Assembly (NCBI GenBank): GCA_963720545.1
Contig: OY970399.1
Span: forward strand, 1,088,001-1,152,000
DNA from: an uncultured Acidobacteriota bacterium
Lineage (GTDB): Bacteria > Acidobacteriota > Vicinamibacteria > Fen-336
Reading direction: 5' to 3'
Length of the DNA: 64,000 bases
Shown here one piece after another: positions 1 to 64,000 of this stretch. The notes below the pieces were generated by a model. The model ran no database searches and was not told where the DNA came from. It saw nothing but the letters and a program-made list of their open reading frames with translations. A program made the position numbers and the translations under genes. The stretch's first letter is position 1, and every line of letters starts with the position of its first letter.

Positions 1-1906
<1,906 letters not shown>

Positions 1907-2045
1907 TTTTGGTTGGCTGTCCTTAGGTTCGGCCTGGTACTGCGTAAAGACACTCGTGCCCCGGCGGACGGCGCAAGGCGCCGCCACCGCAGGCACACCG
2001 GGGCTTTAACCCCGCCATCAGTCCCCTCATGCGGAAGGAGAGGAC

Positions 2046-2429
2046 CTACTTGACTTCGACCGTGGCTCCGGCGTCCTCGAACTTCTTCTTGATCGTGGCC
2101 GCCTCTTCCTTGGTGATGCCTTCCTTCACCAGCTTGGGCGCGCCGTCCACCAGGTCCTTCGCCTCCTTGAGGCCGAGGCTCGTCACTTCGCGGACCGCCT
2201 TGATCACGTTGATCTTGTTGGCGCCGGCGCCGGTCAGGTGCACGGCAAATTCGGTCTTTTCCTCGGCAGCGGCAGCGCCCGCGGCAGGCGCGCCGGCGGC
2301 GGCCATCATCACGGGTGCCGCGGCGGCGGCGGAAACGCCCCACTTCTCCTCGAGCATCTTGACGAGCTCGGCAACCTGCATCACCGAGAGTCCGCTGAGG
2401 TCGTTCGCAATCGTCTGAATGTCAGCCAT
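2046..2429 (-). CDS. rplL: 50S ribosomal protein L7/L12
   Basis: AAEEKTEF...[27 protein letters not shown]. Confidence 0.99.
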
Positions 2430-2485
2430 TTTCCTGTCTTCCTCTTTTTCCCAAATTCAAGCAGCGACGAGATAACCGAAAATTC

Positions 2486-3010
2486 CTATGCGCCCTTCTC
2501 TGCCTCTTCGTGCGCCTTCAGCACCCGCACCATCTGGGTTGCGGGAGTGCTGAGCAAACGCACCAGCTTGCTGGCCGGTGCCTGCAGCATGCCGAGCAGC
2601 GTCGCGCGCAGCTCCGCGAGACTCGGCATGGACGACAGCGCCTTGACGCCGTTGGCATCGAGCATCTGCCCGCCCGAGACGATGCCGCCCTTGACGACCA
2701 GGGTCGGATGGTCCTTCGCGAAGTCGACGAGCACCTTGGCGAGGACCACGGGGTCCTTGCCGTTCCACGCGATGCCGGTGGTGCCGACGAGCTGCGACGA
2801 GAGCTTCTCGATCGGCGTGTCCTTCGCCGCGCGCAGGGCGAGGGAGTTCTTGATGACGCGGTAGGTGGACCCGGACTGCCGCATCTTGCGGCGGAACTCG
2901 GTCACGGCGGGCACCGACAGGCCGGTGAAGTCCACCAGGATGGTGTGCGGCGACTGCGCGAACTCCTTGTGGAGTCCGGCGACGAGCGTTGCTTTTTCAG
3001 TGCGGTTCAT
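2486..3010 (-). CDS. rplJ: 50S ribosomal protein L10
   Basis: MNRTEKA...VDFTGLSV...RVIKNSL; position between rplA and rplL. Confidence 0.98.
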
Positions 3011-3025
3011 TTTGGCGTTCGTCCC

Positions 3026-3730
3026 TTACTGCGCTTCCACCGAGGCGAGGTCGACGCGCACCCCCGGCCCCATCGTCGACGACAACGCGATCGACTTCAC
3101 GTACTTGCCCTTCGCCGCCGCCGGCTTCGCCTTCAGCACGCTGTCGATCAGCGCCTTGGCGTTGTCGAACAGCTTGGCCGTGCCGAACGACACCTTGCCG
3201 ATCGGCGCGTGCACGATGGCGGTCTTGTCCACGCGGTACTCGACCTTGCCGGCCTTGATCTCGCGCACCGCCTTCGCCACGTCGAACGCGACCGTGCCGG
3301 TCTTGGGGTTCGGCATCAGCCCGCGCGGACCGAGGATCTTGCCGAGCTTGCCCACCGACTTCATCATGTCGGGCGTGGCGACGATGGCGTCGTAGTCGAG
3401 CCAGTTCTCGGTCTCGATCTTCTTCACCATGTCCTCGCCGCCGATGAAGTCCGCGCCGGCCTCACCCGCTTCCTTGAGCTTCTCGCCCGAAGCGATGACC
3501 AGCACGCGCTTCGCCTTGCCGCCGAGGCCATGGGGCAGCACCACGGTGCCGCGCACCATCTGGTCGGCATGCTTCGGGTCGACCCCGAGGCGCAGCGCGA
3601 TGTCGACGGTCTCGTCGAACTTCGCAAAGGCGTTGGCCGTCACGGCCGAAACGGCATCGTTCAGCGGGAAGACCTGCTTTTCTCCGATGGCAGACTGGGC
3701 CTTCTTGTACTTCTTACCGACACGTCCCAT
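3026..3730 (-). CDS. rplA: 50S ribosomal protein L1
   Basis: KFDETVDI...[14 protein letters not shown]...[13 protein letters not shown]...STMGPG; ATG 3730 preceded by AAGGAG. Confidence 0.99.
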
Positions 3731-3737
3731 TAACTCT

Positions 3738-3793
3738 CCTTCGACGTTTAGCGAAGCCCACGCCTGCGGCGCGCGCCTTTCGTCTCCCACCGT
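3738..3793 (-). promoter_or_regulatory. Possible L1 autoregulatory leader between rplK and rplA
   Basis: Minus strand GGGAG-(GC-rich helix)-CTAAAC just before the rplA Shine-Dalgarno resembles L1-binding mRNA sites; judged by eye only. Confidence 0.4.
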
Positions 3794-3827
3794 TGGCGCG
3801 GCCGGGGCCGCGGCGGTGGTGTGTGTG

Positions 3828-4247
3828 TTAACCGACTTCGACTCCCATGCTCCTCGCGGTGCCGCGCACCGTCTGGATCGCTGCTTCGAGCGTCTCGCAG
3901 TTCAGGTCGGGAAGCTTCAGCTTCGCGATCTCCTCGACTTGCTTGGGGGTGACCTTGCCCACCTTGGTCTTGTTGGGTTCGCCGCTGCCCTTCGCCAGGT
4001 TGGCGGCCTTCTTCAACAATACAGCCACTGGCGGCGTCTTGGTAATGAAGGTATAGGAGCGGTCGGCGTAGACCGTGATGACGACCGGGATGATGAGGCC
4101 CTCGTCCTTGGCGGTCTTGGCGTTGAACGCCTTGCAGAAGTCCATGATGTTGACGCCCGCCTGGCCCAGCGCGGGGCCCACCGGCGGCGCCGGCGTCGCC
4201 TTGGCGGCTGCGATCTGCAGCTTGATCTGCCCGACTACCTTCTTCAT
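3828..4247 (-). CDS. rplK: 50S ribosomal protein L11
   Basis: [35 protein letters not shown]. Confidence 0.99.
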
Positions 4248-4817
4248 TTAAAGCTTCTCCACCTGCAGGAAATCGAGCTCGACCGGGGTCGACCGGCCGA
4301 AGATCGTGACCATGACCTTGAGGGTGTTGCGGTCGAGGTTCACTTCCTCGACGATCCCCTGGAAGTTCGAGAACGGCCCGTCGATGATGCGCACGCTCTC
4401 GCCGCGGTCGAACGTGTACTTCGGCTTGGGCTTTTCGATCGATTCCTTGACCTGGACGAAGATCTGGTCGGCTTCCTCGGGCGAGAGCGGAATGGGCCGC
4501 TGCCCCGAGCCGACGAAGCCGGTGACCTTGGGCGTGTTGCGCACCAGGTGCCAGGCCGAGTCGGGAATCTTCTTGCCGTCCGGACCGTCCTCGGTTTCGA
4601 TCTCCACCAGGATGTAGCCCGGGAAGAAGCGGGTAGCCGTCTGCACCTTGCGGCCCGCCTTCATTTCCACCACTTCCTCGGTGGGGATCTCGATGCGGCC
4701 GATCTGGTCCTCGAGGCCGTAGGCCTTGGCGCGCTGCTTCAGGCCGTCGGCAACCTTCTTCTCGAAGCCGGAATAGGTGTGGACGATGTACCAGTGCTTC
4801 GCCATCTGTGCCTGCAT
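4248..4817 (-). CDS. nusG: Transcription termination/antitermination factor NusG (alternative start ATG 4805)
   Basis: [25 protein letters not shown] motif [23 protein letters not shown]. Confidence 0.99.
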
Positions 4818-4819
4818 CG

Positions 4820-5092
4820 CTATTGGCTCAGGATCCGCGAGAACAGGCGGAAGAACATCATGTCCAGGCCGAACAGGTAGAAGCCGAACGCGACCGAAGT
4901 CGCGATCACCACGATGGTCGTCGCATACACCTCGGCGCGCGAGGGCCAGGTGACCTTGCGCAGCTCGCTGCGGACTTCGGAAAAGAACGTGCGCAGCTCG
5001 CGCAGCTTGCGCGGTACCACGCCGAGGACGGATGCGGCTCCGCCCCCGTTCGATTCGGCCTTGTCGATCTTCTTTGCTTCAGCCACTGCCAT
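4820..5092 (-). CDS. secE: Preprotein translocase subunit SecE
   Basis: [17 protein letters not shown] followed by one TM helix; upstream of nusG. Confidence 0.97.
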
Positions 5093-5120
5093 CTTCTTTT
5101 AGTTCGGTCGAGCGCTCGGT

Positions 5121-5196
5121 TGGCAGGCCAGGAGGGACTCGAACCCCCAACCCTCGGTTTTGGAGACCGATGCTCCACCAATTGAGCTACTGGCCT
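5121..5196 (-). tRNA. tRNA-Trp (CCA)
   Basis: AGGCCAGTAGCTCAATTGGTGGAGC...CTCCAAA...GGTTCGAGTCC...GCCA, 76 nt cloverleaf. Confidence 0.97.
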
Positions 5197-5235
5197 TTAG
5201 TGATGCCGATGCGTCCTTGTGCCGTGCGGCTGGTG

Positions 5236-5385
5236 TCACTTCGTTTCTTTGTGGGCGGTGTGCTTGCGGCAGAACGGGCAGAACTTGCTCATCTCCAGCC
5301 GTTCCGTGGTCTTCTTCTTGTTCTTGGTGGTCGCGTAGTTGCGGTTCTTGCAGTCGCCGCACTGCAGCGTGATGTTGTCGCGCAT
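5236..5385 (-). CDS. rpmG: 50S ribosomal protein L33 (Zn-binding form)
   Basis: Manual translation [49 protein letters not shown] (49 aa, below ORF-track cutoff). Confidence 0.98.
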
Positions 5386-5389
5386 CTGA

Positions 5390-6589
<1,200 letters not shown>

Positions 6590-6658
6590 GCTGAAACTCC
6601 TCGAGCCTCGATAAAGATGAAGACGCTTGCGACACGCATGCGTTCAAACGTTCAATTC

Positions 6659-6734
<76 letters not shown>

Positions 6735-6769
6735 CCGACCGACCCCATCGCGTCATGCGCTCTTCATGG

Positions 6770-6845
<76 letters not shown>

Positions 6846-6889
6846 GTCGGACTTGACCCCACGTCACGCGAATTCCATTTCGCGAAAGG

Positions 6890-6976
6890 TGGTGGGGAGG
6901 GAAGGATTCGAACCTTCGTAGCCCTGGGGGCGACAGATTTACAGTCTGTTGCGTTTGACCGCTTCGCTACCTCCCC
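6890..6976 (-). tRNA. tRNA-Tyr (GTA)
   Basis: GGGGAGGTAGCGAAGCGG...CTGTAAA..., long variable arm, GGTTCGAATCC...ACCA. Confidence 0.97.
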
Positions 6977-7038
6977 CAAGACCTTGCCGAACTTTTTTCT
7001 GGTGCCGCGCTGCCTCGCTTGCGTGCGGCTTTGGCGGG

Positions 7039-7113
7039 TGGAGCTGGCGAAGGGAATCGAACCCCCGACCCGCTGATTACAAATCAGCCGCTCTACCGCT
7101 GAGCTACGCCAGC
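7039..7113 (-). tRNA. tRNA-Thr (TGT)
   Basis: GCTGGCGTAGCTCAG...TTTGTAA...GGTTCGATTCC...TCCA; completes the Thr-Tyr-Gly-Thr-tuf cluster. Confidence 0.97.
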
Positions 7114-7124
7114 GACAAACCCCG

Positions 7125-7153
7125 AGATTACCAGAGCATAGCGGCCCCAGCAA
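7125..7153 (-). promoter_or_regulatory. Putative sigma70 promoter of the tRNA-tuf operon
   Basis: TTGCTG-N17-TAATCT ending 11 nt upstream of tRNA-Thr(TGT). Confidence 0.6.
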
Positions 7154-7165
7154 GAGGGGTGCCGC

Positions 7166-8659
7166 TCAGGAATTCTGCGGCGGGGCGCCTCCGGGGCCCT
7201 TGCGGCGCCGGCGCCGCCGCCGGCGGGGTCCCTGGCGGGCGTCGGGCGGCCCCCCCGGCCCCGAGTGGGGCGGTCCTTCGCCCGGCTCGCCGCCCGATTC
7301 GCCGCTGCGCTCGGGCCGCGGCTCGCGCGGCTCACCGTGCTCGTGCGGCCCGGGTGCGTCCTCGGGGCGCCTTGGGCCGCGCCCGCGGCGGCGGCGGCGC
7401 GGTCCGCGCTGTTCGCGTTGATCGCCGCGGTCGCTGCCCGGGGCCTGCGGCCGGTCCGAGCCGCCGTCGGGACCGTCGGGACGATGCGGCGAGGCCCCCT
7501 CGCTACGCTCGGGGCTGTCGCCCCCGCGCTCGGGGCTGTCGCCCCCGCGCTCGGGGCGTTGGCCGCGACCGCGGTGTTCGCCGCGCTCGCGCTTGTCGCC
7601 ACGGCCGTGGCGTTCGCCGCGCCCATGGCGGTCGCCGCGGCCCTTGCGGTCGCCGCCGCGGCCGCCCTCGCGCTCCGGCCGGATCTGCCCCGCGCCGTTG
7701 AAGGCGCGCTGCGGCGCACCGCGCGACGGCTCGCGCTGGTCGTCGAGCCCGTGGGGTGCGGTGACGTCCCAGGCGTTGTCCTCCTCGATCTCCACGTCAT
7801 CCTGCACCGCATCCGCCAGCTGGCGCGCGTGATCGCCCGCGCCTGGATCGTGCTCGAGATCGTCCGCGGCCGGGCCGACGATGAGCCGCGTCGCGGTCTT
7901 CGGCCGCGGCGGTATCGGCTTGACGTGGCTTGCGGCCAGGCCGCGCTGGCGCACCGCTTCGTAGAGCGCGATGCCGGCGGCGACCGACACGTTCAGCGAC
8001 TCGACATGGCCGAGGAGCGGCAGCGACACGACATGGTCGCAGTGCTCGCGCACCAGGCGGCGGATGCCCTTGCCTTCGCCGCCGAGGACGAGGGCGATGG
8101 GCCGCTTCAGGTCGACTGCGTCCCAGCGCTCCTTGCCCGACGCGTCGAAGCCGACCACCCAGACGTTGCGCGCCTTGAGCGCCTCGATCGCCTGCACCAG
8201 GTTGCCGACGCGCGCCACCTTCACGTGCTCGAGCGCGCCGGCCGAGGCGCGCGCCACGGTTTCCGACAGGCTCGCGCTGTGGCGTTCGGGGATGAGGACT
8301 CCGTCGGCGCCGGCCGCTTCTGCGGTGCGCAGGATCGCGCCCAGGTTGCGCGGATCCTCGACGCCGTCGAGCACCACGAACAGGCCCGGCTCTTTCGACT
8401 GCGCCAGCAGGTCGTGCAAGGACAGCACCGACTTCTCTGAAACGACCGCGATGATGCCCTGGTGCGGCGTGCCCGAGGCGAGGCGGTCGAGCGCCTCGCG
8501 TGGCTCGAAGCGCAGCGGCACGCCGCCCTGGCTCGCGAGCGCGATCGCGTCGGAGATGCGCTTGTTGCGCAGCCCCTTCACGATCAGCAGGCGGTCGAAG
8601 TGCCGGCTGCCGGCGCGCAGCGCCTCCACCACCGGGTTGATTCCGCAGATGAGGTTCAT
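7166..8659 (-). CDS. rlmB: 23S rRNA (G2251-2'-O)-methyltransferase RlmB with long charged C-terminal extension
   Basis: GINPV, HQG, LDGVEDPRNLGAILRTA, GGEGKG, ESLNVSVA; about 250 extra low-complexity residues. Confidence 0.93.
   Translation of the reverse strand: MNLICGINPVVEALRAGSRHFDRLLIVKGLRNKRISDAIALASQGGVPLRFEPREALDRLASGTPHQGIIAVVSEKSVLSLHDLLAQSKEPGLFVVLDGVEDPRNLGAILRTAEAAGADGVLIPERHSASLSETVARASAGALEHVKVARVGNLVQAIEALKARNVWVVGFDASGKERWDAVDLKRPIALVLGGEGKGIRRLVREHCDHVVSLPLLGHVESLNVSVAAGIALYEAVRQRGLAASHVKPIPPRPKTATRLIVGPAADDLEHDPGAGDHARQLADAVQDDVEIEEDNAWDVTAPHGLDDQREPSRGAPQRAFNGAGQIRPEREGGRGGDRKGRGDRHGRGERHGRGDKRERGEHRGRGQRPERGGDSPERGGDSPERSEGASPHRPDGPDGGSDRPQAPGSDRGDQREQRGPRRRRRGRGPRRPEDAPGPHEHGEPREPRPERSGESGGEPGEGPPHSGPGGPPDARQGPRRRRRRRRKGPGGAPPQNS
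7506..7557. repeat. 21-bp tandem repeat (about 2.5 copies) encoding PERGGDS in the RlmB tail
   Basis: cgctcggggctgtcgcccccg x2 followed by cgctcggggc. Confidence 0.9.
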
Positions 8660-8667
8660 GACTCCCT

Positions 8668-9153
8668 TCAGTCTTTCACAACCAGGACGACGGCCTGCGC
8701 CGCGATGCCTTCCGAGCGGCCGATGGCGCCGAGACGGTCGGTGCTCTTCGCCTTGACCGAAACGTCCTGTGTCGAAAGGCCGAGCGCCGCGGCGATGGCC
8801 GTGCTCATGGCACCCAGGTGAGGCGCGAGGAGCGGCGGCGGCTGCGCGATGACGAGCGCGTCGATGTTGCCGATGCGATAGCCGGCGCGCGCGACCACGG
8901 CGGCGATGGCTTCGAGGAACGTCAGGCTCGCGGCCCCGCGCCAGCGCGGATCGCTGCTGGGGAAATGCGCGCCCAGGTCGCCTTGCGCGGCGGCGCCGAG
9001 CAGGGCATCGCCCACGGCGTGCAGCAGGCAGTCGCCGTCGGAATGGCCTTCGAGGTGCTGATCCCAGTCGATCGCGACTCCGCCCAGGCGCAGCGGGCCG
9101 CCGCCGACCAGGCGATGCGCATCGAAGCCTGAGCCGACGCGGACGTTCGTCAT
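8668..9153 (-). CDS. ispF: 2-C-methyl-D-erythritol 2,4-cyclodiphosphate synthase
   Basis: RVGSGFDAH, GHSDGDCLLHA, DLGAHFP, SVKAKS, EGIAAQA. Confidence 0.97.
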   Translation of the reverse strand: MTNVRVGSGFDAHRLVGGGPLRLGGVAIDWDQHLEGHSDGDCLLHAVGDALLGAAAQGDLGAHFPSSDPRWRGAASLTFLEAIAAVVARAGYRIGNIDALVIAQPPPLLAPHLGAMSTAIAAALGLSTQDVSVKAKSTDRLGAIGRSEGIAAQAVVLVVKD

Positions 9154-9833
9154 ATGTTCAGCGGCCCGCGCGCGAGCGGCTCGGCCCAGGCCCAGTCTTC
9201 GATGGTGGTTATCTTGCGGTTGAAGGGCGAACCCGCCACGGCGTGCACAGGCTGCCCGCGCCGCTCGACCGCCATCGATTCGTCAGTGACGGTGGCGCCG
9301 CTGCGTTCGGCGTCTTCATAGGCTTCGAGGAGCGTCGCGTAACGAAAGCCCTGCGGTGTCTGCGCGGCCGCGAGTTCGCCGCGGTCGAGCGTTTCGACGA
9401 TGCGGTCCCCCACCAGGCGCTTCATGGTGTCGGCGACGGCCGCCACCGGTACGGCGGAGCCGTTGCGGGTTGCGCCGTCGATCACGCGTTCGATCACGTC
9501 GTGGTCCACGAACGGCCGCGCGGCGTCGTGCACCAGGACCACCCCGTCCCAATCCTTCGGCAGCGAGCGCAGGCCGGCAAGCACCGAGTCTTGCCGCCGG
9601 GCACCGCCGGCGACCACCGTGCCGAGCTTGGAGCAGGAGGCGAGCTGTTCCCGCGCCGCTTCCATCATGTCGTCCGGGACCACCGCGACAATGGCACTGA
9701 TTCCCGCCGATTCCTCGAAGGCACGCGCCGCTCGCCGCAGGAGGCTCTCGCCCCCGAGCGCGACGAAGGCCTTCGGTCCCTTGCCCAGGCGTTCGCCCCG
9801 GCCGGCGGCCACGAGAATGACTGCAGCGCTCAT
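9150..9833 (-). CDS. ispD: 2-C-methyl-D-erythritol 4-phosphate cytidylyltransferase
   Basis: AAGRGERL, RQDSV, VLVHDAARPF, QTPQGF, NRKITT. Confidence 0.97.
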   Translation of the reverse strand: MSAAVILVAAGRGERLGKGPKAFVALGGESLLRRAARAFEESAGISAIVAVVPDDMMEAAREQLASCSKLGTVVAGGARRQDSVLAGLRSLPKDWDGVVLVHDAARPFVDHDVIERVIDGATRNGSAVPVAAVADTMKRLVGDRIVETLDRGELAAAQTPQGFRYATLLEAYEDAERSGATVTDESMAVERRGQPVHAVAGSPFNRKITTIEDWAWAEPLARGPLNI

Positions 9834-9884
9834 GAAAACGCCTCCCGAGGGAGGCTCCGCGCTGAGGGTACCACGGCGCCGGCG

Positions 9885-11021
9885 CTACTCGCGGTCGACG
9901 AGGGCGAGGCGCGGCTGTGACTGAACGGGAGCTGGCGCAGGCGCAGCGGCGGACGGCGCCGCGGCCGCGAGCTCTTCGGGCGACTCGGCGGTGCGCAACA
10001 GGCGCTCGGTCATGCGGTGCGCGCCGGCGATGTGCTGGCGCAGGGCGTCGCGCGAGTTTTCCACCTGCACCAGCCCGCGCGACAGACGGCTCTCGATTTC
10101 CTCGTCCATCTTGCGCAGGGTCTCGTCGAGCGCGCGCAGGCGCGCGGCGAGCTGGTTGGTGTCGGTGGCGGCGCCGAAGCGCAGCGCGAGGCGATAGACG
10201 GTGAGCACATAGGAAAGCGCCAGCGAATAGGGCACGAGCAGGATGCCCTCGCGGTAGCACTCGGACTGAGCCTCGGGCGCAGCGGCGTAGACGGAATCTG
10301 GCAGCGCCAGGATGCCCATCGCGAGCGTGCGCTCCGGGTCGAGGTACTTCGCCATCTCGCGCGCGCGGCTGCGCACGTCGCGGCAGACCTGCTCGACCAG
10401 TTTCTTGTGTTCGGCGTGGTCCTCGACGAGCGCCAGCTTCTCGAGGCTCGCGGCGCTCGTCCACTTGCTGTCGATCGGCAGGTAGCGGTTGCCGGGCAGC
10501 CGCACCGCGTACTCGACGGTCTTGTTGCCGAACGACACGTTGGTTTCGAGCAGGTCGGGCGGCAGCTGCGCCAGCGTCCGCATGAGGATGTTTTCGCCGG
10601 CCGCGCCGCGCGTGGGCGCCCCTGCCACGACGGCCTCGAGCCGGCGCAGGCTTTCGGCCGAGCTTTGCGCCTGGCGCGACCGGCTCTCCTCGATGGCGCG
10701 GACCTCGGCCAGCGCCTGGTGCGCCATGCCGATTTGCGAGTGCAGGTGCTGCGTGGCGTCGGTGATGCCCTTCCAGGATGCCTCGCGGCCGGCGAGCGCT
10801 TCCTGGCGCAGGTCGGCCTGGGTGCGGCCGAGCGCCGACAGCTCGGAGCGCACCTGGCCCAGGTCGCGCGACACCGACTCGAGCGCCTGGAGCGCCGCCG
10901 GGTCTACCGACGGAGCCGCGGGCCGGCGGCTCGCGAACGCATAGGCCGCCGCCGCCGCGGCCGCCATCAAAAGCGTCACGGCCAGGACCACGATGAGCAC
11001 GTTCTCGAGAGAGAGGTTCAC
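9885..11021 (-). CDS. rmuC: RmuC-family DNA recombination protein
   Basis: N-terminal TM helix, coiled coil, RGAAGE, LPIDSKW, KYLDPERT. Confidence 0.85.
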   Translation of the reverse strand: MNLSLENVLIVVLAVTLLMAAAAAAAYAFASRRPAAPSVDPAALQALESVSRDLGQVRSELSALGRTQADLRQEALAGREASWKGITDATQHLHSQIGMAHQALAEVRAIEESRSRQAQSSAESLRRLEAVVAGAPTRGAAGENILMRTLAQLPPDLLETNVSFGNKTVEYAVRLPGNRYLPIDSKWTSAASLEKLALVEDHAEHKKLVEQVCRDVRSRAREMAKYLDPERTLAMGILALPDSVYAAAPEAQSECYREGILLVPYSLALSYVLTVYRLALRFGAATDTNQLAARLRALDETLRKMDEEIESRLSRGLVQVENSRDALRQHIAGAHRMTERLLRTAESPEELAAAAPSAAAPAPAPVQSQPRLALVDRE

Positions 11022-11953
11022 GCTCCCGAGGGTGCCACGGACCGGGGCCCGGCGGGGTCCGAAACTCCGGCCGCCTTTTCCAGCACCTTGATGATGGCCA
11101 CGATGTCCTCCTGGCCGCTGCCCTGGCCGCGGGCGGCCTGGAAGACCTCGCGGATGGCGGCGAGGCCCGGCATGGGCGCCGCTGCCTGGTGCGCCTCGGC
11201 CAGCATCAGGCCCTGGTCCTTGGCCATCAGGTCGATCGAGAAGTGCTGCTCGAAGTCGCGCTCGGCGAGCGCCTTGCCCTTGAAGGCGTAGTAAGGCGAC
11301 GCGAATCCCGAGGCCTGGATGACATCGACGATCGTCGCGAGCGGGATGCCGAGCTTGCGGCCCGCGACGATGCCCTCGCAGAAGCCTTCGACCATGAAGG
11401 AAATGACCGTGTTGCCGATCAGCTTCACGACGGCGCCGTCGCCGACGTCGCCGCAGCGGATCGCCTTCGCGCCCATCGCCATCAGCACCGGCATCAGCTC
11501 GTCGTGCAGCGCCTGCGAACCGCCCGTCATGAACAGCAGCGTGCCGCGCTCGGCGCCGAGCTTCGACCCGGTCATCGGCGCCTCGAGCATGTCGGCGCCT
11601 TTCTCCTGGAGCGCCTGCGCGATGCGCCGCGACAGGTTCGCCGAAATGGTGGACGACTCAACGTAGCGAAAGCCCGGGCGCACGGCACCGAGCAGGCCGT
11701 CCTGCCCGAAGATGAACCCTTCGACGGCGGCCGGGTCGGCGAGGCACGCGACCACCACGTCGGAACCGCGCGCCAGGTCGGCGGGCGTTGCGGCCTGCTT
11801 CGCGCCGGCGTCGACGAGCGGCCGGCAGCGTTCGGCGGTGCGGTTCCAGACGGCGAGCGGAAATTCCTGCAGCAGAAACTGGCGGGCCATGCGGCTGCCC
11901 ATGAGGCCCATGCCGGCAAATCCGATCCTTGGCTTCGTTGTCGTCGTCGTCAT
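11018..11953 (-). CDS. NAD(P)-dependent oxidoreductase, 3-hydroxyisobutyrate dehydrogenase family
   Basis: IGFAGMGLMGSRMA, WNRT, EAPMTGS, KLIGN, FSIDLMAKD. Confidence 0.9.
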   Translation of the reverse strand: MTTTTTKPRIGFAGMGLMGSRMARQFLLQEFPLAVWNRTAERCRPLVDAGAKQAATPADLARGSDVVVACLADPAAVEGFIFGQDGLLGAVRPGFRYVESSTISANLSRRIAQALQEKGADMLEAPMTGSKLGAERGTLLFMTGGSQALHDELMPVLMAMGAKAIRCGDVGDGAVVKLIGNTVISFMVEGFCEGIVAGRKLGIPLATIVDVIQASGFASPYYAFKGKALAERDFEQHFSIDLMAKDQGLMLAEAHQAAAPMPGLAAIREVFQAARGQGSGQEDIVAIIKVLEKAAGVSDPAGPRSVAPSGA

Positions 11954-11972
11954 CTAGCCTCGAGTCTCCATC

Positions 11973-12590
11973 TCAGCCGCGCTGCGCCACGGGAATCACC
12001 ATCTTCAATCCTGAAAGCGTCTCGGAGAAGGCCATCACCTTGACGTCCACGAGGCCAACCGACGGTCCATACGCGCGAATGTCGTCCTCACGGAACTCCT
12101 TGCGCCCCTTCGGCCACACCACCCAGATGGCGCCGTTCGGCGCGATCCTGCGGCGCAGCTGCGCGAGGCGTGCCAGGTCGAGCTTGCTGTTCATCCCCAC
12201 GATGACGAGGTCCGATCCCGGGCGCGCGCGCCCGATGCTGACCGATGCGGCGCGACCGTCAAGCTCGGCCTCCAGATACGGGTCGTCGACGCCGATCACG
12301 GCAACCACGGAAGCGGGTTTTACACCCAGCTTCTCGATGCGGCCGCGCGGGTAACGGATCTTGAGCGCCCACTTCTCGGCGTTGCTGCCGAGATCGAACA
12401 CCGCGCGCTCGCCACTCTTGCCGAAGACGACGGTGAGCTGGCCGCCGCGCACCTCGACGGACTTCATTTCGGCAAACGGAACCTTGAGGCGGAACGGGCC
12501 GCGGAACGCCAGCTCGTCAGGTTCGAGATGAGCCTTGCCAGCCGCCGCCTTGCCACCCCATGAAACTTTGCATTCGGCCTCGAGACCCAT
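11973..12590 (-). CDS. DUF3052-like protein with N-terminal beta-rich domain
   Basis: KLGVK...GAIWVVWPKG...GLVDVKV pattern recalled for DUF3052 proteins. Confidence 0.65.
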   Translation of the reverse strand: MGLEAECKVSWGGKAAAGKAHLEPDELAFRGPFRLKVPFAEMKSVEVRGGQLTVVFGKSGERAVFDLGSNAEKWALKIRYPRGRIEKLGVKPASVVAVIGVDDPYLEAELDGRAASVSIGRARPGSDLVIVGMNSKLDLARLAQLRRRIAPNGAIWVVWPKGRKEFREDDIRAYGPSVGLVDVKVMAFSETLSGLKMVIPVAQRG

Positions 12591-12599
12591 GCGCACCCC

Positions 12600-15536
12600 T
12601 CACGCTGATTCGTTGCCACCGGTCGTGTGGGGACAGATTTCCCGAAACGGGCAGCCGCTGCAAGCGCGCCATGAGGGTGTGGCCGGAAAATCGCGGTGGC
12701 GGATGCGAGCCGCGACGGTGCGAATGCGCGCTTCCGTCTCGTGCGCCTGCTCGAGCGTCGGCTTGCGGCCGGCGGCCAGCCCCTGCTCGACGAAGCGCAG
12801 CTCCACCCAGTCGGGCAGCCGCCCTTCGGTGCGCAGGTGCGCGAGGGCGTAGACGTCGAGTTGCAGGCTGTCCTTGACGCGTTCCTGCGCCTTTTTCAGG
12901 TCGTCGACGTCGCCGGTCTTGAAGTCGAGCACCGAGGTCTGGTCGCCGCGCGAAACCAGCAGGTCGTAGCGGCCGTTGACGCGGGTGCCGTCCACGTAGA
13001 ACGTGAATTCCTTCTCGACCGCGGTCGGCCGCAGCGGCGCCAGCGCATCGTTCGCATGGAACTGGCGCAGCGCCGCCTCCCCCGCGCGCAGGCGCTCTTC
13101 CTCGTGCTCGCGCGAGAGGAAGCCTTCCGCCACCCACGCGCCGCAAAACGCGGTTACCAGCCCGTCGGCGCCGAGCTCACGGCCGGCGAGCCGCTCGCGG
13201 AAGAAGTGCTCGAGCGCGCGGTGCACGGCGTTGCCGTAGGCGATGCGGTGATGCGCGAGCAGCGGCACCCGCAGGATGTGGATGTAGCGGTACTTCAGCG
13301 GACAGGTCTCGTAGTCGTCGAGCTGCCGGTTCGAGAGGCGCACCATTTCGTCGTCGTCCACCGGCGGCGGCTGCGGCACGAGCTCCTCGCCCACCGGCTG
13401 GTTGCGGCGCAGCGCCTCGATGGCGCTGCTGCGCCGCGGCGCGGCCTTCACCGTCGGCAGGTCGAGCGCCTCGACCACGAAGCGCGAGATCTTGCGCTGG
13501 CGCGCGCCGCCATGGTCGGCGGACGACGTGAGGATCAGCTCGTCCTTGGCGCGCGTCATGGCGACGTGGAACAAGCGCCGCTCTTCCTGCATGTGGGCGT
13601 CGCCGGTGTCGAAGGCGTCCTTCAGCAGCGCATCGGGCAGCGCCAGGTTCTCGGAGCGGTTGCGCAGCGGGAACTTCTGGTCCACGGCATTCACCAGGAA
13701 CACCACCGGGAACTCGAGGCCCTTGGCGGCGTGCACCGTCATTACGTGCACGGCGTCTTCGTCCTGGTCGGCTTCGGCCACCGCCGGATCGCTGCCGGCA
13801 TCGCGCAGCAGCGTGAGGTGCGAGACGAAGTCGGGCACCCGGTCGTGCTCGGCGACGTCGCCGTACGCCTTGACCACGTCGAAGAAGCGCGACAGGTTCT
13901 TGATCTTCGCCTCGGCCGTGGGCGATGCTTCGCGCGACAGCTCGCCGAGATAGCCCGACGCGAGCAGGAAGCCGTAGAGCACCTCGCCGGTGCGCTTGCG
14001 CGGCAGTTCGGCTGCGGCGCGTTCGTGCAGCTCGATGAGGCGCTTGACGGCGGTGCGGGTCTTGCCGCCGACCGAGGCGAGCGTGGCATCGCCTTCGAGG
14101 TTGCGGAACACGTCGAGGAGCGGCTGGCGCTTGCGCTGCGCGTGACTGTTGAGGCGCAGCAGGTCGGCCTCGTCGGCGCCGAACAGATCGGAGGCGGCGA
14201 GGTAGAAGACCGACACCGAGTCTTCGGGCTGCGCGAGGGAGCGCAGAAACGCGACCGCGAGGCGTACCTCTTCGCGCGCGTAAAGGCCGCGGCTGCCGCT
14301 GAAGCGGTGCGGAATCTCCCGGACGTTCAGGGCGCGCAGGAACGGGTCGGCGTCGGCGTTGCTGCGCACCAGGATGGCGAAGTCGCGCGGGCGGAAGCCC
14401 GACTGGATCCGGTCGGCGATGCCGGCGGCCACACCGTCGGCTTCGGCGGACAGCGAATCGAAGTGCTGGTGGCGCACCGGCGCGCCGTGTCCGCGCTCGG
14501 CGCGCAGCGCCTTGTCAATGCCGGCAACGACCTCGAGCCGCTGCGGGTTGTTGTAGCGGACCAGCCGCCGCGAGGCGTCGAGGATTTCCTGGGTGGAGCG
14601 GTAGTTGTCGCGCAGCACCACCTCGCGGCATCCGGGGTAGAGCCGCCGGAACGCCAGCAGGTTGGCCGATGCGGCGCCGCGCCACCGGTAGATGGCCTGG
14701 TCGTCGTCGCCCACCACCGTCACGTTGGGATCGCCCTCGCCCGCCACCAGGCGCAGCAGTTCGAGCTGGGCATGGTTGGTGTCCTGGAACTCGTCCACCA
14801 GCAGGTGGCGGTAGCGCTGCCGCAGCTTCGCGAGCGCCTGCGGGCGCGAGCGCAGCGCCTGCAGCGCGCCGAAGATCTGGTCGCCGAAGTCGGCAAGCCC
14901 GGCCCGCGCCATGAGCTGCTGGTAGGTCTCGTAAAAGGCGGCGATCTCGAGCTGCCGCTCGGCCTCGTCGATGCCTTCGGGAGTGGTCGCGGTGGCCGCC
15001 AGGCCTTCGGCCCACGCGCGATATTCGCGCGGCCAGACGTCTTCATCCTTGGCGCGGCTCACCACGTCGAGCAGGTTCGAGAGGTGGCGCGTGGGATCGC
15101 CGAGCGGCCGATAGCGATAAAGCGGCAGCTCGAACAGCCGCTCGCTGAGGAAGATGATCTGTTCGGGTCGCGTGAGCACCCGAAAGTCGGGATCGAGCCC
15201 GGCCTCGAGCGCCGTGTCGCGCAGCACCCGGTCGCCGAACGCATGGAAGGTGGCGATGAACGTCTCGGCGTACCCGTAGGGAATGAGCTGGTCCACACGC
15301 TCGGCCATCTCCACCGCAGCCTTCTCGGTGAAGGTGAGCGCCAGGATCTCCTCGGGCCGCGCCGCCTTGCTGGTGATGAGATGAGCGATGCGCCGCGTGA
15401 GCACGGTCGTCTTCCCTGTGCCCGCTCCGGCAATGATGAGAAGCGGCCCGCTGCCGTGCAGCACCGCCTCGCGCTGCGCTTCCCGCAGCCCCGAGACGAT
15501 TGGCTCCGACGCGGCCGTCACTGGCTCGGTTGCCAT
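12600..15536 (-). CDS. UvrD/PcrA-type SF1 helicase fused to C-terminal PD-(D/E)XK nuclease with four-Cys (Fe-S) motif, AdnB/AddA-like
   Basis: AGAGTGKT, LVDEFQD, VGDDDQAIY, NYRS, TVHAAKGLEF, EERRLFHVAMTRA; CP...GRYD...DFKTG...QL..Y...CSGCPFREIC. ATG 15536 lies 6 nt after TACGCT. Confidence 0.92.
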   Translation of the reverse strand: MATEPVTAASEPIVSGLREAQREAVLHGSGPLLIIAGAGTGKTTVLTRRIAHLITSKAARPEEILALTFTEKAAVEMAERVDQLIPYGYAETFIATFHAFGDRVLRDTALEAGLDPDFRVLTRPEQIIFLSERLFELPLYRYRPLGDPTRHLSNLLDVVSRAKDEDVWPREYRAWAEGLAATATTPEGIDEAERQLEIAAFYETYQQLMARAGLADFGDQIFGALQALRSRPQALAKLRQRYRHLLVDEFQDTNHAQLELLRLVAGEGDPNVTVVGDDDQAIYRWRGAASANLLAFRRLYPGCREVVLRDNYRSTQEILDASRRLVRYNNPQRLEVVAGIDKALRAERGHGAPVRHQHFDSLSAEADGVAAGIADRIQSGFRPRDFAILVRSNADADPFLRALNVREIPHRFSGSRGLYAREEVRLAVAFLRSLAQPEDSVSVFYLAASDLFGADEADLLRLNSHAQRKRQPLLDVFRNLEGDATLASVGGKTRTAVKRLIELHERAAAELPRKRTGEVLYGFLLASGYLGELSREASPTAEAKIKNLSRFFDVVKAYGDVAEHDRVPDFVSHLTLLRDAGSDPAVAEADQDEDAVHVMTVHAAKGLEFPVVFLVNAVDQKFPLRNRSENLALPDALLKDAFDTGDAHMQEERRLFHVAMTRAKDELILTSSADHGGARQRKISRFVVEALDLPTVKAAPRRSSAIEALRRNQPVGEELVPQPPPVDDDEMVRLSNRQLDDYETCPLKYRYIHILRVPLLAHHRIAYGNAVHRALEHFFRERLAGRELGADGLVTAFCGAWVAEGFLSREHEEERLRAGEAALRQFHANDALAPLRPTAVEKEFTFYVDGTRVNGRYDLLVSRGDQTSVLDFKTGDVDDLKKAQERVKDSLQLDVYALAHLRTEGRLPDWVELRFVEQGLAAGRKPTLEQAHETEARIRTVAARIRHRDFPATPSWRACSGCPFREICPHTTGGNESA

Positions 15537-15586
15537 GCCGCGAGCGTACAACCCAGAGGTGCACGGTCAGGTCCGCGAGCCGCAAG

Positions 15587-15690
15587 TGCGTCCGGACGCA
15601 GCACGGGTGCGTCTTCCCGAGGAGCGCAACGCTCGCGCAGCGACCGAGGGATCCCAGTTGCAGCAGGTCAGTGTGTCCGGACACAGTGAC
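15587..15690. repeat. Intergenic palindrome / REP-like cluster
   Basis: TGCGTCCGGACGCA (15587-15600), GTCTTCCCGAG...GAGGGATCCC (15611-15655) and GTCA-G-TGTGTCCGGACACA-G-TGAC (15667-15690); related motifs recur at 43431-43706. Confidence 0.8.
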
Positions 15691-15709
15691 TACCGATCGA
15701 ACGTTTGGC

Positions 15710-16360
15710 TTAGGCCATCACTTGTCCGCCACAATGCCTGGTGATCGTGACGGCGGTGTCGGCGGCGACCTGCTCCACCTGGGACGCCGGAAGCGAGGAC
15801 GGCGCGTAGACCACGATCCAGGCGTTGACCGTGGCTTCGCTCGTGGCGGTGCGGCCGGAGTCGGAGGTTGGGTTGCCGAACGGGCCCTGCTGGTCGACGA
15901 GGACCGGGCGCCCGGCGACGTTCACCGACGCCTTGCGGATGCCTTCGTACGACTCGTCCGCATGGCCGAGACGCAGCGTCACCGGCGGCTGCACCTTGTC
16001 GAGGTCGTAGAGGCCGAACGGCAGCTGGTGCTTCACCGACGACAGGTTGAGCGCGTCCACGATCGAATTGATACGTGGGAACGGATCGCCCTTGAGGATG
16101 CGGCGCGCGAGCGCCTCGCTCGACGGCCGCGTCTTCGTCGGGTCGATGCCGAGCGCCTTGTAGAGTTCGCGGGCAGCGCTCGCACCCGGGATGTCGGCAC
16201 TCGCGACGCCCGCATGGCGCGCGGCAAAACTGGCGCAGAAGGCAGCGATCTCGTCGCCGAGGCCGGCATGCGCAGTGGTGACGCGCACGCCGGCAAGCGC
16301 GACGGTCGCAAGCCGCACGCGCGGGGCAATCGCAGCGTCGACGACGACGGCAACGCTCAT
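15710..16360 (-). CDS. Stand-alone B3/B4 (PheT-like tRNA editing) domain protein
   Basis: GIDPTKTRPSSEAL, INSIVDALNLSS, GLYDLD, GPFGNPTSDS. Confidence 0.88.
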   Translation of the reverse strand: MSVAVVVDAAIAPRVRLATVALAGVRVTTAHAGLGDEIAAFCASFAARHAGVASADIPGASAARELYKALGIDPTKTRPSSEALARRILKGDPFPRINSIVDALNLSSVKHQLPFGLYDLDKVQPPVTLRLGHADESYEGIRKASVNVAGRPVLVDQQGPFGNPTSDSGRTATSEATVNAWIVVYAPSSLPASQVEQVAADTAVTITRHCGGQVMA

Positions 16361-17784
16361 TTGGCGACGATCGCCTTCACGATCTCGTCGATCGCGGCGC
16401 GCGCCTCGCGGTCGTCGGCGGTGAAGTTGTTGCAGAAGATGGCGAACACGCGCTCTTCACCCTTGACCGTGCGCGCGTAGCCGGCGAGGGCCGCGACGCC
16501 GCGCAGCGATCCGGTCTTCGCAAACACGCGCCCTTCGGCCGGCGTGCCGCGCAGCCGTCCCTTGAGCGTGCCGTCCACTCCGGCCACCGGCAGGCTGGCG
16601 CGGAACACCGCGGCGTGCTGGTGCTTGCCCATGAAGCGCAGCAGCGCGACGAGGTCGGCGGCGGTGACGAGATCGGTGCGCGACAGGCCCGACCCGTCGT
16701 GCAGTCCGGCTTGCCCGGCGTCGACACCGGCACGCGAGAGCAGCGACGCGACCACGCGATGACCCGCTTCCAGGCTGTCGGTGCCGGGCGCGGTGCCGAG
16801 CGAACGCAGCAGCACTTCCGTGTAGAGATTCTGGCTCGGCTTGTTGATGAGCGCCAGCAGCTCGCCAAGCGGCGGGCCGTCCTGGCTCGCCAGCACGCGC
16901 ATGCCCGCAGGCAGCGGTTCGCTCGAGGTCGCGGCACCGAGCGACACACTCACGCCGCGCTCTTCGAGCGCTTCCACGAGCTGCTGCGCCGCGTAGTGCG
17001 CCGGATCCTCGAGGGCGATGCGCAGCGTCTCGACGTCGGCGCCGAGGGGCATGGTGCCGGAGAGGCGGATCTCGTTGCTGCCCGAAGCGCGCGACAACGC
17101 GAGGTCGGGCTCGGTGCCGGCCGCTGTCGTGCGGGCGACCGAGACGACCGAGTAGTAGCGCGACCTGGGCACAGCGTCGACGCGCACGGGATCGCCCGCG
17201 GACTCGCCCGGGAGCACGCCGAGCGCGACGCAGTTGTCGGCGAACGAGAGTGCCGCGATCTCGGCGCCGTAGCACCAGGTCAGGTCTTCCCAGCCCCAGT
17301 CATCGCCGCGCCGCTCGCCCTGAAAGGCGCCGCCCCAGCCGATGACCCGGCCCTCGATGCGGCGGACGGAAGCGGCCCTAAGCGCCTCCGCCAGCCGCTC
17401 GAACGAAGCGAGGGTGGCGTCGCCGCCGCCGACCAGGTACAAGTCGCCGAGCAGGCGCCCGAACGCATCGACGCGGCCGCTCGCCTGCAGCGTGGTACGA
17501 AAGCGGTGGTCGGGGCCGAAGGTGTCGAGCGCCGCGGCGGTCGCGAGCAGCTTGAAGGTGGATGCGGGCTTGAAGTTCTTCTGCGCGTCGCGCGCGTACA
17601 GCACGCGGCCGGAAGCGGCATTGACGATCTCGATGCCCCACGACGCGCGCGCCAGGGAGCCGCGCGCCGCGGCTTGCTGCACCGCCTTGACGAGCGGCGG
17701 GTCGGCGGCGACGACGAATGCAGGTGCGCCTGCGCCAAGCGCAGCGGTTGCCAGGGCCGCGACGGCGAGGGCGCTGCGACTCAG
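16357..17784 (-). CDS. dacB: D-Ala-D-Ala carboxypeptidase/endopeptidase (peptidase S13, PBP4); start inferred at CTG 17784
   Basis: PASTFK (SxxK), SQN (SxN), KTGSL, DGSGLSR. The frame stays open above GTG 17682 and encodes a signal-peptide-like segment. Confidence 0.9.
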
Positions 17785-18953
17785 GCGAGCTTGCTGCGGT
17801 CCGAGGCGCCCTGCTGCAGCGAGGCCACGCTGACCGGTTCGGGTGTCGGCTCGGACGTGGTCGCCCCGGGCATGGACATCGGCTTGTCCGGCGTCCAGCG
17901 GTCGCGCCCTTCGACGCCGCGGTGATAGTCGCGCGCGCTGCGCTCGCGGCGCAGCCTTCCGGTGTCTTCGCCGGCGGGCGCGTCGGCCATGCGGCAGAAG
18001 ATCATCTTGCCGGCGGTCGTCTGCAGCACGCTCGTCACCACCACCTCGACCGTGCGGCCCAGCACGCGCTTGCCCTGGTCCACGACCACCATGGTGCCGT
18101 CGTCGAGATAGGCGACGCCCTGGCCCACTTCCTTGCCTTCCTTGAGGACGAACACCTTCATGGTCTCGCCCGGCAGCACGATCGGCTTCAGCGAGTTGGT
18201 GAGCTCGTTGATGTTCAGCACCGGCACGCCGCGCAGCTGCGCCACCTTGTTGAGGTTGAAGTCGTTGGTGACGATCTTGCCGCTCATGCGCCGCGCCAGC
18301 TCGATGAGCTTCAGGTCAACTTCACGGATATCCGGGAAGTCGGTCTCGACGATCTCGATGTTGATGCCCGTGGTCTTCTGCATCTTCTGCAGGATGTCGA
18401 GGCCGCGGCGGCCGCGGTTGCGCTTCAGCGAGTCGGAGGAGTCGGCCACCTGCTGCAGCTCGCGCAACACGAACTGCGGCACCACCAGCGAGCCGTCGAG
18501 GAAGCCGGTTTCGCAAATGTCGGCGATGCGGCCGTCGATGATCACCGACGTGTCGAGCACCTTGTAGAGGTGCAGCCGTGGCGAATCGGTGAAGGAGGAG
18601 ACGATGCGCGCGGGCATCAGCCACTCGCTGCGGCGCGTGCCCATGCTGATGCCGAGAAAGGCGAGGCCCGCCGCGATCGTCATCTGCACGAGGTGCGCGG
18701 GGCCGATCTGGAGGCCGCCGAGGCTCGACCACAGCAACCGAGCGGCCACCAGGCCGGCCATGCCGCCGATGACGCCGCCCACGAGTGTATGGCCCGGCAG
18801 GTCGCGGAGCCTGTTTTCGATGACCAGCAGCACCAGGCCCACCGCCACAGCCGCCGCGGCGCCCACGAACGGCGACAGGTTCGGCGGCGACTGGCTATAC
18901 CCAATGAAGCCGAGAAGGGCCAGGAGCGCGGCCCGGGCAATGTTCAGGAACAT
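17781..18953 (-). CDS. Membrane PIN/TRAM domain protein (YacL-like)
   Basis: Four TM segments, [55 protein letters not shown]. Confidence 0.95.
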
Positions 18954-19083
18954 GAAACCCTCGCGATGCGCGTACGGACTAAGCGCAGAAGCCTAAAAAA
19001 AGGCTCCATGAATAATGACCAGTCCCGATGATACGCCTTCGGCGCCGGATGCGTAAGCCAGTCGTTCCGGCCGCTGCGCGGGG

Positions 19084-20460
19084 CTATGCGAAGAGCTGCT
19101 CGAGGGCCTCGGATACCGTCCGCACGCCGCTGAGGCGCAGCGCCGCCGGAGCAGCCGGCGAGGCGTTGCCGCTCGGCAGCACGCAGGCATCGAAACCCAT
19201 GCTGGCCGCCTCGCGGATGCGCATCTCGGCCTGCGACACCCGCCGCACCTCGCCGCCCAGGCCGATCTCGCCGAAGACCACGGTGCCCGCGGGCAGCGCC
19301 CGGTTGCGGAAGGACGACGCGATGGCCGAAGCCACGGCCAGGTCTGCCGCCGGCTCGTTGATCTCGATGCCGCCCACCACGCTGACGAAGACGTCGTCGC
19401 TCATCAGCTCGAGACCGACGCGTTTCTCGAGCACGGCGAGCAGCAGGCTGAGGCGGTAGTTGTCGAAGCCGATGGCCGTGCGCCGCGGGTTGCCGAACGA
19501 CGTGGGCGACACCAGCGCCTGCACTTCCACCAGCATCGGCCGGGTGCCCTCGATGGTGGCGGCCACGGCCGAGCCGGGCGAGCCTTTCTGCCGTTCGGAA
19601 AGGAACAGGGCCGACGGATTCGCGACTGCCTGCAGCCCGGTGCCGGTCATCTCGAAGACGCCGAGCTCGGAGACGCTGCCGAAGCGGTTCTTCACCGCGC
19701 GCACGATGCGGTGGTGCTGCTGGCGGTCGCCCTCGAAGTAGAGAACCGTGTCGACGATGTGCTCGAGCGACTTCGGCCCGGCGAGGGCGCCGTCCTTCGT
19801 GACATGGCCGATGAGGAACACCGTGACGCCGCGGCCCTTGGCGAGATAGAGAAGCTGCGTGGCCACCTCGCGGACCTGGCTGATGCTGCCAGGCGCGGAG
19901 GCGAACTTCGACGAATACACGGTTTGCACCGAGTCGACGATGAGGGTTGCCGGCCGCACTTCTTCGACATGCTCGAGGATTTTCTCCAAGGACGTTTCGC
20001 CCACCAGCAGCAGCCCGCCGCCCTCGATGCCGAGCCGTTCGCCGCGCAGCTTGATCTGGCGCTCGGATTCCTCGCCCGAGACGTAGAGCACCGCACCGCC
20101 AGTGCGACCGAGGAGCTGTGCCACCTGCAGTAGCAAGGTGCTCTTGCCGATGCCGGGCTCGCCGCCGATGAGCACGATGGAACCCGGCACGAGGCCGCCG
20201 CCCAGCACCCGGTCGAACTCGCCGATGCCGGTGGCGATGCGGTCGGCCTCGGCGCCGTCAACCAGTTCGTAGGGCTTGGGCCGCGACTGGCTCTCGCCCG
20301 CGCCGCGCATCGGCCCGCGCGCCTTCCCTGCCGGCGGCTCGACCTCGCGGCGCTCCTCCACGAAGCTGTTCCAGTCGCCGCAGTCCGGGCAGCGGCCGAG
20401 CCACTTCGAGCTCTCGAAGCCGCACGCCTGGCAGGCGAAGAGGGTGCGGACCTTGCTCAC
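19084..20460 (-). CDS. radA: DNA repair protein RadA/Sms
   Basis: CxxC...CxxC zinc finger, GGEPGIGKSTL, KNRFG, GEIGLGGEVR. Confidence 0.98.
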   Translation of the reverse strand: MSKVRTLFACQACGFESSKWLGRCPDCGDWNSFVEERREVEPPAGKARGPMRGAGESQSRPKPYELVDGAEADRIATGIGEFDRVLGGGLVPGSIVLIGGEPGIGKSTLLLQVAQLLGRTGGAVLYVSGEESERQIKLRGERLGIEGGGLLLVGETSLEKILEHVEEVRPATLIVDSVQTVYSSKFASAPGSISQVREVATQLLYLAKGRGVTVFLIGHVTKDGALAGPKSLEHIVDTVLYFEGDRQQHHRIVRAVKNRFGSVSELGVFEMTGTGLQAVANPSALFLSERQKGSPGSAVAATIEGTRPMLVEVQALVSPTSFGNPRRTAIGFDNYRLSLLLAVLEKRVGLELMSDDVFVSVVGGIEINEPAADLAVASAIASSFRNRALPAGTVVFGEIGLGGEVRRVSQAEMRIREAASMGFDACVLPSGNASPAAPAALRLSGVRTVSEALEQLFA

Positions 20461-21614
20461 GCCGATGGGCCCGCGCCGCCCGGATAGCTGGAGGCGACGG
20501 CTACCGTTTCACCGTCGCGGACGTACACACGCGGCACGCGTGCACCGATTGCGGTGAGCACCTGCCACACAGTGGTGCCCGACCACTCGGCAACTTCCCA
20601 GGCCGTTGGCGCCTCGCCGAGGAAGGTGACCGGGTCGCCTTCCCGAAGCTCGGGAATGTCGGTGACGTCGAGCATGGTGAAGTCCATGCAGACGGTGCCC
20701 GCGACAGGTGCGCGCATGCCGCGCGCGAGGAAGTAGCCGTCGCGCGACATCGCCTGGGTGCGCGGCACGCCGTCGGCGTAGCCGAGGGGCACCGAGGCGA
20801 GGCGCGTGCGCCTTTGGGTGACGAAGCGCCCGCCGTACGACACGCCCACCCCTTCCGCCACCTCACGCAGATAGAGCACCGACGACGACACGCTCATCAC
20901 CGGCCGCACCGAAACTTCTGGCGCGCGCGGCCGCGGGCGCTGCCCATAAAGAAGGAGACCGGGCCGCGCCAGCGTGTGGCTGGGGCGAAGGTCGGCAAGC
21001 CCGGCGCTGTTCGCTGCATGCACCCATTGTGGCGCGACGCCATGACGCCTCAGGTCCGCAAGCGCGGCATCGAAAACGTCGAGCTGTCGCGCGGTCTCGG
21101 TCGCGTTTTCGTCGGCGGCGCTCAGGTGCGTCATCAGCCCGTCCACTTTCACGCCGGGCCGCCGCGCGAGAAATTCCGCCGCCGCCGTCACGTCCGCGGG
21201 CGCCAGGCCGAGGCGCGTCATGCCGACGTCCACCTTGAGGTGCACCGGAAGCGCGGCTGCGCCTTCGCCCAGCTCGCCCACCTCGGCCACCATGCGCGGC
21301 GTGGACAGCACCGGCGTCAGCCGCGCGGCCGCAAGCTGAGCCAGCTGCGCGCTCTCGAAGCCGCCGAGCACCACCAGTTCGCAACCGATGCCACTCGCAC
21401 GCAGCCGCAATGCTTCCTCGACATACATCACGGCCAGGCGCTCGGCGCCCTTGGCAACGAGCGACTCCGCCACCTGCAGCGCGCCGTGGCCGTAGGCGTC
21501 GGCCTTCACCACGGGCAGCAGCGGGATGCCGGCGTACGCGCCGAGCGCCGCGAAGTTGTCTTCGAGATGGCGCAGGTCGATGGTCGCGCGTGTAGAACGT
21601 GGCGTGTCGGTCAA
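20457..21614 (-). CDS. alr: Alanine racemase
   Basis: VVKADAYGHG, HLKVDVGMTRLG, HAANS, GYADG, GTVCMD. Confidence 0.97.
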   Translation of the reverse strand: MTDTPRSTRATIDLRHLEDNFAALGAYAGIPLLPVVKADAYGHGALQVAESLVAKGAERLAVMYVEEALRLRASGIGCELVVLGGFESAQLAQLAAARLTPVLSTPRMVAEVGELGEGAAALPVHLKVDVGMTRLGLAPADVTAAAEFLARRPGVKVDGLMTHLSAADENATETARQLDVFDAALADLRRHGVAPQWVHAANSAGLADLRPSHTLARPGLLLYGQRPRPRAPEVSVRPVMSVSSSVLYLREVAEGVGVSYGGRFVTQRRTRLASVPLGYADGVPRTQAMSRDGYFLARGMRAPVAGTVCMDFTMLDVTDIPELREGDPVTFLGEAPTAWEVAEWSGTTVWQVLTAIGARVPRVYVRDGETVAVASSYPGGAGPSA

Positions 21615-21621
21615 GGTGCGA

Positions 21622-21631
21622 AGCTTAGAAT
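21622..21631. promoter_or_regulatory. Putative bidirectional promoter (overlapping -10 boxes) for alr and the kinase-BRCT gene
   Basis: TAGAAT (+, 21626-31) is 7 nt before GTG 21639; TAAGCT (-, 21627-22) is 7 nt before TTG 21614. Confidence 0.65.
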
Positions 21632-21638
21632 AGCCGGC

Positions 21639-22811
21639 GTGCGAGCGATGCCGCGTTCACTCACCCAGGCGACCACGAGGCAAGCACCGGGCGGCCGCAT
21701 CCCACCGAACCGCAGCCTGCACCTGTTCGCGCCCGGCCAGGTGCTCGCGAGCCCGGAAACCCCTGAGCGCTACGAGATCAAGCACCTCGTCGGTCACGGC
21801 GGCTTCGGCCAGGTCTATCTCGCACGCCGCCTCGGCCGCTCCTCGGCCATTCCGCAGCAGGTGTGCATCAAGGTCTCGACGCGGATCGACGGCTGGCTGC
21901 GCGAGGCGCACTTCGGCCAGGCGCTCGCCACCGAAGCGCGCGCCATCCGCCTCTACGACCGCTTCCCGCTGGTGCGCCCCGACGGCCAGATCCTCTATTG
22001 CCTGGCGCTCGAATACGCGACCGGCGGCGACCTCAGCGCGTTCCTGTTCCGCAATCGCAAGGGCTGGCCCGAGACACGGGTGCGCCGTGAGATCGCCGGC
22101 CTGCTGCAGGTGCTCGGCAAGCTGCACCGCGGCCAGATGCTGCACCGCGACCTGACACCACTGAACGTGTTCGTTTGCGAGGAGACACGCCTGAAACTCG
22201 GCGACTTCGGCATCGTGCGCCACCTCGTGAACAAGAGCGGTGTCAACACCCGCACCTTCAACCCCTTTCTGGCGCCGAAGGAGATCTTCTCGGGCGCCAT
22301 CCCGAAGTGGCAGGCGCGCGACGACATCTACCAGATCGGCCAGTTGTGCGGGATGCTCGTGAAAGGCGACGCGCGCGAACGCGTGCGCACCAGCGAGGTG
22401 CGGCGCTTTACCTGCAGCGACCACCTCAAGGAGATCATCTACCGCTGCATCGGGCAGCGCAGCCGCCGCTACCGCAACGCGGACGAGCTGGTGGCGGCGC
22501 TCAACACCCAGTCGGCGAAGCTGCGCACCAGCGGTTCGCTGCGCACGCTGAAGGGTGCGCACGTCGCCTTCACCGGCATCCTCAAGATGAAGCGCGAGGA
22601 CGCCATGAAGGCGGCGCGCCGCGCCGGCGCCACCGTGCACCGAGCACCTTCGGTCACCACCAACGTGGTGGTGCGCGGCCGCCCCAACCCGCTGCAGGCG
22701 GCCGGCCGTGAAGGCGGACGCAAGCTGATGGAGCTGAAACGCCTGCGCGCCCGCGGCGTGCGCATCTCGCTGCTGAGCGAAGCGGCGTTTCGCCGCCTCA
22801 TCGGCAAGTAG
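21639..22811 (+). CDS. Hanks-type Ser/Thr protein kinase with C-terminal BRCT domain (alternative start ATG 21648)
   Basis: GHGGFGQV, VCIK, LRE, HRDLTPLN, DFG, APKE, DDIYQIG; then LKGAHVAFTG...R.DA...AGATV...VTTNVVVRG...GRK...SEAAF (BRCT). No TM segment. Confidence 0.88.
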   Translation: MRAMPRSLTQATTRQAPGGRIPPNRSLHLFAPGQVLASPETPERYEIKHLVGHGGFGQVYLARRLGRSSAIPQQVCIKVSTRIDGWLREAHFGQALATEARAIRLYDRFPLVRPDGQILYCLALEYATGGDLSAFLFRNRKGWPETRVRREIAGLLQVLGKLHRGQMLHRDLTPLNVFVCEETRLKLGDFGIVRHLVNKSGVNTRTFNPFLAPKEIFSGAIPKWQARDDIYQIGQLCGMLVKGDARERVRTSEVRRFTCSDHLKEIIYRCIGQRSRRYRNADELVAALNTQSAKLRTSGSLRTLKGAHVAFTGILKMKREDAMKAARRAGATVHRAPSVTTNVVVRGRPNPLQAAGREGGRKLMELKRLRARGVRISLLSEAAFRRLIGK

Positions 22812-24158
22812 TTACGAAGCGCCGCCCCACTGCAGGTTTTCGAAGCGCGTGTATTCCTTCACGAACGCGAGGCGCACCGAACCGGTCGGGCCGTTGCGCT
22901 GCTTGGCGATGATGATCTCGGCGATGCCGCGATTCTCGTCGGTCGCCTTGTACTCCTCCTCGCGGTAAATCATCATCACCACGTCCGCGTCCTGTTCGAT
23001 GGCACCCGACTCGCGCAGGTCGGAGAGCTGTGGCCGGCGGTCGGTGCGCGCCTCCGGGGCGCGTGACAGCTGCGAGAGCGCGATCACCGGCAGTCCCAGC
23101 TCCTTGGCGAGCCCCTTCAAAGAGCGGCTGATGGCGGAGATCTCCTGCTGGCGGTTCTCGACGCGGCCGCCGAGCGTGATGAGCTGCAGGTAGTCCACGA
23201 TCACCAGGCCCAGGCCGTGCTCGGCCTTGAGGCGGCGGCACTTCGCGCGCATCTCGAGCGGCGTGATCGAGGCCGAGTCGTCGATGAAGATCTTCGACGC
23301 CGAGAGGTCGGCGTACGCCTTGGCGAGCCGCGCCCAGTCTTTTTCCTGCAGCGAGCCGGTGCGCAGGCGATGCGCGTCCACGCGCGCGTCGCCGGTGAGC
23401 AGGCGCAGCACCAGCTGCTCCTTCGACATCTCGAGTGAGAACACTCCAACGGTTTCGCCGGCCACCGCCGAGGCGTTGTGCGCGACGTTCAGGGCGAAGG
23501 AGGTCTTGCCCATCGCCGGCCGCGCGGCGACGATCACGAGGTCGCCCTTCTGCAGGCCGCTGGTGCGCTCGTCGAGGTCGACGAAGCCGGTGGGCACACC
23601 GGTGACCCGGTCTTTCGAATGCGACAGCTGGTCGATGGTACGGAAGCTTTCCTTGACGATGTCGCGGATGCCGACGAAGCCGGCGCGGATGCGGTTGTCG
23701 GCGATCTCGAAGATCGAGCGCTCCGCCTCGTCGAGCACGTTGGCCGCGTCTTCCTCGGCCTCGTACGCGGTCTGCGCGATGCGCTGGCTCGCGTGAATCA
23801 GCCGGCGCAACACCGACTTCTCCTTGATGATGCGGCTCCACGGCTCGACGTTCGTGAGCCGCGGCAGCCCGTCGACGAGCGCCGCGAGGTAGGCGACGCC
23901 GCCGACCGCCTCCAGCGCCTGCTGGCGGCCGAGTTCGTCCTTGAGCGTCACCAGGTCGATCGGCTGGCTGCGCTCGGAGAGCGACGCCATCGCCTCGAAG
24001 ATGCGGCGGTGCCCTTCCTTGTAGAAGTCCTCGCGCGAGAGGACCTCGGCCGCGGAGTTGAAGGCGCTGTCGTCCACCAGCACCGCGCCGAGCACCGTGC
24101 GCTCGGCGTCGAGGTTGTGGGGTAGCGTCCGCTCCTTCGGCAGGGTCTCGGTAGCCAT
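22812..24158 (-). CDS. dnaB: Replicative DNA helicase
   Basis: PHNLDAE, AARPAMGKT, FSLEMS, IVDYLQL, LSQLSR, DLRESGAIEQDAD, KQRNGPTG; no intein. Confidence 0.99.
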   Translation of the reverse strand: MATETLPKERTLPHNLDAERTVLGAVLVDDSAFNSAAEVLSREDFYKEGHRRIFEAMASLSERSQPIDLVTLKDELGRQQALEAVGGVAYLAALVDGLPRLTNVEPWSRIIKEKSVLRRLIHASQRIAQTAYEAEEDAANVLDEAERSIFEIADNRIRAGFVGIRDIVKESFRTIDQLSHSKDRVTGVPTGFVDLDERTSGLQKGDLVIVAARPAMGKTSFALNVAHNASAVAGETVGVFSLEMSKEQLVLRLLTGDARVDAHRLRTGSLQEKDWARLAKAYADLSASKIFIDDSASITPLEMRAKCRRLKAEHGLGLVIVDYLQLITLGGRVENRQQEISAISRSLKGLAKELGLPVIALSQLSRAPEARTDRRPQLSDLRESGAIEQDADVVMMIYREEEYKATDENRGIAEIIIAKQRNGPTGSVRLAFVKEYTRFENLQWGGAS

Positions 24159-24171
24159 CGCTACCCGGAAC

Positions 24172-24618
24172 TTACCCTTCCTTGGTGACGAGCAGCTTCA
24201 AAGTTGCGGTGACGTCGGCGTGCAGGCGGATCTTCACGTCGGCTTCGCCCAGCTTCTTGATGGGCTCGTCGAGCTGCACCTTGCGCTTGTCGAGCTCGAT
24301 GCCCTTGGTCTTGAGGAAGTCGGCGACGTCGCCGGAGGTGACCGAACCGTAGAGCACTTCGTTTTCGCCGACCTTGCGCGGCGCGATGAAGCGCAGCGTG
24401 GCGATGCGCTGCGCCAGGCTCTCGAACTCGGCCTTTTCGCGCGCGGCGCGGGCCTGGTGGGCCTTGTGCTCCTTCTCGATCACCGCCTTGTTCGACTCGG
24501 TGACGGGCAGCGCCAGGCCGCGCGGCAGCAGGTAGTTGCGCCCGTAGCCCTCGGCGACCTTCACCACTTCGCCGCGGCTGCCGAGCGATTGCACGTCGTC
24601 TCTCAGAATGACTTCCAT
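24172..24618 (-). CDS. rplI: 50S ribosomal protein L9
   Basis: MEVILRDDV..LG..GEVVKVAEGYGRNYLLPRG, LYGSVT. Confidence 0.99.
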   Translation of the reverse strand: MEVILRDDVQSLGSRGEVVKVAEGYGRNYLLPRGLALPVTESNKAVIEKEHKAHQARAAREKAEFESLAQRIATLRFIAPRKVGENEVLYGSVTSGDVADFLKTKGIELDKRKVQLDEPIKKLGEADVKIRLHADVTATLKLLVTKEG

Positions 24619-24648
24619 TTTCTTGCTCCTAGAACGAAACGGTGAAGA

Positions 24649-25596
24649 TCAAGCCTCAGGCTTCGGGTCGGCGAAGCGCCGCACGTCGAGCCAGGTGTCG
24701 AAAAACCCGAGGCACGCCAGCACGTAGGGCGACCATGCGGGAATCAGGATCAGCAGCAGCAGCAGTGCCCGCAGCAGCGGCGGTCCGGCCATGCGCCGGA
24801 CGTAGTAGAGCGCGATCGCGAACCCCTGCAGCGCGAAGAAGAAGCCGAGGATGGCGAGGGCGTTGTAGGCGAATGGCCGGAGCGGCTCCCAGAAAAGCGC
24901 CGGCGCGCTCAGCAGGAACAGGCCAACCGCGGCGATCGGCAGGCGCATCGCCTCGAACGAATCGGCGCCGAGGAGCGCTGGCTGGTGGCGCGCCACGAAG
25001 TAGCGGACCACGGCCGCCTGCGCCAGCACCACGAGGCACGCGAACACGATGGCGGCCGCGGGATAGATGACGAGCGCGATGCGCGACACGGCCTGCATCT
25101 GCTCGGTCCACGCGGCGACGTTCTCGGGCGGGAAGCCGCTCTGCGCGAGCGCCTCGGGTGCCGCCATCTTCGCGAACGCTTCCTTGAGGCTCGCCGTGAC
25201 CGCCGAGTTGCCGACCGCGACGAGCACCAGCGCGATCTGCGCAAACAGCAGCCAGAACGCGAGCATCACGCCCGTGCGCAGACCGCGGCCGCGCGCCACC
25301 GACTCGCCGATGAGCAGCGCCGGCGCCGCCTGGAACAGCACGAACACCAGGCCGTGCGACGGAGTGAGCACGGCGCCGGCGAGCGCCATCGCCAGCACGG
25401 TGGCGACGAGGGCGCTGCGCAGCCCCATGCGGATGCGCTCGATCGCGAGCGGCACGCCGGCGACGAACGTCAGCAGCACGGCAAAGGGCACCACGTGCGG
25501 GGCGACGAACAACGCCGCGGCCAGGACCGCGGCGAGGATCGCCGTCACGCCGCGCAGGCGGCTTTGCGAAATGGAAACCGTGCCGCTGCCGTTCAC
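24649..25596 (-). CDS. DUF2232/YybS-family integral membrane protein
   Basis: Multi-TM; FFALQGFA and LGFFDTWLDVRR C-terminal motifs; position between rpsR and rplI. Confidence 0.8.
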   Translation of the reverse strand: MNGSGTVSISQSRLRGVTAILAAVLAAALFVAPHVVPFAVLLTFVAGVPLAIERIRMGLRSALVATVLAMALAGAVLTPSHGLVFVLFQAAPALLIGESVARGRGLRTGVMLAFWLLFAQIALVLVAVGNSAVTASLKEAFAKMAAPEALAQSGFPPENVAAWTEQMQAVSRIALVIYPAAAIVFACLVVLAQAAVVRYFVARHQPALLGADSFEAMRLPIAAVGLFLLSAPALFWEPLRPFAYNALAILGFFFALQGFAIALYYVRRMAGPPLLRALLLLLILIPAWSPYVLACLGFFDTWLDVRRFADPKPEA

Positions 25597-25611
25597 AGCA
25601 GTGAGAAATAG

Positions 25612-25953
25612 CTACTCGGCGGCGTACGGGAGCAAGGCAATGGCGCGGGCGCGCTGAATCGCCTTGGTGACCTTGCGCTGGTGCTCGGCACAGGTGCCGA
25701 ACATGCGGCGCGGCAGGATCTTGCCGCGCTCGGGCGCAAACGCCTGCAGCAGCTTCAGGTCCTTGTAGTCGATGTAGTCGATCTTCTCGACGCAGAACTT
25801 GCACACCTTGCGGCGGCGGAAGAAGAAGCGCTTGCCGCCTTCCTTGCCTGCGCCGGCGCCGGCACCCTTGCCGCCGCCCACCCGGCCGCCACGATCGCCG
25901 CGGTCGCCACGGTCCATGCCGCCGCCCATGCCTTCGAAGTTGGAACTCACCAC
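25612..25953 (-). CDS. rpsR: 30S ribosomal protein S18 with Gly/Arg-rich N-terminal extension
   Basis: [35 protein letters not shown]; exact start uncertain. Confidence 0.97.
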
Positions 25954-26348
25954 TGCACCCCTTCCCCGCCGGCGTTCTCGGCCTTAGCCTGGCGCGCGCG
26001 GCGCTTCGGCTCGTCCGCCGCGCGGCGCGCCTTGCGCCGCTCCGCCTTGCGCAGCTCGTCGTCGACGCGCACACAGATGTGGCGAATGATGCCGTCGGTG
26101 ACGTTCATGCGCCGCTCGACTTCCTTCATCAGCGGCCCGCTGCCCTCGGCAACCAGCAGGACATAGGAGCCTTCGCGATGCCGGCCGACGTTGTAGGCGA
26201 GGCGCTTCTTGCCCCACTTCTCGTTCTTGCTGATCTTGCCGCCCTCACGCTCGACGAAACCGGAAACAGTCGTGGCCAGCGCCTCGACATCGGTCTCGGA
26301 GAGATTGGGATCGGCGATAAACAACACTTCGTACGTACGATCGCTCAA
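25947..26348 (-). CDS. rpsF: 30S ribosomal protein S6
   Basis: [21 protein letters not shown] start after GAGGAGG. Confidence 0.98.
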
Positions 26349-26351
26349 GTT

Positions 26352-26414
26352 TCCTCCTCATGGATCAAGCCTCTTTGGCTGCCGCATTGCGCGGGAGCTA
26401 CCGGAAGCAAGGAG
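26352..26414 (-). promoter_or_regulatory. Probable S6:S18 ribosomal protein leader
   Basis: CTCCTTGC...CTTGATCCATGAGGAGG: the 5' CTCCT can pair with the Shine-Dalgarno; resembles known rpsF leaders. Confidence 0.65.
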
Positions 26415-26624
26415 CTACGAAGCAGTCAGTTTAATCGAAATGTGCCCCGCACAGTGAGTCCCGGGCTACGGCAAGCGCCCATGTCCCCAACTCGTGGTGG
26501 GTGCAGAAAAAGTGGCTACTATTCCGGGGGGCTGTGGCATACTCCCCCGACTCCCGCCGATCATCCAAAGCGCGATAACTAAACGGCGTGAGCCTTATGA
26601 GACGCGAGACGCCAGGAGGAGAAC

Positions 26625-27167
26625 TTGAGCCAATACCGGCCCGCCACCGCGGGTGCCCTTGCCTTGATGCTGTGCGCGGTCCTGTTCGCGTGCGGCGACA
26701 GTCCCTCGAACCCCACGGTGAACGCCACGCCGACTCCGGCGCCGACACCAATACCCACACCGACGCCGGCGCCCACGCCGACCCCCACGCCGGCGAAGGC
26801 CGCCTGCAAGCTGTCCGAACTGGCCGACTGCGGCTTCGGCGGCTGTTGCCGCGAAGGCGGCGCCGAGCAGTTCAATGCCGAGGTCGCCGCCGCCCAGGCC
26901 GACCTGGCCCGCACCAACCCCGAGATCTTCGACCGCGACGGCCGGCTCGAGGTCAGCGAACAGGAGTACACCGACCTGCTCGCAGACCGCATCGTGCAGA
27001 TGACGAACGGCGCCGTGTGTGCCGTGGGCTCCGGCGGCTCGACCTCGCGCGACGAGATCCGGGTCAAGCGCGACAACAACCTCTCGCAGCACGTCGACGT
27101 CATCGTGGGCTCGAGCAACAAACCCTGGGTCGGCAAGCGCTACACCTGCCGTCCGGCCAGCTTCTAG
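26625..27167 (+). CDS. Putative lipoprotein with Pro/Thr linker and Cys-rich domain
   Basis: Hydrophobic signal with LFAC lipobox, (PT/PA)n linker, six further Cys; GGAG upstream. Confidence 0.75.
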   Translation: MSQYRPATAGALALMLCAVLFACGDSPSNPTVNATPTPAPTPIPTPTPAPTPTPTPAKAACKLSELADCGFGGCCREGGAEQFNAEVAAAQADLARTNPEIFDRDGRLEVSEQEYTDLLADRIVQMTNGAVCAVGSGGSTSRDEIRVKRDNNLSQHVDVIVGSSNKPWVGKRYTCRPASF

Positions 27168-27179
27168 AACCGTCGTCAA

Positions 27180-27214
27180 GGCGTCGAAGCGCTCGCGATG
27201 GGCGCTTCGACGCC
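27180..27214. terminator. Hairpin between convergent lipoprotein gene and pth
   Basis: GGCGTCGAAGCGC-9 nt-GCGCTTCGACGCC, perfect 13-bp stem, no U-tract. Confidence 0.6.
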
Positions 27215-27216
27215 GC

Positions 27217-27807
27217 TCAGCCCGCCTGCTTGCGGGGCGTGTTGAACCGGTTCATGGCGGTGACGACGCCTTCCTGCAGCGCCACCACCGCGGCATCGGC
27301 GGCGGCGCCGATGCTCTCCTGCACGACCAGCACTTCCTCGGGCGAGAAGTCGGAGAGCACGTAGCCCGCGAGGTCTTCGGGAACCGAATCCTCGCGTATG
27401 CCGATGCGGATGCGGGCGAACTCGTCCGTGCCCAGCTGGTCGATGATCGAGCGGACGCCGTTGTGGCCGCCGTGGGTGCCGCGCTCGCGCACCCGCAGCG
27501 TGCCGAGGTCGAGAGCCATGTCGTCGAACACCACGACGAGGTCGGCCGGCGAGAGGCCGCGGCTCTCGAGGAGCCAGGCGGCGGCGTAGCCGCTGCGGTT
27601 CATGAAGGTCTGCGGCTTGGCGAGCAGCACCTCCTGCCCGCCGAGCGCCACCGCAGCCACGGTGCAGAGGTGCTCGTCGCTCCAGCGCCCTGGTGACGCC
27701 GCGCGGGCGAGGAGTTCGTCGACCACCATGAACCCGGCGTTGTGCCGGGTCCTTCGGTAGCGGTCTCCCGGGTTGCCGAGCCCCATGATGACGACGACGC
27801 GCACCAT
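27217..27807 (-). CDS. pth: Peptidyl-tRNA hydrolase
   Basis: GLGNPG, TRHNAGF, KPQTFMNRSG, GGHNG, RIRIGI. Confidence 0.98.
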   Translation of the reverse strand: MVRVVVIMGLGNPGDRYRRTRHNAGFMVVDELLARAASPGRWSDEHLCTVAAVALGGQEVLLAKPQTFMNRSGYAAAWLLESRGLSPADLVVVFDDMALDLGTLRVRERGTHGGHNGVRSIIDQLGTDEFARIRIGIREDSVPEDLAGYVLSDFSPEEVLVVQESIGAAADAAVVALQEGVVTAMNRFNTPRKQAG

Positions 27808-27827
27808 TCGGCCCTCCGGGAGGCGGC

Positions 27828-28520
27828 CTACTTCTTGTCTTTCTTCTCGGCCTTCTCTTCGGGAGCGGCCTCGCCTTCGGCTGCGGTCTTGCCCTTCTTG
27901 ATGACTTCGGGCTCGACGGCGCCCTCGGCGGCAACCGCCTCGACGGCCACCGGCGCCTCTTCCTCGCGCGGCGCGACCACGTGGACCACGACGATGTCCT
28001 CGTTGGTCAGGGTGGTGACGTTCGCCGGGATCTGCAGGTCGGAGACGCGCAGGTGCTTGCCGAGCTCGAGGCCGCTGACGTCCACCACGATCTTTTCTGG
28101 GATGTCGGTCGGCAGGCACTCGATATCGAGCTCGCGGGTGACGAAGTCGAGGACTCCGCCCTGCAGCTTGACGCCCACCGGGATGCCGACCAGCTCAATG
28201 TGCACCTGCACTTCGATGGTCTTGTCGAGGGCGACCTCGTAGAAGTCGGCGTGCAGCAGGCCGCCCTTCACCGGATCCACCTGGTAGTCCTTCAGGATCA
28301 CCTTGCGGCGCGTCCCCGAATAGTCGAGGTCGAAGAGCGTGTTGGCGCCCGTGGCGCTGCGCAGGATGGCCGTGATCTCCTTGGGCTTCACGGAGATGCT
28401 GATTGTCTTCTTGCCGCGGCCGTACAAGGTGCCCGGCAGGTCGCCCCCGGTGCGGGCGCGGAAATTGGCGTTCTTGCCCAGTTCGGTTCGTTCCTGGGCG
28501 GCGATGACGATTTCAGGCAT
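27828..28520 (-). CDS. rplY: 50S ribosomal protein L25/Ctc
   Basis: PGTLYG, YQVDPV, HADFY, G.PVGVK.GG, C.P.DIPE. Confidence 0.97.
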   Translation of the reverse strand: MPEIVIAAQERTELGKNANFRARTGGDLPGTLYGRGKKTISISVKPKEITAILRSATGANTLFDLDYSGTRRKVILKDYQVDPVKGGLLHADFYEVALDKTIEVQVHIELVGIPVGVKLQGGVLDFVTRELDIECLPTDIPEKIVVDVSGLELGKHLRVSDLQIPANVTTLTNEDIVVVHVVAPREEEAPVAVEAVAAEGAVEPEVIKKGKTAAEGEAAPEEKAEKKDKK

Positions 28521-28535
28521 TTGCGTAGTCTCTCA

Positions 28536-29480
28536 TTAAACGAACAAACTCGTAACCGACGCTTCCTCGTGGATGCTGCGGATGGCCTTCCCCAGCAGCT
28601 CGCCGATCGACAGGACCTTGAGCTTGGGATGCGCCAGCTTCTCTTCGGTCATCGGGATGGAATCGGTGACGATCAGCTGGCTTATCGGGCTGTCGGCGAT
28701 GCGCCGCATGGCGTCACCGGACAGCACCGCATGGCTCGAGGAGGCGAGCACCTCCCGGGCTCCGGCTTCCTTGATGGCGGCCGCGACCTTGGTCAGGGTG
28801 CCGCCGGTGTCGACGATGTCGTCGACGATGAGGGCGGTCATGCCGGAAACGTCGCCGACCACGTTGTGTACCTCCGCGACGTTCGGCGAGTCGCGGCGCT
28901 TGTCGACGATGGCGAGCCGGGCATCGAGCCGCTTCGAGTACGCGCGCGCCCGCTCGACGCCGCCGGCGTCGGGCGACACCACCACGAGATCGTCGAGCTT
29001 GCGTTTCGCGACGTAGTCGAGGAGCACCGGGGCGGCGAACAGGTGGTCGACGGGCACGTTGAAGAAGCCCTGTATCTGCGCGGCGTGCAGGTCCATGGTG
29101 AGGACCCGGTCGGTGCCGGCGGTGGTCAGCAGGTCGGCCACCAGCTTCGCGGTGATCGGCACCCGCGGCTTGTCCTTGCGATCCTGGCGCGCATAGCCGT
29201 AGTAAGGGATGACTGCGGTCAGCCGCGAGGCGCTCGAACGCTTGAAGGCGTCGAGCATCACCAGCAGCTCCATGAGGTTCTCGTTCACCGGTTGCGCGGT
29301 CGGCTGGACCACGAAGACATCGGCGCCGCGCACGTTTTCCTTGATCTGGAACCAGATCTCGCCGTCGCTGAACCGCGACAGATAGCACTGACCGAGCGGC
29401 ACCCCAAGATAGCGGGCTATCGACTGTGCCAGCCTCGGGTGCGCGCTTCCGGAGAAGATCTTGAGTTCTCTGCCTGCCAT
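28536..29480 (-). CDS. prs: Ribose-phosphate pyrophosphokinase
   Basis: FSDGEI, YYGYARQDRK, DLHAAQIQGFF, VSPDAGG, VDDIVDTGGT. Confidence 0.99.
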   Translation of the reverse strand: MAGRELKIFSGSAHPRLAQSIARYLGVPLGQCYLSRFSDGEIWFQIKENVRGADVFVVQPTAQPVNENLMELLVMLDAFKRSSASRLTAVIPYYGYARQDRKDKPRVPITAKLVADLLTTAGTDRVLTMDLHAAQIQGFFNVPVDHLFAAPVLLDYVAKRKLDDLVVVSPDAGGVERARAYSKRLDARLAIVDKRRDSPNVAEVHNVVGDVSGMTALIVDDIVDTGGTLTKVAAAIKEAGAREVLASSSHAVLSGDAMRRIADSPISQLIVTDSIPMTEEKLAHPKLKVLSIGELLGKAIRSIHEEASVTSLFV

Positions 29481-29524
29481 GTCCTCAGCCTGAATATGGG
29501 GTCCATCCCGCGGCCACCCCTATC

Positions 29525-29599
29525 TGGCTGGGGCGGAAGGATTCGAACCTTCGAGTGCGGGGTTCAAAGCCCCGTGCCTTACCGCTTGGCTACGCCCCA
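29525..29599 (-). tRNA. tRNA-Gln (TTG)
   Basis: TGGGGCGTAGCCAAGCGGTAAGGC...CTTTGAA...GGTTCGAATCC...GCCA. Confidence 0.97.
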
Positions 29600-30586
29600 A
29601 CGCGATTCGCTACCCCGGAGGCCTGTCCTGGTTGTCACTCTCCGCCCCAGCGGCCACGAAATCGTTGCAGACCTGCGATAGGCGTCACCGGTCAGAGTTC
29701 TTCCTGCGCGCGCGTCAAGTCCCGTTTCACGAGCAGCAGCAAGAGCGGCCTGCCTCGCGTTGCGATGGTTCTGGAACACCCCGAAGTACGAAGCCCCGCT
29801 CCCGGAGAGCGCAGCCAGGGACGCGCCACAGCCACTCATAATGGTGTTCAATTTTGTAATCGGCTCGGCGAGGTCAGGAGCTTCCTCTATCGCCGCCCCC
29901 TGGAGGTCATTGGTCAGCAACGCGAGGGCGTCGCGTTCCTCCTCCAAGTACCTCATAACAAAGCGGTAAATAGTATTGCTATTTTCACGAGGCGTCAACC
30001 GTTCTGCCAGTCGAGCAAACACTCGGGCGGTCTGGACGGGCCGCTTCAGATCTACGATGACTACGCTCGCGCGTAACTGGCGCAGCAACGGGTAGATCTC
30101 GTCGCCACTGCCGACACCAAGCGCTGTGCCTCCGACCAGGAAGAACGGGACGTCGGCTCCGAGCCTGCGGGCCAGCCGATGGAGGCCCAGCACGCCGAGC
30201 TCGAGATCGAGCATGCGGTCGAGGGCCATGAGGACCGCGGCCGCGTCGCTGCTGCCGCCACCCAGGCCACCGGCCACGGGGATGTTCTTTTTTAGGCGGA
30301 TCTCCACCCCCTCCTTGCGGCCGGCATGGCGCAGCAGGTCGGCGGCCGCCCGCACCGCCAGGTTCGTGTCGTCGAGCGGGACCGCGGGATGGTCGCACGC
30401 GATCGTCACCTTGCCGGTCTTCGTGAGGCGCAGGTGCAGGACGTCGTGCAGGTCCACCGTCTGGAAGATGGTGCGCAGTTCGTGGTAGCCGTCGGCCCGC
30501 TTGAAGAGCACTTCGAGACCCAGGTTGACCTTGGCGTGGGCCCTGATCCGCGCCCAGCGGTGCGGGCGCTTCCCGCTCACTGCCAC
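29579..30586 (-). CDS. ispE: 4-diphosphocytidyl-2-C-methyl-D-erythritol kinase
   Basis: AKVNLGL, DGYHEL, KNIPVAGGLGGGSSDAA, GADVPFF, NDL, LSGSG; stop codon lies inside tRNA-Gln. Confidence 0.96.
   Translation of the reverse strand: MAVSGKRPHRWARIRAHAKVNLGLEVLFKRADGYHELRTIFQTVDLHDVLHLRLTKTGKVTIACDHPAVPLDDTNLAVRAAADLLRHAGRKEGVEIRLKKNIPVAGGLGGGSSDAAAVLMALDRMLDLELGVLGLHRLARRLGADVPFFLVGGTALGVGSGDEIYPLLRQLRASVVIVDLKRPVQTARVFARLAERLTPRENSNTIYRFVMRYLEEERDALALLTNDLQGAAIEEAPDLAEPITKLNTIMSGCGASLAALSGSGASYFGVFQNHRNARQAALAAARETGLDARAGRTLTGDAYRRSATISWPLGRRVTTRTGLRGSESRWGVAKR
29970..29998 (-). promoter_or_regulatory. Internal sigma70 promoter in ispE for tRNA-Gln-prs-rplY-pth
   Basis: TTGACG-N17-TACTAT in a local AT-rich patch (26 of 60 GC in 29941-30000). 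Confidence 0.75.
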
Positions 30587-31209
30587 AAGGTGCGGGCTTC
30601 GGCAGCCGCGACGCGCCGGAAGCCGTCGTGCACCGGGGCTGCGAAGGCTTCATCGGCGAGCGCCGGGTCGAGGTCTGCGGCGACGATGCGCAGCTGCAGG
30701 TGGCCGCTGTCGGGCAGCACTGCGTCGACGCGTTCGGGAAAGGCGGGGCCCCAGTCGGCGCGGTAGGTTCGGACCCGTTCTCCGCCGATGCCGACGAGCA
30801 GGTCCATGACTTCGGCCGGGCTCAGTGCGACGCCGAACAATGCCTCGAGATTTGCTGGCGTGGCCTCGCCGTCGAAGAACGCGCGCTCGCCCGGAAAGAC
30901 GGCGACGAACCGGCCGGCGCTGGCCACGGCGATGAGGCGCGCGGAGCCGGGGCCGGGAACCTCGATGCGCAAGGCGTCGGGCCGGCGGAAGCCGACGAGC
31001 ACGGGAGTGCGGGCGCGCAGCTCCGGCCCGTCGAGGCGCAGCCGCAACTCGCCCGAGTAGGTCGCCGCCTGCTTGGCGCGGGCGATGGCGGCGGGGGTTC
31101 CGGGCCGAAACGCCTTGGCGCAGGCGGAGGCCGCGAGGACCGCGAGCACGGCGAGGACTGCGCCGCGCCAGCACGCGCGGCTGGTGCTACCGCTCGTTGG
31201 TGCCGGCAT
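30577..31209 (-). CDS. Putative lipoprotein, possibly LolB/LolA-fold
   Basis: AVLAVLAVLAASAC lipobox; FRRPDALRIEV strand motif; TPR-X-ispE position. Confidence 0.6.
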   Translation of the reverse strand: MPAPTSGSTSRACWRGAVLAVLAVLAASACAKAFRPGTPAAIARAKQAATYSGELRLRLDGPELRARTPVLVGFRRPDALRIEVPGPGSARLIAVASAGRFVAVFPGERAFFDGEATPANLEALFGVALSPAEVMDLLVGIGGERVRTYRADWGPAFPERVDAVLPDSGHLQLRIVAADLDPALADEAFAAPVHDGFRRVAAAEARTLWQ

Positions 31210-33133
31210 TGGCGCTTCGTTCGGCGTCGCGGATCTTCTTCTCCACGAGCGCTCGGTCGAGTTCGCCGTCGTCGTCTTCGCCCGTCAACGCGCGCCGCCA
31301 GAAGCCAAGCGCCCCATCCGCGGAGCCCCGCTTCTTCAGGACGTCGCCGAGGTGATCCAGCATCACCGCGTTCTTGCCGTCCTTCGCGAGCGCCCGGCGC
31401 AGTGTCGTTTCGGCTTCCTCGAAACGGCCGAGGCGAAAGTAGGCCCAGCCGAGGCTGTCGAGATAGGCGCTGCTCTCGGGATCGAGGCCCACGGCCTTTT
31501 CGATCATGCCGAGCGCTTCCGTCACCTTCACTCCCCGGTCGGCGTTCATGTAGCCGAGATAGTTGAGGATCGGCGCCGACTCCGGCTCGATCGCGAGCGC
31601 CTCGCGGAACGCCTGGTCGGCGTCGTCGTGGCGCTTTTGCCGTTCGAGGTTGGCGCCCAGGGCGAAGAGCACCCGCACGTTGCGCGGGTCCTGCGTGCGC
31701 GCGCTGCGCAGCGCCTGCTCGGCCTCGGGCAGCTTGCGCGCCTTCTGGTAGAAGCCGGCGACCTCGAGCAGCACCGGCACGTCTTTGGGCGCACCGGCGC
31801 GCAGCGCTTCGACGACCGCGACCCCGCCGGCGACGTCGCCCCGGGCGCGCAGCGCCTCGGCCTCGAGCGCCGCAAGGTTGGCCTCCTTCGGATACTTCAC
31901 GCGCGCCTTGCGCACCTCGACCAGGGCCTTGTCGTACTGCTTGGCGCTGATCAGCGCTTCGACGAAGTAACCGTAGTTCGCGGCATCGGGGTCGTCGCCT
32001 TCCTGCAAGGAGCGTTCGAACGCTGCCGCCGCTTCGGCGAACTGGTTGAGCTGGCCGCGGGCGAAGCCGAGGTGCAGCAGGAACACGCGGTCGTTGCGCG
32101 CGCGCTGGTCGGCGTCGTCCGCCGGCTTGCGCGGCCGCTTCAGCAGCTCCTCGAGCAGGGCCGCGGCGCCGGCGAAGTCGCGCTTCGCTTCGAGGATGGT
32201 GACGCGCAGGTAGTCGGCGGCCGCCGGATCGGGCGACAAGGCGCGCAGCTGCGCGGCGGCTTCGAGCGCCTGGTCGAACTGCTTGAGGTCGCGCAGGGCG
32301 CGGGCGCGCAGGTCGAGGCCGAAAGTGTTCTTCGCGTCGAGCTTGAGGATGGCGTCGGCTTCGGCAAGAGCTTCCTTGAACTTGCGCGCATCGGCGAGCG
32401 CCTCGCCGAGCCCAATGCGCGCCTGCACGTTGTTCGCGTCGAGCTCGAGCGCCTTGCGGTAGTTGAGGATCGCCTGGTCGTACTGCTGGGTCTTCGCGTA
32501 GACGCCCGCGAGCCGCTCGTACGACACGCCCATCTCCGGGCGCAGCGCCTTCGCCTTCTCGAACGCGGCAGCCGCGGCCTCGCTGTCGCCCAGCGCCGCG
32601 CGGCTCATTCCCAGGCGCTGGTAGACGTCGAAGTTGCCTGGATCGAGCTCGAGGTACTTCTCCCACGAGTCGGCCGCTTCCTTGTTCTTCTCGAGGCGCG
32701 TGTACATCATGCCGAGGCTGTAATAGATCCGCGGATCGGGCTGGAGGCGGGCCGCCTCTTCGTATTCCTTCGCGGCCGCAGCGACGCCTTCCGGCTCGCC
32801 GCGGCTCGAGTCGAGCAGGACCTCGGCGAGCACCAGCCGGGCGCTCGGGGAATCGCTGTCGAGGCGCACGCCCTCGCGCGCCGTCGCCACCGCTTCGGTG
32901 CCGCGATCGAGGTCGCGGAGCGCCAGTGCCAGCTCGGAGCGGATTTCCCCGGCCGTGGGATCGAGTGCCACGGCCTTGTTCAATTCTTCGACCGCGGTCT
33001 TGCCGTCGTCGGCGAGCCGCGCCTGCTGGCCGAGCGAGTAGTGGAAGTAGGCCGCGGCCTGGTTCTGGGAGGCCGACCCCTCGGGCGCGACGGCGGAGAC
33101 GACGAGTGCTGCCGCAAGCAGGAACGGTGTCAC
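31187..33133 (-). CDS. Exported tetratricopeptide repeat protein
   Basis: Signal peptide, many TPRs, LNYLGY and AYLDSLGWAYF motifs. Confidence 0.92.
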   Translation of the reverse strand: MTPFLLAAALVVSAVAPEGSASQNQAAAYFHYSLGQQARLADDGKTAVEELNKAVALDPTAGEIRSELALALRDLDRGTEAVATAREGVRLDSDSPSARLVLAEVLLDSSRGEPEGVAAAAKEYEEAARLQPDPRIYYSLGMMYTRLEKNKEAADSWEKYLELDPGNFDVYQRLGMSRAALGDSEAAAAAFEKAKALRPEMGVSYERLAGVYAKTQQYDQAILNYRKALELDANNVQARIGLGEALADARKFKEALAEADAILKLDAKNTFGLDLRARALRDLKQFDQALEAAAQLRALSPDPAAADYLRVTILEAKRDFAGAAALLEELLKRPRKPADDADQRARNDRVFLLHLGFARGQLNQFAEAAAAFERSLQEGDDPDAANYGYFVEALISAKQYDKALVEVRKARVKYPKEANLAALEAEALRARGDVAGGVAVVEALRAGAPKDVPVLLEVAGFYQKARKLPEAEQALRSARTQDPRNVRVLFALGANLERQKRHDDADQAFREALAIEPESAPILNYLGYMNADRGVKVTEALGMIEKAVGLDPESSAYLDSLGWAYFRLGRFEEAETTLRRALAKDGKNAVMLDHLGDVLKKRGSADGALGFWRRALTGEDDDGELDRALVEKKIRDAERSANAGTNER

Positions 33134-33176
33134 AAGTCGATTGTCTCACACGCCTTCGGGGCCGGCCGTATCGGCG

Positions 33177-33464
33177 TCAGGCGGCCATTTGGGTGGCCCG
33201 GTAGCTGTCGAGGATCCAGTCTTTTACGCGGCGCGCGTCGGCCGGGACGCCCTCGACCGAGCGCAGCAGGTCGAAGTAACGCCGCTCGGTTTCGCTGCCG
33301 AAGGCACGCGCGGGAAACGTAACGTAGACGCCGTCGTCGCCCCCGCGCCACAGGCTGAAGCCGACGAGTTTCATGCCGGCGAGCGGACCTTCGTCGAACA
33401 CGACTTCCGCTTCGCAGACGAGCTTTTCCGGGGCTCCGCCCCGGTTCACGAACTGGACTCTCAT
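33177..33464 (-). CDS. SpoVG-like nucleic acid-binding protein
   Basis: A.V.FD, G.YV.FP, Y.D and ILDSY pattern of SpoVG; GGAG upstream. Confidence 0.6.
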   Translation of the reverse strand: MRVQFVNRGGAPEKLVCEAEVVFDEGPLAGMKLVGFSLWRGGDDGVYVTFPARAFGSETERRYFDLLRSVEGVPADARRVKDWILDSYRATQMAA

Positions 33465-33627
33465 GGCACTGCTCCCTTCGAATGTTGGTAGTGCTGCTGC
33501 AAGCTGGCGGGAGAGTGCCGGCCCTATCGAGGAACACGCTAACCCGCGGCGGCGGCGCCGGAGGTCCGCTCGCCGCGGTCAATTTCTGGAGAAACGTCTG
33601 CGCGGACCCCTGCGGTACACTCGCGCC

Positions 33628-33801
33628 ATGGCGATTCACCCCGAGCTCCTCGAAATCCTGGCGTGTCCGGTGTGCAAGACTCCGGTGGAGGTGGTGCTCG
33701 GCGGAGCGGGATTGCGGTGCACGCGCTGCTCGCGGGTCTACCCGGTGCGCGACGACATCCCGATCATGCTCCCCGAGGAAGCCACCATCGAGAACGCTTG
33801 A
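33628..33801 (+). CDS. Trm112/YcaR-family protein
   Basis: MAIHPELLEILACPVCK...C..C..VYPVRDDIPIML. Confidence 0.93.
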   Translation: MAIHPELLEILACPVCKTPVEVVLGGAGLRCTRCSRVYPVRDDIPIMLPEEATIENA

Positions 33802-35138
33802 GCCTGGAGCGCCTGCAGCTCGCGGCGGTCGCGGCGATCGCGGCCAGCTGCACGCTGTCGATCTTCGCCGCGCAGGTGTTCCTGGTGGTGGCGCTTGCCG
33901 CCTTCGGCGCGCGCTGGGCGCTAGGCCAGACCGCGCCGCCGCGCCTCGCGGTGGACGGGCCGCTGCTGGCGTTCTCGGTGTGGACGCTGCTCTCGGCCTC
34001 CTTTTCGGCCGACCCCGTCGCCTCGCACGAGAGCGCCAAGAAGCTGGTGCTCTTCGGCCTCGTCTATGTCGCGGTGGACAGCCTGCGCACCAGCGAAGCG
34101 CGCGAACGGGTGGTGGACGCGCTGCTCCTCGGCGGCACCGTGCTCGCCGCCGGCGCGCTGCTGCAGCACTTCTTCCTTGGCTACAACACCATCGCGCGCC
34201 GGCCGACGAGCTTCCTCGGCCACTACATGACCGCCGCCGGCGTGCAGATGGCCACCCTGATCGTCGCCGCCGCGCGCCTCACGTTCGCGTCCCTGCCGGC
34301 GCTGCCGCGGCCGAGCCGCCGCGACCTCTCGGGGTTCGCGCTGCTGGTTGCGGCGCTCGCCGGGCTCACGTTCCTGAAGCGGCTGGGCATGTTCGCGGTC
34401 GAGGCGGAACGCGGCATCGTCGCGGTGGTGGCCGCGGCCGCCGCGTGGTGCGCGCTGTCGCGCAAGGAAGGCGTCGCGAACGGCAGCCGTAGCGCGTGGG
34501 CCTGGCTCGCTGCCGCGATCTCCTGCTTCGCCCTCGTCGTGTCGCTGACGCGCAACGCCTGGCTCGGCGCCATCGCCGGCATCGCCATCCTTATTATGTT
34601 GCGGGCGCCGAAGGCATTCTGGCTGCTGCCGGCAGGCGTCGCCGCACTCCTCATCCTGAGCCCGCGGCCGGTGCTCGACCGCATGACGCTGCGCGACGAC
34701 AGCTCGCGGGACCGTTACTACATGTGGCAGGCGGCTGTGGACATGATCCTCGACCGGCCGGTGTTCGGGCAGGGGCCGGGGATGATCCTGGCCCGCTATC
34801 CGCTCTACCGCTGGCGGGAAGCGCCGAACCCGGAGACGCCGCACCTGCACGACAACGTCCTGCAGATCGCCGCCGAACGCGGCGTGCCTGGCGCGATACT
34901 CTGGGTGTGGATCTTCGTCGGCATGCTGCACGCCGCCTGGCGCGAATGGCGGCGGCCGCCGGGGACCGCGCGCCCCTGGCTCGCGGCTGCTGCGCTCGCC
35001 GTGCTCTCGGGGCTGTTCGTCGCCGGGCTGTTCGAGTACAACTTCGGAGATTCGGAGCTGCTGATGCTGCTGCTGGTGGTCGCCGCCCTGCCGTTGTCCC
35101 TGCGCAGCGCGCGCGCCGCCGAGGCGCTCGCCGCATGA
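33798..35138 (+). CDS. O-antigen ligase family membrane protein
   Basis: Multi-TM; SLTRNAWLG, R..MW, PVFGQGPG, HLHDNVLQ..AERG; TTG overlaps the Trm112 stop. Confidence 0.88.
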   Translation: MSLERLQLAAVAAIAASCTLSIFAAQVFLVVALAAFGARWALGQTAPPRLAVDGPLLAFSVWTLLSASFSADPVASHESAKKLVLFGLVYVAVDSLRTSEARERVVDALLLGGTVLAAGALLQHFFLGYNTIARRPTSFLGHYMTAAGVQMATLIVAAARLTFASLPALPRPSRRDLSGFALLVAALAGLTFLKRLGMFAVEAERGIVAVVAAAAAWCALSRKEGVANGSRSAWAWLAAAISCFALVVSLTRNAWLGAIAGIAILIMLRAPKAFWLLPAGVAALLILSPRPVLDRMTLRDDSSRDRYYMWQAAVDMILDRPVFGQGPGMILARYPLYRWREAPNPETPHLHDNVLQIAAERGVPGAILWVWIFVGMLHAAWREWRRPPGTARPWLAAAALAVLSGLFVAGLFEYNFGDSELLMLLLVVAALPLSLRSARAAEALAA

Positions 35139-36133
35139 GCGCTGCCGCTGCCGCGGAAGAGGCGCGCCGCATCCTCGCGCGGCTCAAGGGCCGCCGCATC
35201 CTGGTCGTCGGCGACGTGATGCTCGACGAGTTCGTCTGGGGACGCGTGAGCCGCATTTCGCCGGAGGCACCGGTGCCGGTGGTCGAGGTGTCGCGCGAGA
35301 CGACGAGCGTCGGCGGCGCCGGCAACGTCGCCAACAACGTGCAGGCGCTCGGCGGCCAGGCACTGCTCGTCGGCTACGTCGGCGACGACCAGGCTGGCGA
35401 CGAGGTGCGGCAGTCGCTGGCGGCGAGCGGCGTGGTTTCGCGCCTGGTAACGAGCCCGCAACGCGCGACGACGCGCAAGACCCGCATCATTGCTCACCAG
35501 CAGCAGCTGGTGCGCGCCGACCGCGACCCGGTCGGCGCCCTTCCCGCCGGGGTCGAGCAGAAGCTCGCCGCCGCCTGCCTCGCCGAGCTTGGCTCGTGCC
35601 GCGCCGTCATCGTTTCCGACTACGCGAAGGGGCTGGTGTCGCGGGCGCTGATGCGCGGCATCGTCGCGGCCGCGCGGCGCCGCGGCATTCCGGTGCTGGT
35701 CGACCCGAAAGTGCGGCCCGCGGCCGACTACCTGGGCGCCACCATCGTCACCCCGAACCAGGCGGAGGCCGAGCAGACCGCGGGCCTCCGCATCAGCGAC
35801 GACGCTTCGCTCGCCGAGGCCGGCAAGCGACTGCTCGCCCGGTGGCGTGCGCAAGCGGTACTGGTGACGCGCGGTGAGCGCGGCATGAGCCTGTTCGCGG
35901 CGCACAAGAGGCCGCACCATGTCGCGACGGCGGCGCGCGAGGTGTTCGACGTGACCGGCGCCGGCGACACCGTGATCGCGGCGCTCGGCCTCGCCGTGGG
36001 CGCCGGTGTCGCGCTGCGCAGCGCCGCGGCCCTTGCCAATCTCGCGGCCGGCGTCGTGGTGTCGAAGGTCGGCACGGCGACCGCGAGCCCCGCCGAGGTC
36101 GAGGCGGCAGCGAGGCTCGCGGCACGGCGATGA
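35135..36133 (+). CDS. rfaE1: D-glycero-beta-D-manno-heptose-7-phosphate kinase (HldE/RfaE kinase domain only)
   Basis: VVGDVMLDE, RISPEAPVPV, GGAGNVA, SDYAKG, VDPK, TPN, DVTGAGDTV. Confidence 0.92.
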   Translation: MSAAAAAEEARRILARLKGRRILVVGDVMLDEFVWGRVSRISPEAPVPVVEVSRETTSVGGAGNVANNVQALGGQALLVGYVGDDQAGDEVRQSLAASGVVSRLVTSPQRATTRKTRIIAHQQQLVRADRDPVGALPAGVEQKLAAACLAELGSCRAVIVSDYAKGLVSRALMRGIVAAARRRGIPVLVDPKVRPAADYLGATIVTPNQAEAEQTAGLRISDDASLAEAGKRLLARWRAQAVLVTRGERGMSLFAAHKRPHHVATAAREVFDVTGAGDTVIAALGLAVGAGVALRSAAALANLAAGVVVSKVGTATASPAEVEAAARLAARR

Positions 36134-37263
36134 GCCTGCGGGTCGCGATCGTCGGCGCCGGCCCCGCGGGTTCGCTGTGCGCGCACGATCTTGCCCGCGG
36201 CGGCGCGGAAGTCGTCGTGTTCGACCCGAGCCACCCGCGCGAGAAGCCCTGCGGCGGCGGGCTCACCGGGCGCGCCCTCGACCTGCTGCCCGAGGCGCCG
36301 GCCGCCGATCCCGCGCCGCTGCGCGCAATCGCCGAGTGCCGCTTCGAATCGGGATCGGGCGAATCGGTGACCGTGCGGCTCCGGCGTCCGATGGCGGTGG
36401 CGTCGCGCAGCCTGCTCGACTCGTGGCTGCTGCGCCAGGCGAAGAATGCCGGCGCACGCCACGTGAGCGAACGGGTCGTGGACGTCGCCTCGGGCGGCTG
36501 GCTCGCGACGAGCGAAGGCCGCCGCCAGCGGTTCGACGTCATCGTCGGCGCGGACGGCGCCGGCAGCCTGGTGCGGCGCACCTTCCTGTCGCCCACGCCC
36601 AAGGAGCGGCTCACCATGGCCGCGGGCTGGTTCGCACCGGGCGACAGCGAACTGGTGGTGCGCTTCGTCCCCGAGTACTCCGGGTACATCTGGCTCTTTC
36701 CCCGCAGCGGCCATGTCGGCGTCGGCGTCGGCGCGCCGCTCGGCGCGGTGCCCACCCGCAGCCTCATCGAGCGCCTCGACAGCGAAGTGCGCCGTTCGTT
36801 CCCGTCGCTCGCCCAGGCCGGACAGCCGCGCTACGCGCACACCATCCCGGCGCCGTCGAGCGATCCGCGCTCCATCACCGAGGTGGCCGGCGACTGCTGG
36901 GCGCTCGTCGGCGACGCCGCAGGGTTCACGGACCCGATCACCGGCGAAGGCATCCACTTCGCGCTCCGCTCCGGGCAGCTCCTCGCCGGCACGCTGCTGG
37001 CCGGCGAAACGACGCTCGGCTACGCGCAACGCGCCCTCGACGACTTCGGCCGCGAGCTGGTGAAGGCGGCGGCGATCCGGCCGCGCTTCTACAGCGCGGC
37101 CTTCGTGCGCCGCGTCATCCGCTATGCTGCGCGCAGCGCTGCCATCCGCGAGGTGCTGGCAGAGCTGGTGCACGGTGAGCAGGGCTATGTCGGCCTGAAG
37201 CGCCGGCTGTTGCGGATAGCGCCGCGCTTCGTCTGGGAGACGCTCACTCACTCGCAGGCCTGA
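36130..37263 (+). CDS. Geranylgeranyl reductase-family FAD-dependent oxidoreductase
   Basis: VGAGPAG, KPCGGG, GADG, Y.WLFP, VGDAAG..DPITGEGI. Confidence 0.88.
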   Translation: MSLRVAIVGAGPAGSLCAHDLARGGAEVVVFDPSHPREKPCGGGLTGRALDLLPEAPAADPAPLRAIAECRFESGSGESVTVRLRRPMAVASRSLLDSWLLRQAKNAGARHVSERVVDVASGGWLATSEGRRQRFDVIVGADGAGSLVRRTFLSPTPKERLTMAAGWFAPGDSELVVRFVPEYSGYIWLFPRSGHVGVGVGAPLGAVPTRSLIERLDSEVRRSFPSLAQAGQPRYAHTIPAPSSDPRSITEVAGDCWALVGDAAGFTDPITGEGIHFALRSGQLLAGTLLAGETTLGYAQRALDDFGRELVKAAAIRPRFYSAAFVRRVIRYAARSAAIREVLAELVHGEQGYVGLKRRLLRIAPRFVWETLTHSQA

Positions 37264-37281
37264 CCGGCCCAAAGGAGGCTC

Positions 37282-37794
37282 ATGTCGGGAACGTCGATCG
37301 TGCACAAGAGCTCGCGTTCGGGCCTGGCACTCTGTGCGGCACTCGCCTTTCTCCCGCCGCTACTGACGCGCCTCGTCATTGGCCAGGCGTTCTTCCTGAC
37401 CGGACGCGGCAAGATCCAGAACATCGACCAGATCGGGCAGTTCTTCGCGAGCCTCAGCATTCCCCTGCCCGAGGCGAACGCTTTCTTCATCTCGCGCCTC
37501 GAGTACTTCGGCGGCATGCTCCTCGTCATCGGCCTGCTCACGCGGCTGGTGGCGGCGCTGCTCAGCTGCACCATGATCGTCGCCATGATGACGGCCGACA
37601 AGCAAGACTTCCTCGGCGCCTTGCACATGACGAGCGACAAGGGGCTCACCGACGTGGTGCCGTTCGTCTACCTGCTGTTCCTCATCTGGCTCGTGATCAA
37701 GGGCCCCGGCGCCGTCAGCGTGGACGCGTTGCTGAAACGCTGGCTGTTCCGCGGCGAACACGCGCCCGGGCGAGCAGCAAGCCCGCACCAGTGA
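37282..37794 (+). CDS. DoxX-family membrane protein
   Basis: R..IG..F...G.GK, E..GG.LL.IGLLTR, GPGAVSVD; AAGGAGG Shine-Dalgarno. Confidence 0.9.
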   Translation: MSGTSIVHKSSRSGLALCAALAFLPPLLTRLVIGQAFFLTGRGKIQNIDQIGQFFASLSIPLPEANAFFISRLEYFGGMLLVIGLLTRLVAALLSCTMIVAMMTADKQDFLGALHMTSDKGLTDVVPFVYLLFLIWLVIKGPGAVSVDALLKRWLFRGEHAPGRAASPHQ

Positions 37795-40153
37795 GTGCCG
37801 CGGCGGCGGCAGCGGCTGCCGTGAGGGTGGTCCATGAGACCGCTGTCGCAACCGGCCGCGTGCCTTCGCCGGTGAGGACGAACGCCGCCCAGTAGTGCGG
37901 GTGCGCGAGGCTCGTGCCGCTCGCCAGGAAGCGCAGCTTGGCGCGCTGCAGCGCCTGGTCGCGCGCGGCGCCGCGCTGCAAGTGGTAGTAGAACGACGCC
38001 ATGAAGTCGGCCGTCGGCTGGTCGGCCACACGCCACAGCGTCGTCACCGTGCTCGCCGCGCCGGCGGCGAGAAACGCGCGGCTGAAGCTCTGCACGCCTT
38101 CGCCGCGCAGGTAGGCTCCGCGCTCGGTGTCGCAGGCGCTCAGCACGGCTAGCTGCACATCGCCAAGCGGCAGCGAGTAGGCCTCCCGCAGGTAGAGGTA
38201 GTCGGCTGCGCCGCCCGCGACTTGCGGCGAGAACAGAATGCGCGACTGTTCGAGGGCGCTGGTGTCGGCGAACGCATGCGCCGCGATGTGCAGCAGCGGC
38301 GGCCGGCGCCGCTCTTCCTCGAGGTGCCGCTTGCGGTCGTCTGCGCCGAGGTGCGGGAGCACGCGTCCCGACAATTGCGCGGCGACGCGCGCGATCTCGT
38401 CGCGGGTGCCGGGAAGCACCGGATGCGGCGGCGGCGCCTGCGGATCGCCAAAAGCTTCCAGCACCGTTTGCCACGGCCAGCGCCGGCGCGGCGCGAGTGC
38501 AGCGCGGCGCTCGGTCGCGGAGGTGCCGGGCGCCAGCAAGGCCGCGGCGGTTGGCAGGTAACTGACGGGCGCGCGTTCGACCAACAGCCGGTCGGCCACG
38601 GGCAGCACCTCGAAGGGCACGAGTGCGACGGCGCCGTCGGGAACCACGATCACGTGGCGGATGCCGTCGAACCAGTCGCGCGGCGGCAGCAGCTGAGCGA
38701 GAGCCGCAGCATCGGCGCGCCACTCGCGGGCATCGCCGGCAGCGAGCGAGTCGATGAGCCGCTTCGCGGCTGCAACGTCGATCGTGAGCGGCAGGACCTG
38801 CACGCGTAGCCGCGTCACGGCCACCACCGCCGAACCGGCGGCGGAGTTCCAGTAGTCGAGAAGCAGCACTCCGTCGCCTAGGCGCGCCTGCACGTCCGCG
38901 AGCCGCACCCGCGCCGCCAGACCCAGCCGGTCGCGCCAGTCGCGCGAATGCGCCTGTTCCAGCACCGCGAACACCTCGCCCGCGTCTCCCGCGGGAAGGC
39001 GCGCCGCGAGCAGCGCGTCGTAGACGTCGCGCTTGTCGTTGAGGAAGTCCGGCCGCAGCGACGGCACCCGGAGCTCGCCACGGATCTTCTCGATGGTTTC
39101 GACCGCTTCACGAAACTGCGCCGCCGCGCCGTCACGCGTGCCTTCGGTACGGCCGAGGCCGTACAGCCCTTTCCACTCCTCTTCCGGTGTCTTCAGGCTG
39201 CGCGCCAGCGCGACGGCGGCCGTGAAATCGGTGCGCGCGCCCGGCGCATCGCCGCTGCGCAACAGCGCTTCGCCGCGGTAGAGGCGCGCGTGCAGCATTT
39301 CGCGCTGGTTGCCGGCCGTGGTCGCGGTCGCCAGCGCGGCGGCAAATGCCGCGGTGCCGAGGTCGGCGCGGCCGAGGTCCTGCGCGAGGACGATGCCGCG
39401 GTTCTTTATGGCGCCGAGCTCGCCGTCCACGTTGCGGTCGCGACGAAACAGTTGCAGCGCGCGGTCGTAGGTGGCGAGCGCTTTCTGCGGGTCGCCGAGG
39501 CGGCGATAGAGAGCCCCCTCGTTCACCAGCAGCTGCGCGGCTTCGCTCGGCGCGAGCGTGTCGGCATCCCTCGCCAGCTCTTCATAGACCTCGAGCGCTT
39601 CCTGGTACCGGCCGAGCCGCTGGTAGAGGCTCGCCTGGTTCGCGGCCAGGATGCGCCGGCGACGCGCGACCCACGTTGATCCGGCGCCGGGCGGCGACGC
39701 TTTCGTGAGCAGAAGCGCCTGCTGGTAGCGCGCGGCGGCATCGGTGTAGCGCCCGGTGAAGAAGTCGACATTGGCGCGGTTGCCCACCTCTTCGGCCAGG
39801 CCTTCGGTATCGCCGGCGCGCCGCGACGCGTCGATCGCGGCGTCGAGGCTCTGTTGCGCCAGCGCGTAGTCGCCGGCGTAGATCGAGGCGAGCCCGGCGC
39901 GGTTCCTGGCCTTGCCCACGGCGGCCGGGTCGCCGAGCGCCTCGTAGAGCGCCGCCGCTTCCTCGGCATGGCGGCGCGCCGCATTGTACTGGCCGAGATC
40001 AGCCTCACCGCCGGCGGCCTCCAGCAAGGCGTCGGCCCTCTGGCGATCGGCGGCCCGGCCGGCAGGCGCCGCGGGCTCGCCGATCGCCGCCGGAACCAGG
40101 CTAAAAAGCAGGACCAGGGCGGCCAGACTCGGGTCCAACAGGCCGCGGCGCAC
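37715..40153 (-). CDS. Exported TPR + CHAT (caspase-like) protease with C-terminal membrane anchor
   Basis: N-terminal signal, TPRs, VPDG, LHIAAHA (His), VLSACDT (Cys), TLWRVAD, HPHYWAAFVLTG, hydrophobic tail followed by RARVRR. Confidence 0.92.
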   Translation of the reverse strand: MRRGLLDPSLAALVLLFSLVPAAIGEPAAPAGRAADRQRADALLEAAGGEADLGQYNAARRHAEEAAALYEALGDPAAVGKARNRAGLASIYAGDYALAQQSLDAAIDASRRAGDTEGLAEEVGNRANVDFFTGRYTDAAARYQQALLLTKASPPGAGSTWVARRRRILAANQASLYQRLGRYQEALEVYEELARDADTLAPSEAAQLLVNEGALYRRLGDPQKALATYDRALQLFRRDRNVDGELGAIKNRGIVLAQDLGRADLGTAAFAAALATATTAGNQREMLHARLYRGEALLRSGDAPGARTDFTAAVALARSLKTPEEEWKGLYGLGRTEGTRDGAAAQFREAVETIEKIRGELRVPSLRPDFLNDKRDVYDALLAARLPAGDAGEVFAVLEQAHSRDWRDRLGLAARVRLADVQARLGDGVLLLDYWNSAAGSAVVAVTRLRVQVLPLTIDVAAAKRLIDSLAAGDAREWRADAAALAQLLPPRDWFDGIRHVIVVPDGAVALVPFEVLPVADRLLVERAPVSYLPTAAALLAPGTSATERRAALAPRRRWPWQTVLEAFGDPQAPPPHPVLPGTRDEIARVAAQLSGRVLPHLGADDRKRHLEEERRRPPLLHIAAHAFADTSALEQSRILFSPQVAGGAADYLYLREAYSLPLGDVQLAVLSACDTERGAYLRGEGVQSFSRAFLAAGAASTVTTLWRVADQPTADFMASFYYHLQRGAARDQALQRAKLRFLASGTSLAHPHYWAAFVLTGEGTRPVATAVSWTTLTAAAAAAAALTGAGLLLARARVRRGTASVSATRPR

Positions 40154-40189
40154 GATACGGGATGGTACATCCGGGCTCGCCCGGATTTG

Positions 40190-40216
40190 TGTTCCGCAGC
40201 CGCCCCGCGCCGGGTC
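40190..40216 (+). promoter_or_regulatory. Candidate ECF promoter, copy 1 (autoregulatory)
   Basis: TGTTCCGCA-N13-GGGTC; identical boxes and spacing at 42718-42744. Confidence 0.6.
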
Positions 40217-40268
40217 TTATTTTCCGGGCAAGGACCCCCAATCGAATGACCTCTATACAATCGAAGCC

Positions 40269-40862
40269 ATGGCGCTGCGCGACCTCACCGACGAGCAACT
40301 CGTGGCCGAGTGCCGTCTCGAGGGCTCTGCCCAACGGGAAGCCGCGAAGGACGAGCTGTTCTCGCGCCACTACGCGACCGTCGCGCGCTGGTGCCTGCGC
40401 ATGACGAGCGATCGCGAAGCCGCCGCCGACCTCGCCCAGGACGTGTTCCTGAAGGCGCACCGCTATCTCGATTCGTTCCGTGGCCAGTCGCGCTTCTCGA
40501 CGTGGCTCTACACCATCGCACGCAACGAAACCGCCGATCGCTTCAAGTCGATGCCGGCACCGGTCGAGAGCGAAGAGATCCTCGCCGACCTCGCGGACGA
40601 CGCGCCCGGCCCCGAGCAGCAGGCCGATATCGCCAGCCGCGGGCGACGGGTGCGCGAGTTCCTGGCGAGCACACTCGACGAGACCGAGCGCGCGGTGTTC
40701 GCGCTGCACTTCGGCGAGGACATGCCGCTGGCGGCCGTGACGCGGACGCTGGGCCTCGACAACCGCAGCGGCGCCAAGGCCTACCTCGTCAGCGCCCGGC
40801 GCAAGCTCGCCCGCGTGCTCGACCGTTCCCAGGTCGCTCTTGGGGCAAGGGAGGACGCGTGA
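40269..40862 (+). CDS. ECF RNA polymerase sigma factor
   Basis: LTDEQLV, AADLAQDVFLKA, FRGQSRFSTWLYTIARN, region 4 helix-turn-helix; ATG 7 nt after TACAAT. Confidence 0.93.
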   Translation: MALRDLTDEQLVAECRLEGSAQREAAKDELFSRHYATVARWCLRMTSDREAAADLAQDVFLKAHRYLDSFRGQSRFSTWLYTIARNETADRFKSMPAPVESEEILADLADDAPGPEQQADIASRGRRVREFLASTLDETERAVFALHFGEDMPLAAVTRTLGLDNRSGAKAYLVSARRKLARVLDRSQVALGAREDA

Positions 40863-41584
40863 CCAACGAGCGCATAGCCGAGGGTCGGCTGGTGATGGGC
40901 GCGGCTCTGGGAACGACGCCCGATTGCATCGCGACCGCCCGCTTCGAGTCGCCGCTCGGTGCCGCGGATGCCGCGCACCTCGCGACCTGCGCGCATTGCC
41001 AGGCGGAGCTGGCGCTCTTCCGCAGCTTCCACGACGCTTCGCCGCTCGCGGCGGGCGAAGCTGCCGACGTCGAGTGGGTCACCGGCCGCCTGCGCCAGTC
41101 GGCGGCGCCGAACCGGGTCGCCGCTTTCCCCCCGGCGCGTACCACGCGGACAGGCGCCAGCCGCTTCCTGCCGGGCCTCGCCGCCGCTGCGGTGCTGCTG
41201 CTCGGCATCGGCTTTTTCGCGAGCCGGCGAGAACCGGAGCTGCGGCCGCTCGACGGCGGGTCCGTGGCTTATCGCTCGCTGCGCCTCGATCTCCTGTCGC
41301 CAAAAGGCGACCTCGACCGAGCGCCCGGCTCGCTGCAGTGGCACGCGGTTCCTGATGCGGCGCGCTACGACATCGAGGTCCTCGGCGTAGACCGGACGCC
41401 GCTCTGGCGCGGAGTGTCCGAGCAGGCGCAGGTGGCCTTGCCCGAGTCTCTCGTCGCCCAACTGTTGCCCGGACGAACCGTGCTGTGGCGTGTCGTCGCT
41501 TACGACGCGTCCGGCCGCACCCTGGCGGAATCGAACATGGAGCCGTTCCGCGTTGCGATGCGGCCGGCTGTCGGTAAGGATTGA
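40859..41584 (+). CDS. Zinc-binding transmembrane anti-sigma factor
   Basis: HLATCAHC (HxxxCxxC), one TM helix, extracytoplasmic FN3-like domain; GTGA overlap with sigma stop. Confidence 0.85.
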   Translation: MTNERIAEGRLVMGAALGTTPDCIATARFESPLGAADAAHLATCAHCQAELALFRSFHDASPLAAGEAADVEWVTGRLRQSAAPNRVAAFPPARTTRTGASRFLPGLAAAAVLLLGIGFFASRREPELRPLDGGSVAYRSLRLDLLSPKGDLDRAPGSLQWHAVPDAARYDIEVLGVDRTPLWRGVSEQAQVALPESLVAQLLPGRTVLWRVVAYDASGRTLAESNMEPFRVAMRPAVGKD

Positions 41585-41588
41585 CGCC

Positions 41589-42695
41589 ATGATCCGGTCC
41601 ATCGCCCGCGCTCTTTTGGCCTCTTTCTTCGCAGTGGCTGGCGCCCTGCCGGCCGCGGCGCAGGCGCCGATAGAGCTGCGAGTCGAAGACGAGGTCGTGC
41701 CGCAGGGCGGCATCGTGCAGATGAAAGTGGGGGTCACGGAATCGAAGCCGATCTCGACCGGCCGCGGCCGCTTCCGCTCGTCGGCGCTACCGTTCCTTGC
41801 CGGCCTCGTGGTGCTGAGCCCCGCCAACGACACCTACGGTGCGGCGGTGCTCGATGGTACCAACCTGAGCGTCTCCGCGGTCTCGACCACATTCGCCTTC
41901 GGCACCGATACCGATTACCCGATCCTGGCCGCGGCGCTGCGGGTTCCCGAGACAATGGCCATCGGGACGGTGGTGCCGTTCGAGATGGAGCCCGGCTCGC
42001 TCGTGTTCCGCGATCCTTCCGGCGCCGTGTATCCGACGACCTTCGAGAACGGCGCCTTCACGGTCACCCGGCGCGCGCTCTCGATCGACGACGTGATCCC
42101 CGGCAGCGCCGACCTCCCCGCCGGCGCCACGGTCACCATCCTCGGCCGCGGCTTCCTGCCCTCGACGCGCATCCGCTTCAACGAAGTCGAGCTGGCCGAG
42201 ACTCGCTACATCAGCGCGCGCCGCATCGACGTGGTGCTGGGCGCGCCCGCGCACATGCACGGCATGCGCATCCGAGCCGAGAACGACGACAGCCCGCGGC
42301 TCGAGTACTTCTCGTACCAGCGAACGACGGTCCTTGGCGTGACGCAGACGCCTGGCTTGCAGAACGTCATCCCGCTGTTCGCGCACCAGCCGGTGCAGGA
42401 CGCGACCGTCGTGGTGGCGAAGCCGACCACCGCGACCACCGGGCTCGCCATCGAGAACCTGCAAGGCGCCGCGGTGCGCGTGACGATCGACCTGCTGCGG
42501 CCCTCGGGCGAGATCATCGCGACCACCCGCCTGCGTATCCCGCCGAGCCGCTACATCCTGCGCAACGTCACCGAGCTCTTTTCGGCCGCCGTGCCGCGAA
42601 ACGCGCGGCTGCGGGTGCGGGCCCCATCTCCCGTCGAGGTGATGGGCATCCGTGTGACCGCGGCCGGCGCCGTCGAACCCATCCTCGCCAACTGA
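41589..42695 (+). CDS. Secreted multi-beta-sandwich protein (IPT/TIG-like central domain)
   Basis: Signal peptide ending AAA-Q; IDDVIPGS...AGATVTILGRGF. Confidence 0.7.
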   Translation: MIRSIARALLASFFAVAGALPAAAQAPIELRVEDEVVPQGGIVQMKVGVTESKPISTGRGRFRSSALPFLAGLVVLSPANDTYGAAVLDGTNLSVSAVSTTFAFGTDTDYPILAAALRVPETMAIGTVVPFEMEPGSLVFRDPSGAVYPTTFENGAFTVTRRALSIDDVIPGSADLPAGATVTILGRGFLPSTRIRFNEVELAETRYISARRIDVVLGAPAHMHGMRIRAENDDSPRLEYFSYQRTTVLGVTQTPGLQNVIPLFAHQPVQDATVVVAKPTTATTGLAIENLQGAAVRVTIDLLRPSGEIIATTRLRIPPSRYILRNVTELFSAAVPRNARLRVRAPSPVEVMGIRVTAAGAVEPILAN

Positions 42696-42717
42696 TCCTC
42701 GCCTGCTGAAAGAAACC

Positions 42718-42744
42718 TGTTCCGCATCGCGCGGGCGCGGGGTC
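42718..42744 (+). promoter_or_regulatory. Candidate ECF promoter, copy 2
   Basis: TGTTCCGCA-N13-GGGTC ending 53 nt upstream of the lipoprotein ATG. Confidence 0.6.
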
Positions 42745-42797
42745 ACACCCTTGGAACCACGGACCATATCGTCCGCACTGCTCTAAGGAGATTCACA

Positions 42798-43307
42798 ATG
42801 TTCACCCCTCACAAGCTGTTCGCACTGCTGGCGGTCGCCGGCTTCGTTTCGTTCAGCGCTGCCTGCGGCAGCGAGAACTCGTCCTCGCCGGTCGCCCCGA
42901 GCAACGTCGCCGCGGGCGATGATGCGAGCCTCGCGGTCGACGCCTCGCACGGCAGCGACGACAGCAACGTCGGCAGCTCCGACGACAACGCCAGCGGCGG
43001 CGGCGGCAACGCGATCCGCGTCCGCTGCGAGCGCCGCGGCAACCAGCGCTCGAAGATCTCGGTCGACGGCCGCAACCTCCGCTCCGGCACCTACACCGCC
43101 CGCGTCACCTCCGGCGCCAACACCGCCAGCGCGGCGCCGCAGCACACCATCGGCGACGAAGTCGAGTTCGACTTCGACAGCAACACCGGCGAGGGCGGCA
43201 CCCGCATCCCCCGCACCTTCATCCAGGGCAACAGCGTCACCGGCCAGATCCTCAACGCCGCCGGCAACGTGGTCCGCAACCAGACCGCCCGCTGCGAGGT
43301 TCGCTAG
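42798..43307 (+). CDS. Putative lipoprotein of unknown function
   Basis: SAAC lipobox, Ser/Asp/Gly linker, beta domain bracketed by two Cys; TAAGGAG Shine-Dalgarno; strong C-ending codon bias. Confidence 0.8.
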   Translation: MFTPHKLFALLAVAGFVSFSAACGSENSSSPVAPSNVAAGDDASLAVDASHGSDDSNVGSSDDNASGGGGNAIRVRCERRGNQRSKISVDGRNLRSGTYTARVTSGANTASAAPQHTIGDEVEFDFDSNTGEGGTRIPRTFIQGNSVTGQILNAAGNVVRNQTARCEVR

Positions 43308-43333
43308 CCTTCATCGGCGAGTGGGCTGACGTC

Positions 43334-43373
43334 ATCGGCGGATGGGCTCCTTGCGAACCCATCCGCCGATTTT
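43334..43373 (+). terminator. Intrinsic terminator-like hairpin after the lipoprotein gene
   Basis: ATCGGCGGATGGG-11 nt-CCCATCCGCCGAT followed by TTT. Confidence 0.75.
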
Positions 43374-43430
43374 CCGTTTGTCGGAGGCTCGTTGCCGCTC
43401 CCTCGGCGGCTCCGTTCCCTAGGAAGCTCG

Positions 43431-43565
43431 TCAACTGCGTCCGGACGCAGTCGAACTGAGTCCTGACGACTCAAGTGCGACTCGTTCCAGAACGGTGTCA
43501 CGTTGCGCAGCACAGACTCAACCGTGGCATCTCAGAAACGGTGGACTGCGTCCGGACGCAGTTGA
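43431..43565. repeat. 135-bp element with perfect 22-bp terminal inverted repeats (MITE/REPIN-like)
   Basis: TCAACTGCGTCCGGACGCAGTC at 43431-52 and its exact reverse complement at 43544-65. Confidence 0.8.
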
Positions 43566-43662
43566 AACTCAGTCGTCTTACAGCACGTTGACTGCTAGAC
43601 GACTGTGCCCGCGGGGCGGCGCGGTAAGTGTTGGGTGCGGCAAACGCAGCAACGGATGCAGG

Positions 43663-43706
43663 GAGATCCTTCGCGCCCGGGAACGGACCGAAGCGCTCAG
43701 GAAAAC
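43663..43706. repeat. REP-like element
   Basis: GAGATCCTTCGC...GCTCAGGAAAAC; ends of its reverse complement resemble 15611-15655. Confidence 0.6.
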
Positions 43707-43735
43707 GGAACGAACCAGGAACAACGAACAACGAC

Positions 43736-43776
43736 AATCGACGGATTGGACTGCAAGGGCGGCCAATCCGTCGATT
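43736..43776 (-). terminator. Hairpin at the purH stop codon
   Basis: AATCGACGGATTGG-13 nt-CCAATCCGTCGATT, perfect 14-bp stem. Confidence 0.7.
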
Positions 43777-45346
43777 AGTGCTTAAAGTGCCTCGCGCCGG
43801 TGAAGACCATGGCCAGCTTGCGTTCGTCGGCGGCGGCGATGACTTCGGGGTCGCGGACCGAGCCGCCCGGCTGGATGATCGCGGTGGCGCCGGCCTTGGC
43901 GATCTCGTCGATGCCGTCGCGGAACGGAAAGAAGGCGTCCGACGCAGCGACGGTGCCGGCGAGCGGCAGCTGCGCCTTGGCGGCGGCGAAGCGGGCGGCG
44001 TCGACACGGCTCATCTGCCCGGCACCGACGCCCACCGTCTGCTGCGCGTTGGCGAACACGATGGCGTTGCTCTTCACGTGCTTCACGACCGTCCAAGAGA
44101 GGATCAGCGCCTTCCATTCTTCCTCGCTCGGCGCGCGCTTCGTCACCACCTCGGCCTTCTCGCGCTCGAACGGCTGCAGGTCCCAGTCCTGCAGCAGCAG
44201 CCCGCCCATCACCCGGCGCATGTCGAAGCCTGCGACCTTGTGGATCGCCGTTGTGTCCATGTCCATGACGCGCAGGTTCTGCTTCGCGGCCAGGATCTGC
44301 TTGGCCTCGCCCTCGAAGCCGGGCGCGATGACGCACTCGACGAACACCGCCACAACCTTCTTCGCGGTGGCCGCATCCACCTTGCGGTTGAACGCGAGGA
44401 TGCCGCCGAACGCCGAGATCGGGTCGGCGGCCCAGGCGCGGTCGAAGGCTTCGCCGAGGCCCGAGGCGATGCCGGTGCCGCACGGGTTCGTGTGCTTGAT
44501 GATGACGCAGGCCGGGTCGTTGAGGTCGACGGCGAGCCGCCAGGCCGCGTCGAGGTCGAGGATGTTGTTGAACGACAGCTCCTTGCCCTGCAGCTTGCGC
44601 GCCGCGGCAACCGAGTACAGCGTCGAGCCGAGGTCGCTGTAGAACGCCGCCTTCTGGTGCGGGTTCTCGCCGTAGCGCAGGTCCTGGATCTTCTCGAGCG
44701 TGAGGCTCAGCCGGTAGGGAAAGAAGCTCTCGGCCGCGGCCGGGATGTATCCGCCGTTGCCGGCCTCGACCTGCGCGAAGTAGCCGGCGATGGCCGCTTC
44801 GTAGCGCGCCGTGTGGCGAAACGCCTTCTGCGCGAAGTAGAGGCGCGTGGCGGCGTCGATGCCGCCGGCGCGATCGAGCTGTTCCAGCAGCAGGTTGTAG
44901 TCGGCCGGATCGACGATCACCGCGACGCTCGCGAAGTTCTTGGCGGCAGCGCGCACCATGGTCGGCCCGCCGATGTCGATGTTCTCGACCGCCTCCAGGA
45001 ACGGCACGCCCTTCGCCACCTTGTCCTCGAACGGATAGAGGTTCACCACCACCACGTCGAGCGGCACGATCCCGTGCTCGTCGAGCGCCTGCATGTGGCG
45101 CGGGTCGTCGCGCCGCGCCAGCAGGCCGCCGTGGATGCGCGGGTGCAGGGTCTTGACGCGGCCGTCGAGGATCTCGGGAAACCCGGTCACTTCCGAGACG
45201 CCGAGCGTCTTGACCGAAGCCTTGGCAAGCGCGTCCTTGGTGCCGCCGGTCGAAAGGATTTCATAGCCGCGCGATGCCAGGCCCTTGGCGAGTTCGACGA
45301 CGCCGTCCTTCTTGTAGACCGATATCAAGGCGCGCTTGGCGGGCAT
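43775..45346 (-). CDS. purH: Bifunctional AICAR transformylase/IMP cyclohydrolase
   Basis: RALISV, STGGT, GRVKTLHP, IDIGGP, LRYGENPHQ, KHTNPCG, SDAFFPF, RHFKH. Confidence 0.99.
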   Translation of the reverse strand: MPAKRALISVYKKDGVVELAKGLASRGYEILSTGGTKDALAKASVKTLGVSEVTGFPEILDGRVKTLHPRIHGGLLARRDDPRHMQALDEHGIVPLDVVVVNLYPFEDKVAKGVPFLEAVENIDIGGPTMVRAAAKNFASVAVIVDPADYNLLLEQLDRAGGIDAATRLYFAQKAFRHTARYEAAIAGYFAQVEAGNGGYIPAAAESFFPYRLSLTLEKIQDLRYGENPHQKAAFYSDLGSTLYSVAAARKLQGKELSFNNILDLDAAWRLAVDLNDPACVIIKHTNPCGTGIASGLGEAFDRAWAADPISAFGGILAFNRKVDAATAKKVVAVFVECVIAPGFEGEAKQILAAKQNLRVMDMDTTAIHKVAGFDMRRVMGGLLLQDWDLQPFEREKAEVVTKRAPSEEEWKALILSWTVVKHVKSNAIVFANAQQTVGVGAGQMSRVDAARFAAAKAQLPLAGTVAASDAFFPFRDGIDEIAKAGATAIIQPGGSVRDPEVIAAADERKLAMVFTGARHFKH

Positions 45347-45356
45347 CCTGTCCTCA

Positions 45357-45384
45357 GTGAAAGGTGAAACGTGAAAGGCGAAAG
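45357..45384. repeat. Heptamer tandem repeat x4 upstream of purH
   Basis: GTGAAAG GTGAAAC GTGAAAG GCGAAAG. Confidence 0.85.
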
Positions 45385-45397
45385 GGGATGACGGGGT

Positions 45398-46198
45398 TCA
45401 GCGATTGGGCGGTGCGGTCGGCGGCGGCTCCGGCTGCGAGGGTACACCAGCCGGCAGCACGCGTGCGACAGTGCCCATGCGCGTGAGGTCGCCGTGCGCC
45501 TCGCGCCAGGCGACGAGCCAGGTGGCTGCGATCGCGGTGATCGCACGCGAGTAGGAAAGCTGCGCGACGCCAAAGGCGTGCGAGTGCGCGTCGAGGGTGC
45601 GGTGGTCGACCAGGCGGCCCGCGCGAACGAACTCGGTGCCGAGCACCGGCGACTGCACGACGCTGCGCGCCAGCACCTCGTTCCAGTACTCGTACAACTC
45701 GGCGCGCGTCCCGCCCAGCGCCTTGCGGCTGTCGAGGATCACCGGGATGTTGGGCATCTGCACGCGCAGGAACGCGTAGTACTCCGGGATCACGCCCTGC
45801 GCCTGCGGCCTCGCGCCGGCGAGCGCGGCATCCGACAGGTCGGCGCCGATGCGGTACAGGCGGCCGAGCGCAACGAGCCCCGGATCCACCTGGCCCGCGC
45901 GCAGCAGCGCGACCGCGCGGTCCATCTCGACGTCCACGAGCGAAAGCGTCGCCGGTGAAAGGCGGCCCGCCGCCCGGTCCTGGGCCAGGGCGTTCGTGAG
46001 TTCGAGCGGCAGTCGCCCGGCGCCCTCGAGGATCGCCTGCTGCCGCTCCGCCAGCAATTGCGCCAGCGAGCGCGGCACCAGCCGGCGCGCGTCGCGGTTG
46101 ATGCCCGGCGCCACGTCCGCGGGCCAGGCGTAGCCGGGCGGCGCGAGCACGGCCAGGACCAGGACGGCCCACAGGGCGAGGGCCGCGCCCCGTTTCAT
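45398..46198 (-). CDS. Secreted helical protein, possibly phospholipase C/P1 nuclease-like fold
   Basis: Signal peptide with Trp at the predicted mature N-terminus; YSRAI....W..AW C-terminal helix; ATG overlaps the upstream stop. Confidence 0.55.
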   Translation of the reverse strand: MKRGAALALWAVLVLAVLAPPGYAWPADVAPGINRDARRLVPRSLAQLLAERQQAILEGAGRLPLELTNALAQDRAAGRLSPATLSLVDVEMDRAVALLRAGQVDPGLVALGRLYRIGADLSDAALAGARPQAQGVIPEYYAFLRVQMPNIPVILDSRKALGGTRAELYEYWNEVLARSVVQSPVLGTEFVRAGRLVDHRTLDAHSHAFGVAQLSYSRAITAIAATWLVAWREAHGDLTRMGTVARVLPAGVPSQPEPPPTAPPNR

Positions 46199-46776
46199 TT
46201 CACCGCCCGCGCCTTGAGCGTGACCTTGCCACCCTTGGTGTCGACCCGGTAGTCGACCGCCTTCACTTCGCTGTTGCTGCGCAGCTTGGCAGTTTGCTTC
46301 GCCACTTGCTGTTCGAACGCCTGGTAGGTCAGCGTCCCTGCCTCGCCCGCACGGCCGCGCTCCTCGACGAAGCGCTGGTACAGGGTGCGCACCGCCCCGG
46401 TGTCCTTGGTGGAGCCGATGCGCACCTCGCGCAGCTGCGCCGAAGGCGGCGCCTCGGGCTGCTGCTGCAGCACGATCGCGGGCGACGAGCCGGCCGGGCC
46501 GCGCACCGGAACTCCCGGCAGCCGGCCCTCCTCGAGGGCGCGCAGCCGCTTGTTCCACATCTCGTTGAAGACGTTGTAGCGGGCGACGAGCCCCTGGTAG
46601 CGGAAGCGGTCGGTGGCGTTCCTGATCTCTTCGTCGAGATAGCGCCTGATGAGCCGCTCGAGGCGCGCGCGCACTTCCATCGGCGGGCGCCGCTCGACGC
46701 CGCCGAAGAACTTCTCCCACTCCACCTGGAGGTTGCGGATGCCGAGTTCGATGACCGGAAGGTCGTCGCGAATCAC
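46195..46776 (-). CDS. MXAN_5187 C-terminal domain-like protein
   Basis: WEKFFGG.ERRPP, RFRY..L.ARY, W...LR..EEG, V.YRV..KGGKV.LKA. Confidence 0.7.
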   Translation of the reverse strand: MIRDDLPVIELGIRNLQVEWEKFFGGVERRPPMEVRARLERLIRRYLDEEIRNATDRFRYQGLVARYNVFNEMWNKRLRALEEGRLPGVPVRGPAGSSPAIVLQQQPEAPPSAQLREVRIGSTKDTGAVRTLYQRFVEERGRAGEAGTLTYQAFEQQVAKQTAKLRSNSEVKAVDYRVDTKGGKVTLKARAVK

Positions 46777-47183
46777 GCCTGGTCGCCCTTGACGAACAAG
46801 TATACGAGCGGCAGCCACAGCTCGCGCGCATACGGAACCTTCTTGCCGGCGACCAGCACGTCGGTGCCGCGATTGTTGCCGACCAGCGACACGAGGTCGC
46901 GCAGCGCGTTGGCTTCGCTGGTGGCGAACTCGGCGCGATGGCGGGTGCGCGTGCCGTCCCGGAACGTGCGATACGCGGAGGCGCTGCGCGCCAGCTGCAG
47001 AGCCCGGCTCGCATCGGCACCGCTGAAGTCGTCGAACACGACGCCCATGCGGAAGGGTCGCGGCGCGCTGCCGGGATAGAGAAGCTCGCGCAGGTCGTCG
47101 TCGAGGCGCGCGGGGTCTTCTTCCCCGGCGGCGAGGATCGGCGGCAGGCGGTCGGCGAAGTCGGGGGCGCGGTCGTAGGACAA
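46773..47183 (-). CDS. Hypothetical protein (alternative start ATG 47207)
   Basis: Coupled to the downstream gene (GTGA overlap); protein-like C-terminus GKKVPYARELWLPL; TTG 8 nt after TATACT. Confidence 0.6.
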   Translation of the reverse strand: MSYDRAPDFADRLPPILAAGEEDPARLDDDLRELLYPGSAPRPFRMGVVFDDFSGADASRALQLARSASAYRTFRDGTRTRHRAEFATSEANALRDLVSLVGNNRGTDVLVAGKKVPYARELWLPLVYLFVKGDQA

Positions 47184-47191
47184 ATCGACCG

Positions 47192-47199
47192 AGTATAGT
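47192..47199. promoter_or_regulatory. Putative bidirectional promoter for selA and the divergent operon
   Basis: AGTATAGT gives TATAGT (+) 6 nt before the selA ATG and TATACT (-) 8 nt before TTG 47183. Confidence 0.6.
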
Positions 47200-47205
47200 C
47201 CAGGC

Positions 47206-48626
47206 ATGAGCAGCTCCCGCGGTGATCTGAGCGACCTTCGCCGCTCGCTGCCGTCGGTGGACGAGCTGCTGCGCAGCCCCGCCGGCGCGGCCGCGGCGGC
47301 GCGCTTCGGCCGCGGGCCCCTGCGCGCGGCAACTCGCGTGGTTCTGGCGGAAATGCGCGCCGCGCTGAGCGGCGCGGGCCGGGCCGGCGCGCCGCAGCCC
47401 CAGGCCGACAGCGCCGGGCTGGTCGCGGCTGTTGTGTCGCGCCTCACAGGAGCCACGGCGCCGTCGCTCGAACGCGTCATCAATGCCACGGGCGTCGTGG
47501 TGCACACCAACCTCGGCCGCGCTCCCCTCTCGGCCGCGGCCATCGCCGCGGTCAACACTGTCGCGAGCGGCTACTCGAACCTCGAGTACGACGCCACCAC
47601 CGGCGGGCGCGGCAACCGCGAGGCGCACATCGAGTCGGCCTTGCGCCGCCTGCTCGCAGCCGAGGCGGCGGCGGTCGTCAACAACTGCGCCGCGGCCGTC
47701 CTGCTGGCGCTCAACACCTTCGCCGAAGGCCGCGCGGTGCTGGTGAGCCGCGGCGAACTGGTGGAGATCGGCGGCTCGTTCCGGATTCCCGACATCCTGC
47801 GCAAGAGCGGCGCGACGCTGCGCGAGGTCGGCACCACCAACAAGACGCGGCTCGCCGACTACGCCGACGCGCTCGGCGGCGGACCCGGCGAGAGCGGAGT
47901 GGGACTCATCCTGCGTGTCCATCCCAGCAATTTCCGCATCGTCGGCTTCACCGAGAGCCCCGCGCTCGCGGACCTGGCGGCGCTCGCCGCGCGCGCCGGC
48001 ATACCGCTCGTCGAGGATCTCGGCAGCGGCCTGCTCGATGCGCCCGCCGGGCTCGAGTCGGAGCCGAGCGTGCGCGAGAGCCTCGCCGCCGGCGCCGATC
48101 TCGTGACCTTCAGCGGCGACAAGCTCTTCGGCGGACCGCAGGCGGGCCTGTTCGCCGGCCGCGCCGCGCGCGTCGACGCGATGCGCACCAATCCCCTGTA
48201 TCGGGCGCTGCGCGTGGACAAGATGACGATTGCCGCGCTGCACGCCACCCTGCTGGCGCACGAAGCCGGACGCGCTGCCGTGCAGGTACCGGTGCTGCGG
48301 ATGCTCGTGGCGCAGCCCGACGAGCTGCAAGCGCGCGCCGAACGCATCGCCGACCAGGTGCGCGCGGCAGGGGTCTCGGCCGATACCGTGCCCGGTCATT
48401 CCGCGGTCGGCGGAGGCGCAGCGCCGTCGCTGGCCCTCGCGACCACCCTGGTGCGCATTGCGGTTTCCGGGCAGTCGGCCGACGAGCTGCACGCGCGGCT
48501 GCGCGCCTCGCGCCCGCGGGTCATCGCACGCATCGAGGACGGCGCGCTGCTCATGGACCCGCGCACCGTAGACACGGCCGAGGAGTACGCCCTGATCCGC
48601 GCGCTGCGCGCCCTGGCTGCCGTCGA

Positions 48627-48630
<4 letters not shown>
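47206..48630 (+). CDS. selA: L-seryl-tRNA(Sec) selenium transferase
   Basis: LPSVD, VINATGVVVHTNLGRAP, VSRGELVEIGGSFRIP, EVGTTN, VHPSNF, FSGDKLFGGPQAG. Confidence 0.97.
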
Positions 48631-50068
<1,438 letters not shown>

Positions 50069-50072
<4 letters not shown>

Positions 50073-51613
50073 CGCGCGCTGTCCTGGCTGGCGGCGGCCT
50101 GCGGCTGCGGCAGGCGCACCTCGACCGGCCGGCTGGCCGCGTCACGCACGCTGCGCACCAGGCTGTCGATGGCGGGCTCCATCTTGTGCGTGAAGTAGGG
50201 GCTCGCGACCCCCATGAACAGGCTGAGCGCGACCAGCGGCACGAGCACCGCGAACTCGCGCGGCGAGAGGTCGGAAAGCCCGCGGTTCTTCTCGTTCGTC
50301 ACCTCGCCGTAGAGCACGCGCTGCAGCATCCACAGGACGTAGGCGGCCGCCAGGATCACGCCGATCGACGACACCGCCACCATGGTCTTGCTGAAGGGCC
50401 ACGACCCCATGAGGATCAGGAACTCGCCGACGAAGCCGTTGAAGCCGGGCACTGCGATCGACGACAGGCCGACCAGCAGGAACAGCGCGGAAAACCACGG
50501 CATGACGTTCTTGATGCCGCCGAACTCGGCGATCAGGCGGGTGTGGCGGCGATCGTAGAGCATGCCGACGCACAGGAACAAGGCGCCGGTGGAGATGCCG
50601 TGGTTCAGCATCTGGTAGACGGCGCCGGTCACCGAAGTGGTGGTGAACGCAGCGATGCCGAGCATGACGAAGCCGAGATGCGAGACGGACGAATAGGCGA
50701 CGAGCTTCTTCATGTCGGGCTGCACCAGCGAGACCAGCGCGCCGTAGATGATGCCGATCACGGCGAGCGCGCCGATCCACGGCGCGAAGCGCAGCGCCGC
50801 ATCCGGGAAGAGCGGCATGGCGATGCGCAGGAAGCCGTAGCCGCCCATCTTCAGGAGCACGCCGGCAAGGATGACGGAGCCGGCGGTCGGCGCCTCGACG
50901 TGCGCGTCGGGTAGCCAGGTGTGGAACGGCCACATCGGCACCTTGATCGCGAAGGCGAGCGCGCAGGCGAGGAACAGCCACACCTGCATTGCCGGCGCCA
51001 CCGGGTTGCGCGCCAGCGCGAGGATGTCGAGCGTGCTGCCGCCGGTGGTGCGGTAGAGCACCAGGAACGCCACCAGCATCAGCACGCTGCCGGCCATCGT
51101 GTAAAGGAAGAACTTGACCGCGGCATAGATGCGGCGCTCGTGGCCGAAGATGCCGATGAGGAAGTACATCGGGATCAGCATCGCTTCCCAGAAGATGTAG
51201 AAGAGGAAGAGGTCCAGGGCGCAGAAGACACCGAGCATGCCGGCCTCGAGCAGCAGCATGAAGATGTTGAATTCCTTGACGCGCTGGCCGATCGAGTCCC
51301 ACGAGGCGAGCAGCGACACCGGCGTCAGGAAGGTGGTGAGGACGATGAGCCACAGCGAAATGCCGTCGATGCCGAGGTGGTACGAAATGCCATAGTCGGG
51401 CAGCCAGGGGCGCGCCTCGGTGAACTGCATGCCAGGCACGCTCTGGAAACCGGCCACCAGCAGCAGCGACGCGGCAAAGAGGGCGACCGCGCCCACCAGG
51501 CTGACCGTCTTGACCAGCCGGTCGTTGCCGCGCGGCAAGAGCGCGATGAGCGCCGCGAGCGCCGCGGGCGCCACGATCAGCGCGGTCAGGAAGAAGCGGC
51601 TCATCGCATCCAC
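50069..51613 (-). CDS. nuoM: NADH-quinone oxidoreductase subunit M (alternative start 51604)
   Basis: GIDGIS, FWEAMLIPMY, KVPMWPFHTWLPDAHVEAP, AYSSVSHLG. Confidence 0.97.
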
Positions 51614-53541
51614 ACCAGGTAGGAGACGAACACCACGGCGCCGGCGAACAGCACCAGCGCGTAGCTGCGGATGAAGCCCGTCTGCAGCTCGCGCACGCCG
51701 GTGCCGAGGTCGCGCGTGATGCGGCCGACGCCGTTGACGCTGCCGTCGATGAGCGTTGCGTCCACTTCCTTCCAGAGCACCTTGTCGCTGCCCGAGACGA
51801 CCGCCGTCTTGACGAAGCCGTCGTAGGCCTCGTCGAAGTAGTACTTGTGTTCGAGCGCGTCCACCAGCGCCGGCACCTTTTCCTTCACCTTGTCGGGGCT
51901 GCGCGGGAAGGCGACGTACATGTAGTACGCGAGGAACGACGCGAGCACCGCGCCGCCGACCGCGGCGAACGGCACCCAGGTGACGTGCGCCTCATGGTGC
52001 GCGTCGAGGCGGAACACCGGGTCGACGAACTCGGGCAGGTTGAAATAGCCGGCGAGCGCCGAACCCACCGCGAGCAGCACCAGCGGCAGCAGCATCACCC
52101 ACGGCGACTCGTGCAGGTGGTGCTCCTGTTCGTGCGTGCCGCGGAACTGGCCGAAGAACGTCAGGAACACGAGCCGCGACATGTAGAACGCGGTGAGCAG
52201 CGCTGTCGCGAGGCCGATGAGGAACAGCCACTTGTGCCCGCCGTACGCGCTCAGCAGGATCGCGTCCTTGCTGAAATAGCCGGAGAAGCCGAGGGTCGCG
52301 ACGCCGATGCCCATGATCGCGAGCCAGCCGACGACGAAGGTGGCGAAGGTCCACGGGATCCTGCGCCACAGCCCGCCCATCTTCCACATGTCCTGCTCGC
52401 CGCCCATTGCGTGGATCACCGAGCCCGAGCCGAGGAACAGTAGCGCCTTGAAGAACGCGTGGGTGAAGAGATGGAAGACGGCCACCCCGAAGGCGCCGAC
52501 ACCGGCGGCCATGAACATGTAGCCGAGCTGGCTGACGGTCGAATAGGCGAGCACCTTCTTGATGTCGCTTTGCACCAGGGCGATGGTTGCCGCCATCAGC
52601 GCCGTGGCGGTGCCGATCACCGCCACCACCGTCATCGCCGTTGGCGACAGCGCGAAGAAAGGCGCGAGGCGCGACACCATGTAGACGCCCGCGGTCACCA
52701 TGGTCGCGGCATGGATGAGCGCCGACACCGGCGTCGGGCCTTCCATGGCGTCCGGCAGCCAGACGTGCAGCGGTATCTGCGCGCTCTTGCCGCAGGCGCC
52801 GACGAACAGCAGCAGGCAGGCGACCGTAACCGCGCCGAACTCCCAGGGAGCGTCGGGGGCGAGGGCGCCGGCGTTCGTCGCTATGTCCACGAAGTCGAGG
52901 CTGCCGAAGGCGTGGAACATCAGGATCATGCCGACGATCAGCCCGGCGTCGCCGATGCGGTTGACGATGAAGGCCTTCTTGCCGGCGTCGGAGGCGCTCT
53001 TCTTCTTGAACCAGAAGCCGATCAGCAGGTACGAGCACAGGCCGACGCCTTCCCAGCCGACGAACATCAGCGGCAGGTTGCCGCCGAGGATCAGCAGGAG
53101 CATGAAAAAGGTGAAGAGGTTGAGGTAGGAGAAGTAGCGCGGCCGCTCCTCGTCGTGCGCCATGTAGCCGACCGAGTACAGGTGGATGAGGAAGCCGATG
53201 CCGGTCACCACCAGCAGCAGCACCGCGGACAGCGGGTCGAGCAGCAGGTTGAGCGGCACCGAAAAGCCGCCGGCCTCCAGCCACTCGAAGCCGAGATAGG
53301 GCTGCGCGAAGCGCACGCCGCCTTCGCCCGGCGCCAGCTGCAACAGGCGGACCACGCAGACGATCGCCATCACGAACGAGCCGAACACGGTGCCGCATGC
53401 GAGCCAGGCGGCGCCGGCGCTCTCCTTGTGGCGCTTGATCGCGTCGCCGAACAGGGCGAGCACTGTGAAGCCGCAGAGCGGCAGCAGCAGGATCGCCCAG
53501 GGCAACAGCTCGAGCCAGCGGTCTTGGGTGGTGCCTAGCAT
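51601..53541 (-). CDS. nuoL: NADH-quinone oxidoreductase subunit L
   Basis: GWEGVGLCSY, NRIGD, GKSAQIPLHVWLPDAMEGPTP, THAFFKA. Confidence 0.97.
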   Translation of the reverse strand: MLGTTQDRWLELLPWAILLLPLCGFTVLALFGDAIKRHKESAGAAWLACGTVFGSFVMAIVCVVRLLQLAPGEGGVRFAQPYLGFEWLEAGGFSVPLNLLLDPLSAVLLLVVTGIGFLIHLYSVGYMAHDEERPRYFSYLNLFTFFMLLLILGGNLPLMFVGWEGVGLCSYLLIGFWFKKKSASDAGKKAFIVNRIGDAGLIVGMILMFHAFGSLDFVDIATNAGALAPDAPWEFGAVTVACLLLFVGACGKSAQIPLHVWLPDAMEGPTPVSALIHAATMVTAGVYMVSRLAPFFALSPTAMTVVAVIGTATALMAATIALVQSDIKKVLAYSTVSQLGYMFMAAGVGAFGVAVFHLFTHAFFKALLFLGSGSVIHAMGGEQDMWKMGGLWRRIPWTFATFVVGWLAIMGIGVATLGFSGYFSKDAILLSAYGGHKWLFLIGLATALLTAFYMSRLVFLTFFGQFRGTHEQEHHLHESPWVMLLPLVLLAVGSALAGYFNLPEFVDPVFRLDAHHEAHVTWVPFAAVGGAVLASFLAYYMYVAFPRSPDKVKEKVPALVDALEHKYYFDEAYDGFVKTAVVSGSDKVLWKEVDATLIDGSVNGVGRITRDLGTGVRELQTGFIRSYALVLFAGAVVFVSYLVWMR

Positions 53542-53545
53542 CCCG

Positions 53546-53854
53546 TCACCACTTCATGATGTTGAAGGAGTCCACGTCGAGGGTGTCCTTGTTGCGATGC
53601 AGCGCGATCACGATCGCGAGGCCCACCGCCGCCTCGGCGGCAGCGACCGCCATCACGAAGAACACCAGGATCTGGCCGTCGAGTGTGCCGTTCTGGCGGC
53701 TGAATGCGACGAACGCCAGGTTGACGGCATTGAGCATCAGCTCGATGCACATGAAGACGGTGATGATGTTGCGGCGCAGGAACACGCCGAGGGCACCGAC
53801 GCAGAAGAGCGCGGCGCTCAGGTAGAGGGCGGGCTGCACCAGTTCGTGGCTCAC
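53546..53854 (-). CDS. nuoK: NADH-quinone oxidoreductase subunit K
   Basis: [27 protein letters not shown]. Confidence 0.97.
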
Positions 53855-54348
53855 AGGTCCTTCTTCGCGAGGACCACGGCGCCGACGAGCGCGGCCAGGA
53901 TCAGCACCGAGGTGGCCTCGAACACGTACACGTATTGCGCCGAGAACAGCACCGCGGCCATGGCGCGGGTGGAAGCATCGAACTGGGCAGCCGCCGGCGG
54001 CAGCGCCGAACGCTGGTAGACGAGCGCCAGTTGCACGAACAGGCCCGCTGCGAGCAGCGCCGCGATGATCGCCAGGGTGCGGCCCTCCTTGCGGTCGTGG
54101 GCCTCGCGCTTCACGTTCAGCAGCATGATGACGAACAGGAACAGCACCATGATGGCGCCGGCGTAGACGATGATCTGCAGCACCGCGATGAACGGCGAGC
54201 CCAGCAGGCCGAAGATCGCCGACAACGAGCACAGTGTGATGATGAGCGCGAAGGCGCTGCGCGTCGGGTTGCGCTGGCCGATCACCACCAGGCCCGAGCC
54301 GAGCGCGACAGCGGCGAACGCGTAGAAGAGCGCGAGGTCGAGGCTCAT
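53851..54348 (-). CDS. nuoJ: NADH-quinone oxidoreductase subunit J
   Basis: [29 protein letters not shown]. Confidence 0.96.
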
Positions 54349-55379
54349 CGGAAAGCCAGCCACGCGGCCGTCGCCACCACGTTCACGGTGGCCACGGGAA
54401 TCAGCACCTTCCAGCCGAAGTGCATCAGCTGGTCGTAGCGGAGACGCGGCACCGTGCCGCGCAGCCACACGAACACGAACAGGAAGAAGAACACCTTGGC
54501 GACGAACACCGCGAAGCCGACGCCGGGGAGCGTGTCCAGCGCCGGGATGCCGCTGTGCCAGCCGCCGAAGAACAGGTTGGCCGCCAGCACCGAGACCGTG
54601 ATCATGTTGACGTACTCGGCCATCTGCAGGAGTGCGAACTTCATCGACGAGTACTCGGTGTGAAACCCGGCCACCAGCTCGGTCTCACCTTCGGGCAGGT
54701 CGAACGGCAAGCGGCTGACCTCGGCGCACCCGGCGATGAAGTACACGAGGAAAGCGACGAACGGCAGCGGCAGCGCGAACACAAACCAGTTCCACACCGG
54801 CCCCGCCTGGTACGCGACGATGTCGGCGATGCGGAAGGAGCCGGTGAACATTATGATGCCCACCCACGAGAGCCCGAGGCTCAGCTCGTAGGAGAACAGC
54901 TGCGCCGACGAGCGCAGCCCGCCGATGAGCGCGTACTTGCTGTTCGACGCCCAGCCGGCCAGGACGATGCCGTAGACGCCGAGCGCCGTGATGGCGAAGA
55001 TGTAGAGCAGGCCGACGTCGAGGTCGGCGATCTGCATCTGGTACTCGCGGCCCCAGAGCGTGAACTTCGGGCCGTAAGGCACCACCGCGATCGCCATGAA
55101 GGCGGCGACCACCGACAGGCACGGCGCCAGCACGAACGCCCAGCGCTCGGCGCCCGCCGGCATCACTTCTTCCTTGAAGAACAGCTTGACCCCGTCCGCC
55201 ACTGGCTGCAGCAGGCCGAACGGGCCGACGCGGTTCGGGCCGAGGCGGAACTGCATGAACGCGAGCAGCCGGCGCTCGGCCCACGTCATCACGGTGAACA
55301 GCCCCTGGATGAGGCCGATGAGCACCGCGATCTTGACGAGTGCCACGAGCAGGTCCTGCTGCCACGGTGCCAGGTTCAT
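54345..55379 (-). CDS. nuoH: NADH-quinone oxidoreductase subunit H
   Basis: [40 protein letters not shown]. Confidence 0.98.
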
Positions 55380-55385
55380 GGCGCG

Positions 55386-57248
55386 CTAGCGGGCGCCGTC
55401 CGTCGCCAGCACGCGCGTCTCCTGCGGCGCCGGCGTGGTCGCGGCGCGCGGCAGCGCACGGGCAGCGGCGAAGGTCGCGGCGACGCTCTTCCAGCAGCGC
55501 TTCTCGCGCACGTGGTACTCGTATTCCTCGCGGAACTTCTGGAGCGTCGACTGCGGCGGCGCGATGGCGGCATCGCCGAACGGGCACAGCGTCTTGCCGC
55601 CGATCGACTCGGTGACGTTCCACAGCACGTCGAGGTCCTTCTCGGTGCCGTGGCCCGCCTCGATGCGCTCCAGGATGCGCAGCATCCAGCCGGTGCCCTC
55701 GCGGCACGGCGAGCACTTGCCGCACGACTCGTGCTTGTAGAAGAAGGTCAGCTTCATCGCCATCCACACCATGCAGGTGCTGTCGTCCATGACGATGGTG
55801 CCGGCCGAGCCGAGCATCGAACCGGCCTTGGCGACGCCGTCGAAGTCCATCGGCACGTCGATCTCGTCGGCCGTCAGCACCGGTGTGGACGAGCCGCCGG
55901 GAACCACGGCGCGCAGCGTGCGCCCCGCGGGCACGCCGCCCGCGAAGTCGGGCGACTCGATCAGTTCGCGCAGCGTGATCTTGCCCATCGGCGCCTCGTA
56001 GGTGCCAGGGCGGTTGACGTTGCCGGAGATGGAATAGAGCTTGGGCCCGCCGTTCTTTTCGGTGCCGAGCGCCGCGAACCACTCGGCGCCGCGCTCCAGG
56101 ATGAGCGGCACGTTGACCAGCGTCTCGACGTTGTTGACGATCGTCGGCGACGCGTAGAGGCCGCTGGTCGCCGGGAACGGCGGCTTGAGCCGCGGCTGGC
56201 CGCGCTTGCCCTCGAGGCTTTCGAGGAGCGCAGTCTCTTCGCCGCACTCATAGGCGCCGGCGCCGCCGTGCACCACGCACTCGAGGTCGATGCCGGTGCC
56301 GAGGATGTTCCTGCCGAGGAGTCCGGCGGCATAGGCCTCGCCCACCGCCTTCTCGAGGATGCGGATGCCCTCGACGAACTCGCCCCTGATATAGATGAAG
56401 CACAGCTGCGAGCGGATCGCGTGCGCCGAGACGATGCACGCCTCGATGAGCTGGTGCGGATCGCGTTCGATCAGCAGGCGGTCCTTGAAGGTGCCCGGCT
56501 CGCTCTCGTCGGCGTTGACGCAGAGGTAGCGGGGCTTCGGGTTGTCCTTCGGCAGGAAGCTCCACTTGAGCCCGGTGGGAAACCCGGCGCCGCCGCGCCC
56601 GCGCAAGGTCGACTTCTTCACCGTCTCGACGATCTCGTCCGGGCTCGTGCGCAGGTGCTTCTCGAGGTGCTGGTAACCGCCACCGGCCTTGTAAGTCGCG
56701 AGCGAGGCCGAATCCTGCTTGAAGACATTGCGCAGCAGGATCTGTTCGCCCTTGCTCTGCGGCCAGTCGAAGTAGCGATAGGCATCGCCGCCGGCGATCA
56801 ACTTGTCCATGTCGGCGTCGGTCGCGTGCTCGAGCCACTCGCCGTTCACCTGCACCGCGGGGCCGCCGCCGCAGGCCGCGAGGCACTCGACGCGGGTGAC
56901 GACGAACTTGCCGTTGCCGGTGACCTCGCCTTCCTTCACGCCGAGCTTGGCGCAGGTGCGCTCGATGAGGCCGTCGGCGCCCATGAGCGCGCAGGAGAGA
57001 TTGGTGCACACCTCGATGTGCTTTTCGCCCCACGGCTTGAAGCGGAACATCGCGTAGTAGGACGCGGTGTCGTGCACCTGCGCGGGCGACAGCTCGAGCA
57101 GGGTGCCGATGTACTCCATCGCCTCGCGCGTCACGTAGCCTTCCTGCTGCTGCGCGAGGTGCAGCGCGGGCAGGATGGCGGAGCGCTTCACGGGATAGCG
57201 CTTCAGGATTTCGTCGAAGCGCTTCTTGCGGTCGGGCGTGAATTCCAT
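55386..57248 (-). CDS. nuoF: Fused NADH-quinone oxidoreductase subunits E and F
   Basis: NuoE half: CTNLSC...CLAAC. NuoF half: GRGGAGFPTG, NADESEPG, GAGAYECGEET, ESCGKCSPCREG...C. One 620-aa frame. Confidence 0.93.
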   Translation of the reverse strand: MEFTPDRKKRFDEILKRYPVKRSAILPALHLAQQQEGYVTREAMEYIGTLLELSPAQVHDTASYYAMFRFKPWGEKHIEVCTNLSCALMGADGLIERTCAKLGVKEGEVTGNGKFVVTRVECLAACGGGPAVQVNGEWLEHATDADMDKLIAGGDAYRYFDWPQSKGEQILLRNVFKQDSASLATYKAGGGYQHLEKHLRTSPDEIVETVKKSTLRGRGGAGFPTGLKWSFLPKDNPKPRYLCVNADESEPGTFKDRLLIERDPHQLIEACIVSAHAIRSQLCFIYIRGEFVEGIRILEKAVGEAYAAGLLGRNILGTGIDLECVVHGGAGAYECGEETALLESLEGKRGQPRLKPPFPATSGLYASPTIVNNVETLVNVPLILERGAEWFAALGTEKNGGPKLYSISGNVNRPGTYEAPMGKITLRELIESPDFAGGVPAGRTLRAVVPGGSSTPVLTADEIDVPMDFDGVAKAGSMLGSAGTIVMDDSTCMVWMAMKLTFFYKHESCGKCSPCREGTGWMLRILERIEAGHGTEKDLDVLWNVTESIGGKTLCPFGDAAIAPPQSTLQKFREEYEYHVREKRCWKSVAATFAAARALPRAATTPAPQETRVLATDGAR

Positions 57249-57268
57249 GGGCTGGCTTGCGGTGGCCG

Positions 57269-57643
57269 CTACCAGTCGAGCGCGCCGACCTTCCAGGCGT
57301 AAGCAAAGCCGCCGCCCAGCAAGGTCACGAAGGTCATCATCTCGACGAACGTGAATGCGCCGAGACCGGCCGCGACCAGGTCCCTGAAGATCAGCGCCCA
57401 CGGATACAGGAATGCGGCGTCCACGTCGAGCAGGATGAAGATCATGCAGACGAGGTAGAACTTGATCGGAAAACGCTCGCGGGCGGTGCCAATGGCAGGG
57501 ATTCCGCATTCGTATGCGGCGTCCTTCGCGGCGTTCGGCCGATGCTTGCCGAGGACCTGCGAGAGCACCACCGTGAAGACGGCGAAACCCGCGGCCACGA
57601 GACCGAGGAGCAGCACAGGGACGTAGGTTGGAAGGGTTTGCAT
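57269..57643 (-). CDS. nuoA: NADH-quinone oxidoreductase subunit A
   Basis: K..AYECG, KFYLV...FILLDVD, YPWA, GALDW. Confidence 0.96.
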   Translation of the reverse strand: MQTLPTYVPVLLLGLVAAGFAVFTVVLSQVLGKHRPNAAKDAAYECGIPAIGTARERFPIKFYLVCMIFILLDVDAAFLYPWALIFRDLVAAGLGAFTFVEMMTFVTLLGGGFAYAWKVGALDW

Positions 57644-57694
57644 TCTGTTGGCTGCGTGTAACTTCCGGCCCGTCGGCCAGGAACGTTGACGCGC

Positions 57695-57724
57695 ACTATA
57701 CCGTCAGCGTTCGACAACGGTCAA
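57695..57724 (-). promoter_or_regulatory. Putative sigma70 promoter of the nuo operon
   Basis: TTGACC-N18-TATAGT upstream of nuoA. Confidence 0.6.
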
Positions 57725-57889
57725 CGAACGCGAAGCGGCGTCTGTTTGGACTGATTGTAGAAACACGTCGGCAAAAGATGCAGGAACGCCTCCGCCACTC
57801 AGCGTCAGGTAGTCTGGTGTACACCAAGCGTCGGGCCGGCGGTGGCACCCGCCTTGCTCCGTGACCTGCGGGGAGGTCTGAATTCAACC

Positions 57890-59131
57890 ATGGCGACAGC
57901 GTCCGTCGAGCTTCGCCCGGCACGCCAGGAACTCATCCGCCAGGCGCGCCAGCGTAGCGACGAACTCTTTGCGATGCTGGATCCAGGCCTCCTTTTCGTC
58001 CGGCCCATCCCCTTGCGCCATCGGCTCGTGTTCTACCTGGGCCACCTGGAGGCGTTCGACTTCAATCAGCTGGTGAAGGCGGATGCCGGACCGCGAGGCT
58101 CGGTGCATCCGGCCTTCGAGAAGCTCTTCGACCGGGGCATCGACCCCGCCGCCGGCGAGGAGCCACAGGACACGGCGCGCGACTGGCCGGCGCGCGGCGA
58201 GATCGAGGCGTTCCGCAAGCGCACGCGCCTGGCCGTGGATGATGCGGTCGCCGCAGACCGCGCCGGCGACGACCTCGTGCACCTCATGGGCGAGCATCGC
58301 CTGATGCACGTCGAGACGCTCGCGTACATGCTGCACCAGCTGCCGGGCTCGGCGAAGAATCAGCCGCGCGGCGGCGTCACCCGCAGACGCCTCGGCCAGC
58401 TCGACCGCTCGCCGGTCGAGGTGCCGGAAGGCAAGGCGTTGCTCGGCCGCGAGCGCGGCACGGGCTGGGGCTGGGACAACGAGTTCGAAGCGAACTGTGT
58501 GCCGGTCGAAGCCTTTCGCATCGACCGCCACAAGGTGACGAACGGTGAGTACCTGCGCTACGTGCTCGCGACCGGCGCTCTTCCCCCGCACTTCTGGAGC
58601 AGGCAGGGCAGCACGTGGCTGTGGCGCGGCATGTTCGAGTCCGTGCCGCTGCCGCTCGACGCGCCGGTATTCGTCACCCACGACGAAGCCGACGCCTATG
58701 CGCAGTGGCGCGGCCAGCGGCTGCCGACCGAAGCCGAATTCCATCGCGCTGCCTACGGCACCCCCGAAGGCGGCGAACGCCCCTATCCGTGGGGCGCAGA
58801 GCCGCCGACCGCGGCCCGCGCGCACGCCGATTTCCACGGCTTCGATCCCGTGGACGTGGGCGCGACGCCGGAAGGCGACAGCGCCTTCGGCGCGGCGCAG
58901 ATGGTGGGCAACGGCTGGGAGTGGACTGCCACCCCGTTTGCCCCGTTTCCCGGCTTTGCGGCGCAACAGACCTACCCCGAGTACTCCGCCGATTTCTTCG
59001 ATTCCCGCCACTACGTCCTGAAGGGCGGCTCGCCGCGCACCGCCGCGGCGCTGCTGCGGCGTTCGTTCCGCAACTGGTTCCGGCCCGACTACCCCTACGT
59101 GTACGCTGCGTTTCGTTGTGTCGAGTCGTGA
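57890..59131 (+). CDS. egtB: Non-heme iron sulfoxide synthase (DinB_2 + FGE-sulfatase domains), ergothioneine biosynthesis
   Basis: FYLGH, EHRLMHVE (HxxxH), WDNE, RLPTEAE, GNGWEWT, YPEYSADFF, RRSFRNWF; adjacent to egtD. Confidence 0.85.
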   Translation: MATASVELRPARQELIRQARQRSDELFAMLDPGLLFVRPIPLRHRLVFYLGHLEAFDFNQLVKADAGPRGSVHPAFEKLFDRGIDPAAGEEPQDTARDWPARGEIEAFRKRTRLAVDDAVAADRAGDDLVHLMGEHRLMHVETLAYMLHQLPGSAKNQPRGGVTRRRLGQLDRSPVEVPEGKALLGRERGTGWGWDNEFEANCVPVEAFRIDRHKVTNGEYLRYVLATGALPPHFWSRQGSTWLWRGMFESVPLPLDAPVFVTHDEADAYAQWRGQRLPTEAEFHRAAYGTPEGGERPYPWGAEPPTAARAHADFHGFDPVDVGATPEGDSAFGAAQMVGNGWEWTATPFAPFPGFAAQQTYPEYSADFFDSRHYVLKGGSPRTAAALLRRSFRNWFRPDYPYVYAAFRCVES

Positions 59132-60129
59132 GCGGTTCCGGCTCCAGCATCAGGCGTGAGGATCGCCGCGGCGATCCGGCGCTGCGCGCCTTCGCCGGCG
59201 ACGTGCGCAGCGGCCTCGGCGCAACCGGCCAGAAGACGCTGCCCTGCCGCTACCTCTATGACGACCTCGGCTCGGCGCTGTTCGAAGCGATCACCTACCT
59301 CCCCGAGTACGGGCCGACGCGTGCCGACCTGCGCCTCCTGACCGGCCACGCGGGCGACATCGCGCGCCGCTTCACCGCGTCGCCGCTGGTGGTGGAACTG
59401 GGAAGCGGCTCCGGGCGCAAGACTCGGCCGCTGCTGCAGGCGTTCTCCCGGCTCGGTCCCATCGACTACCGCCCCATCGACGTCTCCGCCGCCGCGCTGC
59501 GCGCCTGCGTCGCCGACCTCTCGCCCGTCGCCAGGGTCTCGCCCATCGTCGGCGACTACTTCGAAGGGCTGCAGCAGGCGATCACGGCGCGCCATGGCCG
59601 CCGCGTGCTGCTGCTGTTCCTCGGCGGCACCATCGGCAATTTCGATCCCGCCGAGCGCGCGGCCTTCCTTGCCGGCATCGCACGGCAGCTGGCGCCCGGC
59701 GACCAGTTCCTGTTCGGCGCCGACCTCGTCACCGACGCGGAGAGGCTGCTGCCCGCGTACGACGATCCGCCGGGCGTGACCGCCGCCTTCGACAAGAACC
59801 TGCTGGCGCGCGTCAACCGCGAGCTGGGCGCCGACTTCGACCTCGACCTGTTCGAGCATGTGGCGGCGTTCGACGCGCGGCACTCGCGCGTCGAGATGCA
59901 CCTGCGAGCGAAGCGCGCGCAGCGCGTCAGCATCCCGGCGGCGCGCCTCGCCATCGACCTCGCCGCGGGCGAAACCATCTGGACCGAGTCGAGCTACAAG
60001 TTCAAGGGCGACGAGGTGCGCGCGTGGAGCGTGGACTTCGGCTTCCGCGGCGTCGCACAATGGATCGACGCCGAGTGGCAGTTCTCCGAGAACTTGTGGG
60101 AGCGGGGCTTCAACCAGCCGCGCTCCTGA
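59128..60129 (+). CDS. egtD: L-histidine N(alpha)-methyltransferase
   Basis: YLYDDLGSALFEAIT.LPEY, VELGSGS..KT, FLGGTIGNF, AYDD..GVTAAF, EMHL, TESSYKF. Confidence 0.95.
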   Translation: MSGSGSSIRREDRRGDPALRAFAGDVRSGLGATGQKTLPCRYLYDDLGSALFEAITYLPEYGPTRADLRLLTGHAGDIARRFTASPLVVELGSGSGRKTRPLLQAFSRLGPIDYRPIDVSAAALRACVADLSPVARVSPIVGDYFEGLQQAITARHGRRVLLLFLGGTIGNFDPAERAAFLAGIARQLAPGDQFLFGADLVTDAERLLPAYDDPPGVTAAFDKNLLARVNRELGADFDLDLFEHVAAFDARHSRVEMHLRAKRAQRVSIPAARLAIDLAAGETIWTESSYKFKGDEVRAWSVDFGFRGVAQWIDAEWQFSENLWERGFNQPRS

Positions 60130-60190
60130 ACCAGGGGCGGCCGCAACCCGTCTTGCGCTGGCGGGCCGCGAGACGCGATACTCAACGCGC

Positions 60191-61606
<1,416 letters not shown>

Positions 61607-61635
61607 CGCATGCCGATTACGAAAGGAGCCACACC

Positions 61636-63261
61636 TTGAGACTGTCCCCGGGCCTCATCGTCCTGGTGCTCGCCGCACCGCCGGCCGTGCCGCTGCACGC
61701 CGCCGAATCCGTCGACTACGAAGCGGTTGCGAAGATCCGCGACGAAGCGTTTCACCGCTCCGAGGTGATGGACACGCTCGCCCAGCTCACCGACAGCCTC
61801 GGCCCGCGGCTCACCAACTCGCCGCAGCAGCGCGCCGCGAGCGACTGGGCGCGCACCCGGCTCGAAGGCTGGGGGCTGAAGAACGCGCGCCTCGAATCGT
61901 GGGGCCATTTCGGCCGCGGCTGGAGCTGCCAGGGCGTTTCGGTGCGCATGGTGGCACCGCAGGTGGCGCAGCTCATCGGCTACCCGAAGGCGTGGACGCC
62001 CGGCACCAACGGTGCGGTGCGCGGCGAGGTCGTGAAGGCAGTGGTCAAGGAAGAGGCGGACCTCGACAAGCTGAAGGGCCAGGTGGCCGGCAAGATCGTG
62101 CTGCTGGGCGACGCCGCGCCGCTCGCGACTTCGGACAAGCCGGTGTTCTCGCGCTACGACGCCGCCGGCCTCGAGGAGCTGAGCCGCTTCGAGGCGCCGT
62201 CCACCGACCGCGCGCGCCGCGAGGAAGCGGTGAAGCGCATTGCGCTCGGCAAGAAGGTGCGCGCCTTCATGGCCACCGAGAAGGCGCTCGCGGTGTTCGA
62301 GCCGAGCGAGCGCGAAGGCGCCGTGGTGCGGGTGACCGGCGGCGGGTCGCGCGAGAAGGATGAAGACCCGGGCGTGCCGAACCTGGTGCTGGCGGTCGAG
62401 CACTACAACCGCCTCGTCCGCCTCGCCGAGCGCAAGCAGAAAGTCGAGGTCGAGATCGACGTCAAGGCCGCCTTCAACGACGACAACGAGGACGCCGCCA
62501 ACGTGGTCGCCGAGATTCCGGGCACCGACAAGGCAGCTGAGGTGGTGATGGTCGGCGCGCATCTCGACTCGTGGCACTCGGGCACCGGCGCCACCGACAA
62601 CGCCGCCGGCTCGGCCGTGGCGATGGAGGCGGTGCGCATCATCCAGGCGCTCGGGCTGAAGCCGCGGCGCACCATCCGCATCGCCTTGTGGACCGGCGAG
62701 GAACAGGGCCTCCTGGGTTCGCGCGGCTACGTGAAGGAGCACTTCGCGAGCCGCCCCGAGTCGAGCGACCCGACGGAGAAGGACCTGCCGTCCGGCCTGC
62801 GCACGCCGCAGTGGCCGATCACGGTGAAGCCCGAACACGCCAAGTTCTCGGCCTACTTCAACCTCGACAATGGCACCGGCAAGGTGCGCGGTATTTACGC
62901 GCAGGAGAATGGCGCCGCGGTGCCAGTGTTCGAAGCCTGGCTGAAGCCGCTCGCCGACCTGGGCGCCACCACCATCACGCAGCGCAACACCGGCAGCACC
63001 GACCACGTGCCGTTCGACGCCGTTGGCCTGCCCGGTTTCCAGTTCATCCAGGACCCCGCCGACTACTCGACCCGCAGCCACCACACGAACGTGGACACCA
63101 TGGACCGAATCCAGAAGGACGACATGGTGCAGGCCTCGATCGTGATGGCGTCGTTCGCGTACAACGCAGCGATGCGCGACGCCCTGTTCCCGCGCAAGCC
63201 GATGCCGAAGGAGCCGGCGAAGACGCCGGAGAAGGCGCCGGAGAAGCCCGCCGCCCGTTAG
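61636..63261 (+). CDS. Secreted M28-family metallopeptidase (carboxypeptidase Q-like)
   Basis: Signal peptide, GPRLTNS, GAHLDSW, GATDN, GEEQGL, TDH, HHT..D; TTG after AAGGAG. Confidence 0.92.
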   Translation: MRLSPGLIVLVLAAPPAVPLHAAESVDYEAVAKIRDEAFHRSEVMDTLAQLTDSLGPRLTNSPQQRAASDWARTRLEGWGLKNARLESWGHFGRGWSCQGVSVRMVAPQVAQLIGYPKAWTPGTNGAVRGEVVKAVVKEEADLDKLKGQVAGKIVLLGDAAPLATSDKPVFSRYDAAGLEELSRFEAPSTDRARREEAVKRIALGKKVRAFMATEKALAVFEPSEREGAVVRVTGGGSREKDEDPGVPNLVLAVEHYNRLVRLAERKQKVEVEIDVKAAFNDDNEDAANVVAEIPGTDKAAEVVMVGAHLDSWHSGTGATDNAAGSAVAMEAVRIIQALGLKPRRTIRIALWTGEEQGLLGSRGYVKEHFASRPESSDPTEKDLPSGLRTPQWPITVKPEHAKFSAYFNLDNGTGKVRGIYAQENGAAVPVFEAWLKPLADLGATTITQRNTGSTDHVPFDAVGLPGFQFIQDPADYSTRSHHTNVDTMDRIQKDDMVQASIVMASFAYNAAMRDALFPRKPMPKEPAKTPEKAPEKPAAR

Positions 63262-64000
63262 CGCAGCCGGAGGCGCACGCCGGCCGTCGCTCCCCAGGTG
63301 CCGTCCGCGTCGAGCAAGCCGCGCCGCAGCGCGGCGTCGATGCTGAAGGCGCCGGACGCGTAGCGAAGGCCGGCGCGCACTTCCGCGTGCTCGTCGGCTC
63401 CGGGGGCGCCGCTGCCGCGCAGCCCCGCGATCTCGCCCAGCCCCGCCAGACCGCCGGCAAGCGGCAGCTCGACGGCCGCGCCGTAAGCCAGGAAGTCCGA
63501 CTGCTCGTGCGACTGCAGCGGCCGGTCCTGAATGGCGAGACCGGCGTTCAGGTGAATGCGCGCCGCGCCAGTGTCGTACGACCACAGCAAGTCGGCGCTC
63601 ATCCGCAGCGTGTTCGGCCCGAGGCCAACGGCCTGGTTCGTCTCCGGCAACGCCACCGCGAAGCGTGCCGCGAGCGCCGCACGTTCGCTGTGCCACAACC
63701 GCGTCTTGGCCCGCAGGGTCACGTCGCCATAGTCGGACACGTCGCCGAACGTGGGGTCGTTGCGCGCCAGGACCCGGCCGATCCACTCGACGTCGATTTC
63801 GACGTTGTCCGACGGCGAGAAGGCGAGGCGCAGCAGCGGCAGGTCGAGCCGCGTGCGCGGCTCGGTGGTGAGAAAATTGGGCACCGCGCGCATCAGGTCG
63901 GCGCCGGTCTCGAAAAACAGCGCGCCGCGCGGAGCGGTCCACGCTTCCTCGGTGACCAAGGGTCGTGTCTGCGCGGCCGCGCTTCCGGCGAGCGTCGTGG
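63258..64000 (-). CDS. Putative outer-membrane beta-barrel protein, 5' end outside the window
   Basis: End of signal peptide AAA-QTRPLVTEEA, alternating amphipathic strands, GDVTLRAK, terminal strand WGATAGVRLRL. Confidence 0.6.
   Translation of the reverse strand, partial: TTLAGSAAAQTRPLVTEEAWTAPRGALFFETGADLMRAVPNFLTTEPRTRLDLPLLRLAFSPSDNVEIDVEWIGRVLARNDPTFGDVSDYGDVTLRAKTRLWHSERAALAARFAVALPETNQAVGLGPNTLRMSADLLWSYDTGAARIHLNAGLAIQDRPLQSHEQSDFLAYGAAVELPLAGGLAGLGEIAGLRGSGAPGADEHAEVRAGLRYASGAFSIDAALRRGLLDADGTWGATAGVRLRLR

Follow-up and report, generated by a model that had tools for sequence, protein, structure and literature searches.

The closest described counterpart of the locus analyzed here is DdvA of Myxococcus xanthus, a transmembrane zinc anti-sigma factor fused to a periplasmic TPR-CHAT that has been proposed to act like a site-1 protease (S1P) (PMC11506125). 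DdvA autoproteolysis is proposed and unproven, and truncated DdvA that lacks the ectodomain is a substrate of RseP (PMC11506125). In the type III-E Craspase system (Csx29, Csx30, and CASP-sigma), TPR-CHAT cleavage of the sigma inhibitor and release of an ECF-like sigma factor were shown experimentally (PMC10028731, PMC9729208). In DegS/RseA/RseB/RseP and related systems of regulated intramembrane proteolysis (RIP), a single-pass anti-sigma factor is cleaved first at site 1 and then at site 2. In Actinobacteria, ECF54 sigma factors have a conserved TPR-CHAT neighbor, and proteolytic control has been proposed for them (PMC7826278, PMC8999054); among the ECF groups covered here, CHAT is given as a neighbor under ECF54 alone (PMC7826278).

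We analyzed a 64,000-nucleotide window from an uncultured Acidobacteriota bacterium, in which genes for a TPR-CHAT protein, an ECF sigma factor, a zinc anti-sigma factor, and a secreted cohesin-like protein form one conserved unit (Table 1). ORF calls bore out the five genes of the cassette outlined in the original prediction, in place and in character, including the divergent arrangement of CHAT and the sigma operon as separate genes on opposite strands whose starts lie 115 bp apart (sigma ATG at 40269). The sigma stop codon and the GTG start of the anti-sigma gene (40859) overlap. The view that the cassette is self-contained between doxX and purH was nearly right. In 9 of the 29 family relatives examined, purH is adjoined by other genes ending beside it, which we take to be geranylgeranyl-reductase-like (6 relatives) or rfaE-like (3 more), and doxX and the cassette therefore both occupy an otherwise empty site. 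Repeats at 43308-43775 were considered as cassette boundary elements and rejected because they occur genome-wide. Rfam returned no family above threshold within 30000-50000, and the anti-sigma factor alone, as a query against genome contigs, gave two weak matches and no others. A lookup for the locus listed no RNA holder, a result that carries no information about expression.

Table 1. Features of the locus (window coordinates)
Feature	Position	Strand	Size and evidence
TPR-CHAT protease-like gene, core	37715..40153	-	812 aa; Pfam, hydropathy, 120-orthologue alignment, AF2
Codon of catalytic His626 (CHAT)	38276..38278	-	120/120; aligns to Csx29 catalytic His region, E 0.14-0.16
Codon of catalytic Cys674 (CHAT)	38132..38134	-	120/120; aligns to Csx29 LGACET
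Predicted ECF promoter TGTTCC ... GTCTT, sigma operon	40184..40220	+	Matrix scan, 30.4 bits
Predicted housekeeping -10 hexamer TACAAT, 7 nt 5' of sigma ATG	40256..40261	+	
ECF sigma factor gene, core	40269..40862	+	197 aa; Pfam, TIGR02937, co-occurrence
Single-pass zinc anti-sigma gene, core	40859..41584	+	241 aa; CHCC site, TM 103-121, R139 linker, small periplasmic domain
Codon of R139, candidate P1 residue (anti-sigma)	41273..41275	+	46/46
Secreted three-domain all-beta protein gene, core	41589..42695	+	368 aa; AF2, Foldseek, co-occurrence
Second predicted ECF promoter, 5' of lipoprotein	42712..42748	+	19.2 bits
Lipoprotein-like ORF, not core, likely local output gene	42798..43307	+	169 aa

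Linkage of these genes is conserved, as the original prediction required. Among 34 orthologous CHAT loci with at least 2.5 kb on either side, picked on CHAT alone, the sigma factor and the anti-sigma factor were each present in 34 and the secreted protein in 33, and the CHAT/sigma unit occurs in two main layouts, divergent and convergent. Such co-occurrence counts overstate independence, since they draw on related loci, some of them near-duplicates. Reciprocally, CHAT lies within about 7 kb in 27 of 60 loci of anti-sigma factors with this ectodomain, and 24 of those 27 CHATs sit no more than 400 bp from the anti-sigma gene; an N-terminal hydrophobic segment is present in 18 of the 21 full-length CHATs of this set. 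For control zinc anti-sigma factors without this ectodomain, CHAT was nearby in 1/20, as a fused DdvA-type ORF. CHAT genes are common, with a match in 47 of the 78 genomes of the order, so that CHAT might stand beside the sigma operon by chance; the complete linkage across rearranged layouts and the near-empty control refute this extremely improbable reading. More broadly, 401 genomes were sampled from the phylum, and 97 of them had a match to the anti-sigma profile at a loose threshold that also admitted plain zinc anti-sigma factors.

The CHAT domain (Pfam PF12770, E 5e-55, 187 bits against a cut-off of 24) spans residues 485-763 of the 812-aa protein, which also carries TPRs and has a confident AF2 model (mean pLDDT, 91.3). 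The dyad H626/C674, within the HIAAHA and LSACDT motifs singled out earlier, is kept in all 120 orthologues in the alignment, which share 51-58% identity. The protein is hydrophobic at residues 6-24 and 777-795, with RARVRR after the latter segment, in agreement with the anticipated export segment and C-terminal anchor; by alignment columns, the C-terminal TM with its basic tail is present in 120/120 orthologues and the N-terminal segment in 110/120. Topology of CHAT and of the anti-sigma factor was assigned from hydropathy alone, and the CHAT domain is predicted to face the periplasm. A PDB sequence search matched Csx29 chains weakly (E 0.14-0.16), and DdvA was absent from the matches. Clan CD proteases are described as conserving Gly after the catalytic His, and Arg-specific members as having acidic S1 residues on helix 1 (at its start), L4, and L5 (PMC4357240). 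Here, the residue after the catalytic His is Ala627 in 120/120 orthologues. E586 is invariant and lies at the start of helix 1 of the AF2 model; its placement on the metacaspase Asp in a profile alignment is not significant (probability 0.07-0.25). At the L4 position, two residues before the catalytic Cys, CHAT has Ser and metacaspases have Asp. By the weak Csx29 alignment, the position matching separase D2151 is Ala715 (Ala in 102/120); D2151 corresponds to K670 in Csx29 (PMC9729208). D711 is also invariant. Together, these residues suggest a specificity pocket that fits arginine only partly.

The anti-sigma factor has the expected HxxxCxxC motif and coupling to sigma, plus an upstream Cys23 that completes a CHCC zinc site, followed by one TM (103-121 by hydropathy); this order of cytoplasmic zinc domain and single TM holds in 46/46 orthologues. 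The protein itself has no Pfam match, which leaves the FN3-like ectodomain of the original prediction a putative assignment. Across the family, zf-HC2 matched 8/46 members, and an Ig-like family weakly matched the ectodomain in 5/46 (best E 0.0095); the best PDB match of the family profile, itself weak, was the DdvA N-terminal domain (8rlz, E 0.19), with all four ligands aligned. Positions of the linker (122-146) are at most 61% conserved apart from P126 (83%) and R139, which is kept in 46/46 orthologues at 15-24 residues past the TM. We infer that CHAT probably cleaves the anti-sigma factor at R139. Two observations count against this: the pocket only partly suits arginine, and some genomes keep the Arg with no detectable CHAT. 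The aligned Arg is kept in 27 of 33 anti-sigma factors without an adjacent CHAT. A search of 15 such genomes detected CHAT elsewhere in 12 and none in the other 3 (G600, G680, and G740, 91-92% complete). The same observations, with His-Ala in place of His-Gly and the incomplete, resting active site seen in DdvA (PMC11506125), would fit a CHAT that is a sensor or scaffold binding the anti-sigma ectodomain, with another periplasmic protease cutting first and R139 serving in docking or structure. We regard this as unlikely: an invariant His/Cys pair at such sequence divergence is unexpected for a dead enzyme, the linker is variable apart from R139, whose distance from the membrane is nearly constant, and the three genomes without detectable CHAT are incomplete.

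The secreted 368-aa protein comprises three all-beta domains (AF2 pLDDT, 93.5): a cohesin-like domain, an IPT/TIG-like domain, and a third beta domain. For the first, Foldseek found type I cohesins at an rmsd of about 3 A, with target TM values reaching 0.80, and Pfam gave a weak TIG match. This protein bears on whether CHAT is active mainly on another substrate (itself, the cohesin-like protein, or secreted outputs), maturing or resetting the system rather than triggering it. The cohesin-like protein has its own invariant Arg (R245), is linked to CHAT as tightly as the anti-sigma factor in the close family (33/34; distance correlation, 0.77 versus 0.73), and many predicted targets are secreted. 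Against this, the wider family keeps CHAT beside the anti-sigma gene in 27/60 loci versus 11/60 for the cohesin-like gene, outputs differ between loci while CHAT is conserved, and in DdvA, fusion links CHAT with the anti-sigma factor. We therefore consider a different main substrate quite unlikely.

The sigma factor, about 200 aa with regions 2 and 4 only, is an ECF sigma factor as originally called (sigma70 region 2, Pfam E 1e-17; TIGR02937, E 8e-25). A TGTTCC-N17/18-GTC motif precedes both the sigma gene and the lipoprotein gene and was found upstream of 27 of the 35 sigma genes; the loci hold 99 such sites versus 6-13 in shuffles, and none of the 99 was assigned to the start of a CHAT gene. 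A matrix from whose training this window was excluded ranks the sigma-operon promoter first in the 4.09-Mb genome, at 30.4 bits; the best sites in shuffled genomes scored 21.7 and 23.0. The lipoprotein promoter ranks fourth, 86 bp 5' of the ATG, and the evidence for it is its position and not its score alone, because shuffles give three sites of ≥18 bits per genome. Two further genomic sites (21.8 and 19.9 bits) were rejected as regulon members because their scores fall within the shuffle range. At other places, the predicted targets are operons for glycosyltransferases and surface proteins that are secreted. A TACAAT-type -10 hexamer precedes 31 of 36 sigma genes, 23 of them at exactly 7 nt (controls, 1/67, 0/64, and 0/59), which suggests a leaderless basal transcript.

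The lipoprotein-like ORF had been counted as part of the cassette. We rejected it as a core member because phmmer detected it at none of the remaining 106 loci, and it is likely a variable local output gene; it has no Pfam match over the cut-off. Atlas returned leads for this ORF at 0.87-0.88.

DdvS controls a CBASS-CRISPR island (PMC11506125), and altered glycans on the cell surface could hide phage receptors, so the module might be an anti-phage sentinel like DdvA/DdvS with defense as its output. This appears very unlikely. The genome, 94.8% complete, yielded no Cas1 or RAMP gene, which upholds the CRISPR independence claimed originally. PADLOC had no match for the cassette's five proteins and matched only 5 of 120 neighbors, each by a generic domain at one locus, and we found no CBASS/CRISPR control of the DdvA/DdvS kind among the neighbors and in this genome. 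The sentinel idea concerns output and is compatible with cleavage of the anti-sigma factor by CHAT.

On balance, we think it fairly probable that the four-gene unit is a trans-envelope switch in which a membrane-tethered CHAT, predicted to be periplasm-facing, would cleave the linker of the anti-sigma factor after Arg139. The four genes are found together, and conservation extends to the dyad, the anchors, the zinc site, and R139. The promoter motifs predict basal production of sigma, anti-sigma, and the cohesin-like protein from the leaderless housekeeping promoter, with CHAT outside sigma control. The TPR solenoid would sense a signal in the periplasm and thereby activate CHAT, possibly with gating by the cohesin-like protein. 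The latter could act as a shield in the manner of RseB. A cut 18 residues above the membrane would shed the small anti-sigma ectodomain, after which, by analogy to DdvA, an RseP-type protease would cut the remaining TM and free sigma; the host genome has an RseP-like M50 gene. Sigma would then fire TGTTCC/GTC promoters, amplifying its own operon and expressing surface genes, here the lipoprotein.

A broader interpretation is plausible, if short of probable: the unit may represent a widespread, CRISPR-free class of bacterial envelope receptor whose signal-gated site-1 enzyme is a separately encoded, membrane-anchored protease of the caspase fold. This enzyme would cleave a small zinc anti-sigma factor after a single Arg, with the cohesin-like protein as ligand, adaptor, or shield, to remodel surface glycans and adhesins. 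If true, many exported TPR-CHAT proteins would have a job, caspase-fold enzymes would join the list of site-1 proteases, and CHAT-sigma signaling would be used outside immunity.

The original prediction of a CHAT-gated sigma factor is partly supported, in linkage, export signals, and dyad. It missed the DdvA/DdvS precedent and is not new in kind. A literature search, mostly covering sources other than subscription journals, found no split CHAT/anti-sigma form. ECF54 shares the TPR-CHAT neighbor but is without an anti-sigma factor, has the promoter GTATCAG / CTCC, and belongs to another phylum, whereas our locus has an anti-sigma factor and a different motif (PMC7826278, PMC8999054). Craspase is cytoplasmic, RNA-activated through Cas7-11, and cuts after Met or Leu, and Csx30 is not a membrane zinc anti-sigma factor (PMC10028731, PMC9729208); here, CHAT carries export signals and the genome has no RAMP/Cas1 match. 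Compared with DegS systems, the candidate site-1 enzyme is a cassette-encoded clan CD cysteine protease rather than a PDZ serine protease. DdvA/DdvS shares with our unit an ECF sigma factor with a single-pass CHCC zinc anti-sigma factor, a periplasmic TPR-CHAT with a His/Cys dyad, a proposed CHAT cut in the juxtamembrane linker followed by RseP, and an autoregulated promoter, the periplasmic location and the autoregulation being predicted in our unit (PMC11506125; PMC6061681). Unlike in DdvA, the TPR-CHAT here is encoded apart from the anti-sigma factor and bears an export signal and a C-terminal anchor of its own, and the anti-sigma factor is 241 aa, ending in a small domain (DdvA, about 990). 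The unit also has a cohesin-like fourth member, a TGTTCC-N17/18-GTC promoter rather than GTAA-n16-CGT, and predicted surface targets rather than CBASS/CRISPR. The DdvA authors considered their proposal of a periplasmic CHAT as site-1 protease testable only once the signal is known (PMC11506125). The present unit, a split two-protein cousin of DdvA, separates enzyme from substrate and offers R139, C674, and a promoter, and thus makes this hitherto only proposed step directly testable.

The original prediction described a cassette of five genes (TPR-CHAT protein, ECF sigma factor, zinc anti-sigma factor, secreted protein, and lipoprotein), all of which are present in the sequence as described. 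The CHAT gene lies 115 bp from the divergent sigma gene, which is overlapped by the anti-sigma gene and followed by genes for a 368-aa secreted, cohesin-like protein and a 169-aa lipoprotein-like ORF. Searching for CHAT homologues at E ≤ 1e-40 yielded 501 proteins; the top 120 comprise a near-identical copy and others that are 51 to 58% identical. At E ≤ 1e-60, 9 of the 400 class genomes examined held an orthologue, and no orthologue turned up in 58 other genomes of the family. A named homologue and Atlas clusters both indicate Acidobacteriota as the phylum. To the 9 class-genome loci we added 80 metagenome loci, the best of 114 retrieved by CHAT patterns alone, and counted linkage in the 34 of these 89 with at least 2.5 kb on both sides. 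Although some loci in this set are near-duplicates, the predicted co-occurrence with CHAT was found throughout for sigma (34/34) and anti-sigma (34/34), and the secreted protein was scored at 33/34, the exception carrying a partial copy of its gene. All three partners were scored as absent at 27 loci, each of which has <1 kb of flank on one or both sides and one of which carries a partial secreted-protein copy. The lipoprotein gene was found at no other locus of the set and is dropped from the unit.

Coordinates of the CHAT gene and other features in the window, its genome (G000), and comparison loci (L numbers)
Feature	Location	Position	Strand	Description
TPR-CHAT gene	window	40153-37715	-	812 aa; TPR repeats and CHAT domain, E 5e-55
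CHAT/doxX overlap	window	37715-37794		80-bp overlap of gene 3' ends, opposite strands
Intergenic repeats	window	43308-43775		palindromic, REP-like; 14-mer core 32 times in genome (+ strand); parts also match many other genome sites
Motif site	window	40184		top matrix site of genome, 30.4 bits
Motif site	window	42712		before lipoprotein gene; genome rank 4, 19.2 bits, score alone within chance range
Second CHAT region	G000 C1	about 1983300-1984200		distant; seemingly split over reading frames; no sigma/anti-sigma of cassette family found nearby
Duplicated cassette	L009	2670-7758		whole cassette as inverted duplicate, CHAT copy frameshifted; possibly assembly artefact
Fused ORF	L177 (genome G713)	6812-10438		zinc anti-sigma and CHAT in one ORF; DdvA-type architecture inside phylum
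Anti-sigma/CHAT pair	L001 (Candidatus Viridilinea)	4852-9238		zinc anti-sigma-like ORF, CHAT gene directly after

The unit is found in a divergent layout, as in the window, in a convergent one, and at one locus co-directional, and some loci have a duplicated anti-sigma. At L029, L031, and L057, two anti-sigma copies flank the cohesin-like gene and sigma, and L057 additionally carries a partial second sigma. Across 35 loci, the pairwise distances of the four proteins are correlated (rho, 0.58 to 0.86; permutation maxima, about 0.3), which we read as co-inheritance and not co-evolution, because kin share history. The genes flanking the cassette adjoin purH directly in 9 of 29 family relatives, so the cassette plus doxX looks inserted here; doxX was found beside purH in none of the 29. 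The predicted self-contained placement of the cassette between doxX and purH is nearly right, except that doxX itself looks part of the insertion. The GC content of the cassette matches that of the flanking DNA.

Hydrophobic stretches at CHAT residues 6 to 24 and 777 to 795, the second followed by basic residues, fit the predicted export signal and C-terminal transmembrane (TM) segment with basic tail. A confident AlphaFold2 model (mean pLDDT, 91.3) predicts that the protein contains a solenoid of helices, a CHAT domain of alpha/beta type, and a helix at the C terminus (774 to 806). Among the best 120 of 501 homologues, all have the C-terminal hydrophobic segment with Lys/Arg after it. The N-terminal segment is present in 110, and several of the remaining 10 are visibly truncated at the start. 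Judging from hydropathy, TPR and CHAT would lie outside the cytoplasm whether the signal peptide is cleaved or serves as an uncleaved anchor. The predicted catalytic dyad, H626 and C674, is kept in 120/120 sequences, and E586, W707, and D711 are likewise invariant. E586 begins CHAT helix 1, the place of the acidic S1 residue of MALT1 and the metacaspase TbMCA2 (PMC4357240), and it is put at that position when the profile is aligned to 8 metacaspases, although this alignment is not significant. The CHAT L4 position, however, is Ser, the residue after the catalytic His is Ala, and separase D2151 (PMC9729208) falls on Ala715 by a weak alignment. Based on these residues, Arg specificity is plausible, not established.

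In an alignment of 46 anti-sigmas dereplicated at 85%, C23, H40, C44, C47, and R139 are invariant; R139, the candidate cut residue, stands 15 to 24 residues past the TM, in a linker that otherwise varies. The PDB sequence that matches the family best, though weakly (E 0.19), is the N-terminal domain of DdvA, a Myxococcus xanthus CHAT/anti-sigma fusion. Three beta domains are predicted in the 368-aa protein, the first resembling type I cohesins and the second IPT/TIG-like; at some loci, extra adhesin-like repeats are fused to the protein.

Searching with the anti-sigma profile instead, we matched 97 of 401 phylum genomes. From the best-scoring loci we took 60 with a match that includes the ectodomain; CHAT lay within about 7 kb at 27 of these (22/42 of those at least 13 kb long), compared with 1 of 20 controls matching the zinc domain and TM only, the sole exception being a fused DdvA-type ORF. 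CHAT and anti-sigma are <400 bp apart in 24 of these 27, and full-length CHATs of this set have the N-terminal hydrophobic segment in 18/21 and the C-terminal one in 14/21. At L127 and L129, a short stand-alone CHAT domain with a C-terminal TM and no TPR solenoid in the ORF adjoins the anti-sigma. The Candidatus Viridilinea locus suggests that similar modules exist outside the phylum.

The other 33 ectodomain loci have no adjacent CHAT, and 27 of them keep the linker Arg; both findings count against the proposed cleavage of the anti-sigma by CHAT. Of the main alternatives, a non-cutting sensor role for CHAT seems unlikely to us, set beside its unvarying dyad, and a substrate other than the anti-sigma seems less likely still. 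Many CHAT-less loci form one clade with sigma and anti-sigma next to housekeeping genes. Sigma and an Arg-linker anti-sigma occupy its fixed site, without adjacent CHAT, at L115, L116, L120-L122, L124-L126, L130-L133, L136, and L137; Pfam matches at some loci place PSP1, DNA polymerase III delta, and uvrA-like genes beside it. Of 15 genomes tested among those without adjacent CHAT, 12 encode one elsewhere, and none was detected in 3 (91 to 92% complete; two from one genus).

The bipartite motif TGTTCC-N17/18-GTC(T/C) occurs within 130 nt upstream of 27 of 35 sigma genes. The pattern was picked by eye, and a matrix was then built without the window; its best genome site precedes the window's sigma gene region at a score above the peaks of two shuffled genomes (21.7 and 23.0 bits). 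Across 849 kb of loci, 99 sites reached at least 15 bits, whereas five shuffles gave 6 to 13. Sigma genes follow 45 of the 99 (training sites included), and the other 54 lie elsewhere; no site was assigned to the start of a CHAT gene. Among 40 proteins scanned behind such sites were GT28/GT4 glycosyltransferases, a heparinase-like protein, a response regulator, and secreted InlB-B-repeat and beta-propeller proteins. A TA(T/C)A(A/C)T hexamer 4 to 10 nt before the start of 31 of 36 sigma genes (other core genes: 1/67, 0/64, and 0/59) suggests leaderless basal transcription of sigma. PADLOC had no match to the five cassette proteins; among 120 neighbors (from 361 called proteins) it matched 5, through generic kinase, helicase, hydrolase, or methyltransferase-type domains. 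The genome holds an RseP-like M50 gene, and the search of it for Cas1 or RAMP genes found none, in line with the predicted CRISPR-independent setting.

Regulated intramembrane proteolysis is probably the best account: an activated CHAT would act as the site-1 enzyme, cutting the anti-sigma at R139, RseP would follow as the site-2 protease, and the output would be surface genes. Of this account, the gene linkage, the invariant residues, and the motifs were observed directly, and where CHAT lies, how it is activated, that it cuts, and what the cohesin-like protein does are inferred. The original prediction of a protease-gated signaling system is, as a whole, partly supported. In the literature searched, we found no description of the split form, with CHAT separate from the anti-sigma; the DdvA paper's supplements may mention such loci. 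Compared with DdvA/DdvS (PMC11506125, PMC6061681), the motif differs from the promoter, no counterpart of the defense regulon was found in this genome or among the neighbors scanned, and CHAT and anti-sigma are separate genes instead of a fusion. The cassette would operate in the manner of DdvA/DdvS without being a DdvA itself.
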